NCBI GenBank assembly: GCA_964016885.1
Contig: OZ024741.1
Location: 92,442,001 to 92,506,000, forward strand
From: Eledone cirrhosa
Lineage: Eukaryota
Length of the DNA: 64,000 nucleotides
Direction: 5' to 3'
A program made the translations under genes and the position numbers. This document shows positions 1-64,000 of the stretch, piece after piece. A model generated the notes under the pieces. It worked only from the letters and a program-made list of their open reading frames with translations. It ran no database searches and was not told the DNA's origin. Position 1 is the first letter of the stretch. Each line of letters opens with the position of its first letter.

Positions 1-1520
1 CTTAGAAGGGTGATGACTGGAATGTTTTTGATCTTAGGTCTTCTCGCTCAAGGTTATTCTAGGCTTAAGTAATAAAGACACTAGACCTATCTAATAAATA
101 CGACAAGAGATACCAAGGAGCCGAGTTCGTGATTCGGCGAGGCTTGTTCTCTTCTGAAACCCCTTCGGGGTCTCGGGATACGCGATCTTTGAGCCTCCAT
201 CCCACGCCTCTCAGAACAGGTCGCAGGCCCATCGCCAGTTTACGGCATGAAATGGAGACTGCAATATATTTTTCGAACAGGTCCCGCTACCTAAGGCCTG
301 GACGAATCCCTTATTAACCCGCGCGAAAGACGATGTGGTATGATTCTTTTTCTTACCGCTCACCATATTTCAGTTTTGGTAGTCTTATTCGCGCCAGTCA
401 GCAATCTGGTACTTTCCAAACCCGCGAAAACTAGGCTCTTTTAGATACGGCCTTTACTCGGCTTGTCATAGCTACATCACTGGGTTGTGAGAGTTTTCTT
501 AGGAGCTACAGGTGTCACCCATTGTTCTATATCCCCAAGTAGTTTACTGCTATTGGACTGGGATTGTATATTCGTCCGGCAGCTGCCCTCTTATATCGCA
601 ACTAACCATCATGTCTGGTGGCCGTATCGCTATCCGCCACCTGTACCCCGTTCTCTAACAGAACAGCTCTATAGGATAACTTTGATCGGACGAGCTCAGT
701 AAACAGAAGGGTGCTACACTCGTTGTAGCTTTCAGTTTTCTGCTTTCGATACGGGTGCGTGCCTGGATGCCCTATATGTCTGCCGGCGAGTTCTCGATCT
801 GCCAACGCCGCCGCCCCATGCGCCCTACCCACACATTAGCGCCCGTATCCGACGCCACCGCGTATACGTCGTTCCTTTTTCGGTCTCCCGCCCGCCACAT
901 GTCATCTTTCACCGCTGGAGTACCACCAATACCACATCCGCCGCCGACAACACGCGTCATCCGAGATGAAGTCTTGGGCTTTTCGCCGCCTACCTCGCCT
1001 TCGTTCGTGATTCGTATTTCATATAATTTCGTTGACTCTTATATAGTTGTTTGAAGATGCATGACTTAGTTCACAATTGCAAGGTCGTGAGTACAATTTG
1101 GTGGTGCGTTGTGTCCTTGAGCTAGATACATTATTTAACGTTGCTCTGGTTGACTCAATAGCAAAAAAATTGGTTGCGGCGACATTGGTGTCAAGATGTA
1201 TCGGGATTTGCTTTTCGCTTGGACAACATCGGTGTCATGAAGAGGGTAAGTGATATATACAAAAACACCTTGTCATACACACAAACGCACACACACACAC
1301 AAACGCACACACACACACACACACATACATGAATGTGTGTGTGCGTGTGTGTGCATAAGTGTATCTTTCTCTTAGACAACACCAGTGGTATGGTGAGGGG
1401 AAACAATTATGCATTGGAGATTAATGATCTTTCCACAAAAATCCTTGCTTTGGTTTACATCTTAGAGAGGAACTTTCCAGGTACAAACTCATAGTCAGTC
1501 ATGACCGAAGAGACATGAGG

Positions 1521-1647
<127 letters not shown>

Positions 1648-2317
1648 TTTGTACTAATATAATATAGTAGCCGTGTGTATTTGCCCGTAACGTAGTAGAG
1701 ATGACTGAGGAAGGAGGAGGAGATGACAAACTTCAGAAAGCAGCGTCTAACATTCGCTACACCTGTGTGTATATGTATAGTGAATTGGTTACATCCATTG
1801 GCTGTTATGATTACGTGAGTGTCTGTGTGTGTGTATATGTGTGTTTGTGTAAATTATATTTATATATATAATATTTGTCGGAGTGTATGTGTTTGTGTAA
1901 AATATATTTATATATAATATTTGTGTGTTTGTGTGTGTTTATTTAGATAGATGCATAGACAATAGAATTACAAACACACATGCATCTACACATACATATA
2001 TATAAACAGACACACTTAGAAAAATAATTATTTCATACACACACATCTATGTGATGACTGAGGAAGTTTTGAGTGCTGAGAAACTATAGAACTCCAGCGT
2101 TCTAAGATTCGTCACGGCTATGTGAGTGAAGGAACCAACCAGCAAACAAACATCTCTTTTTTTATATTATGTATATATATTACAATTAGCCGCCATTTTA
2201 ACGGCACGGAGCCATCTATACTTATAATGTAGAAGTAATTTGCCGCTGTGTTGAGTATATGACGTAGATTCGATTCCCTGTTGTGATTAATTTAGCTTGG
2301 TGGATTGGCAGTATCGG

Positions 2318-2480
2318 TAGAGGGTCGGACGCCATGCTTTGAAGCATAGAGTTACGTCCCTTTATCTTATTTCAAATCCCGCCGAGGTTAACTTTGCCTT
2401 TCATCCTTACGGGGTCGATAAAATAAAGTACCAGTAATGCACTGGGTAATTGTGGCCTTGTGCCAAAAGTAGAAACAATT
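2318..2480 (+). mobile_element. tRNA-derived SINE, abundant family with central GCCTTTCATCCTTACGGGGTCGATAAAATAAAGTACCAG domain
   Basis: A-box-like TGGCAGTATCGG and B-box-like TTCAAATCC. Related copies recur at about 5395-5555(-), 8045-8240(+), 12400-12540(-), 20685-20880(-), 23023-23215(+), 32905-33095(+), 46120-46230(-), 48587-48690(-), 56248-56675(+, two copies) and 58075-58340(-). Confidence 0.85.
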
Positions 2481-3329
2481 AATTTAGCTTCACGAACGTC
2501 ATTAATTCTTTTGAAAACAGCACGAACATCACACTATGTTATTTCGACATCTCTTATAAGTCTAAAATGCTGTTCCGGTATAAGAAAACTATGCTTTATC
2601 AATTGTATATATATAAAAGTTATTGCTGGCAGTAAGAATGACTAATTACACAAGCTAATCCCAAAATAATAGACATTCTATGCATAATTTTATGTCTTTG
2701 TTCCGTTTTAAATATAGCTTTTCCTACAGCAATGAATAGAACTATTGTTGTCAGTAAACTGCTAGCTACATAGTAAACTGTAATTAACAATAAAATGTCT
2801 GGTACATAGCAATATACATAATTTTGAACATAACAAAGAAGGCTTAAATCAAGATTCTTTCAAGTTCTTACGACATCGAATTAGCAGAACAGTTTGAGCA
2901 TCGGTATTAGTTCCGGCTCTCTGCACTCTGATTTCAAATCCTGTTCAGGTCAATGATATCTTTTATTCTTTCGGGATTGATAAATAAAGTACTAGTCCAG
3001 GGGCGATGGATTGACGGAATTGTTAAAGTATCTGACGGAATACTTTGCAGTATTTGTTTTGGCTCTGTGCGTTCTGAGTTTAAATATCGCCTCCTGTGAA
3101 TGGAAGAGTGGTGACGATTCTGCCAGGAATTATCACTCACACTAAGTATAAGCAATGAAAAGACCAACGGAAGCAGTTTTCCTGGTCCGATCTGGATATT
3201 GGCTTCTCTCTAAATGTCGACAACAGAAATAGAAACGGTAAATTATCTGACTAAAAGCTTAAAACCCGTTCGCTACTACATTTCTAATGTCTATAGTTTT
3301 CAAATAATTTTGAAAATAATCAAGAATTT

Positions 3330-5206
3330 AGGAGATTGCGAGGATTCACATCTGAACCCCAGACGCCTTCTTGATAGCAGGTGCGAAGGAGGGCTTCTTA
3401 TTACGAAGTCGGCGGATAGGCTAGCAGAACACTTTATTTGCTGATCTGAAGTCGGATTCCAGCTTAACCCCAAAGTCCTCCCAAGTCTTAACCATGGACG
3501 CCTTTACTGTCTCTGCTGCGATTCTTCGTGCCTGCTTGTACCGCAAGTGCAAGAAGGAGGTCTGATTTCCAAGCCAAGTGGTGACTAATCTCACAGAGGC
3601 TGAGGTCACAAGAACAATTAAAGTGCTCAAATGTGGCATGGCTTATGGGGAGGATGGAATTCGGCCCGAGAAGTGAAAAGCCATAAATAGAGAAGGTATT
3701 CTCTGGCTGACTCATGTATGCCAGGTGACCAGCATCTCTGAAAAGTCATCTAAGCAATGGCAATCGGGAGTGATAATCCCAATTTTCAAAAAGGAAGACA
3801 AGAAAGATTGTTCCAATTACAGAAGGATCTTCTTGTTAAGCCTCCTCTGTAAAGTCAATGCTAACTGTCTGGCAAAGAGATGCAGGGAGATTGTTGAGTC
3901 CAAGCTTAGTGATGAACAGAGTGATTTTCGCGCCGTACGCTGCACAGCCGAACAAATATTCACACAGCGGCAGGTATTCGAGAAATCATGGGAGTATTGC
4001 TAAGAAGAATATTCTTGTTTTGTCGACCATGAGAAGGCATATGAGCGCGTTCCTTGGGGCTTGCTGTGGAAGGCTGTGCAAGAGTATGGGATTGATGGTC
4101 AGCTCCTTGTTGCCCTGATGCCTCTATAGGAATGCTCGAGTATTTGTATTCGGATAAATGGTGCTAAATCAAAACCATTCAATGTGGGAGTCGGACTCCA
4201 CCAAGGGTGCGTACCTCTCCTGTTTATTATTTACATGAACGGGATTGACATGCGCAGCCAGGCTGGGAGTAGTATCATGACTGGTGAGTGTAAAATCAGT
4301 CGGCTGGAATTTGCAGACGACGTGGTGTTATTTAACTCGATAGAAGATTATCTTCGACTTGCACCGAGTGCTCCATGGCTGGAGTGAAAATCAGTGTTGC
4401 GAAAACCTAGACACTCGTCCACCAAAGGAAGCCTGCGCAATGCACGCTACATGTGAATGGAGTTCTGAAATAGGCAGAAAAGTTCAAGTAACTTGGGGCC
4501 GTGTTCACGAATGATGGAAGGCAGAAAGCTGAATTAAGTACAAGAATTGCAAAAGCTGGAGCAGTAATGCGCCAGCTTCAGCATTGAGTAATCAGAAGAA
4601 GAGAGGTAAGTGTAAAAGCCAAGCTCGTTATCTTCAATTCGGTTTTCGTGCCAACTCTTAACTATGGTCAAGAATATGGGGTAATGACCGAAAGAATACG
4701 ATTGCGAATACAAGCGGCCGAAATGGGATTTCTCTGAGGGTTTTTGGAGTAACGTTACTCGATAAAGTGCGTAGCGCGGAGATCAGAGATTCACTCCAGG
4801 TAGAGATGCTATTTCTCCGAATTGAGAGATCACAGCTCCGATACTATGGGTATGTGGTTAGAATGTCTCAGGAAAGAATCGCTGGACAGATTTTATGGGA
4901 AAAACCAACCGACAGGAGACCTAGTGGTAGACCCCGAGCAAGATGGTTGGATAACATCCATGACCTTAGCTGATCTAGCTTGGGGATCCAGCCGAATCAG
5001 TTGGAGACGGTTGCTTCTGACAGAACCCGCTAAAGGGAGTGTTTGAGGACTCATCCCCCACGACCCGCGCAGGAATAAGTGGGAGAAGAAGAAGAAGAAG
5101 AAGAAGAAGAAGAAGAAGAAGAAGAAGAAGAAGAAGAAGAAGAAGAAGAAGAAGAAGAAGAAGAAGAAGAAGAAGAAGAAGAAGAAGAAGAAGAAGAAGA
5201 AGAAGA
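3330..5206 (+). mobile_element. Degenerate 5'-truncated RTE-clade LINE (Expander/Rex3-like) with an inverted 5' segment and a (GAA)n tail
   Basis: Fragmented RT motifs WQSGVIIPIFKK..CSNYR, VGLHQGC..PLLFIIYM, LEFADDVV, C-terminal IERSQLRYYGYVVRM..GRPRARWLD, then a GAA repeat. The 3330-3575 segment encodes upstream RTE sequence on the minus strand. Confidence 0.9.
5085..5206 (+). repeat. (GAA)n tail of the RTE element
   Basis: Pure GAA run directly after the RTE 3' end. The same tail type is seen on the minus-strand copy at about 57299. Confidence 0.95.
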
Positions 5207-5655
5207 CTTGTACATTTACCCATCTATGTATAAATAGGCCCGTAATTTCTGGAGTCGTAGGAGCGCCGTCGTGTCATGGGAACTTTAAACCTCGCGGAGT
5301 CCATCTCTTCTTCAGATCTAAATACAGCCTATTTCTTCAAGACGAGGAAAGATGGGGCGTGAAAGGGGAAGTGCGAAAGAAATATAGAAGAAGAATTGAC
5401 TCCAGTATTGGACTGGTACCTTTTTTATTGACCTCAAAAGGATGAAGAGCATGGTTGATCTTAGCGGGATTTAAATTCAGAGAGCGCATGGGGTGGTAAC
5501 GAATAACGCAAAGCACTTTATCCGACGCTCAGAAAACACAGCCAATTCGTCGCACATATATTTATACATACACCACTCCATTCCTTTCGCTATATATTTG
5601 TGATCCGTACCAATCAACAACTCGTTCATACTATAAAATAATTTACCCTATCCAG

Positions 5656-5793
5656 GTGGCCATCTCAACCCAGCAGTAACACTTGCATGTTGTTTAGAAA
5701 AGAAGACATCTTGGAAGAAACTACCTTTCTACTGGGTTTCACAGTTCTTTGGTGCAGTTCTGGCGGCGGTACTCCAATACGGAATTTGCTATG
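5656..5793 (+). CDS. Aquaglyceroporin (AQP3/7/9/10-like), exon carrying the first NPA motif
   Basis: ccag|GT...TATG|gtaag splice sites. 138 bp, phase 1/1. Translates (G)GHLNPAVTLACCLEKKTSWKKLPFYWVSQFFGAVLAAVLQYGICY, matching MIP loop B/TM3. Confidence 0.93.
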
Positions 5794-5841
5794 GTAAGAT
5801 AAATCAAATAAACAGAGAGAGAGAGAGAAACAGACACACAG

Positions 5842-5914
<73 letters not shown>

Positions 5915-5924
5915 CACACACACT

Positions 5925-5977
<53 letters not shown>

Positions 5978-6027
5978 TTATTTATATGTATGTATGTGTA
6001 TATATATAAATATGTGTATATATATGT

Positions 6028-6064
<37 letters not shown>

Positions 6065-6089
6065 ATACATATATATATATATATACATG

Positions 6090-6740
6090 CATGAGACCTT
6101 CAGTAGACAACTGATGAGGAGCCCCTCGTTCTTGCTTTCTTCTTATTCTCATTCCATTTTTAAGCCTACCTTAACTAGTAACTACACAGCCAATCCTATT
6201 CTCCATATATTTTATCATGTTTCGCTGTGACCCGTCTTCTCTCTCCTACCTACCTATTTCATTTCTATCTACTCTTCCCCCTCTTTCTTCCTCTCCCTTT
6301 CTCCCTCTCACTTTCACTCACCCTCTCTCTGCCAGCCATCTCATTGTTTCCCTCGCCTGACCCTCTAGCAGTCCTTTTCTCGCTTACACTCGCTGGGGTC
6401 AGACGTGTCTTTTCGTTCGCCCACACGCTCTCGAACTTACGTTCAGTTATCGATGTAGTCTTCGATTTTCTTACCTTAAGTTGCTCGCATATTCTTCAGT
6501 TTAATGTTTTTTTCGCTGTTTTTCTCTTTTCTTCCCTTTTTTCCCTTTTCCCTTCTATTTTCCTTCCCTCCCTCCTCCGTTTTCCCAATAACTTACCCAG
6601 TTATTGAATGCTCTGGGCGGTAGATATATTGTCTTTAAAGCGTTGAAATATCTGACACCCTCAATAAACAACTGATGAGGGAAACTCCCCCCCCCCCCCT
6701 CCGTTCTTGCTTTCTTCTTATTCTCATTCCATTTTAAAGT
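6090..6740 (+). mobile_element. PLE-like pseudo-LTR remnant with a partial direct repeat
   Basis: CAACTGATGAGG...CGTTCTTGCTTTCTTCTTATTCTCATTCCATTTT is repeated at about 6107-6165 and 6669-6737. Flanked by TA microsatellites. Confidence 0.45.
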
Positions 6741-6897
6741 CTATATATATATATATATATATAGTGGTAGAACACTGGAAGGTAATATCCGTAGTGGTAG
6801 AGCACTCGGTCCATGGGACGAGTTAGGTAGAAGTGGTTACACAACAGTTAGTTCACCATACCGAGAACAATTGTTTCCCCTTAGCGGATCCTCGTTC

Positions 6898-7017
6898 TGC
6901 TCTGAAGACACGGTAGGAGAAGCAGCATTTGAAAATTGAGTATCTGCAAATAAATAACTACCAATTTGCATATAGCATGACTAGGCTGTGTAAATACTGT
7001 TGAAACATTTGTAAGCA
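6898..7017 (+). ncRNA. Hammerhead-like motif with an ~93-nt stem II insertion, in a PLE terminal remnant (6762-7070)
   Basis: tgct-CTGAAGA(6902-6908)...acggta/tactgt...GAAA(7002-7005)-cattt-GTA-agca, followed by AATAAA and (TA)n. Confidence 0.55.
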
Positions 7018-7444
7018 CTCGGAATAAATTTCATTTTTATGATGTCTACCTGTTTTATTATTCATTCTTTATATATATATATATAAATGAAAGTATAGAA
7101 ATTGTTGTGAGCGTGGAGCCAACAGTATTTCATAATATATAAGTGACTATAACGTCAAAATGGAAAAATAGTTAACGTAAGATGTGGGAAAATAATGCAA
7201 ACTCAATTCCAAAAAAAAAAAAATCAAACATAGATTTATCCACAGAATTTTGTGAAATCCAGGGAAAAATCAATAGAGCCTTAACTCAGAATAAAATAAA
7301 GTTTAAATACTCATCCTTCAATTTGGAAAAACTACAAATGCGCTCTGTATAGTCTTAAAAAGACTATTTCACGAAACTTTCAGTGGGGATGGTCACGGTT
7401 GGAATCGATCATCAGCAGAACTCAAAAACACGATAACCCTAGGC

Positions 7445-7503
<59 letters not shown>

Positions 7504-8888
7504 TTGCAAGGTTTTTGATATGAAATCGTGTGTCGAAACAAATATTGTTATACTTGGGGAGGGTCATATTGTTGTAATAATATTGTTGTACTTGAGGAGG
7601 GTCATTTTGTTGTAATAATATTGCCAGAAATAATAACAGAACACACTCACTGTTTAGTTGGTTTTCGCTTCTGTATCTTTTATATCTCCATAGTTAATTT
7701 ATTTGGCAATCAACGTTTATCATTGAATGACCAACGGTTAAAAATACAGATATAAATAAATATATATATATAGTCTATCAAAGTTCTTTCGTTGCACATC
7801 TGCAACATCATCAGTGGTACTATTATTATGTTCCCTCCTATTGTATTGTAATGTCTCCGCCATTTTAATTTTACTTATTTATTTATTTATTTCTTCTTGT
7901 CTCCGTCTCTGCGCATGCGTTTGCGTGTGTGTATAATGTTTGGTGTGTGTGTTTGCGTTTGAGTATGTGTTTTGGTTTTTGTATTCTATATTTGTTTACT
8001 AGTGTGTGTTTATATGTGTTTCTTGTTATTATTTCTGGCAATAGTGTCGGACGCCATGCTTTGTAGCATAGAGTTACGGCTCTTTATGATCTGAGTTCAA
8101 ATCCCGCCGAGGCTAACTTTGCCTTTCATCCTTATGGGGTCGATAAAATAAAGTACCAGTCACGCACTGGGATCGATTTAATCGACTTTCCCCTCCCCCC
8201 AAATTACTGGCTTTGTGCCTATATAAGAAACCATTATTTCTGGCAATATTATCACAATATGATCCTTCCCAAGCATAAAAATTAAATATATCTTTGATAG
8301 TCATAATAAAGTTTTAAGGTAGAATTTAAAGTTAAGATTAAAAATGTAAAATTTAAGTTTAAAATTGAAAGATTTAATTAAAGAATTGGGAGAAGGAAGC
8401 AATTATGTAAAAATTAAATATATGTTTGATAGTCGCGTTCCATCACTGTGTGTTTGTGATGTGGAGAAATGGCTTGTCTTTCGTTAGATACTGGAATAAT
8501 GGCTTCACAGTCACCGCAGGTTCATAAACCGGCAAACAATTCCGAGTAAAATCTCATATCGGGAATAAGGAAATTTCTATTATTTCCAAGCACTCCAGGA
8601 AACGCTCACAGGTTCCTGTCCTACGTGACCAGACGAGTCAGACAGTTATGTTAATGATTCTAAAGATAGAGTAGTGTAAAGCTGGGACGTAAAAAACAAA
8701 ACAAAATTAAATTAAATTAAACTAGATTAGATCATTATCTAGCTTTGGGGTCTTTGCATTGATCGATATTATATTCCTAGGGGTGTGAAATAATTCTGAA
8801 CTACATTATATAAAAGAGTGCGATTTGGCGGTCAATAACCAGTGACGTGACGATCTCCCGGTCTACCCAAGGTTCAAGGGCCTACCAA

Positions 8889-8942
<54 letters not shown>

Positions 8943-8946
<4 letters not shown>

Positions 8947-9152
8947 CGAAGGAAATGTGGTAAGGAACCAGATGGACCATAACGCACCAAAGTACTCAAT
9001 ACTTAGGGTAGTAGAGTGGGTAATAGGAACGAGTAGGACCCCGACGGCTGAGCTCAAGCCGTTTCGACGGCTAATTCTGGACTAAATCATTTAGTTCAGA
9101 ATTAGCCGTCGAAACGGCTTGAGCTCAGCCGTCGGGGTCCTACTCGTTCCTA
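8943..9152. mobile_element. Terminal fragment of an unclassified TA-inserted element with a foldback (arms about 9022-9087 and 9089-9152)
   Basis: Near-perfect palindrome centred at about 9088. The same sequences occur at both ends of the element at 12740-13983. Confidence 0.6.
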
Positions 9153-9177
9153 TATATATATATATATATATATTTTA

Positions 9178-9605
9178 CTTGCCTGTAAAATCTGACCAGT
9201 GATTCTTTCCTGAGGCATTCTAACCACATGCCCATAGTATCGGAGAAGTAGCATCTGTACCTGGAGTGAATGTCTGATCTCTGTGCTATGCACTTTATCG
9301 AGTAACGTTACTCCAAAGATCCTTTGGATGAACCCCATTTCGGCCGCTTGTATTTGCAGTCGTATTCTTTTCGTCATTACCCTAGATTCATGACCCTAGG
9401 TAAGGATTGGTAGGAATACCAGGAAGACAGTGAGTTTCGCTTTTACATCTACTGATTACTGATTACTGATGCTGAAGCTGGCGCATTACTGCATCAGCTC
9501 CTGCAATTATTGCACTTAATTCAGCCTCCTGCCTTCCATCACTCATGAACGTGGCCCCAAGATACTTGAACTTCTCTACCTGCTTCAATGGAATTCCATT
9601 CACAT
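9178..9605 (-). mobile_element. RTE LINE fragment, same family as 3330-5206
   Basis: Minus-strand ORFs read LKQVEKFKYLGATFMSDG and MTKRIRLQIQAAEMGF..RYYGHVVRM. Confidence 0.85.
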
Positions 9606-9779
9606 GTATATAAATTTGAGGGACTTCTGTCCATCCGTCCATCACACAATGTGTGTGTGTGTGTAAAAGGAAGGAATGGGATACACACATATATATGTCT
9701 CTAACTTAAAAACGGTGACATACACACGTCTCTAATTTAAGAACGCCGGCAAACTCACGCCCCAGCACCTACACATACT

Positions 9780-10400
9780 GTCCTATTACCACTTAAGAGT
9801 TTTGTCCCGGGCAAACATCCCCTCAATTTTGGAACCGTCTGGGTTGTCCTGAGTTGATGGGAAAATACTTGACGGTCTTATCCTGTGCTCCTGGTCAAGA
9901 GCCTTACCTGGGGCGTCACAGTTAGTGACTCTTTTGCTTCTTTCCACATCCTGGATGCAGTGGTAAGGGCGATGGCTATAGCATCCGCAGCTGGACGGAA
10001 CAAAATCCTAAAATACCGTGAGCTGTCGGCTAACTACATTTTCCAGCTTGTAATGTTCCAGGCGTTTGGGGAAGTCGGGCTACTGACAGTGAGGTTCTTA
10101 TCTTCACCGGCGGCTCACCTGACCGAGGTAACTGATGATGCATGTGAGGGCGCTTGGTTGTTCCAGCACCTCGGCCTCACCATCACCCGAGGTAATGCTG
10201 CGAGCGTGCCTGCTTGCCTCAAAAATTATTAGAGAGGTTTCCCAGTGCTTCTCGCTATATTGTTATCTTTTGCTCTGGTAGCGGCTCGTTTGTCCACCCC
10301 TTTCACCTGCCTTTTGTTGTATGTGGTCCCAGATGTGTGATTGTTTCTTTTCTCTTTTATTTTTCCTTTCTTTTTTTAAAGCATGGGTACAATTGAAGCT
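9780..10400 (+). mobile_element. 3' end of a CRE-like (RLE-type) non-LTR retrotransposon
   Basis: DGK..DGL..W..KSLTWGVTVSDSF..KILKYREL..QAFG..LFQHLGLTITRGNAASV, a restriction-like endonuclease C-terminus. A second short copy lies at about 22285-22430. Confidence 0.7.
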
Positions 10401-10585
10401 GTTAGTGCGTGTTGCTGTTCAGATTTATCGTTCCGTTGTTGTTTTCATAAGGTTTGGTCGTTTTGACTGGGTGGTGGTAGTTATGGCAGTTGATGTTGTT
10501 TGGCTTGTTATCGTTTTGATGTTGTTATTGTTGTTGATGTAGATAAATATATCCACCCTTACTTGTTGTTTGTTTTCCTCTACAG

Positions 10586-10692
10586 ATGTAATTCAACAAT
10601 TTGATGGCAATGTTAGAAACCAAACAACAGCCGCTATATTTGTTACATACCCACCAACATTTACCAACACATATGTAGGCTTGTTCAATCAG
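10586..10692 (+). CDS. Aquaglyceroporin loop C exon
   Basis: tacag|AT...CAG|gtcagt. 107 bp, phase 1/0. Translates (D)VIQQFDGNVRNQTTAAIFVTYPPTFTNTYVGLFNQ, containing the glyceroporin TAxIFxTYP signature. In frame with both flanking exons. Confidence 0.92.
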
Positions 10693-10769
10693 GTCAGTGC
10701 TCTGTCCTCTATCTTTCAATACATTGTAATAAGTCCTGTAATACATGTTTGCTTAAATGTTATATGTGG

Positions 10770-11480
10770 GTGGAGCACGGCTGAGTGATTAAACAGTTTG
10801 CTTCGCAATCATAAGATTCGATCCCACTGTGAGACATGTTGGAGAAGTATCACTAACCATAGACTCGGATCAACCAAAGCCTTGTGAGTGAAACTGAATA
10901 GACGGGAATTGTTTGGAAACCCGTCAGATTGACTGTACCTGTAATTCAAAGGACCAGCCTTGGCACACACTATGCCACCCCGAATCTCTCTGAGAATTAC
11001 GTTAATGGTACACGTATTTATGGAAAGATCAGCCACTTATACGTTAATTTCAAGAGAAGGCTGTTCGTCTGATCAAACAACTGGAACACATCTCGTCGAA
11101 ACCGACAGATTTCCAAACAAGAAGAAATGTTATATGTAGAAAACATATGTGAAGATGCGTGGCTTAGTAGACAAGGTGTTCGGCTCACGACCTTACGGTC
11201 GTCAGCTCGATTCTTAGCGGTGCGTTGTGTCTTTGTACAATATACTATACTTAATATAGTTCCAGCCCACTGAGCTGGGTGAAAATGAGTTGTGCCGTGC
11301 ATGAATTCAAGTGATCATCCTCGTCTTATACTAAGTTTCGCTGAATCCCTCTCAAAACTACATTAAGGATATACGTGTCAGTAGAATGCTCAGCCACTTG
11401 CACATTAGTTTCATGAGCAGGTTGCTCAGCTGTTTAAACAACTGGAACACTCATCGTCGGAACGAACGAAGGTCCAACAC
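10770..11480 (+). mobile_element. Two degenerate tRNA-derived SINEs of other families
   Basis: tRNA-like heads GGCTGAGTGATTAA..TTCGATCCC and GGCTTAGTAG..CTCGATTC, plus a shared 3' tail (CAGCCACTT..ACGTTAATTTCA..CTGGAAC) also seen near 46570-46670 and 56110-56220. Confidence 0.55.
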
Positions 11481-11747
11481 ATACAAGCAAAACATATTTA
11501 ACTTTTGTGATACTAAACTGCCTGATCCAAAACTTTGTTTTAAAGAGTCCAATCTTTTATATATTACTAAATTTCTGCGATTGCTTGCTTGTCTGTAATG
11601 TAATACAGCCAAAAGGGCGCATAATGGGAAAATGCTTTGAAAGGAAATTGACTCTGAAATGGGAATACAAATGGAATAAAACAGGTTTCGCGTAAATCAA
11701 AGCACGGGTTCCCGAGATATGGAGTTTTTCAGGGTACCTTCATAAAC

Positions 11748-11827
<80 letters not shown>

Positions 11828-12027
11828 TGGCTGTGAGAGAGTAGATTGAAAGAGAGACATAGAGAGAGGGAGAGGAGATAGAGAAGGAGAATGGAAGAGA
11901 GAAAGCTGGTGGTGTTGTTGTGTGTATGTATATATATATATATATGTGTGAGTGCGTGTGTATATATATGTGTGTGTATATATGTGTGTGTGTCTATGAC
12001 CAGTGTATATAGATCACAGACACCCAC

Positions 12028-12061
<34 letters not shown>

Positions 12062-12739
12062 GCATACATATATATATATTTTTTTTTCATACAAACGCAC
12101 GCATTTATATATATACATACACACACGTATATATATGGGCCTTCCAGTTTCACATTATATACATTATATACATTTCACATTATATACATTTCACATTATA
12201 TACATGTCTGTGTATATTTTTATTATTTAAAAAAATTATTTTTCAGTGAACATGATTTTTTTTTTATATTTTGAAGCGAACGTGACCCAACGGTCACGTG
12301 TGGTCTAGTATTTATCTAAAACCTTGTCTCCATCATAATTCTATGTAAGAATATTTGTTAAGTTATGTTCCAGACACCAGCGTAATAATGATTTCTACTT
12401 TATGCGCAAGACCTGCAGTTTGAGGGGAACGGGAAAATCGATTAAATTGATACCGGTAAATAACTGGTACTTTAATTTATCGACCTTGGAAGGATGAAAG
12501 CAAAGTTGACTTCGATGAGATTTGAACTCAGAACGATAAACGACTATAACTGGCATCTTCGACAGTAACATTTTCCTTATCCTCTGGATGACCCACGTCT
12601 TAGGCGTGAAATTGATTAAACCGACACTGTTTTGAAGCTCGTCGTATAGAAATGTATATATATACACACACACGCATGCACAGACAGACACACACACACA
12701 CAGACTACATAAACATCATATATATATATATGTATGTAT

Positions 12740-13983
12740 AGGAACCAGTAAGACCCTGACGGCTGAGCTCAAGCCGTTTCGACGGCTAATTCTGGACTAA
12801 ATGAAAATTTATCCTGGTATTTAAATAGCCGAGCTTCTCAAGGGGTAATTCCATATATGGTCAAAGTGATTGTCAAAAGTCAGTAGTAATTCTGTGATTG
12901 CAAATTAGTAGGGGAGATGGTGGCTAAACCTGCCAGTAGGAGAAAAAGGGGAGGGTGGAGTAGACCCAATCATGCGTTGGTAGTGCCAGCTACAGCTGGG
13001 CATGAGGTCAAAGAAGATACTGGGGAGGGGGAGGGGGAGGAAGTCGGAACGGTAGGTAGAACAATGAGGGGTAAAAATATATATATGAAAGAAAAAATAC
13101 TGAGAGTGATGAAAAGCGGATAAGTGTAAAGAAAAAAGTAAAGCAAGTTCTACGACCTAGGTCTCTAGCTATTGTTAGGCTAGAATAAATAAATAAAGAA
13201 AGAAAGAAAGAAATAAAGAAAGAAATAAAGAAATAACGAAATAAGTAAATAAACTAGGTGGGACGGATTAGGCAAGGACCCTTTTAAGAGGTATAAGTAC
13301 GTAAATGATACGGTGACGGGTCAACAAATGGGGCCAAAAAGCTAAAGAAACTACCACGAAATAAATAATAAAGGTTTCTATCCCGGGCACAATGCCAGCA
13401 ACCACCCAGTGCAGCAAAGTAAACTAGTACGAGATAATAATAATTCTGAGTCCCGAAAAAAAAAAAAAAAATAAAAATAAAAATACTAATGCTAACTCTA
13501 AAAGATCTTATACAAGCTACATGAAAGTTCGTACGAAGTAAAGGTAGAATACGGAAAAATAAATTCAGAATCCACCCCGCCCAAAAGAAAAGAGAAGAAT
13601 GAAATACTGAAACGAGAAAATAAGGCATAAGTGCCACTAAGAAATATAGAAGGCACGGAAAATAGTGGGAGCGGTCGAAAAAAGGGGGCAAGTATCCGAG
13701 GTCTAACACAACTGCTATAAAAAGCGGAGTCCGCTAAATCTATCATAGACTAGGGGAGGGGTGGGGGTACTGAGGCTACAAGGGGCCAAAGGGCAGCCTC
13801 GGGTGGGCGAGAAAAGACGCCGACAAAGAAGAAGAACTGGGGTAGAAGGACTAAGGAGGGATGGGGGGAAGAAGGAAATAAAGGAAGCGATAAAAGAATA
13901 AAAAGAAGATCTTACGTCTCCCTTGGCAAGCAGGGGTTACCCATTATGGTCCACCTGGTTCCTTACCACATTTCCTTCGTTAT
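12740..13983 (-). mobile_element. Unclassified TA-inserted element with an inverted terminal segment (PLE-like architecture)
   Basis: The left end matches 9025-9087 and the right end (13940-13983) is the reverse complement of 8943-8985. No recognisable ORF. Confidence 0.45.
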
Positions 13984-14029
13984 ATGTATGTATATATATA
14001 TATGTATATATATATATGTGTATATATAT

Positions 14030-14760
14030 CCGAGGTGTATCAGAAAAGTAACAGGACTTCGTGCGCTGTGTGAGCCATGGGTGAGGTAGGGATTAGCGGA
14101 TTCCGTCACCGGGGAGAATATGACTACGATCTCAGCTCTCTAAAGTCATTATATGTTTTTGCACGTGCTTTTGTTAACAGCTCCTCAAATCTAGGCTGTC
14201 AAGCGATGGGCATAGAGCAGCGAACCAGCCTCAAGTTTCTTGTCCAATTAAGGAAAATTCCATCAGCAGCACCCTGAATACTACAGCAAGTGTACTGAGA
14301 TGAAACGATGTTTCGCTCACGGGTTTTTGAGTGGCACAAAAGATTCAAAGAGACCCCAGAAGCGGAAAGACTTCAACGAGCAGGACTGAGGCGAACGTTG
14401 AGTGCCTGAGGCAGGTGGTACGTGACGGTCGTCAGCTGTTCGACAGATCGCAAGTGACAGCGTTTGAAAGATTATCACCGACGATTTTGGCATACTGTAG
14501 ATTTGCACGAAGACGGTGCCGAAGTTGCTGAACGATGACCAGAAGGAGCGATCCATTCAAGTTTGTAAGGACATCCTTGAGTATCTTGAAACCGTACCAG
14601 ACTTGCTGGGGAGAGTCATGGATCTTCGAGTACGACCTGGAAACCAAGCGCAAGAGCCTTCATGACGACTGTGACGACTGAGTTGCAGAGAATCCCGAGA
14701 GAATCCTACCAGGAATGCACAGAGACGTGGCGGAGAAGGATGGGAAAATGGGATTGTTTC
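14030..14760 (+). mobile_element. Tc1/mariner transposase relic
   Basis: Across frameshifts: EQRTSLKFLV..RSRVFEWHKRFK..DPRSGKTSTS..VPKLLNDDQK..ESWIFEYDLETKRKS. Confidence 0.85.
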
Positions 14761-14773
14761 TTTTATGATTCAC

Positions 14774-14809
<36 letters not shown>

Positions 14810-14812
14810 TTA

Positions 14813-14897
<85 letters not shown>

Positions 14898-14912
14898 CAT
14901 ATATATATATAT

Positions 14913-15030
<118 letters not shown>

Positions 15031-15133
15031 TCAATTAGATCCCTAGGGGTTTTGTACAAGTTGAAACCGTGTTATGTATACATATATATAAATCTATATA
15101 TACCCATATATATGCACACATATAGACGCACTC

Positions 15134-15233
<100 letters not shown>

Positions 15234-15412
15234 TGTGTGTGTGGAAGACCAAAGGTCATTTTTGAAAGTTTCTGGATTTTGTAAAATACTTTATATTTTT
15301 TATTAGAGAAGGTAAGATATTTTTTCCGCAAAAATTTGATTGCACTGTATTTTTTGAAAATGTAATTTATACATTATAAAAATTATTTAAGTATATATAT
15401 GTGTGTGTGTGT

Positions 15413-15447
15413 GTAAGCAATGACACAGAGCCCATCTCTCTCTCTCC

Positions 15448-15516
<69 letters not shown>

Positions 15517-15517
15517 G

Positions 15518-15615
<98 letters not shown>

Positions 15616-15634
15616 GGTCTGTGTCATTGCTTAT
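15413..15634. repeat. Palindromic compound microsatellite with unique inverted flanks
   Basis: TAAGCAATGACACAGAGCCCATC-(TC)n(CA)n(TA)n(TG)n(GA)n-GATGGGGTCTGTGTCATTGCTTA. Confidence 0.85.
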
Positions 15635-16388
15635 GTCCCATAAAATACTGGTTCGGCAAAAAGATAGTGACATACATATCGATATCTTTTAACAATAAGA
15701 ACATACTTTAAAGAATAAGGACAATCTACTTTCAGGTTACCCTCTTAACCTAATTGTCAATTAGATTTAGCGTGACGCAGTACGCGATAATGTCGAACTT
15801 TTGAATTACGAGTCCAACACATTTTTTCCAGCTGAACGGATTGAAGCAACGTAATCAAGGACACCACGCACCGCTGAGAATCGAATTCAAGGAAACAGTC
15901 TCGTACTCAATCCATCCTATAACTTAACCTATATAAACGTTTGTCTGTCCCAAACCCAGAGGCTCATCAGGCCAAAGCTTATTCCGTTTTCCCTGGAATT
16001 AAGTGCAGAGTTAACCCCTCTGTTGCAGCTAGTACTAATTTTATTTGGCTCTTTGAATCGAGCTCATGATCTTATGATTGTAAGCAGAACACACTACTTA
16101 CATAGCTGCGCGCCTACAATAATTTAAGGTGTAAGTTACCTATAAACAATGCAATAATAATTACATGCCAGTTTCCTCAGTAAATACTATACCAAATGCC
16201 AAATAAATAACACTGATAAATTTCTTGTGAAAAATTGGTTATGAACTTTTGTAAGGTCAACAAGTGATTGTTCTATAGATAATAAACAAACAAATAAGCA
16301 AATAAATAGGCTTTTCCTTTTGCATACATACATAGAAACAAACAAAAATATATGTATGTATGTATATATATATATATATATATATATA

Positions 16389-17164
16389 CTAGCAGCAGTA
16401 CCCAGCGTTGCCTGGGTAGGTAAAGTAATATCTGCTTTGATGAAAAGGTGTTGATTTTAGCGACTGCTTCTCGATGACATCTAAGGCCACACACAGGCCA
16501 TGCGGATAAGGGTGGTGATGACCTCTATCAGTGAGAAACGCGGGTGACTGACGAAGGGGCATGCTGGGGGGGGGGGGTCGAATTTGAACGAAATCGGTTA
16601 AAAAATGTGGGAGCTAGAGCCGAAAAGGTGGTATTTTCGAATATTTAAGCAGCTGCCACGCGGTTCCTGAACAAAAAATCCAAAATCTAAAGCCATTTTA
16701 AGACGTGAAATAATCAGATCTAGCGTAGTGTAAAATTTGAACAAAGTAGGTTGATTAATGTGGGAGCTAGAGTCGAAAAAGTGGACATTTGAGTTTAAAA
16801 GTGGTATTTTTGAATATTTAAGCGGCTGGCACGCCGTCCCTGAACAACAAATGCAAAATATACAGACATTACAGGATGTGCAATGATAAATTTTATTTTG
16901 CTTTAAAATTTGAACGAAATCGGTGGCAAAATGTTGGAGCTAGAGCCAAAAATCTTATTTAAAAAAAGTGACCCCCGTTATCGATTTTTATCTGCAGAAT
17001 AACCGCGGAATAAAAAAAAAAACAATACGCTGATATATAGAAAACACTCCCCGATGACTAATCTATGAGCCTGTAAAGTTTCATGAAAATCGGTCGTAAG
17101 ATGTATGCCCCTATAGGTAATACACAGACACACACACACACACTTAATTTTATATATATACAGA
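16389..17164 (-). mobile_element. Non-autonomous Helitron-like element
   Basis: Minus strand starts TC(TG)TATATATATAAAA..GTGTGTCTGT and ends in the hairpin CCCAGGCAACGCTGGG followed by CTAG. Inserted in an A/T context. Confidence 0.7.
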
Positions 17165-17176
17165 TATATATATATA

Positions 17177-17918
17177 TTCCTCCATCGAGTGTTAAAGCTA
17201 CATTCCGAATCTGTATTCGTTAGCTTAGCCGCAGCCTAAAGCTTCATTAATGTTGTACTAAAATTTGTATATTAACTCCTAGAATTAACGATTAACTGAT
17301 TAATTTAATTAGACAATTCTATTGATTGATTAATTGTTTATGTTTGTTTGATAACTCCTGGTTGAGTGCTTAATTCGGTTTGTCTAAGGGAATTTCATTC
17401 CTTTGTCTCAAATTTCGAATTCACCGCCAAAACGGGGGTTACCTCCCTTTGAGAAAACCACGTGTCTATAGCGAAATTTACTACTAGAACACACCCACTG
17501 AGGCTATAGAACGCAAGACTTGTTGACGAAGTAAATCCTTCGTTCTGTCGCCAAAGGCCATTAACTTGCAGACCCCTGCAAGCGGAATTAGTCGATCTCA
17601 GATTTACAGAAACCTAGCGTGGATGTTGTATGTTATATGTGATGTATATCGTATGCTATACGATATGCGTTATGTGTTGCATTCGGTCTCCGTGTGATGG
17701 TCCAGGTCAGTCAAAAATCTTTCCCTGAGTTCAGTCTTTTTCGTTGCTATGGCAATGCGACTGGACTGCCGATCGCTATATTTGATTTGCAAAGCTGTCT
17801 AAACGTACTGTTATAACTCTGGGGGTATTATCCTCCATCGAGTGCTAAAGCTACATTCCGAATCTGCATTCGTTAGCTTAGCCGCAGCCTAAAGCTTCGT
17901 TAATGCTGTACTAAAATT

Positions 17919-17925
<7 letters not shown>
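17177..17925. mobile_element. ~750-bp non-coding element with ~95-bp direct terminal repeats, inserted in (TA)n
   Basis: CCTCCATCGAGTG(T/C)TAAAGCTACATTCCGAATCTG...CTAAAATTTGTATAT at about 17178-17272 and 17833-17925. Confidence 0.65.
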
Positions 17926-17952
<27 letters not shown>

Positions 17953-18039
17953 GAGGTTATATTTAATTTGTTGGGATTCAACAAGCTTAAAAATTGTTTA
18001 TAACTGATATAAATCACTCAACAGAGAGTGGAGTAAATG

Positions 18040-18446
<407 letters not shown>

Positions 18447-19109
18447 TAACAACACAATCGGTACAGTATATGGAAAGTATATATTAGGTTAACGCTTGAT
18501 ATAGCAGGAAGAGGGTCTGAACGTTTCGGACGCTAATCCTTCATTAGAAGAAAGAATTAAAAATAAAATAGATTGAGGGGACGGGCGGAATGGAATTGGA
18601 AAAAATGTCTTTAGATAAAAATAATAGGTCCAATATATATATATACATTTTGCATATATATATATTAGATGTTTTGTCCGTAAAACAAAACAACAGTTTG
18701 TTCTTTCATCTTATATTTCATGATATGTTGAGGTTAGGGCTTCTTTTTCAAAAGAAAATAAATGGAGTATGATTATGATGTCGAGCATTTCCCTAAACAA
18801 TAATTTTTTTTTAGTGAAAACTGATCGTTTCCTTTTTTGTGCCAGTTGCCAGTGAGATCTCGAGTGTCATTGACCCCCAAACTGCCGTTTTCCTCAGTCA
18901 AGTTATCTCGCCTACTTATGGTGCCTCGTGAGGTGAAAAGGCTGATGCAGCGGCAACGCTTTTACCATCTAGTTCGTGGAGTGCAGCTGAAATGTAGAGT
19001 TTTCCCTCCACCCCATTATTTTTTATTATTTTCTTTCTTCTTACATTTTATTTTTATTTTTCCTCTCTTATGAATTTTAGTAAAATATAGTTTCTATATT
19101 TCTGTTCAG

Positions 19110-19327
19110 ATATATGCAACATTCTTCTTTTGTGGTGGAATTCTTGCCATTATTGACACCAACAGCGCCGTTTCAAGTCCAAGTCTGGCACCGTTGGCCA
19201 TTGGTCTGCTTCTTACGGCTGTTATCAACTCATATGGCTTGAACGGTGGTCCAGCCGTAAATCCCGCATTGGATTTGGGCCCACGTATAGTCTTGCTACT
19301 GGCAGGCTGGGGAACAGGACCATTTAC
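19110..19327 (+). CDS. Aquaglyceroporin exon covering TM4-TM5 and loop E with the second NPA (NPALD variant)
   Basis: ttcag|ATA...TTTAC|gtaag. 218 bp, phase 0/2. Translates IYATFFFCGGILAIIDTNSAVSSPSLAPLAIGLLLTAVINSYGLNGGPAVNPALDLGPRIVLLLAGWGTGPF. The Asp after NPAx and GPR..AGWG are glyceroporin hallmarks. Confidence 0.94.
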
Positions 19328-19404
19328 GTAAGATACTTAACTTCTTTTATCATGCTATATTTTCTATGTTTATGTCTTTCTCTTTCTCTCCCTTTATATA
19401 TATA

Positions 19405-19912
19405 CTAGCAGTGGTACCCGGCGTTGCACGGGATAAGGTATTTTGGAACGCGGGCCGCCAACAGACCTAATCGTGGAAAAAATGCATGCCTGGACAATAT
19501 GTAAAGAAAATAAACCGAATACTCTGATGGCTGGATAATCTTTAAGATTTTCCTCGATGAAGCAGGAAAAATGTAGATTTTCACCTAATGCGGGCCCTAG
19601 GCCATAAAAAAGTTGGATTTTCTTTGCTCACGGTATGAAGAAGAGACTGACTAATACATAGTTACAATTTCAAGGAAATCGGTCAGACGTAACGCCTCAA
19701 ATCAACCAAAAAAGCTGGAAAAAAACGTAGTTTTTCACCTAATACGGGGATCAAAATGTTTTATGTGCATAACACTCCCTGAAACATAAGTAATACACAT
19801 GTAAAGTTTGAAAAAAATCGGTTGGGTACTTCTCGAGTTTTAGGGATTCAAACTCACAGACACACACACACATACACACACAGACAGACATCCTCAGTTT
19901 TATATATATAGA
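19405..19912 (-). mobile_element. Non-autonomous Helitron-like element, followed by further Helitron-type ends to about 21700
   Basis: Minus-strand TCTATATATATAAAACTGAGGATGTCTGTCTG start and CCCGTGCAACGCCGGGTACC..CTAG end. More CTAG-plus-hairpin ends lie at 19913 and 21160-21200. Confidence 0.65.
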
Positions 19913-22900
19913 CTAGCAAAAAACCACCCGGTGGGCAGTTTTCTGCTAGCAAATCTAGTGTATATACTGATATTGTTGAGATTTGGATGAGAAATGTTTT
20001 CGGCACATGTTCACCGTCTCTCGGTGTGTCTTTTATGCATGTATAAATATATATGTTATCTATATGGTGAAATCTTTGAAATAAATATATGTTAAAACGA
20101 AAAAGGAGAAAAAGAGATTAGTGACGGAAATATAAACGTTATGATACATAAACGTTATGATATAACGATGGAAATATATCTTCAAATGGTCCTTGGCATG
20201 ATGTCAAGTCAGAACCGCCTCGAACTGGTTACTTCTGGCTTGTGCAAGGTGTCTCTATAGCAACCAGCGATTCTCTCGGCCTCAGTGACCAAAGTCTGTG
20301 GAGAGGGGAAGGTAATGTTTCTATAGCGACAGTGTTTCTCTTGGTAGTACCAAAGTGGAGAAAGGAAGGGGAAGGTAATATTTCTGTAGCACCTACATTT
20401 GAGTTTTAGGGAAGGACAGACAGACAGACAGACAAACAGAGAAATGCCCATATATTTCTGTGTGTGTATATATATATATATATTACACACACAGAAATGT
20501 ATATATATTTCTGTGTGTGTATATATATATATATATATTACACACACAGAAATGTATATATATTTCTTAGAACAAAATTATTATTAATGTTTTGCTGTTC
20601 ATAACAATTGGAATTGAAAAATTACTTTTGAAATTATTAGTTATTTTACTAATGCTTAGATATGTAAAAATGAAGCAATGTTTCTAATAATTGTTTCTAC
20701 TTTTGGCACAAGGCCAGCAATTACCCAGTACATTACTGGTACTTTATTTTATCGACCCCGTGAGGATGAAAGGCAAAGTTAACCTCGGCGGTATTTGAAC
20801 TCAGACCGTAAAGGGACGTAACTCCATGCTATGAAGCATGGTGTCCGACTCTCTACAGATTCTGCCAATCCACCGCCCTAATGTCTGTACGTAATGAGGG
20901 AGTGAGAGGGGAGAGAAAGAAAGGCAGAGGTGAAGTGATGAAGTGATTCTCTCCTCCTCCTCCCCCATCTCCCCATTCGTCACAGCGATAGAGGGGAGGA
21001 ATGTTAGTGTGTTACAAAGAGAAAGAGTGAGAGTGAGAGAAACAGACAGACTAAAAGAGAGGGATAGCTGGAGAGAGAGATAGATAGCAACCACGCGCGC
21101 ACGTGTTTCCACTGTCGGACAGACAGACAGAGAAATTGCTGGTTATATATTATAAGGAGACTAGCAGAAAACCACCCGATTGGGCGGTTTTCTGCTAGTC
21201 TATATATCTAAAACAGAGAATGTCTGTCTGTCTGTCAGCTCACTAAAACTTGAGAACCATCCAACCGATTGTTTTCAAACTTTAGACATCTAATACTTAT
21301 GGACCTGTGTGTGTTTTGAGCAAAAAATTATTTCAAATTTTCAATGCCCTAGGGACCGCATTAGGCGATTTAGCGTTCTCTCTATATAATTCTTAGTCTT
21401 TCTTTTTAGATAGATACATAGATATAACGTTGCGCCCTTATAATATTTGTCTGTATGTCTGGCTGTCTGCATTACGTCATTATGACGCGCTCAGTGTGTG
21501 TGTGTATATATATATGTATCGTAATGCAGACAGCAAGACATAGCTTTCCTTCCCCTCTTCCAGCGTCTCTCTCTCTCCCTCCCGCTATCCCCCTCTTGTA
21601 GTCTGTCTCTTTCACTCTCACTCTCTCTCTCTGCGCGTCGGACAGACAGACAGAGAAATTGCTGGTTATATATTATAAGGAGATATATATATACATACAC
21701 GGCGAAATTCGAGTACCAGTCGACTAAGATATATAAAACGCTATCATTTCTTCAGCATGCTGACACGTATGTGTATATGTGTGTGCGTGTGAGTATGTGC
21801 ATATATATACATTTATATGTATGAGTATATAAATATAAACACGCAAACAGATACACTTACAAAAATACACACTCACAGACATACATTCACACAAACACAC
21901 ACATACATTCACACAAACACACATATACATTCACACAATCACACATACATTCACATAAACACTCATACATACATTCACGCAGGCAACATACGTAAAGAGA
22001 GAGGAGTAGTATGAGGTAGTCAAACTACTCCTCTCTCTTTACGTGTTGTCACAGATATTTATATATAGATAAATATGACTCTGTTCCGGGCATGTAATCA
22101 CCCCATCAATAAATATTTTATTTTTACACCTATAAATCTACAATCTAAATTGAATCCCACCCATACGCATGAAATTACATTGTCTAGAGGTGGCTGATGA
22201 GGAAGTTGGATGTGTTTGTTCTTTCGTCCCGTGTTCGGTTTTTATGGGGGGGGGGGTTTCTGCTAGCATGTGTAGTGTGCATATTGATATTAGCTTCGCC
22301 ATCACCCGAGGTAACACTGCGAGTGTGCTGGCTTGCCTCAAAAATCATTAGAGAGGTTGCCCAGTACTCATCGCTGCTGTCTTTTGCTCTGGTTTTGGCT
22401 CGGTTGTTCACCCCTTCCTTTACATTTTCTTTAATATTACAACATTAAAGGAATATATCCTTCTGACAGAATCGCGAGCAATTTATAATGTTATCTAAGC
22501 ATTTGTAATATTATTTATGTATATATTTAAAACATATTTGTTATGTTATTCTACTGTAAATTTATTTATATGCTTTGTAAATATCATATGTGTTCATATT
22601 TTCACTCACATTTGTAACGTTATTTAATAAAATTAAAATATATATACATCAAATAAAATGGTAATTGACAATATACACCGAAATTGAACGAAGACTGTGT
22701 TACACTGTCTTATGTAATCAGTAACGGAATCCATGATACATTAAAAAAAGACGATATTATATATAAACTGCATTAGGAGAAAATTAGTGACGGAAATATA
22801 TGAATGTTTATTTAAGCGATCGCTAACCGGAAGTGTTGACATTTGAAAATGTTAAAGAAGTGAATCTTTAGATAAACAATAAAATATATTTAATCAACAG

Positions 22901-23488
22901 CTACAAAATTTAGTAGATAAATTATGTAATATTCATTCATTATTTATTCAAAGTAAAGTACCAGTAATACACTGGGTAATTGCTGGCCTTGTGCCAAAAG
23001 TAGAAACAATTATTTATTCAAAGGGCGGTGGATTGGCAGTATCGGTAGAGAGTCGGACACCATGCTTTGAAGCATAGAGTTACGTCCCTTTATGATCTGA
23101 GTTCAAATCCCGCCGAGGTTAACTTTGCCTTTCATCCTTACGGGGTCGATAAAATAAAGTACCAGTAATGTACTGGGTAATTGCTGGCCTTGTGCCTAAA
23201 ATAGAAACAATTATTTATTCAAAGTAATCCAACTTATTTTACTAACTGGATTAAAAGAAATAAACCGTACGCAGTCCCGCACTCCTTACTTTATTATAGT
23301 TTAGATACTGTAACGCTACGTGCCCTCCTCTTTGATTAGCAATTGTGTTTACTCGCGTGACAAATCCTTCTCTCCTTGTTTCTCTTTTCCCGTTTGCTCT
23401 GGATAATTGTAAAATGATTATGTATACAGTTTATTCGACTCATCTCTCACCGTGTTGACCAGATATCATCATCTATATCATGACAACA

Positions 23489-23519
<31 letters not shown>

Positions 23520-23527
<8 letters not shown>

Positions 23528-24916
23528 GGAAAAATTTGAACAGGGACAAAACAGAGAGGCAGTACAACGAATGTTTATTAATTTCACGCTCTGGAGAGTG
23601 GGGTGTTGGTGGGGACGACGTTTCGGGCATAAGCCCTTCCTCAGGTGAGAAGTGTGTGGGAACAGAGTTCAAAGGGTGTGTAGGGGAGTGGTGGAGAGAC
23701 ATATAGCGAAAGGAAACGGTGCGAATGAAAAAATAAAAAATAAAGATAAAAATAAAAATAAAGCATGATCAAAATACAAGGAATGAGATAAATTTAAATA
23801 TAAAGGCATGATCAAAATAAACTGAAATTAAAAGGGGGGTAAAACAGGTGGTGGAAGGGTGTGGGTGTGTGGGGGTGGTGGCGGGTGGAGTGGGGAGAGG
23901 GAGACGGGGTATCCGAGCGGGGAGGGCTGAAGGTGGTGTGTGTATGTAGGTGTGCGTGTGTGTGTGTATGTGTGTATGTGAAAGTAAGGGTTGGGGGAAT
24001 AACGGGGTTGCATGTTCAGGAAGAGGTGTGGGGGGGTCGGAGTGTCTGTGCGTGTGTGGATAGAGAGGTGGGGGGAGAGGAATCAGGAGGCTGAGAGTGT
24101 AAATATGTGGTGGAAAGCACGTGTGTGTGGGGTTTAAGCGTGTTGTGGGTGTAGGTGGCGTGTGGAGAAAAAAAATTTTGGGGGTGTGTGTGTGGGTGAG
24201 TTATATAGGTGATTACGTAAGAGGATGGTTGAAAAGTAGGTAAATTCCGAAGATGTTTAGTGGATTCGTTGTTGGTCAATTTCTGCGTGTGGGTATTCCA
24301 TGAAGCGATGGTCGGAAGAGGAGAGATGTGGGTGCGCGCGCAACAGGAAGTGGTCAAGCAGTGGGAGTGCTGTGTGTCTGTTTGTGCTGGGAGGTGGTCA
24401 GAGGGCATAGCAGCAGTCGGTGGAATGGTAAAGGGGCGAGGATGGGTAGGTGTGAAAGTTGGAGTGAGGAGGGTGTGTGTGTGTGTATTAGTAGAGGTGT
24501 TAGTGGGATGAGTGAGTGTGGAGCGAGGGTGTGGGTGGAGCGGGGAGAGAAGGGTGTGTGTGGTTCTATGGAGGGAGTCTGGTGTACTGGTGTGTGTGTA
24601 GTTTGATGAAGAGGTGTTAGTGGGGGATAAGTGTGGGGGGAGGGGGCGGTCGAAGGCTAAAGGAATAAAGGTGGGGAGTTCAGGCCGGGGGGAATGTGGG
24701 TCTGTAAGATGAAGATAGTTCGTTGTTCGACCGTAAGGCGATTGGCGGGTGTTCCGTGGCACTGGAGTAGGCCATAGACTGTGAGATGGCGTACGGAATG
24801 TCCAGGGCCACCAAAGTGGCGGGCGAAAGGGGGAACTGCCCCCGAGACGAATATCCCGGAGGTGCTCCGTGAATCGGTCCGCCAGGCGACGTCCCGTCTG
24901 TCCGACATAAGTCGCG

Positions 24917-24920
<4 letters not shown>
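23520..24920 (-). mobile_element. 5'-truncated Neptune-type Penelope-like element (GIY-YIG C-terminus plus 3' pseudo-LTR)
   Basis: YVGQTGRRLADRFTEHLRDI / frameshift / ARHFGGPGHS..EQRTIFILQTHIPPGLN. A hammerhead-like CTGAGGA-agggcttatgccc-GAAACGTC is on the minus strand at about 23615-23645. Flanked by (TA)n. Confidence 0.75.
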
Positions 24921-24989
<69 letters not shown>

Positions 24990-25359
24990 AATTAAAAAGA
25001 ACAGAAAGATGCAGTAAAAGAGTTTTATTCGGTTCTTACGTACGTTTCAATAGACATCAATTTGCCTAGATCTCGCTACATCTATAATATTATATATTTA
25101 GTAGAGCATTCGATATCCAATGCGCAATCGATCCCATATCATCAGAGGTTATGTTTACCGCACCAGAATATTCAGGTTTTTATAGCAATTCATGTGAAGT
25201 TGAAGTAGAGAAGAAGGAGGATGTGACAAAGACGAGAGAGATAGGGGGGTTTTTCATAGTTGTTGAGGTAAAACAGAGGGGAGGATAAAATATGATAACT
25301 GTAAATCTACTCTTGTACATATTAACAATGACGCACACAAAATAGTTAAGAACCTGGGT

Positions 25360-27201
25360 ATGGATGACAGGACAGAACCAATAATTCCAGCGACCCCATC
25401 CTTTAATTTAAAGGACCACAAAGTCAATTTCCATGCAAACCCCCAGATTAGACTAATATGCCCATCGAAATCGGATATAGATAGAGTAAGTAAATATATA
25501 TTAGATAGAGTAATCCCCCAGCTAAAACGGATAACTGGCATAAAACTCTGGGCAAATACTGAGGAGGCGGTATGTTGGTTTAATAATATCAAGGATAGGG
25601 ATGAATCAAGATTTATCCAATTCGACATAAATGACTACTACTCCTCTATATCACCCGATACCCTACATAAAACCCTACTGTTTGCCGGAGAGAATTCTGA
25701 CCTAACCGACGCGGAAATAGGCATCATCCTTGAGGCCAGAAAAACCATAATTAAGTTCGATGATAGCTATTGGGTGCGCAAAGATAGACCATCTTTCTTT
25801 GATATCACGATGGGCTCAAACGATTCTGCCGAAGTTACAGACGTAGTGGGCATCTTCATCGCTCAAGCACTAGAGAAAAAATTCCGCAATCTACAAGGTG
25901 GTATCTACCGCGACGATGCGCTCCTTTTAGCTAAACACCTAAGCAACCAGAAAATAGAAAGATTACGTAAGCAAATTAGCGGATTTTTAAACAGTCTAGG
26001 TTTTAGCATTACTTTTGAATACAACCTGACTGAAACAAATTTCTTTGATGTAACATTTAATTTAGAGACGGGGTAAATCCGCCCATTCCATAAATCTAAT
26101 GAAAATATTATGTATGTTGACCATAAATCTAATCATCCACCCTCGGTTATACGGTCTATCCCTCGGGCCATCTCCCTTAGAATATCACGCCTGTCATCTA
26201 CCCCCCAGATCTTTAGTGAGCACGCTTACTACTATAACAACGCACTTAAGGCGGCTGGGTACCAAGACAAAATAGAGTACATAGATCCAGCACACCAATA
26301 TAGAAATAAGGGCTCACGACGCACTAGCATAAATAATAATATAGGTACGATACACAACATACACTTTCCGCATAGGCATAGTCGAATTAGAAGCACACAA
26401 CCCAACCAAGCTAGAAAGCGGAATCGTAACTACCTTTGGTACAACCCAATATACAATGCCTCAACATCTCCTAAAATTTCCTCACTTTTCTTCAATTTAA
26501 TCAAAACACATTTTCCTCCTACACATCGATACGCTAAGATACTAAATCTAAGGTCTATTAAGCTTTCATATTCTACAGCACCCAATCTCGATCTAATTAT
26601 TAAAAAACTTAACTCCAAACGATTAGTCAGCACATCCACACGAAGCACCCCAAACTACATTAACACTTCCTCAAACTCTCAACCACTGAATGTAAACCCT
26701 CCTGCAGCAGACACACATATAAACCTAACGCAATCTGTACAAAATAATAATACTACAGGAGCTGATAAGTGCAACTGCAACCTACCTGATCGTTGCCCTC
26801 TGAATAACAAATGCATGGAATCCAATTTGGTGTATCAATGCACCGTTGAATCGGATAACCGAAGATGGCACTATATCGGCTGTACTTCTACCACTTTTAA
26901 ATCTCGTTGGTACCAACACCGTAGTTCGATAAAGAACATCAAATACCGTTCCGTAACTACCTTAGCCAATACAATTTGGCAGTTGCGCGAAAGTAACCTG
27001 CAATACACTTTGAAATGGACAAAACTTTCTAGTGCTTCCGCATATCGTGCAGGCCAGCCTTACTGCCGATTATGCAATATGGAGCTATTTTACATACTAA
27101 AATCCAAATATACTCTTCTCAACAACAGAACGGAAAGGACTCTATACTGCAATCACAGACTCAAGGCTACCTTCTCTAAATACAAACCTGGCTTGATTTG
27201 A
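25360..27201 (+). pseudogene. PLE reverse transcriptase + GIY-YIG endonuclease ORF with one in-frame stop (TAA 26074-26076)
   Basis: FIQFDINDYYSSI, TMGSNDSAEV, IYRDDAL, SNHPP, CNC..CPL..C, LVY..HYIG, CRLC. The two ORFs are in the same frame. Confidence 0.9.
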
Positions 27202-27569
27202 TCCTGCGACTTCTGCCTTCCTCTATCTTCCTTCTACCTCCTCTATTTATCCCCATGGATTATTGCTATACCTTCTATTAACCACATCTCCCCTATTCAA
27301 CATCTCCTCCTACATACTTTACAAGTCACTCGACATAATCTCCCTTGCCTCCATCTATCATAGATCGTAAACCTATCAACGTCTACCATCTCTCTAGCAC
27401 ACACACATAGTTGGACTAGTCCATATCTAGACTTCATTATCATATTTTATCCTCCTCTCTGTTTTACCTCAACAACTATGAAAAACCCCCTATCTCTCTC
27501 GTCTTTGTCACATCCTCCTTCTTCTCTACTTCAACTTCACATGAATTTCTATAAAAACCTGAACATTCT

Positions 27570-27705
27570 GGTGCGGTAAACATAACCTCTGATGATATGG
27601 GATCGATTGTGCATTGGATATCGAATGCTCTACTAAATATATAATATTATAGATGTAGCGAGATCTAGGCAAATTGATATCTATTGAAACGTACGTAAGA
27701 ACCGA
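27570..27705 (+). ncRNA. Hammerhead-like motif with a 90-nt stem II in the PLE pseudo-LTR (mirror copy on minus strand at about 25030-25165)
   Basis: CTGATGA at 27589-27595, an ~15-bp stem II base, GAAA at 27686-27689, palindromic CGTACG stem III and a GTA triplet at 27695-27697. Stem I is weak. Confidence 0.55.
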
Positions 27706-28484
27706 ATAAATCTCTTTTACTGCATCTTTCTGTTCTTTTTAATTCTTTATACACGCCCCGGAATATAGCTAAACTGGAATATACACCTTTTTTCTGCATT
27801 TCGTTGAGCACCACTCTGTTGTAAGCTGACATTCCACTACACGGTACATAACACTGTGTCCTGGAAAACATTAATGCACTCGTGCATAACCAATTATATA
27901 TATATATATATATATATAATATAGCTCTTTCTTCACCTCCCTCTTTATATATGATGAAGTCTATGTATCGGTTGTTTTAATTTTGCCTCTCGAGTTTCTC
28001 TCTTATTTCTCTCTTATTTCTCTCTTATTTCTCTCCTATTTCTCTCACCTCCCCATATATAATTATTATTATTTGGTCTACCTCTTTTTTTCTTCCCCCC
28101 ACCTCTATCTTTCTCTCTCTCTGTTTTCTCTTCATTTTTTATTTCTCTCCGTCTCCTTCCCAACTGTCCTTAACACTATAACTAAATAATTACAGTACTC
28201 CCTCCCTCCTAAATCTCTCAATTTGTATGATGAATTATTATTATTCATCTGTTGCCTCAGCTGCATCTCTTTTTTCACCTCCTCACTATTTCTCTCTCCC
28301 CTATCTCTCTTTATTTCTCTCTGTTTTTCTTGACATACATTTCTTTTTTTTTCTCCGTCTTTCTTTTTAACTGTGCTTAACACTAAATATTTATAAACAT
28401 CTCACTACCAAACCAGCTTTTTACATAACGGTTGCTCAATATTTATGGTACGTCAAAATTATTTATAAAACTGTTTATATATTG

Positions 28485-28550
28485 TATTTTATCTGAAGAA
28501 GGCATGCCATATTTTTAATATGGTATCCCCGAAATATGTATAATGAAATA
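28485..28550 (+). ncRNA. Minimal type I hammerhead in a PLE 3' remnant (about 27910-28590)
   Basis: tattttat-CTGAAGA(28493)-atgccatat/atatggtat-GAAA(28531)-tatgt-ATA-atgaaata. The downstream tail resembles 18295-18344. Confidence 0.65.
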
Positions 28551-28590
28551 AATATGGTTTTATAAATATAGTTTCCATTTGTTTAATATC

Positions 28591-28680
<90 letters not shown>

Positions 28681-29168
28681 GTGTGTTTGCGTAGAAGTGG
28701 GCGACATAGCATTAAATTCAGTGTAAGAACACTGAACAAATGGGTTGTCAATAAGTAATGATTTTCTTTATTATATGGATTTATAGAAATTAGTTTCTCG
28801 GTAAATATAGTTTACACAATACATACACAGATTAGCACTGACCAGTCAAGCAGGCACTAAATGTAGATAAGCCTTTATATCGGTTGAACTGTTTCACTAT
28901 GGGAGGACTGTATGCGTAATAGCTACTATAACGTAGGATATCTAATCAATACTCCAATTCTAATTTAGCTTATTGAGTTTTACAGTAACTTAGTAACTAC
29001 GTTGGTCAAAATATTAAACTCTCTCGTTTCACCGCTTATGAATCATTTTTCAAATATATTTTACTCTACCAAGGATTTTCTTTTTCGTTCTTTTTTTTTT
29101 ACTAAATATGTGTGCGTTTGCGTATATGTCTATGTATGTATAGAATAGATACATATATAGAGGGAGAG

Positions 29169-30800
<1,632 letters not shown>

Positions 30801-32149
30801 GAGAGAGAGAGAGAGAGAGAGAGAGTGTGTGTGTGTGCTCCAATGTGTTGTGTCAGTGTGTATTCTGATTGAGCTTTATAGTTTCAGCAATTTGTATCTT
30901 AGATACAATTTGGTCATCATAGCCATAACACTCGGTTATTTTCATACTTAGAATATGTTGTCATTTATAAAGTGCACGGCCGTTAGGTGGGAGTCGATTC
31001 CCGGTCTGTTGTGCCCTTAAACAAGACACTTCATTTCACATCACTCCAGTTCTCTCGGCTTAAAAGAAATGAAAACAAGAAGGCCGCTCCGTTGATGAAA
31101 CAACTGAAACAATCGTCAACGCGCATGCCCTAGGGGTAAATGGTTGGAGAGTAGGATGGTAATGTAATATGTTGCTTCCCTGACAGGTCCTACAAGTAAT
31201 GATACAAAGTTGTTTGTGTTAATCTCATAGAAATTTCTAGTCAGTTGACAGTTATCTTTCATCGCTGTATTACAACAATTGTATTAACTCAATCCCATTA
31301 CTGCACTAGGGCTTGATGAACACAACCACAAGGATATGGTCCGAACGTGGAAGAGCCGAACTGCCACTGTCATTGCCTCCCTCTCTCTCGCCCTCCCCAT
31401 CTCTCTGTATGGTGAGCAAATGGGGTCCCACGTGCTGTCCTCCCCACATTCCCGGCGGACAGAATGGAGAAGGCGTTTTCCCGGAGGATGGTAAAGGAGA
31501 TACGCTGGAAGAGCCATTCCAACTCGCGAGGCTCACACCTGCGGCTGGCCAGTAGAGCGGTAACCCTAAGGCCAAGGACACCAGAAGTCTCCACTGCCAA
31601 GGGCACGACCAGGCGTGTTTTACGTTGCTTTTCATTATATAACTGGGTTCCGTGTCATTAGAACACGCAAGAAGCCTCCCGTGAGATATAACCTCATAGG
31701 AAGTCAGCTAAAGCTACATGGTGTAAGCTGTAAATTTCATTTTTTTTTTCTATTGTTTTGTTTTTTCTGTTTTATTTTTCCATGGCTGGAACTTACTGAA
31801 ACGTGTCATTAAGTACAAGAAAGCAGTTGTACAAATTTCTCTGTGGGGAGAGAATTGTTATATATTCTACATAGTCGTGTAAATGGCTGGAAGTAAAGGA
31901 CGGATATTCTTTCATGTGCATGCATGGTTTTTGGCAAGCTCTGTTGATGCGTCAGTTGCTGTCAAGCAGCCCGCATGTGAGATGTACTATTTACGCGTTG
32001 TATTTTCATTTCGCCATATACTGACAAGTAGTATCCTGAGTACCGGAATACCACGAGAACAGGAGATGAAAGACGTGTGAATACGACACGGAAACCAAAG
32101 CTCAGTCATCACAGTGGAAATATCCAACGTCGCCAAAACGTAGGTTAGG

Positions 32150-32660
32150 TACGAGCAAAATGAATGTGGCACTCACTGCTTTCTTCAACTAACGAAACGT
32201 CGTATATCGCGAATGCGCACCAGAAGGCGTACAGTTTCAAAAATATTCTATCAGGAAGTCCTCCGACATCTTCGGTGTAGTTCGGCGTAGGAGACCGGAT
32301 CTGTGGGTCTCGTAAAACTGGTAGCTGCATCATGACACGCCCCAGCTCATTCATTGCAACTGATCCAAGGTTTCATGGCAAAGGAAGGTATTTCGCTCAT
32401 TCACCAGCCGCCGCCACCCAGAATGGTCCATTCTGACTTCTGGTTGTTCCTAAAAATGATGCCACTGAAAGGCTTTCACTTTCAAAACCGAGGAGACAAT
32501 TCATTCCCGAAGAAACATTCTAGATGTGCATTGAACGGTGGAATGACCACTGGGCTAAGTTTTATGAGACACAATGGACCTTCTCCGAAGAATATTAGCA
32601 CAAAATACTGTTATTTTTTCTACCAGCTTAACGTCCATTACTTTTTCGACGGACTCGTAT
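32150..32660 (+). mobile_element. Mariner transposase relic (catalytic C-terminus) with right TIR
   Basis: VRRRRPDLW..LHHD..HQPP..SDFWLFLKM. Ends in CTTTTTCGACGGACTCGTA-TA. Confidence 0.75.
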
Positions 32661-32675
32661 ACACACATATATATG

Positions 32676-32712
<37 letters not shown>

Positions 32713-34196
32713 ACATATCAACGACCGGCTTCCACCCAGTTACCGTCAATCAAATTTCCCTCACAAGGTATTGATCAACCTGAGGCTATAGAAGTAATTG
32801 CTTCGGGTGCCACTCAGTGGGACTGAACCCGAAACCACGTTGTTTCGAAGCGAATTCCTTAACCACACAGCCATACCTGCGCCTTTTATAAACTATTATA
32901 TACATCGAGGATTGGCAGTATCGGTAGAGGGTCGGACGCCATGTTTGCAGCATAGAGTTACGGCCCTTTATGGTCTGAGTTCTAATCCCGCCGAGGTTAA
33001 CTTTGCCTTTCATCCTTACGGGGTCGATAAAATAAAGTAAAGTACCAGTAATGCACTGGGATAATTTCTGGCCTTGTGCCAAACGTAGAAACAATTATAT
33101 ATATACCAGAATAACAGTACAGCTTGGATGAAATTTACGTTTACCGACATTGTAAATAATTATTTCAATAATTACATAGAAGTTATAGTCTTGCTGCCCT
33201 GCTTTTTCTTCGTAGTGGAGTTGAATTACAAATTTTAGTTGAATTTCATCTCATCTTTCCATTTATGAGAAATGGATTGGAAAAGAAAACAGGTGCAGGC
33301 TGGAGCTGTGTGCTTAAAGAATTGGCTTCACAACCTCGTAATTTAGATTTCACTCCCGTCTCTACTATAGCCTCGGATTGAGCAATGCCTTGAGAGTGAA
33401 ATTTGATATAGACGGAAACTGCAAAGGCTTCTGATATATATATACGATCAGCGACTTTTAGACACACCAGACTAAAGAAACAATTGTTAATACTGTAAAT
33501 AAACCCTATTGTACAGCCGACCATGTTATACTTCATTCTTTTACTATATAGATATAGATGTGTGTGTGTGTGTGTGTGTGCGTGTGTGTGTGTGTGTGTG
33601 TGCACGTGTGTGTGTGCACGTATGTTTGTGCGCGCGTGTGTATACGCGTGTGTGTCAGTTTATGTAAACTAGCGCTTCGACAAAAAGAGATTGATAAAAT
33701 AAATACCCAACTTGAGAAACAAGTACTGGAGTGATATGGTCGACTTAATCTCTTTAGGCTGCACTTTATGAGTTTATGACTGGAAGCAGTAAGAAAAATA
33801 ATAATTTTTCTTGTGTTAACTTTAGATGCAGTAATTTCAGATTTATTTTATATTGCATTGAGGTCAAGCTTCGTATGAATTCAATTGAACTCGGCAGGAT
33901 TTTAACTCAGAGAGGAGTGTAGTTTCAAATCTCACTGCCGACGTGCAAGAGGTTTTACATTTTTTCTTTTTTTTTAACTAGTTTGACTCATAAGACTTCA
34001 GTACTTTTTCATCGACTTTTATTTTTATTTCACAAACTGCTAAGTTACAGAGCATAAAGAACCAACAATGGCAAACGTGTAATTACACACACATAGCATA
34101 CACACACACATACATACATACATACATACATACATACATACATACATACATACATACATACATACATACATACATACATACATACATACATACATA

Positions 34197-37100
34197 ATAC
34201 AATGGCGACCGTTGTGGTCAGTGTCCGATAATCGGACGTGTGTAATTACGGCTTACATGAAGGCAACATACCATATATTGGAAAACGTTGAGCTACATTA
34301 CGCGGTAAAATTACATACAATAATTCTACAAGTGTTTGAACTGTAAGTGTGTTGTAAAACACCTATTTATATGAACGATACATACACTTATGATATATGA
34401 ACGATACATACACTTTAACATATAAATGCAACGTTGTTATATTACATTTATAAAGAAATATGCAAGTAACTTTTTCGATTCAGAAACAAAAACATAAGTG
34501 TTTGAACTGTGAATATGTTGTGAATAAGTTGTAGAACACCTATTTATATGAATGATACATAAACTTTAACATATAAATACAGCGTTGTTATATTATATTA
34601 CATTCATAAAGGAATATACTAAGTAACGATTCTTTTTGTTCTCGATTCACGTTTCAAGAACAACGTTTAAAATACAGTTGTAGAATTAAAAACTAACTGA
34701 AAAGAAATATTACCCAAGCTGTGAATAACATTAAATTTGATTCTGACAGAACTTTGTCGAAACTTTTAAAGAAGATCATCGACTATTTTGAAAAATAAAT
34801 ACCAAATATTAGTGAATAGACGAACTCATCATGGCAAAACGTACAAGTCTCCTTCGACCACTTCGCAACTACAACCGTTGTATACAGTGGAGCTACGAGC
34901 TTAACAAAGAATTATATGAAGCATACAAACAATCTGAACCCCAAAAGTTCGGTTTTATGCAAAGGCTAAAAACTTTATGGAACTCCAAACACCCAGAATT
35001 AGACTTTTCTCCAAAGCATTTAAATGAACAGGCAAAACGTATCATTGATACATCTAACGGAATTGAGTGATACTACAAATACAGCCCTTGTAGACAACCA
35101 CCCCACCTCCACTGACAGACAAAGAGAATGGCAAGCTAAATCTAACAGTGAACAGCTCACCAACAATTTTGCTGAAATCCATCCCACTTCCACTGAAGAA
35201 CAGCGAGAATGGTCAGCTAACTCTAGTAGTAATTGTCACCACATCAACAACGAGGCTGAAATTCATGACTCTACTGTACAAACAGAACACCAAAAACTTG
35301 TGGACATCTTACAAGTGATATAGAACGATATGTTTCAAGAGATACACAGCCTTAATGTGAGTGACAGACCATACAACACCAGAATCAGTAAAGAACCCAC
35401 TAAATTGGAATTGGAAGCGGTGAACGAAATAGCTGGCAATTATATGAAGGCTATACGATCTAAAGGTGTAGAAACGACATTTGAAACGCTTAATATTTTA
35501 TTATATGTTTCAGCTGTCACATTGCTATCATATAACACACATCTAAAACCAAGCAATCAAGATACAAACAAAAATCCTGAACCAGCGTGGATGCGAAATT
35601 TAAAAAGCAAAATTTTGTCCCTGAGACGAAGTATCTCAGACATCGCAGTCGTTATGAAATGCAACATAGAGAGCTACTTCACACGACACCAGGAAGACCT
35701 ACAAAAAAAAGTTAGAGAGACGATTTGGAGATACATAATTTAAAACTATGAACTCCAAATTACACCAGTTGAAACAACAACTCACAGCTACAACAGAAAG
35801 ACTAAAATATAAGTCAACAGCACATAAACGACAAGTGCTAAATAGATTGTTTGCCAGAGATCCTAAATCAGTTTATCGCAGCTTCGGTGGCAAAAGCTCA
35901 ATCCCTGTAAATGACACCCCTTCAAAAGAACAGGTTGAGAGCTACTGGAGATCTGTATGGGAAACGGATGACGGATTCAACAGACAAACTAATTGGCTAA
36001 AAGAACTGGAACAGGACTACTGCCAACATATCCAGACAAAACTATATGACATAGATGGGTCAATACTGGAAACAGCTCTACAGAAAATGTCGAATAGGAA
36101 ATCACCAGGCCCAGACCTCATTACAGGATACTGGTTGAAGAATTTCACTTTCTATCGGCAAGATCTCATACAGCTGTTTACTGAAACCATTAAAGGCACA
36201 CAAGAACTGCCCAGATGGTTATCAACTGCCACTACTCTCCTCATTCCCAAAAATAGCCAAACCACCCTTGCTAAAAATTACCGCCCAATAGCCTGCAAAA
36301 ACATCATGTATAAATTATATACTGGGTGCCTTAACCTGTTCTTACAGGATCACTGTGCTACCAACAACATCATAACACATGAGCAAGCTGGTGGAAAGAG
36401 GGAGGTGTAGGGATGCATAGATCACCTACTAACTAATAAAATGATTCAAGAAAAAACAACAAAGAATCGCAGAAACATGACTGTGGTGTGGCTGGACTAT
36501 CAAAAAGCATTTGATAGTGTACCTCATGGGTGGATTGTTAAGGCTTTACAGTTAGCCAAAGTCCCACAACCACTGGTAGCTGCTGTTGAACGTCTGACCA
36601 AGAACTGGTACACCAATTTGATCCTTAGAGGTGAGAAGGAGCAAGTTAAGACTGATAGGATACATTACTAGAATGGCATCTTTCAGGGTGATAGCTTGTC
36701 AGTGCTACTCTTCGTTCTCTCACTAAATCCACTATATTACCTACTCAGGAAACAAAGTGGACAAAGAAGTGGGTCCAGAAGTATCTCCCATCTTTCTTTG
36801 TTGATGACCTGAAGTTGTATGGGCCAAATATCAATGACATCAAGAAACAATTGGACCTCATTACATAATTTTCAACAGACATCAAAATGAAATTTGGTGA
36901 GTCCAAGTGTGCATATTTGGCAGTAAAACGTGGAAGAGCTGTGTCCTCCTCTAGAAATCTAGAGATGAACGGCCTGACAATACAACCTCTACAGTCAGGT
37001 GACAACTACAGATATCTTGTACAGGATGAGAATGTCAGATATGATGGACCCATAAATAAGAAGATAACCAGAACTGAATACCTCAGAAGAGTAAAGAAAA

Positions 37101-38412
37101 TACGGTTATCAGAACTGTCAGCGTACAACAAATACATTACCCACAATACTTATGCTGTGCCAATTCTAACGTCAACATTTGGCCAGCTGAACTGGTCATT
37201 GCAAAAACTAAGTGAGATGGATGTTAGAACTCGCGAACTTCTCAGTGTTACTGGGAACTGTAACATCAATGGTGATGTCGATAGGCTATACTTCTCATGC
37301 AAGGAAGTTGGCCGGGGTCTAAAATCCATATTAACATCATATGAGACCCGGATAGTAACACTGAAGCAACACCTTCAACAGAGGAAAAAGGTTGGCAACC
37401 ATCTTGCCCAGGTTTATGAGCATGAAAAAAATATATCATTAGAATAGCCACTGATCTGAAGGAGAGATATGGAATAAAGCCTGATATAAATCTCTCACCC
37501 AGAGAAATCGGAAGATCCTATTCAATGTTCAAACAAGATGAAAAAATTGACCAATTTACAGAAAAAGTTGTGCATGGATACTTGAGACGTAAAACACAGA
37601 CCATAGAGGGGATAAACCACTCAAAAAGCCTGGCATGAGGTTCCGACAAGTTTATGACATCACACCTTGAGGGATATCTCTATGCAATACAGGAACAAGA
37701 ACTCCCTACCAAATATCTGCTGCACAAAAGGGGAGGGCCATCACCTGACAATAAATGTAGGCTATGTAAAACAAAGATCGAGGATGTAAGCCACATTGTT
37801 GCCAGCTGCGAAAGAATGTCATCTCGCTACTACCTCCCCATGAGACACGGTGGGATAGCTAGAACCATCTGGAACGCACTTCGGAAAACAAAATTAACAA
37901 CAAACGAGGAAGAATATATTGAGACAGATGGCACTAAGGAATACTGGTGGAACCTGAAAATAAAAACTGCCACCATATTAAAGCACAACCGGCCTGATAT
38001 TGTTGTTTGGGACCACACATTGGAAACGTGTTCTGTTGTGGAGATCAGCTGCCCACTTGATGTAAACGTTGTCAGAAAAATACAGGAGGAGGAGGAGGAC
38101 ATCTACGGACCATTGATGAGGAGTTTGCAAATCCAGTATCCAAGATACACCTTTAGCTTCATACTCATCATTATTGGAGCTACGGGTTATATACCAACCC
38201 GTTTGGACCAAGGTATGACTGAACTTGGATTTGCGGGAAAAGAGCGCAGCTCCCTAATTCATAGTCTATAAATGGCTGCGATAGCTGGCACCTTCAAAAT
38301 TTGCAAAACATTCTTGCGATTCAAAGGATGACAATTTCTTTTCTTTTACAACCTTGCCACCAGGAAGGTGGCCGGTCAAAAAAATATACTCAAAATTAAG
38401 AGAAAGAGATAA
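34197..38412 (+). mobile_element. R4/Dong-clade non-LTR retrotransposon, family A, near full length but decayed, inserted in (CATA)n
   Basis: N-terminal WSYELNKELY..GFMQRLKTLW. RT motifs KSPGPD, NYRPIAC, WLDYQKAFDSVPH, GIFQGDSLS and FFVDDLKLY. CCHC CRLC..H..C and RLE HNRPDIVVWD..VEISCP. (CATA)n tracts at 34109-34196 and 38413-38486. Confidence 0.92.
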
Positions 38413-38486
38413 CATACATACATACATACATACATACATACATACATACATACATACATACATACATACATACATACATACATACA

Positions 38487-40007
38487 GGGAATACAACACC
38501 CGATTAAGAAACATGGTCATCGGAACTCTCTGCGCAAAACAAAACAGTGGCTCACAATGTGTTTGCTGTGCCTGTCCTAACACCAACGTTTGGAGAATAC
38601 TCAATTGGACGATAGACGAAATCCGAGCAGTTGATGTTGGAACTCGAAAAATACTGAACAACACCGGAAACTTCCACATCGACAGTGACATAGACCGCCT
38701 TTACTTGAAACGTAAGCAGGGAGGCAGAGGCCTAACATCAGTCCAGACAACATTTGAATGTCGCATCATATCTCTCCGACAACATCTACGAACCTCGAAG
38801 CGTAGGAGCCCGTTTCTCGAGCAAGTCTATCTGCATGAAACAGATAAGATCATGAGAGCTGGGAAGGAACTCCTCGAGAGATATTCCCTGTGTGATAATC
38901 AAAAACTCACACCCAGGGATGTCGCTCAGCAGTATCGCAGTGAATCCATGGATGAAAAACTGCATGCTTATCAGCAAAAAATCATGCATGGATATGTTGC
39001 CAGGAAGCTCCAGAGTGAGAGCAATATAGATAAGGAAAGTAGTCTATCTTGGACCAACAACCGCTATATTGGCTCCCACTTTGAAGGATACGCTTTTGCA
39101 ATCCAGGAACAGGAGATTAACACGAAATACCTGATTCACAAAAGAGATAGGGATGCAGGCAAAACACCTAGATGTGATAACAAGTGCAAACTCTGCAGAA
39201 CTAACATCGAGGATATCACCCATGTCATCAGCAGCTGTCCAAAGATGTCATCGCGGTACTATCTACCTATGAGGCATGATGTAGTGGCCAAAACACTGTA
39301 CAATGCAGTTCGTAAAAAAGATAGCCCCGATAATAAAGACATTAAAAGCTACAGCAATGTGGAAGACATCCATGTACATAATATGAAAGAGTACTGGTGG
39401 AATGTTCCAGTAAAAACTCTAATGAAATGCAAGCATAACAGACCAGATATTATGATATGGGACAGGGAGAAGAAAGCATGCACAGTAGTAGAAATTAGCT
39501 GCCCAGCAGATGCCAATATAATATCAAAGATTAGTGAAAAGGAGAATATTTATGCAGAACTGATGAGAAATCTGCAGATACTCCACCCTGATTACATCTT
39601 CAGATTTATGCTTGTGATTATTGGCGCACTGGGATATGTTAGTAACTGCCTCAATACAAATCTTGAGAAGCTGGGCTTCACAGGAACAGAAAGAACACAA
39701 CTAGTTAGGAAATTACAAGTACAATCCATTAATGGAACAGTAAAAATATGTAAAACATTACAAAGATTTTGCATCTAATAACTGCATATACACATGTACA
39801 GATGCAAAGCATATATACATGCACGCATACAACTCAAAACATCCACATCCACACATACAATAACATCCATATCTACACATGCATGCATGCATACATACAT
39901 ATCTACCTAGTTGATGTGTAAATTCCAATGAGAGAGTCTTGTGTCTATGTTAGAAACCGACTCTCTCTCTATTGGTAAAACTTTGTGAAATTATAAAACC
40001 AGAAGAG
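38487..40007 (+). mobile_element. R4/Dong-clade element, family B, 5'-truncated copy 1
   Basis: Open C-terminal ORF (DIDRLYLKRKQGGRGL, CKLC..H..C, HNRPDIMIWD..VEISCP). The 3' end AAAACCAGAAGAG abuts (CATA)n. Confidence 0.92.
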
Positions 40008-40061
40008 CATACATACATACATACATACATACATACATACATACATACATACATACATACA

Positions 40062-40378
40062 TACAAGCACAATCCATTAATGGAACAGTAAAAATATGTA
40101 AAACATTCAAAAAATGTTGCATCTAATAACTGCATATACACATGTACAGATACTAAGCATATACACATGCACACATACAACTCAAAAGATCCACATCCAC
40201 ACATACAATAACATCCATATCTACACATGCATGCATGCAGACATTCATGCATGCAGACATGCATACATATCTACCTAGTTGATGTTTTGTAAATTCCAAT
40301 GAGAGAGTATTGTGTCTATGTTAGAAATCGACTCTCTCTCTAATGGCAAAAATTTGTGAAATTATAAAACCAGAAGAA
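40062..40378 (+). mobile_element. R4/Dong-clade element, family B, severely 5'-truncated copy 2 (ORF end + 3' UTR)
   Basis: Near-identical to 39713-40007 and 45651-46011. (CATA)n on both sides. Confidence 0.9.
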
Positions 40379-40429
40379 CATACATACATACATACATACA
40401 TACATACATACATACATACATACATACAT

Positions 40430-41053
40430 GATGGCTGCCCCCTCGTTATCGAGTATGGCCATTGCACGATATACCATTATTAATAATTATCAATTAATTC
40501 TATCGGGCAATGCCTGTGCGTGAAGATATTTTTTAAAGTGAGGAAAGACTGTGCACTGAGCCAATCCCACTCTCTGAGCGAAAGTAGCTATAACCAGAAA
40601 AGAAGAAAAGAACAACATCATAATAACTACTGATCCGCAGGTTTTATATCGGAGTTATCCCAGTTTCCTGAGTTGCCTTCTCCTAGAAGAATGCCCTACC
40701 AAAGACTAGGAGTCCTTCACTCCCAGTGGTTTAACCGCGCGATCGGGTGTCCAGCCCGACTATTTCTATGTCCCCGCGCATATACATACACATGCACCCA
40801 TGTATATACGCATATATATATACATACACATGTACATGTGTATATACATATTTACACACTTTTGGCTGGCCGTTGACTCTTATCAGTTCTTCCGCCCTTT
40901 ATCAGGTTTTGTTTTTTGTCCTGCAGGGTGTCCCAAATCACCCTCCTCACCAAGTGAACTTGGTGGGGGTGCCTGTTTAGTCGCCGACGACCCGACCATG
41001 CGACAGGTTGTACTGGGTTACATGTTACCAGTACCACTCAAGAGTGACCCGAC
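40430..41053 (-). mobile_element. Short non-autonomous retroelement, probably RTE-derived, copy A in (CATA)n
   Basis: Shares both termini with copies B and C. The minus strand has a CTAGGAGAAGG(C/A)AACTC motif resembling RTE 5' UTRs. No ORF. Confidence 0.7.
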
Positions 41054-41130
41054 ATAACATACATACATACATACATACATACATACATACATACATACAT
41101 ACATACATACATACATACATACATACAAAC

Positions 41131-41705
41131 ATGGTGGCTGCCAACTCGTTTTCGAGTACGGCCACTACTTTATATCCATGTAGGAGAACCCCTACCGATG
41201 CGCTAAACAAGTGTGACTTTTTAGTCCAGCCAGCGACTTGAAAACTCTGGTACAAACACTACACTTGTGACAGTTATTGACACATAGTGCTGGGCCCATG
41301 GTACCATGTGACGACAAGTGCAGAGAGATCTCCAGATATAAAGCAATGCCTGTGCCGTGAAGCTTTTATAGTGAGTAAAGGCACTGCACAAAGCCAGTCC
41401 CACTCTCTTAACCAAGATGATATTTACCAAAAAAGAAGAACAAGTCAACATCATTGGATACCATCAGGGTTGCAGGTGTTATATCAGAGTTTTCCTTCTC
41501 CTAGAATTCTGCCTTGACAAAGGCTAAGGGGTCATCTCTCCCGGTGAATTTGGATGGCCATTGACTCTTAAGAGCTCCTTTGCCTTTTGACAGGTTTTGT
41601 TTTTAGTCCTGCAGGATGTCCAAAGTCACGCTCCTCACCAAGAAACCTTGGTGGGGTTGCCAGTTTAGTCGCCAACGACCCGACCATGAGACAGGTTGTA
41701 CTGGG
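41131..41705 (-). mobile_element. Short non-autonomous retroelement, copy B in (CATA)n
   Basis: Same ends as copy A, lacking about 35 terminal nt. Minus strand contains CTAGGAGAAGGAAAACTCTGATATAA. Confidence 0.7.
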
Positions 41706-41730
41706 ATACATACATACATACATACATACA

Positions 41731-41764
<34 letters not shown>

Positions 41765-41851
41765 CATACATACATACATACATACATACATACATACATA
41801 CATACATACATACATACATACATACATACATACATACATACATACATTCAT

Positions 41852-42382
41852 GATGGCTGCAAATTTTGCTAAGAATATTGCAATCGCTTGTCAAATTATA
41901 GAGTTTGGTGCACTTTTAGGCTATGGCCAGTCACACGAACCTGTAACAGATCCTGAACAAGCAATGCCTGTGCTCTGAAGGTTTTTTTAAGTGGTGAAAG
42001 GCCTTGCACTCGACCAATCCCCTTCTCTGAGTATCGAAAACACTACCCGAAAAGGAGAACTGGTCAATATCATCAGATGCTTCCGAAGCCGCAGGTTTTT
42101 TTCTTTCTTTTTTCAGAGTGTTTCCCTCTCCTAGAAAGGTGTTGTGACAACTGGGGGCCATTCACTCCCAGGTGAAAAAAAAATACTATTTGGATGGCCG
42201 TTGATTCTGCTGAGTTCCTCCGCCCTTTGCCGAGTCTTGAATTTCATTCCTAAGGGTGCCCAAATATCACCCTCCTCACCAAACAAGCTTGGTCGGGATG
42301 CCGGTTTAGTCGCCGACGACCCGACCATAAGACAGGTTGTACTGGGTTACATGTTACCAGTAGCACTAGAGAGCGACCTGAC
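41852..42382 (-). mobile_element. Short non-autonomous retroelement, copy C in (CATA)n
   Basis: ATGGCTGC start and GTTTAGTCGCCGACGACCCGACCAT..GACCTGAC end, as in copy A. Confidence 0.7.
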
Positions 42383-42396
42383 ATACATACATACAT

Positions 42397-45300
42397 GTCA
42401 GTCAACGCGATCAGTCGCACATATTGGCGTGGGAGACTTCATTAAATTTAAGATGAATACTACCTCCGACAGTAATGCCACAACTACCAGTCATGTTGAA
42501 TAACTGGATATTCTTCTAACTATATCCACCGAAGACACTTTTTATTCGAATTCGTAGGGATATCCGACTAAATACATAATTCATTTTACAAGGATTTGCT
42601 ACAAACAGCATGGCCGAACACAATATCAAGAAAAACAGTTTATCGAACACAAGGAGCGTAAACAATTTACCGAAGAAAACCAGTGAGAAAATCAATGAGA
42701 AAGGTAAACAAAATTTATTCAATTGTAGCTACAAAAGAAACCGAAATTATAAATCGCATTTCTCTTGGAGTTGCCAACTTAATGATGATTTATTTAATTG
42801 TTATAAAATGTCGAAAAAAATCTCTCCGTTGGCTATATGAACAGAATGAAACTACACTGGGACGAAATACATCCAGAGCTAAATCATTTCACGGCGAAAC
42901 AATGACGCCAATAAGTGACGTTTGTTGAACGTAAAAATAAGATAAATATTAGTAATTGTAAGTCCCCCAGAACAAAGATGGAATCAACAACATGTGTTAC
43001 AGGTCGCCATGCTACTAGACTTCCGAGCAGCCAGGTCGAACAGTGCCTTGAAACAACTATGCCTGTAAGAAATTTGACACCACGTGTACCATCCGAATCT
43101 ACCTCGGCTGTTGTGGAAACACTATCAATAATAATTGAATAATAAAATAGAAACGATGTTTGGTAACAATAGAACCAGAACTCTTCAATTGAAAGCTGTC
43201 AGCAAGAAACGTCGATACCAGAAGGTAGATGAAAGAAAAGTGCTTAATAAAAGATTCAGACGAAACCAAACATCAGTCTATAGAGATATGAAGGGCAAAA
43301 TAATAAGTGTCACTGAGGCTCCATCCCAGAAAGACATAGATTCCTTTTGGAGAAAAATATGGGGTGAAAAGAAGAATTTCAACCAAGATGTAGTGTGGCT
43401 AAAAGAAAATAACACTACAACAAAAACATGAAATAAGTGAGGATACCCTTGATAAGAAAACACCAGGAAGAGACATAATTGTCGGCTACTGGTACAAAAA
43501 ACTGATATTCTATCGGGTGTATCTTATCGACCTCTACCAACAAGTTCTCAAGGGAGATACACTTATACCAGAATGGTTGAAATTAACACAAACAATATTG
43601 GTCCCCATGAACAAAGACACCCACTTGGCAAAAAACTACCGACCCATTGCATGCCAGAACCTGATGTATAAGATGTATACAGCTTGTCTGAAGCTATTTC
43701 TTCAAGATCACTATGAAAATAATAACATCATCACAGATGAACAAACAGCTGGAAAGAAAGGTATTTGGGGTGTGTTGAACAACTCCTAATCAACAAAACT
43801 TAGAAGGATATGGCTACAGTCTGGCTGGACTACAGGAAAGCTTTTGATTCTGTTCCCCACTCTTGGATGATAGAGGCCTTCCGGCTTGCTAAAGTCCCAG
43901 ACATTATTATCAGAGCCTTAGGGAAGCTGTCTTCTTCTTGGGCTACTATCCTAAAGTTAAAATCAGAGAAGGAGGACTCAATTTTTACTAATAAAATAGA
44001 ATATTACAGGGGTATATTTCAAGGACACGGTCTCTCTGTGATATTATTTATCCTGTCATTAAACCCCTTGTACTTTCTGCTCAAGAAATGTGAAGGATAC
44101 ATCATTGGCTCATAGGAGAACAGAAATACGAACTTAACCCATAATTTCTTTGTGGATGATCTGAAACTCTATGCCAAGAACATAGATGGGATGAAGAAAA
44201 ATCTTGACCTGGCTACAACATTCAAAGATATAGGAATGTAGTTTGGCCAAGATAAATGTTCATATATGACTGTAAAGCGGGGAAAAACAACAACCCAATC
44301 TAGCAACATTTTCATCAATTGCCTAACTGCTTCACCGATATCTGATGAGGACTGCTACAGATATCTGGGGATAGATGAGAACATATCCTATAATGATATT
44401 TGTAATAAGGAATTCGTAACCAGGGAATATTACACCCGATTAAGAAACATATGGTCATCGGAACTCTCTGCGCACAATAAAACAGTGGCTTACAATATCT
44501 TTGCTGTGCCTGTCCTAACACCAACGTTTGGAATACTCAATTGGACGATAGACGAAATCCAAGCAATTGATGTTGGAACTCGAAAAATACTAAACAACAC
44601 TGGAAACTTCCACATCAACAGTGACATAGACCGCCTCTACTTGAAACGTAAGCAGGGAGGCAGAGGCCTAACATCAGTCCAAACAGCATTTGAATGTCGC
44701 ATCATATCCCTCCGACAACATTTACGAACCTCGAAGCGTAGGAGCCCGTCTATTGAGCAAGTCTATCTACATGAGACAGATAAGATCATGAGAGTTGGCA
44801 AGGAACTCATTGAACGATTTTCCCTGCGTGATAATCAAAAACTCACACCCAGGGAAGTTGCCCAGCAGTATCGCAGTGAATCTATGGATAAAAAAAGGCA
44901 TGCTTATCAGCAAAAAATCATGCATGGATATGTTACTAGGAAACTCCAGAGTGATTGTAATAGAGATAAACAAAGTAGTCTATCTTGAATCAACAACCGC
45001 TATATTTTCTCCCGCTTTGAAGGATACGTTTTTGCAATCCAAGAACAGGAAATCAACACGAAATACCTGATTCACAAAAGAGACAGTGATGCAGCGAAAA
45101 TACCTAGATGTGACAACAAGTGCAGACTCTACAGAATTAACATCGAAGATGTCACCCATGTCATAAGCAGATGTCCAAAGATGTCATCGCGGTACTATCT
45201 ACCTATGAGGCATGATGTAGTGGCCAAAACACTGTACACTGCAATCCGTAGAAAGGATATCCCCGATAATAAAAACATTAAAAGCTACAGCAATGTGGAA

Positions 45301-45899
45301 GACATACATATACATAATATGAAAGAGTACTGGTGGAATATTCCAGTCAAAACCCCCAATAAAACGCAAACATAGCAGACCAGATATAATGATATGGGAC
45401 AGGGAAAAGAAGGCATGCACAGTAGTGGAAGTTAGCTGCCCAGCAGATGCCAATATAATATTATAGATTAGCGAAAAGGAGAATATCTATGCAGAACTGA
45501 TGAGAAATCTGCAGATATTCCACCCTGATTACACCTTCAGATGTATGCCTGTGATTATTGGGGCACTGGGATATGTTAGTAACTGTCTCAATACACATCT
45601 TGAGAGGCTAGGCTTCACAGGAACAGAAAGAACACAACTAGTTAGGAAATTACAAGAACAATCCATTAATGGAACTGTAAAAATATGTAAAACATTCCAA
45701 ACATTCTGCATCTAATAACTGCATATACACTTGTACAGATACAAAGCATATGCACACGTACAACTCAAAACATCCAAATCCACACATACAATAACATCCA
45801 TACCTGCACACAGATGCATGCATGCAGATATGCATACATATCTACCTAGTTGATGTTGTTTAAATTCCAATGAGAGAGTCTTGTATCTATATTAGAAAG

Positions 45900-45976
<77 letters not shown>

Positions 45977-46011
45977 TGGCAAACATTTGTGAAATTATAA
46001 AACCAGAAGAA
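42397..46011 (+). mobile_element. R4/Dong-clade element, family B, long decayed copy 3 with internal deletions
   Basis: N-terminal WSCQLNDDLFNCYKMS, NYRPIAC, WLDYRKAFDSVPH, GIFQGHGLS, FFVDDLKLY, GGRGL and RLE. (CATA)n at 42382-42396 and 46012-46020. Confidence 0.92.
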
Positions 46012-47509
46012 CATACATACACACACAACGGTCTTCCGACCTGTTTGCACCCATTTTCCCTCACAAGGTATTCTTTTTATTTCACTGTTTCTTTTTTATT
46101 GACTTGTTCCTTTTGAAAATAATTGTTTCTTCTTTTGGCACAAGGCTAGCACAATTATCTCAGTGTATTACTGGTACTTTATTTTATCGACTCCGTAAGG
46201 ATGAAAGGTAAAGTTAACCTCGGCGGGATTTTAACTTTGCCTTTCATCCTTTTGAAAATAATATTCAACATTAAAATATGTTTATATACAATAAAATTTT
46301 ATCCTAAAATAACTAGCCGAAGAAACTTCCCAATAGGGGTCCAACAATGAACATTAAAAACCAATCTAAATTCCTGAAACTAAAACGTTCGCCAAAATGT
46401 TATAACAGTTTATTAAAAGTCTTTTATTTTGTTCCATAGTTAAGCTGGTTAATAATTGTTTCTACTTCTGGCACCAAGCCAGCAATTCACCAGTGCATTA
46501 CTGGTACTTTATTTTATCGACCCCGTAAGGATGAAAGGCAAAGTCAACCTTAATAATGATAGGTTGTCCTTCGGTTTCCACGATGAGTATTCAGTCGTTC
46601 AATCAACTGAACATCTGACGCGTGAATTAACGTGTAAGTAGTTGAGTTTTTCACAGACACGTGTATCATAAACGTAATTTGTATGCAAAAATCATCATGG
46701 CACGATACATGTGACAATGTTTGATCTCGTGATTCCGAAACAAACCTCTTAAATACCCAACCAGCTGGTTATTAGTGTAACACAGGGACACACATCTTGA
46801 CGAGTAAAGTAATATGATAGTCGTTTCTAGCTGTTGAGGTATCTAATGGTCGTAGGTTCGATTCCCACTGCAGACGAATGAATTTTTTGACGGGAATTCA
46901 CAGTACTTTATTTAATAAGAATTCGTAATAATTTATTTCTTTGATGTAAATTGTGTACATTGTGTACACACCAAATTTAACGTGTTCGTGTTTGAATATA
47001 CCAAAGACAATCAATTACTCTTGTTTCCGTGATTGGTGTAGCCAGTCGTACGGGTGCCACACTAAGCGCTTTTGTAGTCAGCCATCCCCACAGCCTTCCG
47101 TTCTCCATCATGCATAGAAGGGTCTCAGTGTTGTGACCAATATAGTCATTGATATTGTTGGACCAGAATTTTCTGTGGCTTCCTCTCCTTGACCCTCCCT
47201 CAACTCGTGCCTTGAAGGGTGGTATTAGTCAAGGATTTGTGGCGGGATACATGACCATACCAGGCAAGCTTCCATCTTTTCACCATCGCAAGGAGTGGTT
47301 CCTATATGTTGGCATTTGTTAATTGGCTGCTTGACAAATTTGTGTTTTGTGGTCCGTGTAGCAGCACATGGGACTTAATTAATAAGCAGAATCATCGTGG
47401 CACACTATATGTGATTATATTGTACCTGTAAATTTCAGATTCAATGCAACTTATAGACTTCAACCCAGTTTCCGTCTACCCATTTTCACTCAAAAATATC
47501 CGATTATTT

Positions 47510-48575
47510 TTTATCCCTCGTGAACACGTCCCCGAGATACGCGAACTTCTCCTCCTACTTCAGTGGAACTCCACTCACATGTAGAGGGCACTGCACAGCT
47601 TACTTTGTGAAGACGAGTGTCTCAGTCTTCACAGCACTGCTTTTCATTCCAGTCGTGCAGCACTTGGCATCCAGCCGATCCAATGCATGTCGGAGGTCTC
47701 TTCTGATGAGTTAAGTAGTACCATGTCGTCCGCAAATTCCAACTAACTGACCTTACACCTGCCAGTCTCGATTCAACTTCCAACCCCGCTGCGCATTTCA
47801 ATCCTGCTCATGAGATAATGAACAAGAGAGATGAGAGTACACAACTTTGGCGGAGTCCGACACAGCACCATTTACCCGAACACAAATACTATAGCATTCA
47901 TATAGAAACACCAGGGCAACAAGAAGCTGTCCATCGATCCCATACTTCTGCAGAACCTTCCACAGCAGATCCCATAGAAAGAAGTCGTATCACTTTTCGT
48001 GGTCCACAAAGCAAGCATCCAACTCTTGGTTGTACTCACAAGATTTCTCAAAGACTTGCCGCACTGTGAATATTTGGTCGGAGCAATCTTTCTTGTTTTC
48101 CTTTTTAAAAATCGCGATTATCATTCCCGATTACCATTGCTTATGTGCCTTTCCAGAGATCCAGGTCACATGAGTCAACCAGAAAATACCTTCGCTATTT
48201 AAAACTCTTAATATCTCAGGCTGGATTTCATGTTCTCCAGCGACCTTGTCATATTTGACCTCAGCCTCCGAGAAATAAGTCACCGCTCTCAGATGCACCT
48301 GAAATAAGTCACTGCTCTCAGAAGATGCTGTTGTTATCGTGTTTAGGAGATCAGCAAAGTATTCTCTCCCCACTCGCGACGATCCACCTCTCTGAAGAGT
48401 GTAGTACCCCAGACGCGTTACTGATAGCAGGTATAAGGGAGGACTTCTTACTACGAAGTCGACGGATGGTCTACCAGAACACTTTATTGCTTGATCTGAA
48501 GTCGGATGAAGACATAGAAGGACTTTGGGGTTAAGCTGGAATCCGACTTCAGATCAAGAAATAAAGCGTATTTTT
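47510..48575 (-). mobile_element. Degenerate RTE LINE fragment with a short inverted 5' piece; a different RTE-like 3' end lies at about 47040-47360
   Basis: Minus strand reads SDFRS.NKVFW.TIRRLR, EAEV..KVAGEHEIQPEILRVLNSEGIFWLT and LEFADDMV. Confidence 0.8.
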
Positions 48576-49128
48576 GCCTAAAGACAAAAGTTAACCTCGG
48601 CAGGATTCTAACTCAGAATGGCAAGGGCCGTAACTCTATGCGTCAAAGCATAGCGTCCGACCCTCTACCGATACTGCCAATCCACCGCCCTGGTTCATAA
48701 TAATAGGTTCTTCTTCGGTTTCGACGACAAGCATTGAGTTATTCGATCAAAGGAACGTCTGACTCGTGAATTAATGTGTATGTGGTTGAGTATTGTAAAG
48801 ACACATGCGCCATAACCGAAATTTACGGGCAGTATCAGCGTTACACAATATCAGAGACAACTTTGGACTCTGAAATTCTGGTACAATCCATCAATAGTAA
48901 TCCTAGTTTCTAGCTCAAAAACACCCAATATACCTGACAGTGGGATAAAACCTGAGACCATATGATTGTGAAACGAACCTCTTAACCACTCAGCCATATC
49001 TATGTGCAGCAGCTGGTTATTAATGTGATGCTGTAATACAAATCTTCACACAGTAATATGGTAAATATTAGCAAATATTTATCAGTAACAATATAGACTA
49101 GCTGATACAAAGTGCTACCGATAACGCC

Positions 49129-49219
49129 GCCCACATAGCTCAGTCGGTAGAGCATCAGTTTTTTACGGATTATTCACTGAAGGTATCTGAGGTTGCGGGT
49201 TCAAGTCCCTCTGCGGGCG
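49129..49219 (+). pseudogene. tRNA-Lys(UUU) intron-containing copy, probably a pseudogene
   Basis: Like 54964-55055 but with an acceptor-stem mismatch (GCCCAC), anticodon-arm changes (CAGTT for CAGAC) and a 1-nt deletion. Confidence 0.8.
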
Positions 49220-49358
49220 TACGATTGCTTTTATAAAGATTCGCAAACATTTTTTTAAATATTAATCTTCAGACATTGTTCAATTCATATTAACGATAAT
49301 GCATGGCTGTCTTAATCGTTTTACGACTAGATTTTGTTTTCTTCTAATGATAGAAATG

Positions 49359-49892
49359 TGTAGCGTAGCGCCCCCTAACGGCTGTGACTCAGCGCGTATG
49401 GGAGTTGCGTCCCTTTACGACGGTCGTAACTCAGCACCAATAGAACTTACGTCCCTTTGCGACAGGCGCGACCCCCATTGGCAGATTCAGGTACTAAACG
49501 GAGTTGCGTCCCCCTGGGCACTATAAATCTGAAGGCTGGTTAGCTATCAGCCTCTCTAGCATCCTGAACTCCGAAGTGACAACAACACCTGAGACCTCGT
49601 CATGAGATGACTCCTGTCTCATTTCCTTCGCCAGCAAGAAGAAGAATTCCTGCCTCATTTCCTTCGCCAGCAAGAAGTACACCACCGGCAGCCTAAGAAA
49701 ATGCTAACACCTCCAAGATAAGATTTCTGTTCTTCTCTACATACTCCAGCCTAGGGCTTGTGACCATCGGGTAACAATTTATTTATATTAATTCATTTGA
49801 CTTCTGTGAAGTAAAACATTGTCACAACACACACCGGAATTTATTGATATTTCTGATAATACATATATGTACACCGATACTAATCTCCTAAA
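49359..49892 (+). repeat. 5' LTR
   Basis: Starts TGTAG, ends CTAAA just before the PBS, and matches 54508-54923. Contains TATAAA and short internal tandem repeats. Confidence 0.9.
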
Positions 49893-49893
49893 G

Positions 49894-49907
49894 TGGTGAC
49901 CTGACGT
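49894..49907 (+). promoter_or_regulatory. Primer binding site complementary to the tRNA-Trp 3' end
   Basis: TGGTGACCTGACGT versus expected TGGTGACCCCGACGT. Confidence 0.75.
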
Positions 49908-50380
49908 TTTGGGGGTTTTTTTAAATGGGAAATAGTATCAGGTGTATATAAAAAAAAAGAAAGAAAAAGAGAAAAAAAACATTTAATACAAAAAGAACAC
50001 CTACAGTTATTGACACCCAAACAAACAGCAATTGTATGAATGTTTTTGCCATTTTTTTTCTCCTTTTCTGCTTTTCTCTTCTCTGGCTAAACATTTTGAG
50101 GATGACAAGATGGCGGCTTTCTTCTCCATCATTAGTGTTTTTGGCGCGAAATAGTCCGCCATGTTGGATTTAGTTTTAAGTTCCCTACCTATACCTTATT
50201 AATAACATCACTCGGTTAGTCGCTCCTTAGCATATTGTCCCGGGCGCATTATTTTTCCTGTCCAGTTGTTTGACAGAGAAAAATAAGCGATTTTGTTTTC
50301 CTTTTCTGTGGTGTTGGAGACATTTTTCCAAACAGAGACGATTTTTTTTTTGTTCTTGGTAAATTACCTACGGTATACCA

Positions 50381-51176
50381 ATGGCTTCTCACTCTGTTCT
50401 ACCAACGTACACGGGCGACGTAAGGCTATGGTTCGCCCAACTCGAAGCATTTTTCGAAGCGAACAGAGTTGAAGAGGCACAACAACGTCCTCTGGTCCTT
50501 AGTGCAATTCCGCCGGCACTTCTCCCAGCGATTAAGGACCTGGTGTTAGAGACACCCACAGACGCGACGTACAAGTCTCTGAAGACTGAAATACTCAGCC
50601 GGACTGCCCAGTCTGCATAAAAAAGGTTTAGGGCTCTGGTCCATCTGGAGCATATAGGGGATGGCACCCCATCGAACCTCCTAAGGCGAATGAAGGACCC
50701 AATGGAGGGGTCGGTAGCGGAAACTGCCATGCTGAAGCAGTCGTTCTTCTCGCGCCTACCGACCAACGTACAGGCAATTTTGGCCCCCCATTAGGGATAC
50801 TTGCACAGTGGATCAGCTTGCCGCCTCTGTGGACAAAGTTTTCGAAGTGACGGGTGCTGTAGGCAGCGAACCCCTTGCCGCTGTTCACCACCCAGCTCGG
50901 GCCACACCTGGCGATGACATCTACGCGGCAGCGCCAATAGACAGCTCAACCATTATGGCGATGCAAAAGTCCATTCAGGAACTCACCCTAGAGCTCCATA
51001 AGATGAAGGCCTTGTGTGGTGCCCGTTCACCCCTCCGAAGTCGCGGGAGATCGCAAAGTTTTAGACGTCGTTCAAAGTCACCAGCTTCATCTTTATGCTG
51101 GTACCACGAGCGATTTGCCGAGAGCGCGAACCACTGCATGCAACCCTGCTCGTTTCATAAGGCGGGAAACGCCTAA
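50381..51176 (+). pseudogene. Gypsy gag (one stop and one frameshift)
   Basis: LPTY..VRLWFAQLEAFF..YKSLKTEIL, then RSRGRSQS..CWYHERFAESANHCMQPC. A GGGAAAC slippery-like site lies before the stop. Confidence 0.85.
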
Positions 51177-54100
51177 GAGGTCCGCTGATTGGGACAGTTG
51201 ACCTCAACATAAAGTCACCAAACCACCATTTCTTCATTAAGGACCTTATGTCGGGAAGAGGTTTCCTCGTGGATACAGGAGCCTTCTGTAGTATTTTACC
51301 GGTCCATTGTCTGAAAGATACCCCCGTAGAGTCATCCATTACTCTTCAGGCAGTTAATCACTCGTCTATAAAGACGTACGGGCAAATCTCGCTTCCTCTC
51401 AAATTCCTAAATCTTCGTAGGGATTTTAAGTGGATTTTTACGTTTGCCGATTTGCCATACCCTATGTTAGGAGCGGATTTCCTCCACAACTTCTCTTTGA
51501 CTGTGGACGTCGGTGGCCAACGCCTGGTGGATAACATCACCGGTTTTTCAATTCGTGCCCGGAAAGCCAATGCTCCAATAGTCAGCCCCATATTCTTCAT
51601 CGCTGCCGCTGGATACGCCTACCATTCGTTGCTAGGTTCTTTCCCGGAGCTCACCGATAGAAATTTTCGAGTCACTGATCCAACACACTCGACTGAACAT
51701 TTCGTTTCCACCACCGGTGCTCCAGTGTTTTCGCGTCCACGCCGGCGGACAAATTAAAGGCAGCACGGTCCGAGTTCGACCATATGCTGCAGTTGGGCAT
51801 TATTCGCCCATCTACGAGTCATTGGGCTTCACATGGTGCCCAAGACTTCCGGCGACTGGAGACCCACTGGGGATTATAGAAGGTAAAATGCCATGACCGT
51901 CTCGGATAGGTATCCCATTCCCCATCTCCAGGATTTTGCATCTTCACTGCAGGGGTGTAAGATTATTTCAAAGCTAGATTTAGTGCGAGCCTACCATCAA
52001 ATTCCGGTCAGGAATGAGGATATTCCGAAAACGGCGATTACAACTCCTTTCGGATCCTTCGAATTTTTTACTATGCCTTTCGGACTCAGGAATGCCGCTA
52101 GCACTTTTCAGCGGTTCATAGACGAAGTCACTCGTGGTCTGGACTTCGTTTATGATTACATAGACGATATTCTCGTCGCTAGTTCCTCTCCAGAAGAGCA
52201 TATGCGCCACATGCATCTCTTATTTCGGCGACTTCAGGATTACCGCGTTCGTGTGAATCCAGCAAAGTGTGTTTTCAGTTTCACTTCACTAAATTTTTTA
52301 GGCCACCTCATCGACGCCGAAGGTATTAGGCCGCTGCCTCAGTGAGTTCAAGCCATACAGGATTTACCTCCGCCTACTACACTTCACCAGTTGCGTCACT
52401 TCTTAGTCCTAATCAATTTCTATAGGCGTTTCGTTCCTCATTGTGCTAATTTGCTATCTTCCCTTACTGACATTTTGAAAAATCGTCGTAAGAAGAATGA
52501 GGATATTTCCTTGACACAAGGACAGCTTCAAGACTTCCAGACTGCTAAGGACAGCTTCAAGACTTCCAGACTGCCAAGATAGCACTCGCTAGTTCATCTT
52601 TGCTAGCCCACCCGGTACCAGAGGCCAAGCTTTCGCTTTGTGTTGATGCATCTGATACCGCTGTGGGAGCAGTTTTACAGCAGTTCTACGCTGGAAACCA
52701 ACAACCTTTGACATTTTTCTCGAGTAAGCTGAAACCAGCAGAAACGCGTTACAGCACGTTTGGGCGGGAATTATTAGCCATATATCTGTGCGTGAAACAT
52801 TTCTCTCATATTCTTGAGGGGAGAAATTTTACAGTTTTAACCGACCCCAAACCTCTGACCTTCGCTTTGAGGGCTAAAGCCGACAGATATTCGCCCAGAG
52901 AAACAAGGCACCTGGACTACATTTCACAATTTACAAACGATATCCAGCACATTGCTAGCTCGCATAACATAGCTGCAGACGCATTGTCACTTTTGCCAAT
53001 CAGCTCCATCTCGTCATCCCACGAGATCGACTTAGGTCGTTTAGCTGCAGACCAACCTGCACTCCAATCGTTGGACACTCTTTCTGCCGAATTTGCGACT
53101 TGCATCTTCAAATATATGCCCTTGTGGACCACCGACAGGCAGATTCTATGTGATGTATCTACGGATTCACCACGACCACTTGTTCCTGAGACTCACTGTC
53201 GAATTGTGTTCCTTGCTTTGCACAACATTTCTCACCCAGGATCTGCTGCCTCAGTAAAGCTCATAACAGCCAGATTCTTCTGGCCAAATATGAGGCGCGA
53301 TATTGCTGCTTGGTGCCGTTCCTTCATCGCTTGCCAGAAATCGAAAATCCATAAACACATCCGGACTCCGCTTGGTACTTTCAGTACTCCTGATGCTCGG
53401 TTTCAGCATATACACATTGACCTCGTTGGACCTTGGCCATTCAGCAGTGGATATTCGTACCTCTTGATCTGTGTCGATCGTTTTTCGCGATGGCCTGAAG
53501 CCATCCCCTTACAAGATATGACAGCCGAGACTGTAGCACGTGCCCTGGTATCAGGGTGGATTACCCGCTTTGGGGTACCAACTACAGTCACCACAGACCG
53601 TGGTAGACAATTCGAGTCCCATCTTTTCTCTGAGCTCACAAAGATCATTGGAGCTCAACGGATTCGGACCACAGCCTATCATCCTGCTTCAAACGGAATG
53701 GTGGAACGATTCCACCGCCAATTAAAGGCCGCTCTTCGCGTCTATCCAGACTCTCAACGTTGGAGCGAGTACCTTCCTATTGTGTTGTTAGGAATTCGGT
53801 CATCAATAAAGGAGGACCGTGGGTTCTCCCCGGCCGAATTACTTTATGGTGCTCCTCTAGCGTTGCCTGGGCAAATGCTTGCCCCTGTTGATCTTGCTTT
53901 CCAAGATCCTCTTTCCTACGTATCCCGTCTGCGTTCTTATTTTCATGACCTGCCGCCGATAGATACGAGGAAACAAACTGTAAAACCTGCAGTCCCGAGG
54001 GATATTGCCTCGTGGACCCATGTGTTCGTAAGAAACGATGCTGTGATACCACCCCTTACACAACCGTACTCTGGACCCTACCGTGTGTTAGCACGTACTG

Positions 54101-54330
54101 ACAAACATTTCACCGTAGACATTAAGGGGTCCAGAGAGACAATTTCGGTGGATAGACTAAAAAGGGCACACAATGACGCTCATACACCCGAGCCTCAACT
54201 ACCTCATTCTTTCTCTCTTGTACATACACCTGCTCCTTCTTCCCCACCTTCACCTACATACAAGACCACGACCCGTTCCGGGCGAAGAGTCCACTGGCCC
54301 AAAAAACTCTGCCAAACTGTTTTCATGTGA
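51170..54330 (+). pseudogene. Gypsy pol (protease, RT, RNase H, integrase), disrupted
   Basis: [78 protein letters not shown]. Confidence 0.95.
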
Positions 54331-54507
54331 ACTGGCCACTGAAGCCTGATTATTTTTTTTGTTCTTGTTTGTTTTTCTTTATTGTATTACTATGTACCTC
54401 TCATTACCATTTCATGCTTACCATTTCATGCCTGTGCTGGGAGTCCATGCTTGTGGGTTCGCTACAGTTACCTTCGGGCTTTTCGCCTAGCGTCTGGAGG
54501 AGGGTAC

Positions 54508-54923
54508 TGTAGCGTAGCGCCCCCTTACGGCTGTGACTCAGCACGTATGGGAGTTGCGTCCCTTTACGACGGTCGTAACTCAGCACGAATAGGAGTTACG
54601 TCCCTTTGCGACAGGCGCGACCCCCATTGGCAGATTCAGGTACTAAATGGAGTTGCGTCCCCCTGGGCACTATAAATCTGACGGCTGGTTAGCTATCAGC
54701 CTCTCTAGCATCCTGAACTCCGAAGTGACAACAACACCTGAGACCTTGTCATGAGATGACTCCTGTCTCATTTCCTTCGCCAACAAGAAGTACACTACCG
54801 GCAGCCTAAGAAAATGCTAACACCTCCAAGAGAAGATTTCTGTTCTTCTCTACACACTCCAGCCTAGGGGTTGTGACCAACGGGTAACAATTTATTTATA
54901 TTAATTCATTTGACTTCTGTGAA
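54508..54923 (+). repeat. 3' LTR (3'-truncated), preceded by polypurine tract GGAGGAGGG at about 54496-54504
   Basis: Matches the 5' LTR up to GACTTCTGTGAA, then switches to tRNA-unit sequence. Confidence 0.9.
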
Positions 54924-54963
54924 CAATATAGACTAGCTGATACAAAGTGTTACCGATAACGCC

Positions 54964-55055
54964 GCCCGCATAGCTCAGTCGGTAGAGCATCAGACTTTTA
55001 CGGATTATTCAGTGAAGGTATCTGAGGGTCGCGGGTTCAAGTCCCTCTGCGGGCG
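54964..55055 (+). tRNA. tRNA-Lys(UUU) with a 19-nt intron (55001-55019)
   Basis: GCCCGCA/TGCGGGC acceptor stem, A box TAGCTCAGTCGG, anticodon TTT at 54997-54999, intron at position 37/38, B box GGTTCAAGTCC and TTTT terminator about 10 nt downstream. One T-stem mismatch. Confidence 0.85.
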
Positions 55056-55697
55056 TACGATTGCTTTTATAAAGATTTGCAAACATTTTTTTAAATATTA
55101 ATCTTCAGACATTGTTCAATTCATATTAACGATAATACATGACTGTCTTAATCGTTTTACGACTAGATTTTTTCTTCTTCTAATGATAGAAATGTATTTG
55201 AAATGAAAAATAACGCATTTGACGAACTGTTGACAATTTTCAATACAATTATGTTAAGTAAGTTTGTTTTGAAACAGAGAGCGAGTATGAAAATAGAAAT
55301 AGAAGCTTTCGTCGTATTTTTGACTAAAGAGATTTTAGCCTGATAGTGGGGTTTAGAACCGTTCGTCAATGCTCATCTTTTTCCATTTCTCAGAGGGTTC
55401 TAAACCCCACTATCAGGCTAAAATCTCTTTAGTCAAAAATACGACGAAAGCTTCTATTTCTATTTTCATACTCGCTCTCTGTTTCAAAACAAACTTACTT
55501 AACATAATTGTATTGAAAATTGTCAACAGTTCGTCAAATGCGTTATTTTTCATTTCAAATACATTTATATCATTAGAAGAAAAAATCTAGTCGTAAAACG
55601 ATTAAGACAGTCATGCATTATCGTTAATATGAATTGAACAATGTCTGAAGATTAATATTTTTAAAAATGTTTGCGAATCTTTATAAAAGCAATCGTA

Positions 55698-55789
55698 CGC
55701 CCGCAGAGGGACTTGAACCCGCGACCCTCAGATACCTTCACTGAATAATCCGTAAAAGTCTGATGCTCTACCGACTGAGCTATGCGGGC
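55698..55789 (-). tRNA. tRNA-Lys(UUU) with a 19-nt intron, inverted identical copy
   Basis: Reverse complement of 54964-55055. Confidence 0.85.
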
Positions 55790-57083
55790 GGCGTTATCGG
55801 TAACACTTTGTATCAGCTAGTCTATATTGTTACTGATAAATATTTGCTAATATTTACCATATTACTGTGTGAAGATTTGTATTACAGCATCACATTAATA
55901 ACCAGCTGCTGCACATATATATGGCTGAGTGGTTAAGAGGTTCGTTTCACAATCATATGGTCTCAGGTTTTATCCCACTGTCAGATATATCGAGTGTTTT
56001 TATCATAGCCCCGGCTCTACTTGAGCTAGAAACTAGGATTACTATTGATAGATTTACCAGAATTTCAGAGTCCAAAGTTGTCTCTGATACTGTGTAACGC
56101 TGATACTGCCCGTAAATTACGGTTATGGCGCATGTGTCTTTACAATACTCAACCACATATACGTTAATTCACGAGTCAGACGTTCCTTTGATCGAATGAC
56201 TCAATGCTTGTCATCGAAACCGAAGAAGAACCTATTATTATGAACCAGGGCGGTGGATTGGCAGTATCGGTAGAGGGTCGGACGCTATGCTTTGACGCAT
56301 AGAGTTACGGCCCTTGCTATTCTGAGTTCGAATCCCGCCGAGGTTAACTTTGCCTTTCATCCTTACGGGGTCGATAAAATAAAGTACCAGTAATGCGCTT
56401 GGTAATTGCTGGCTTTGTGTCAAAAAGTAGAAACAATTATTATGAACCAGTTTAAGAGCGGTGGATTGGCAGTATCGGTCAGAGTCGGACACCATGCTTT
56501 GCAACATAGAGTTACGGCCCTTTACAGTCTGAGTTGAAATCCGGCCGAGGTTAACTTTGCCTTTCATCCTTACGGGGTCGATAAAATAAAGTACCAGTCA
56601 TCACTAGGGTCGATTTAATCGACTTTCCCCTCCCCCAAAATTGCTGGCCTCGTGCCGATATAAGAAACCATTATTAACCAGTTTAACTACACAACAAAAC
56701 ATGGTGGTTGATAGGTATGCACCTTAACAACATAACCATGCCTGCGCCTGTATTTACCATATCCTTTAATCGATCGGATATTTTGGGGTGAAATTGGGTA
56801 GACGGAATGTGTGGAAGCTTATTGGATGGATTGTGCCTAAAATTCAAAGGTGCAACATTGTCATGTTTATCGTGCGACGATGATTCCGCGTGTGAATTAG
56901 GTTTAAGATACACGTGTCTGTGGAATATTCAACCACCTATACGTTTATTCACGAGTCAGAAATTCTGTTGATGAACGACATAACGTGAACACTATGAAAA
57001 GATTATGTAGGTAAGATATTTTATATATGTGTGTGCATTTTTATTTAATAAATGATTGTGAATTCTCATTTAAAAAAGGCATA

Positions 57084-57155
57084 CGCCCGCAGGAACTTGA
57101 ACACTCGACCTTCAGGTAACCTCACTCCATAAATTTTAAAATCTGATGCTCGGAC
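57084..57155 (-). pseudogene. Degenerate intron-containing tRNA-Lys relic (further relics at about 57853-57920 minus and 46835-46875 plus)
   Basis: Minus strand reads GAGCATCAGATTTT..GGTCGAGTGTTCAAGTTCCTGCGGGCG. The 57853 relic retains intron-like CGGATTATTTCGTAAAGGT. Confidence 0.6.
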
Positions 57156-57295
57156 GACGATAACAGATGTGATTTTTATCAGCTAATCGATATTATTACT
57201 GATAAATATTTACAAATGTCTATCCCATCAATCTACTAGACAAGATGTATATTCCAGGTGTTACACTAATAAGCAGCTTGTTAACAAAAACAGAA

Positions 57296-57760
57296 AATTC
57301 TTCTTCTTCTTCGCCCAGTTATTCCTGAGAGGGTCATGGAGGAAGTCCTCAAACACTCCTTCCAGAGTGTCCTATCAGAAGCAACTGTCTCCAACTGATC
57401 CGACTGGATCCCCAAGCAAGACCAGCCAAGCTCATGGATGTTATCCAACCATCTTGCTCGGGGTCTACCCCTGGGTCTCCTACCTGTTGGTTTTGCCCGT
57501 AAAATCTGTCCAGCAATTCTTTCCTTCGACATTCTAACTACATGCCCATAGTATCAGAGCTGTGATCTCTCAATTCGTAGAAGTAGCGGCTCTGCCTGGA
57601 GTGACTCTCTGATCTCCGAGCTACGCACTCTATCGACTAACGTTTCTCCAAAGACCCTTCGGAGGCACCCCATTTTGGCCGCTTCTATTCGCGAACGTAT
57701 TCTTTCGATCATTACCCAAGATTCATGACCATATGTAAGGGTTGGCACGAATACCGAATT
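57296..57760 (-). mobile_element. RTE LINE 3' end with a short (GAA)n tail
   Basis: PTLTYGHESWVM..IERSQL and GRRPRGRPRARWLDNI. Same family as 4640-5206. Confidence 0.9.
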
Positions 57761-58589
57761 AAATCAATATCTTAAAAGCATTTTTTAAATGTTAGCGAAT
57801 TCTTATAAAATAAATTTATTTGAATTCTTATTTTTTTTAAATGAAGATGATACGCCAGCAAGTGACTTGAACCAGCGCCCATCCGATACCTTTACGAAAT
57901 AATCCGTAGTGTCTGATAGAAGACATGTAATAAACTGTTATAACATTTTCATTGAACGGAGGCAGACGAGACGGTGTTGGTCAAGGAAACACCTGTGGTG
58001 GAAGTGACCTTATTGGCCGCTGCAATAAGTGTGCTGTGTACCCCATAAGAGAGGTGTCTAGGGAGATACTAGATAGATACTCTATGCTGCAAAGCATGTT
58101 GTCCGACGCTCTACCGATACTGCCAATCGACCACCCTTGCATTGGTATTAATAATTGTTTCTACTTTTGGCACAAGGCCAGCAATTATCCCAGTGTACCA
58201 CTGGTACTTTATTTTATCGTCCCCGTAAGGATAAAAGGCAAAGTTAACCACGTGCGGGATTTGAACTCAGACCGTAAAGGACCGTAACTCTATGCAGCAA
58301 AGTATGGTGTCCGACTCTACCGATTCTGCCAATCTACCACCACGTCCGACAAAAAAGGACTGCTAGACTGTGGAAGTGAGCTGTAGGAAGCGTATATAGG
58401 AACAAAAAACATACATATTAGTATACAGATATAAATGCAGGTACACATATGGAGAACATAGGAACAAAAGGAACAAAGATTATACATAAATACAAAAGCA
58501 GGTATATATACGGAGAACAAGGAACAAGGAACAAAGGGATATAAAACATGTTGTAATCATAAAATCCTATACGTGCATAACAGAATGGT

Positions 58590-59190
58590 GGTAGAGTGAT
58601 TCGGGGCGGAATTAACGCATTAACGTACTGGAGGCAATCATTCAGCTTGTGGTGTGGATAGTAGAGGCGGGATTCTAAATTGAGGGTAACGTCCAGGAAT
58701 TTAACTATTTATCTATTATCGTCTATATCTATGCTGAGGCCCACGTTTTTGAAGAATTTAATTAATCTTTTCCTAATCCTAGTTACTATACTGTTACTGT
58801 GGTTGAGTAGAGTAAACAGCTTCTTCGCAGTAGATACCCCCGCCAAATGCTGGGATCTCGCTTTTCAAGTTTCTGAGGATGTATATGCCCACCAGGTCAG
58901 TAACCTGTGCCGAGTCGTTCGATCCCATCGTGATGACAACATTTTCCGGCCACTCTCTCCTATCCCACAGCTCACCGTCAAAACCTATTAGTGTTTTCCT
59001 GGCAGTGTGAATAATGTAAATTTCATCCCGGGTTAAATCCGTGTGTGTGGCTACGTGAAAACATAAATGCCTTATTAAGTATTACCGGGGAAATAGACGC
59101 ATAGTAGTTACCGATGTCTAGTTGGATAAATTGTTCTGCAGACCGTTTAACCACTCAATCAGGTCACCCGTCCTGGACCACTGCTACAAT
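58590..59190 (-). mobile_element. Degenerate Nematis-type PLE RT fragment
   Basis: Minus strand reads ITMGSNDSAQVTDLVGIYIL..GGIY..IRKRLIKFFKNVGLSI..KFLDVTLNLE, homologous to 25800-26100. Confidence 0.8.
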
Positions 59191-59213
59191 TGGATCTTTT
59201 ACATATATATATA

Positions 59214-59262
<49 letters not shown>

Positions 59263-59266
<4 letters not shown>

Positions 59267-60159
59267 AAAGATGGTTAAATGAGTTCCATGTATTTTATTA
59301 TGCGCATTTCAAAAACAAATATCATCATGCAATAACATTTGGGTTTTCATCAGATAAAATAGGACATGATATGAAGGTTAAAAACACTTGTGGATAGTGC
59401 AGTTTTAAATCAACATATGAAAAGTAGTTTTAGATTGATGTGTGATATTGGGGAAAAAAAATTTTTTTTGGTGGGGGGGGGGTGAAAAAGAGGAGATGAG
59501 TAAAAAGTGGAGGGGGAGGAGTATAATGAGGAAAGATGAGATAGAAGGAGAGATGGCTGATAGAGAGAGAGAGAGCTTTTATAACTGAGAAAAATATATT
59601 GTTTTACATAGAGAGGTTGAAAAACCGTTGGAAGATAATGTATAAATTAAAAGAATTTGAAAATTAACGAAGAGAAAAATAATGTAAAGTTAAGGTTTGT
59701 ATATTGAAGGGTTTAATAATATGTGCGATGAAAAGAAATTGTTAATATATATTAAGAATAATATTTAAGGGTTTAATATGTGCGATGGAAAGAAAATGTT
59801 GATATGTATTATTAAAAAAACAGAAGTAATGTAAGTAAGGATATATTGTGAGATGAGCATGAATAAGTTATATGAAAGTGAGAAAAAAATAATGAATAGA
59901 GGATGAATAATCTAACGTCAAAAAAAAAATGTTTATGTTTACGAAGGATTTTTTCAAGGTGAAATAAAGTAAGAATATAGTGTATTGTGTAATAATTGTT
60001 TGTTAGGCACAGTGAGAAAAGGTACAGATTAGGGGTTAGAAATTAAAAGAAAAAGAAAAGAAAAGGAAAAGAAGAAAGGGAAGTGATGAATAGGAATGAT
60101 ATAGAATATGATAAATAACTTTGAAATAAGGTAGAAAGATGGGTATATTTTTAAAGAAG

Positions 60160-60202
<43 letters not shown>

Positions 60203-60656
60203 CTTTGAGAAAAGGATTCTGAATTGATAAAGTTTAGGATATTAGCTGCATACTTTATGGAAAGTTCTGTGGAATTTATGCAAGCAGATAGAAAACAAGT
60301 CAGTGCGTCTATTTATTATAGAATCTAAATTAGATATAATGGTAAATTTTTCATTCTCCTATCTCATCCTTCCTCATTATACTCCACCCCCTCCACTTTT
60401 TACTCTCATCTCCTCCTATTTTTCATCCTTTCAAACCTCCTCCCCACCTCAAAAAAATGTTTCCCCAATATCACACATCAATCTGAAACTACTTTTCATA
60501 TGTTGATTTAAAACTGCACTATCCACAAGTGTTTTTAACCTTCTTATCATATCCTCCTATTTTATCTGATGAAAACCCAAATGTTATTGCATGATGATAT
60601 TTGTTTTTGAAATGCGCATAATAAAATACATGGAACTCATTTAACCATCTTTTGAT
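59263..60656 (-). mobile_element. 3' end of a Nematis-type PLE with inverted pseudo-LTRs, each carrying a hammerhead
   Basis: 59263-59550 is the reverse complement of 60355-60656. The minus-strand peptide IINRRTDLFSICLHKF at about 60240-60345 matches the ORF end at about 27110-27200. Hammerhead: tattttat-CTGATGA(60566)..GAAA(60609)-tgcgc-ATA-ataaaata. Confidence 0.75.
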
Positions 60657-60750
60657 CTTATATATTATGTATACTCCAGTCCTACAAAACTGTAGAATGC
60701 TTCTTATCCGATATCTGCATTGCTTTATTGTACTACAATAAAACTCACCT

Positions 60751-62265
<1,515 letters not shown>

Positions 62266-62326
62266 AGAAAGTGAGGTTTTTTTTACAAAATCGAAAATCA
62301 ACCGAGGTGTCCTACACGAGTGGAAG

Positions 62327-62626
62327 TATAAAGAAAAAGGGATGAAATCGAAAATGCAACTGAAGTCTTATTTTTTTTTAAATATATATATTTATTTGGT
62401 TCCTTTACCGGTTTCGCAGTTCTTCTGCTTTTCAAAAGGTGAGTTGAGATGGAGGGTCTGTGTTTTTCTCACATCTGATGTGAGAAAAACCACAGACCCT
62501 CCATCTCAACTCACCTTTTGAAACGCAGAAGAACTGCGAAACCGGTAAAGGAACCAAATAAATATATATATTTTTAAAAAAATAAGACTTCAGTTGCATT
62601 TTCGATTTCATCCCTTTTTCTTTATA
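62327..62626. repeat. 300-bp foldback of a PLE-like terminus with a degenerate hammerhead in each arm
   Basis: Palindrome centred on T62476. Each arm reads cctt-TTGAAA(C/A)-gcag-aagaa-ctgc-GAAA-ccgg-TA-aagg. Confidence 0.75.
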
Positions 62627-62702
62627 TAAATATATATATATATATATAAAATAATATATATATATATATATAAAAATATATATATATATATATATATAAA
62701 AA

Positions 62703-62737
<35 letters not shown>

Positions 62738-62740
62738 AAT

Positions 62741-62777
<37 letters not shown>

Positions 62778-62954
62778 AATATATATATGTATATATATAT
62801 ATATATAAATATATATATATAAATATATATATTCACATATATATCGCTATTTCAGAGCATTTATTCCAATTTCTAATTTCTGCCGGACCGGCAACCGCTC
62901 TTTCAAACCAGTTCCTGTACACAGCTAAGTATTCTATAAGTCTCTAGCTGTGTC

Positions 62955-63043
62955 ATTCTCGATAAAAGCACTGGATATGTAGTCCTGAAGATTTCTAACA
63001 AGAATGAAACGCGTAGATTACTTCCCTTGCTTTTATCGAGAAT
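62955..63043 (+). ncRNA. Type I hammerhead ribozyme, copy 1 (predicted cleavage after 63015)
   Basis: Stem I GTAGTC/GATTAC extended by ATTCTCGATAAAAGCA/TGCTTTTATCGAGAAT. Core CTGAAGA at 62985-62991, stem II TTCT-AACA-AGAA, GAAA at 63006-63009, palindromic ACGCGT stem III and a GUA triplet. Confidence 0.88.
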
Positions 63044-63264
63044 CTAATTGTAATACGTGACGTATTCTATTCTATAGCGATTAGGTCTTCAAAATGTTTA
63101 TTATAAACATACAGAATATTTTCGAATATTCTATGTCTATATTCACATATATATCGCTATTTCAGAGCATTTATTCCAATTTCTAATTTCTGCCGGACCG
63201 GCAACCGCTCTTTCAAACCAGTTCCTGTACACAGCTAAGTATTCTATAAGTCTCTAGCTGTGTC

Positions 63265-63353
63265 ATTCTCGATAAAAGCACTGGATATGTAGTCCTGAAG
63301 ATTTCTAACAAGAATGAAACGCGTAGATTACTTCCCTTGCTTTTATCGAGAAT
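63265..63353 (+). ncRNA. Type I hammerhead ribozyme, copy 2 (predicted cleavage after 63325)
   Basis: Identical to copy 1, offset by 310 bp. Confidence 0.88.
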
Positions 63354-63573
63354 CTAATTGTAATACGTGACGTATTCTATTCTATAGCGATTAGGTCTTC
63401 AAAATGTTTATTATAAACATACAGAATATTTTCGAATATTCTATGTCTATATTCACATATATATCGCTATTTCAGAGCATTTATTCCAATTTCTAATTTC
63501 TGCGGACCGGCAACCGCTCTTTCAAACCAGTTCCTGTACACAGCTAAGTATTCTATAAGTCTCTAGCTGTGTC

Positions 63574-63661
63574 ATTCTCGATAAAGTACTGGATATGTAG
63601 TCCTGAAGATTTCTAACAAGAATGAAACGCGTAGATTACTTCCCTTGCTTTTATCGAGAAT
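63574..63661 (+). ncRNA. Type I hammerhead ribozyme, copy 3 (predicted cleavage after 63633)
   Basis: Core intact (CTGAAGA at 63603-63609). Small changes in the distal stem I (GATAAAGTA). Confidence 0.85.
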
Positions 63662-63762
63662 CTAATTGTAATACGTGACGTATTCTATTCTATAGTGATT
63701 AGGTCTTCAAAATGTTTATTATAAACATACAGAATATTTCGAATATTCTATGTCTATATTCA

Positions 63763-63849
<87 letters not shown>

Positions 63850-63941
63850 TATATATAAATATATATGTATATATATAAATATATATATATATATAAATAT
63901 AAATATATATATAAATATATATATGAAATATATATATAAAT

Positions 63942-64000
<59 letters not shown>

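Follow-up and report, generated by a model that had tools for sequence, protein, structure and literature searches.

Results

Eight (CATA)n tracts flank seven inserts

The window (the whole 64-kb stretch of DNA analysed here) harbours at positions 34108–46021 an array of eight (CATA)n tracts with seven inserts (I1–I7) between them. On the plus strand these are T1 (34108–34196, an 89-bp perfect-phase run), T2 (38412–38486, 75 bp), T3 (40008–40065, 58 bp), T4 (40378–40429, 52 bp), T5 (41057–41127, 71 bp), T6 (41706–41847, 142 bp with one interruption), T7 (42381–42396, 16 bp) and T8 (46011–46021, 11 bp), with short (CA)n and non-element flank upstream of T1 and downstream of T8. A preliminary description of this DNA had reported the same eight tracts, seven inserts and outer (CA)n flanks, and its tract starts prove accurate to 1–4 bp. 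Its remark that long CATA tracts are missing elsewhere also holds, the longest CATA/TATG run outside the array in the 64-kb window being 15 bp. Outside runs of at least 11 bp number seven and make up 0.16% of the sequence, compared with 5.2% for TA and 1.6% for CA, and against so sparse a background the six long tracts are exceptional; T7 and T8, taken singly, are unremarkable.

Plus-strand inserts are LINEs of two families

Inserts I1, I2, I3 and I7 are plus-strand LINE copies, each with CATA adjoining its 3' end, in keeping with the earlier assignment of four RLE-type (restriction-like endonuclease) copies to two families. Their layout is a single ORF with reverse transcriptase (RT), CCHC and PD-(D/E)XK endonuclease, and families A and B align weakly at the DNA level (65–67% over patches of ~250 bp). 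The family A copy I1 (34197–38411) is near full length and decayed (seven stops, five tblastn segments), with a 5' UTR of ~630 bp, a coding region at ~34831–38325 and a 3'-UTR hairpin at 38354; in the tree it is sister to the Argonauta hians protein P0091. The remaining copies belong to family B. I2 (38487–40007) is 5'-truncated, carries one frameshift close to its 5' end and no stops over 455 aligned residues, and retains the CCHC and PD..D/E motifs. I3 (40066–40377) is a 312-bp 3' end, and I7 (42397–46010) is decayed (seven stops, six tblastn segments) and, apart from an N-terminal deletion, near full length, its 3' UTR containing an expanded (CT)n at 45903–45974. The family B 3' UTR is itself rich in CATA and CATG. 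All four copies, both 5'-truncated ones included, are flanked on either side by CATA in a single orientation, and the truncated copies begin directly in CATA with microhomology of 2 bp (CA, I2) or 4 bp (TACA, I3).

I3 corresponds to the final 312 bp of I2 and lies directly 3' of it, with the TACA overlap at the junction. Identity is 94.5% between I3 and I2, 92.1% between I2 and I7 and 91.9% between I3 and I7; over 287 columns, I2, I3 and I7 have 6, 6 and 15 private substitutions, respectively, and I3 and I7 share six states that are absent from I2. From these alignments I3 might be an old local duplication of the end of I2, a possibility that we rate below an independent insertion. Because of it, 'at least six' is a safer count of independent insertions than seven.

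Minus-strand inserts are RTE derivatives

The three short inserts, left unclassified in the preliminary description, are non-autonomous RTE derivatives on the minus strand. I4 (40430–41056) joins an RTE 5'-UTR domain to a short 3' end that adjoins (ATGT)n, I5 (41128–41705) is ~33 bp shorter at its 5' end and has a C2H2 zinc-finger ORF remnant (zf-C2H2 E = 0.001, under the curated cut-off), and I6 (41848–42380) carries the RTE 5'-UTR motif. This motif is found on the minus strand in all three and matches published alignments, the domain having been shown for OegopSINE, RTE-3_BF and AviRTE (supplement of PMC5786205). The inserts are 79–86% identical to one another and differ in internal structure. 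They resemble bipartite non-autonomous RTE elements and the Ceph-SINE RTE domain in joining the same 5'-UTR domain to a short 3' end, and are distinguished from them by the (ATGT)n 3' repeat. A C2H2 finger is reported for the octopus element RTE-2_OV (PMC9115989).

No autonomous RTE partner sharing the 3' end of I4–I6 was found within the 64-kb window, and their pattern had no match in the prokaryote and viral collections. We considered and rejected I4–I6 as SINEs partnering the LINEs on the plus strand, since neither family A nor family B has a 3' end in common with them and their RTE domain lies on the minus strand. I5 does match family B over 19 bp (E = 0.03), which was treated as chance. 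In four runs, loose read ends extending past the 5' ends of RTE derivatives did not uniformly show CATA, and these elements are not strictly CATA-bound. A MELT file for O. bimaculoides was uninformative, as it holds RTE calls only, with one target-site-duplication row containing CATA.

Protein and RNA features of the LINEs

The LINE proteins match RVT_1 and zf-RVT, and an alignment of them (A2) displays C-x2-C...H...C and RPD...E...K motifs. By these sequence criteria we classify the elements as R2-group (RLE) non-LTR retrotransposons, in which RT, a CCHC knuckle and a PD-(D/E)XK domain follow one another in a single ORF. An N-terminal APE domain is not detected, with no Exo_endo_phos match on the intact relative L005 (see below) or other clade members; distant hits do have it. 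The best PDB matches, by profile (E 3e-47) as well as by fold, are R2 proteins; a PDB search with P0002 alone gave no hits. We presume that the elements belong to the R4 clade, a label that draws on R4-type motifs and on R4-Dong reports for cephalopods.

Elements of the R4 clade are not known to carry N-terminal zinc fingers, and R2 combines N-terminal zinc fingers with a Myb domain. R2 (R2Tg, R2Bm and turtle R2), the best solved relative, targets 28S rDNA, and its N-terminal fingers have no visible counterpart in the A2 alignment of our LINEs. Both this and a further alignment (A6) are devoid of a Cys/His finger at the N-terminus, which is modelled as three helices (pLDDT 77). The domain is conserved in the clade and gives no Pfam or Foldseek match. 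The folds that match it best belong for the most part to Myb/SANT DNA-binding domains, the leading VIA-align rows being GT-1 (Z 6.6, rmsd 3.5, 68 aligned), ISWI (6.4) and Sap1 (6.2), all below 8. On this model the clade probably carries a Myb-like N-terminal domain, at Z scores of 6.6 or less.

A covarying 3'-UTR hairpin is common to the clade, lying 57–71 nt before the repeat in seven of nine 3' ends, which fixes the true 3' end of the element at the repeat. Five of its six pairs change on both sides and none of 500 shuffles reaches its score, in a test of a hairpin pattern derived from the same sequences. At the other end, a similar terminal motif is seen by eye in I1, I7, L003 and L005. Our own descriptor, which lacked a positive control, found no HDV-like ribozyme in the nine 5' regions, and Rfam gave no ribozyme match, only miRNA and snoRNA hits under the gathering score, mostly on repeats.

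Relatives elsewhere are flanked by CATA or CTTA

Outside the window, eight metagenome loci belong with the window LINEs to one clade, defined in trees of the relatives collected here (support of 100/99 with IQ-TREE and 100 with FastTree). L005 has an intact ORF of 1,133 residues with (CATA)n at 12–115 and 4011–4122, oriented relative to the element as in the window copies, and is the one locus outside the window that supports CATA. Sister families in the clade sit in (CTTA)n. Seven of the eight loci end in CATA or CTTA, the repeat adjoining all four 5' ends and all five 3' ends that are reached and both ends of L003 and L005. Tail and 5' flank agree within each family (CATA with CATA, CTTA with CTTA). 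In L001 and L002 no tail follows within 570 and 846 bp past the stop, respectively, and their 3' ends are probably not reached; the 400 bp upstream of the L001 repeat lack the family hairpin.

The CTTA loci, which have contig-name prefixes in common, may come from one host, and L008 and L010 belong to a single family. Several copies have probably been collapsed into each assembled contig, and a repeat at both ends could therefore reflect head-to-tail arrays. L006, L009 (an internal fragment) and L011 lie outside the clade and are without a terminal repeat. The more distant L012–L019 (23–41% identity) were excluded from the flank count, and L016, the one inspected among them, shows no such repeat. 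L004 begins with (AAT)n, but we did not accept this repeat as a target flank because it reads as poly-Asn in open frame and lies inside the coding region. No LINE relatives were found in the prokaryote and viral collections, and no family B truncation flank among the 24 rows listed of 8,170 loose read-end rows.

Origin of the array

Random insertion, at a locus that merely tolerates or retains elements, would suit a repeat-rich window, and passive accumulation near CA repeats has been proposed for Drosophila Waldo-A/B. We nonetheless consider it highly improbable: all 14 junctions lie in CATA and none within 11.4 kb of element sequence, six window copies of another short interspersed family (picked from a self-comparison, not a census) are without CATA flanks, and the relatives elsewhere repeat the flank pattern. 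Tandem segmental duplication, which the preliminary description had named as one finding that would overturn its reading, could account for I3 following I2, but three unrelated element types in two orientations exclude it for the array as a whole. The 92.1% identity of I2 and I7, the divergence and differing structures of I4–I6, and the six I3 states that match I7 and not I2 likewise speak against it, and we give this origin very little credence. A further view is that CATA is an element-encoded tail only and that template jumping or co-insertion built the array, the tract at every 5' end being the tail of the preceding element. Every internal tract indeed adjoins some element's 3' or 5' end, the composition of the family B 3' UTR would agree with it, and collapsed contigs such as L005 could derive from tandem arrays. 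However, no element precedes T1; T5, T6 and T7 adjoin the 5' ends of minus-strand inserts, and T5 and T6 also border the 3' end of the insert that follows, in mixed orientation; and T7, sitting between two 5' ends, cannot be the tail of either neighbour. The copies are moreover unequal in decay (seven stops in I1, none in I2, seven in I7), and the repeat of L001 is preceded by sequence from outside the family. An encoded tail alone is therefore a very improbable explanation.

The reading that we favour is that one compound (CA)n/(CATA)n microsatellite, probably in an octopod genome, was hit repeatedly over time, probably by a clade whose insertions go into (TACW)n in a single orientation; the targets within this motif would be CATA in the window and L005, and CTTA in the sister families. 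The earlier proposal that these families insert into (CATA)n and leave the repeat on both sides is thus supported by L005, by the CTTA sister families and by the truncated copies that start in CATA. A variant of this explanation keeps the targeting and places the specificity in the RNA: the endonuclease would be loose, and only nicks that pair with the (CAUA)n RNA tail would prime. The agreement of tail and 5' flank in each family and the entry of unrelated RTE derivatives into the same tracts are in its favour, and 3' microsatellites have been proposed to steer RTE site choice or priming (PMC6007223). Set against this, R2-type RLE elements choose their sites by protein domains (PMC13586686), the clade retains the modelled three-helix domain with its mostly Myb/SANT matches, and both observed targets fit TACW and not just any repeat. 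We regard this variant as possible, though doubtful.

Discussion

Our LINEs are most readily compared with Dong of the R4 clade (Bombyx Dong, DongAg and snail DongBg), which targets a TAA microsatellite (PMC3812793, PMC3636483). They share with Dong a single ORF with RT and C-terminal restriction-like endonuclease and insertion into a microsatellite, but are flanked by (CATA)n or (CTTA)n in place of (TAA)n, and the HDV-like ribozyme of Dong was not found here with our unvalidated descriptor. Dong-R4 families are reported in Octopus (PMC9115989), among them five recently active families with 1,129 insertions (PMC13282606, Table 1); the available text of these two sources gives no target site. 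Waldo elements of the R1 clade (WaldoAg1, WaldoAg2 and WaldoFs1) target ACAY repeats, including (ACAT)n, which equals (CATA)n. As the Waldo endonuclease is of the APE type whereas that of our LINEs is a C-terminal RLE, the common target is convergent. Togen, a NeSL-related RLE element on (TG)n (PMC4640811), and microsatellite-specific HERO families are alike in pairing an RLE with a microsatellite target; the Togen repeat differs, and HERO targets may overlap CATA. In the literature searched, whose scope did not extend to Repbase and Fell et al. 2025, we found no RLE clade described as targeting (CATA)n/(CTTA)n. This suggests that, while microsatellite targeting itself is already known (TAA for Dong, ACAY for Waldo), an RLE on CATA/CTTA is apparently undescribed.

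By analogy with R2 and Dong, we postulate that the protein would bind its own RNA at the 3' hairpin, that the Myb-like N-terminal domain and the RLE would act on the repeat, nicking its (TATG)n strand, that the (CAUA)n RNA end would pair with the freed primer for reverse transcription, and that the 5' end would be joined through microhomology. As every insertion would leave repeat on both sides, the number of targets would rise over time, with slippage lengthening the tracts. The RTE derivatives would have entered these tracts from the opposite strand with looser specificity, probably with a (UAUG)n tail pairing where the CATA strand is nicked. More tentatively, the elements might represent an undescribed, widespread RLE subclade on (TACW)n, in which a one-base change would have switched the target between CATA and CTTA, the RNA tail and the Myb-like reader changing in concert. 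RTE-derived elements would reuse the tracts from the opposite strand, and two retrotransposon groups with different endonucleases would thereby grow a microsatellite into a multi-kilobase nest.

How an RLE retrotransposon changes its target is a question that underlies gene insertion with R2. Here the targets of close relatives are one base apart (CATA and CTTA), which, together with an intact ORF and a 3' hairpin, makes the roles of tail and protein separable by swaps. L005, a naturally intact CATA member, is suited to such an RNA-versus-protein test of RLE target choice. Use for gene insertion itself is in our judgement limited, since a dispersed microsatellite offers no single safe site. 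For cephalopod genomics, the finding predicts where the abundant Dong-R4 copies would be located and how microsatellite nests would form.

The (CATA)n array and its surroundings

A scan for perfect period-4 runs resolved eight (CATA)n tracts on the + strand, numbered T1 to T8 in array order, at 34108–34196, 38412–38486, 40008–40065, 40378–40429, 41057–41127, 41706–41847, 42381–42396 and 46011–46021, with seven inserts (I1 to I7) between them. In the rest of the window CATA/TATG runs reach 15 bp at most. Seven of them measure 11 bp or more and together occupy 0.16% of the sequence, of which TA repeats make up 5.2% and CA repeats 1.6%. The preliminary description had proposed an eight-tract array flanked by (CA)n, and both points are borne out, the outer edges of T1 and T8 each grading into short (CA)n. 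At 60750–62250, interrupted (TA)n units form a long array.

LINE inserts

Four inserts are + strand LINEs with a restriction-like (PD-(D/E)XK, RLE) endonuclease type, I1 belonging to family A and I2, I3 and I7 to family B. By tblastn with full-length relatives, I1 (34197–38411) and I7 (42397–46010) are covered from the N- to the C-terminus of the protein, apart from an N-terminal deletion in I7, and I2 (38487–40007) carries the last 430 residues; I3 (40066–40377) is the terminal 312 bp of family B. Stop codons number seven in I1, none in I2 and seven in I7, and pairwise identities are 92.1% for I2/I7, 94.5% for I3/I2 and 91.9% for I3/I7. The nearest full-length relatives are mostly single-ORF proteins of 1,130–1,170 aa with the order RT, CCHC knuckle and C-terminal PD..D/E nuclease motif, and R2 proteins are the best relatives with a solved structure.

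The 5' junctions show microhomology with the tract (CA for I2, TACA for I3). Private substitutions across the I3 span number six in I2, six in I3 and 15 in I7, and sequence comparison fits two origins for I3, a separate insertion event or a local duplication of the I2 end that happened long ago; the secure insertion count is therefore at least six.

Several further features were seen in and around these elements. The left flank (34065–34086) resembles the I1 5' end (34199–34249), with an 8-mer and a 10-mer in the same order and 29 bp missing between them, a likeness whose score was equalled by 6 of 2,122 background windows in a post hoc test; this echo may be what is left of a family A 5' end, or a partial duplication of one. 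In I7, (CT)36 at 45903–45974 is a microsatellite born within the element; it grew from the GA/TC arm in the hairpin region of the family B 3' UTR, where I2 and I3 each have some five units. At 42540–42714, a depth-216 contig of sequencing run X4 has three ACAT units at 42714, which suggests an internal ACAT repeat of the family B 5' UTR absent from I7, or a further nested insertion.

Short inserts and other repeats

The short minus-strand inserts I4 (40430–41056), I5 (41128–41705) and I6 (41848–42380) show 79–86% identity where they align locally, and their internal structure varies; I4 has an internal TA/CA-rich insertion of ~125 bp (40776–40860) that I5 and I6 are without. In all three the minus strand contains the RTE 5'-UTR domain that the supplement of PMC5786205 sets out for OegopSINE, RTE-3_BF and AviRTE, and I5 retains a C2H2 finger remnant (E=0.001, under the Pfam cut-off). 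Together with a 3' terminus that reads ...GCAGCCA(T/C)C ahead of (ATGT)n, the domain marks I4–I6 as non-autonomous RTE derivatives lying opposite to the LINEs. T7 thus sits between two 5' ends and is the tail of neither neighbour.

Loose ends past the 5' terminus of this family were compared in four sequencing runs. Among the matches listed, their consensus was A-rich in X4 (44 contigs, agreement 0.6), non-repeat in the RAD reads of X9 (agreement 0.73) and TA/CA-like in X1 (43, 0.52) and X2 (6, 0.52). The family thus appears not to be strictly CATA-bound, in a test weakened by short loose ends and mixed consensus.

A separate, decayed LINE at 3600–5206 (+), which we take to be RTE-like by its end motif, ends in (AGA)41. 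It has partial copies near 9179–9608, 47513–48258 and 57298–57763 (-), the last also ending in the AAG repeat, and is not the partner of I4–I6. A short interspersed family of ~190 bp (85–94% identity) has many copies, among them 2299–2484, 8043–8238, 20685–20879, 23022–23216, 32909–33102, 46112–46236, 46450–46550, 56247–56601 and 58079–58341; none of the six inspected has CATA flanks.

Relatives outside the window

A metagenome scan with alignment A3 as query gave 19 loci; for 11, identity was 44–55%. Locus L005, a 4,125 bp contig with a single 1,133-aa ORF, has (CATA)n at each end in the same orientation as in the window, and is the single locus beyond it that supports CATA targeting. (CTTA)n lies at both ends of L003, at the 5' end of L001 and L002, and at the 3' end of L004, L008 and L010; L007 covers an internal part of the element. 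In L001 and L002 the 570 and 846 bp past the stop hold no tail, and since the 3' UTRs of CTTA relatives run to ~860–1,060 bp, their 3' ends were probably not reached. Both targets match (TACW)n. The contigs are probably collapsed assemblies, and the CTTA loci may come from one shared host. In L008 (3825–3901), the (CTTA)n tail changes gradually, first to (TGAC)n and later to (GACG)n.

In an IQ-TREE phylogeny of 21 rows, one clade (100/99) unites families A and B with L005 and the CTTA loci. Within it family A groups with L005 (100/99) and has an Argonauta hians protein as sister (100/99), and family B falls weakly beside the CTTA loci (83/78). FastTree (58 rows) recovered the same clade, with L006, L009 and L011 outside; L010, nearly identical to L008, was not included. 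The Argonauta sister protein and the cephalopod-type repeats point to an octopod host.

Conserved hairpin and N-terminal domain

A 3'-UTR hairpin with a 6-bp stem and 5-nt loop lies 57–71 nt upstream of the repeat in seven of nine 3' ends (I1, I2, L003, L004, L005, L008 and L010); the pattern missed I3 and I7. In an alignment of six sequences, 35 of 36 cells pair and five of the six pairs changed on both sides, a covariation score reached by 0 of 500 shuffles, in a control that is not independent as the pattern was derived from the same sequences. The conserved N-terminal 80 residues gave a three-helix model (pLDDT 77) whose best matches by structure, none of which reaches Z 8, are for the most part DNA-binding domains of the Myb/SANT/trihelix kind; we treat the predicted Myb/SANT-like domain as a lead only. 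An unvalidated descriptor detected no HDV-like ribozyme; a Dong ribozyme is shown in PMC3774820.

Origin of the nest and comparison with known elements

The repeat might be the element's own tail, the array might have been built by duplication, or the inserts might have accumulated passively. All three models fail, because T1, T7, the mixed orientation, the unequal decay and the outside loci speak jointly against them. The nest is real and very probably the product of repeat-targeted retrotransposition, as first proposed: the repeat stands on both sides, the LINE orientation is fixed, L005 repeats the arrangement and the CTTA loci show a related one. With the microhomology at truncated 5' ends and the conserved hairpin, these features can be set beside R2 and Dong biology, by analogy with which the RLE LINE would nick the TATG strand, the (CAUA)n end of its RNA would assist priming, and second-strand joining would follow; each insertion would be a net gain of one tract, which slippage would later lengthen. 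Target specificity may lie in the protein or in the RNA tail.

Dong, including the snail DongBg, targets TAA, and Waldo, Mino, Kibi and Koshi target ACAY, AC, TC and TTC, respectively (PMC3812793); PMC4640811 adds Togen, which targets (TG)n, and the HERO families. The R2 group includes DongAg and DongBg (PMC3636483), and RTE 3' microsatellites have been tied to site choice (PMC6007223). The LINEs described here resemble Dong in their way of working and differ in target, so that by target they are not Dong; they are likely members of the R4 clade. Among molluscs R4-Dong is almost confined to cephalopods (PMC10294476), and Octopus Dong-R4 is reported in PMC9115989 and PMC13282606, the accessible portions of which gave no target site. 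In mostly open literature we found no description of (CATA)n or (CTTA)n as the target of an RLE element, although Repbase or the screen of 4,464 assemblies for site-specific families by Fell et al. 2025 (per PMC13586686) may list one. What appears new is an RLE clade on (CATA)n/(CTTA)n, together with RTE-derived passengers on the opposite strand.

Follow-up and report, generated by a model that had tools for sequence, protein, structure and literature searches.

The three tandem units at 62830-63762 of the window (the whole stretch of DNA analysed, 64,000 nucleotides from the octopod Eledone cirrhosa) belong to a family that is, by its anatomy, a real young non-LTR retrozyme, and the mechanistic footprint it leaves is new and can be tested. 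It combines tandem hammerhead units, a lack of coding capacity, dispersed multicopy occurrence and a highly self-paired monomer. The sequence-only reading of the array as a retrozyme is supported in this sense, with cleavage, expression and circles as its predicted part. Probably, monomers released by a double hammerhead are closed to circles and copied for many rounds into (TA)n by a Penelope-like RT/endonuclease.

The array in the window

TRF detects a period-310 array of 3.1 copies with 99% matches, bounded by (TA)n, in agreement with the earlier description of three near-identical head-to-tail units of about 310 nt. Units 1 and 2 are identical, while unit 3 has five differences, three of which are 1-nt deletions. 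The features are as follows.

62623-62829, strand not applicable: left (TA)n target flank
62830-63762, plus strand: one-armed retrozyme insertion, 3 units and 6 nt
62830-63139, 63140-63449 and 63450-63756, plus strand: the three units, of 310, 310 and 307 nt
62955-63043, plus strand: hammerhead 1, predicted cut after 63015
Parts of hammerhead 1: stem I 62979-62984/63016-63021; core CUGAAGA 62985-62991; stem II 62992-63005; GAAA; palindromic stem III 63009-63014; a distal helix and a GGA/UCC helix outside stem I
63016-63325, plus strand: predicted 310-nt monomer from double cleavage, its two ends brought close by stem I
63094-63132, plus strand: a pair of hairpins immediately upstream of the B end, which sister families preserve through compensatory substitutions
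63146-63180, plus strand: 35-nt 'tail' between the fixed ends B and A, found in each unit
63265-63353, plus strand: hammerhead 2, same sequence as hammerhead 1, predicted cut after 63325
63326-63633, plus strand: predicted 308-nt monomer
63574-63661, plus strand: hammerhead 3, predicted cut after 63633; its core is intact and its distal helix has two changes
63763-64000, strand not applicable: right (TA)n target flank, running on beyond the window

End B is unit position 6 (to 15 by TA microhomology) and end A is unit position 41; the tail between them contains a 13-nt motif common to the sister families described below. The array in the window ends at the family's B end, and its 5' junction lies within TA-like microhomology. 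The hairpins at 63094-63132 are a candidate protein-binding element. The ORF listing has no ORF of at least 120 aa inside the 310-nt units and no RT/GIY-YIG ORF, so the array is not an autonomous Penelope-like element.

Elsewhere in the window, aquaporin gene exons occur at 5640-5792 and at about 10587-10692, the first closest to Octopus aquaporin-8; one aquaporin exon has 85% identity with Octopus sinensis and 78% with Argonauta, which marks the host as an octopod. At 54964-55789, two tRNA-like matches of 59 bits each, inverted relative to one another, surround a hairpin at 55293-55463, and another tRNA-like match lies at 49129-49219. By their motifs, the regions 50736-54330 and 35324-45375 are taken to hold an LTR retrotransposon of Gypsy-like type and several non-LTR retrotransposon ORFs, all of them broken.

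Hammerhead motifs and RNA folding

The type I hammerhead motif CUGANGA...GAAA...UH with stems I to III is present in all three units. The cores and the cut positions (after 63015, 63325 and 63633, for monomers of 310 and 308 nt) were found where the sequence-only reading had put them. Stem I is GUAGUC/GAUUAC, 6 bp including one G-U, and is followed by a 3-bp GGA/UCC helix and then by a 16-bp helix; stem I and the 16-bp helix had been recognised before, and the short helix between them had been missed. Stem II (4 bp) shows a U-U mismatch at the base. Stem III comprises one A-U pair and a palindromic CGCG loop, and GUA precedes the predicted cut.

A search with Rfam, which had been proposed as a check, gave no hammerhead match in the window (E<=1, among 150 of 153 matches listed), nor in 62830-63770 alone even at E<=10. 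The hammerhead call therefore rests on motif, folding and covariation. The Rfam miss is probably due to the 1-bp stem III and the U-U mismatch.

The self-complementary hairpins and the long-range pair that had been noted in the monomer all appear in the predicted folds. The circular monomer folds with a z-score of -4.4 against 150 shuffles, as expected of a highly self-paired RNA, and the linear monomer with one of -5.2 (0/100 shuffles as good). Left unconstrained, a two-unit stretch folds as a double hammerhead, at -109.9 kcal/mol compared with -94.6 kcal/mol for two single hammerheads, and these modelled energies support the dimer-type hammerhead that had been suggested. A lone monomer is predicted to lack a stable stem III and would therefore stay uncut. 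Against an easy expectation of cleavage, only one of nine Xenopus retrozyme dimers was cleaved according to the portion of the preprint 10.64898/2026.07.22.740005 used here.

Other hammerheads are found nearby. At 62268-62626 another family is represented by a short palindromic insertion with two arms (62327-62467 and 62486-62626, the left one about 59 nt longer). Its U3-A8 hammerhead has the palindrome CCGG in stem III; the minus arm carries it intact, and the plus arm with A9 changed. The two-armed insertion at 59263-60752 carries identical hammerheads at 59353 (minus) and 60566 (plus) and ends in (TA)n; its end family also flanks loci L059 and L067. Further motifs at 18034-18351, 28493-28542 and 7348-7415, one of them an inverted pair, are likely Penelope-derived ends. 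Other hammerhead families with related stem II/III designs, such as a CUAG palindrome or the U-U mismatch, occur at L137:8880-9520, L177, L182, L127, L164 and L211, and there are many distinct hammerhead repeats in the genome.

Size and age of the family

A 24-mer from the unit has 16,659 exact matches in the 3.0-Gb genome (control 0), the intact core has 16,278, and a variant in which CUGAUGA is combined with a paired base of stem II has 3,775. Exact junctions between the A end and (TA)n number 1,049, implying at least that many insertions. The dispersed copies that the sequence-only reading had called for are thus present, as about 16,600 units, and these, with the insertion count, rule out the local tandem duplication of a dead Penelope-like end that it had named as the alternative. 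Since the units are nearly identical, the burst that produced them is very recent.

An assembly artefact or local duplication might be suspected from an array that sits within long (TA)n and from the 1-nt deletions of unit 3. The thousands of copies, the locus-specific haplotypes and the abundance of the unit in an independent-looking sequencing run (X1, possibly the assembly's own sample) refute this for the family, and the idea retains practically no probability. Three runs labelled as other organisms (X2, X3 and X6) carry the unit as one low-depth contig. They are read as trace carry-over because the host SINE is also present, in ratios of the same order as in X1, and horizontal spread was rejected.

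For closer study, 137 other loci were assembled by three selection routes. Thirty-nine were scored out of 169 candidates and chosen for a full unit identical to the window's, which favours its haplotype; 18 are arrays behind the first 100 listed 24-mer matches; and 80 come from the first 100 A-end places listed, and were chosen for the A end.

Anatomy of the insertions

Most insertions consist of two oppositely oriented arrays in (TA)n. Setting aside 18 loci that are not clean two-arm insertions, 2 with gaps and 4 retrieved incomplete leaves 113 clean and complete ones. Their outer ends are A and B in 109; one other end occurs in 4, and AA or BB in none. The A arm ends at unit position ~41 and the opposite arm at B, ~6-15, 35 nt apart. 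In a 78-locus set (58 loci not picked by end type), A and B ends are paired in 58/60 cases, and 11/78 loci are one-armed. The sequence-only reading had described the insertion as a single array. This is correct for the window copy, which is an atypical one-armed insertion with only the B arm kept, but the family norm is two arms, only one of which stood in the window.

The arms join head to head at variable positions. Inner breakpoints fall within 5 nt of the predicted cut in 4/226 cases, where 8 would be expected, and no site is avoided. Arm lengths are roughly exponential, with means of 1,440 and 1,111 nt and a maximum of 8,459 nt, up to 27 units. About 93% of arms are longer than ~165 nt, the limit for a linear monomer from these start sites.

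An inverted, 5'-truncated arm with a tail at one end only (109/113, 35 nt), at microsatellite or AT-rich targets, here (TA)n, is the Penelope-type arrangement, and the A/B end pattern is the Penelope 'tail' signature. As described in part of PMC11167929, the tail is the stretch bounded by two RT start sites, and cutting and extension involve both strands; the part of PMC8557442 consulted likewise gives Penelope-like elements an inverted copy and a 30-40-nt tail at one end.

Haplotypes and the nature of the template

The template can be approached through sequence variants. The haplotype set, drawn from the 98 loci outside the window-identical set, comprises 80 arrays (787 units) that each have three or more full units. 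It contains 31 haplotypes; the differences are array-wide in 195 cases, singletons in 116 and intermediate in 17. Both arms of an insertion carry the same haplotype in 69/71 cases, compared with about 0.12 by chance. Private variants are fixed along long arrays, for example in 23/23 and 18/18 units. Among non-fixed variants, 133 are in one arm only, against 3 at the same rank in both arms.

One haplotype per insertion, long arms and the absence of a pile-up at the cut fit reverse transcription round a circular monomer. As a linear monomer could give only ~165 nt and a linear multimer cannot fix a new variant across a long array, a repeatedly read monomer is the simplest template. The sequence-only reading had treated the array as a source of monomers; it is better explained as a product of reverse transcription than as a source only.

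Alternatively, the template could be an uncut, linear multimeric transcript of a homogeneous source array, mobilised by a Penelope-like enzyme, with circles as by-products. Such a transcript would account for the A/B ends, the lack of stops at the cut and the rank-matched variants of L221 and L240, and for the Anolis element in vitro, unprocessed RNA is the main substrate according to PMC11167929. However, its copying could only shorten arrays and should transmit the heterogeneity of the source, whereas private variants are fixed over 18-23 units, 31 haplotypes fill whole arrays and 133/136 non-fixed variants are one-armed. A monomer bottleneck and re-amplification would still be required somewhere, and we regard this explanation as unlikely.

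It could also be that the template is a linear cleaved monomer whose ends are held by stem I, the RT jumping from end to end with no covalent circle. The predicted fold does pair the ends in this way, and one haplotype per insertion would follow. Such jumps would be expected to cause stops or indels at the junction, but breakpoints are not enriched there (4/226), and variants beside the junction are array-wide rather than unit-specific. This makes a bridged linear monomer quite improbable, more so than the multimeric transcript.

Circular monomers need not have been the only templates. The same variant order appears in both arms at L221 and L240, the haplotype switches in mid-arm at L150 and L240, and linked variants recur irregularly within arrays at L045, L139 and L225. 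From these it follows that multimeric templates, switching between templates or gene conversion must have a part as well, and the switches and the irregular recurrence indicate that DNA-level exchange also occurs. Multimeric circles were considered as a source of periodic variants and not accepted, the spacing being irregular. A joint that 'goes back 310' was dismissed as evidence for circles, as any tandem repeat yields such a joint.

Sister families and compensatory change

The sister families, which are older and give 6,024 motif matches, align collinearly with the unit at ~67% identity; they have the tail motif in common with it, as well as the A/B style of ends. In the sisters and here, the A end lies 12 nt past the shared 13-nt motif despite differing sequence, a constant spacing that hints at a ruler set by a protein.

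Across nine homologous units, both sides change in 23/46 pairs; 0/500 shuffles are as high, and slid controls give 2-6. All four stem II pairs covary, and C3-G8 is replaced in four units by U3-A8, a core variant also noted for the hammerheads in the text of PMC4209133 consulted. Because the structure was derived from the same nine related sequences, which favours it, the covariation counts as support and not as a probability.

The maintenance of the fold by compensation across families this divergent also bears on whether dead Penelope ends were amplified at the DNA level, by unequal exchange, gene conversion or extrachromosomal DNA circles, with the hammerhead as a passenger. Exchange within arrays is visible (L045, L139 and L225), and the preprint 10.64898/2026.07.22.740005, in the part used, invokes local tandem amplification. 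Such a process gives no account of a fold so maintained, nor of more than 1,000 dispersed A/B insertions or of inverted arms with one haplotype, and it is very improbable as the origin of the family.

In the young family, the commonest array-wide variants are at N7, the stem II base, loop II and stem I, with pairing kept. None of the 38 distinct array-wide variants falls at the 11 core positions, where ~1.3 would be expected; this is not significant, and core conservation within the young family was set aside as evidence.

On the RNA strand, distinct array-wide variants include 10 A>G against 4 T>C (p 0.047; Fisher test against singletons 0.09), and counting by haplotype background gives 16 against 4 (p 0.002; Fisher 0.016). 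The A>G variants are mostly at paired adenosines, and the most recurrent one is in a UAG context. Octopods show heavy A-to-I editing, and editing prefers UAG. The A>G excess may reflect scars of such editing; this reading is only suggestive, because selection for pairing favours A>G (G-U being tolerated) and recombination mimics recurrence.

Penelope-like elements and the search for a partner

Intact Penelope-like elements of this genome sit in (TA)n as inverted arms whose two fixed ends are separated by 108, ~146 or 40 nt; the exception is a pair at L126 with the short end on both arms. Mobilisation by Penelope-like enzymes had been put forward in the sequence-only reading. The end signature and the (TA)n target speak for it, while a sequence link to the Penelope families sampled did not appear. 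Four Penelope-like families with long ORFs (781, 784, 798 and 923 aa) gave no sequence match to the unit, and no homology between the unit and an autonomous pseudo-LTR was found among the families sampled (143/31,507 and 143/20,242 candidates scored).

The 923-aa RT/GIY-YIG family has the closest tail length (40 nt, compared with 35 here), and the likeness of its motif is faint. Pfam detects an RT domain and a weak GIY-YIG domain in the 923-aa protein only. The labels 'Neptune-like' and 'Poseidon-like' presumably suit the Penelope families, going by their motifs. A search for the partner with a pattern built from the loose-end consensus gave 0 matches. Two other leads were rejected: a 2,451-nt spacing at L209 is a segmental duplication, and at L132 a short TA run stands between a sister unit and the Penelope ORF beside it, a neighbourhood that is no proof of partnership.

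Broken copies of two Penelope-like families lie in the window at 25267-27201 (plus) and 29893-30875 (minus), and the genome contains many young intact relatives of both (ORFs of 781-798 aa and 923 aa). In the 3' region of the 923-aa family (L212, L213 and L217-L220), the pseudo-LTR has GAAA, a short hairpin and a palindromic TATA, and no CUGANGA core; it is possibly an atypical hammerhead. The family's 40-nt tail takes in the likely start codon. At L128, L125 and L134, autonomous elements have more than one unit per arm with a period of about 3.1 kb, as if their own RNA had been read round a circle or multimer.

Relation to known systems

The coral, mussel, axolotl and newt non-LTR retrozymes, as the parts of PMC7229834 and 10.64898/2026.07.22.740005 used here describe them, are likewise tandem non-coding 150-450-nt units of low GC, with one type I hammerhead per unit, thousands of copies and co-existing Penelope-like elements. 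As far as their available descriptions go, HHR_Amex1 has the same 1-bp stem III with a palindromic tetraloop, and HHR_Amex2 the same U-U mismatch at the stem II base. Unlike those retrozymes as described, the present family has two opposed arms, fixed A/B ends and one haplotype per insertion.

Penelope-like elements share the inverted 5'-truncated arm, one-end tail, two RT starts and (TA)n target, on the evidence of the text of PMC11167929 and PMC8557442 consulted. Here, in contrast, there is no ORF, and a structured 310-nt unit is repeated up to 27 times per arm. The minimal hammerheads of Penelope pseudo-LTRs are, in the portion of PMC4209133 used, also of the dimer type, through a palindromic helix III, as is predicted here; unlike them, the present hammerhead has a canonical 6-bp helix I, a 4-bp helix II, an internal loop and a long distal helix. 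MRC1-type Chlamys elements, as partly covered in PMC8557442, are also non-autonomous, of Penelope type and inserted as multiple head-to-tail copies. The Chlamys clade is there described as being without canonical hammerheads, unlike this family, and its elements resemble autonomous partners at their 3' ends, whereas no such partner was found here.

A literature search covering main texts found no octopus or cephalopod retrozyme. This agrees, within those main texts, with the earlier remark that no description of the family in this lineage was known to the reader.

A model of insertion and its implications

In the circular-monomer model, arrays would be transcribed, and the transcripts are predicted to cleave themselves into 310-nt monomers by means of the double hammerhead. 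A host ligase would close these, as happens in vitro for axolotl and mussel retrozymes. The enzyme would cut both strands, priming at site A for one end and, 35 nt away, at site B for the other. Both cDNAs would then cross the scissile junction repeatedly, stop at random and join head to head. For one Penelope system in vitro, the part of PMC11167929 considered here reports insertion without need of hammerhead cleavage and a start site alike on both strands; A and B ends are strictly paired in this family, in contrast to that lack of a strand difference.

Copying of retrozyme circles by Penelope-like elements has so far been proposed rather than demonstrated in the cited papers, and no insertion footprint is given in the sections of PMC7229834 and 10.64898/2026.07.22.740005 used; the build-up of tandem and inverted Penelope insertions is called undefined in a passage of PMC8557442. 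A 310-nt template and more than 1,000 very young insertions lead to exact predictions: each of the two DNA ends should have its own start site, each event should use a single template, and processivity should be about 1-1.5 kb.

More tentatively, and with the balance of probability against it, one RNA circle may be primed at two sites, 35 nt from each other, by two Penelope subunits on both ends of the break, each of which goes round it, so that each insertion is a clonal record of one RNA, A-to-I edits included, and the element evolves like a population of viroid-like RNAs that is archived in the genome. If this is true, octopod RNA editing would be written into heritable DNA. The family suggests a way of reading template identity, and possibly RNA editing, out of genomes.
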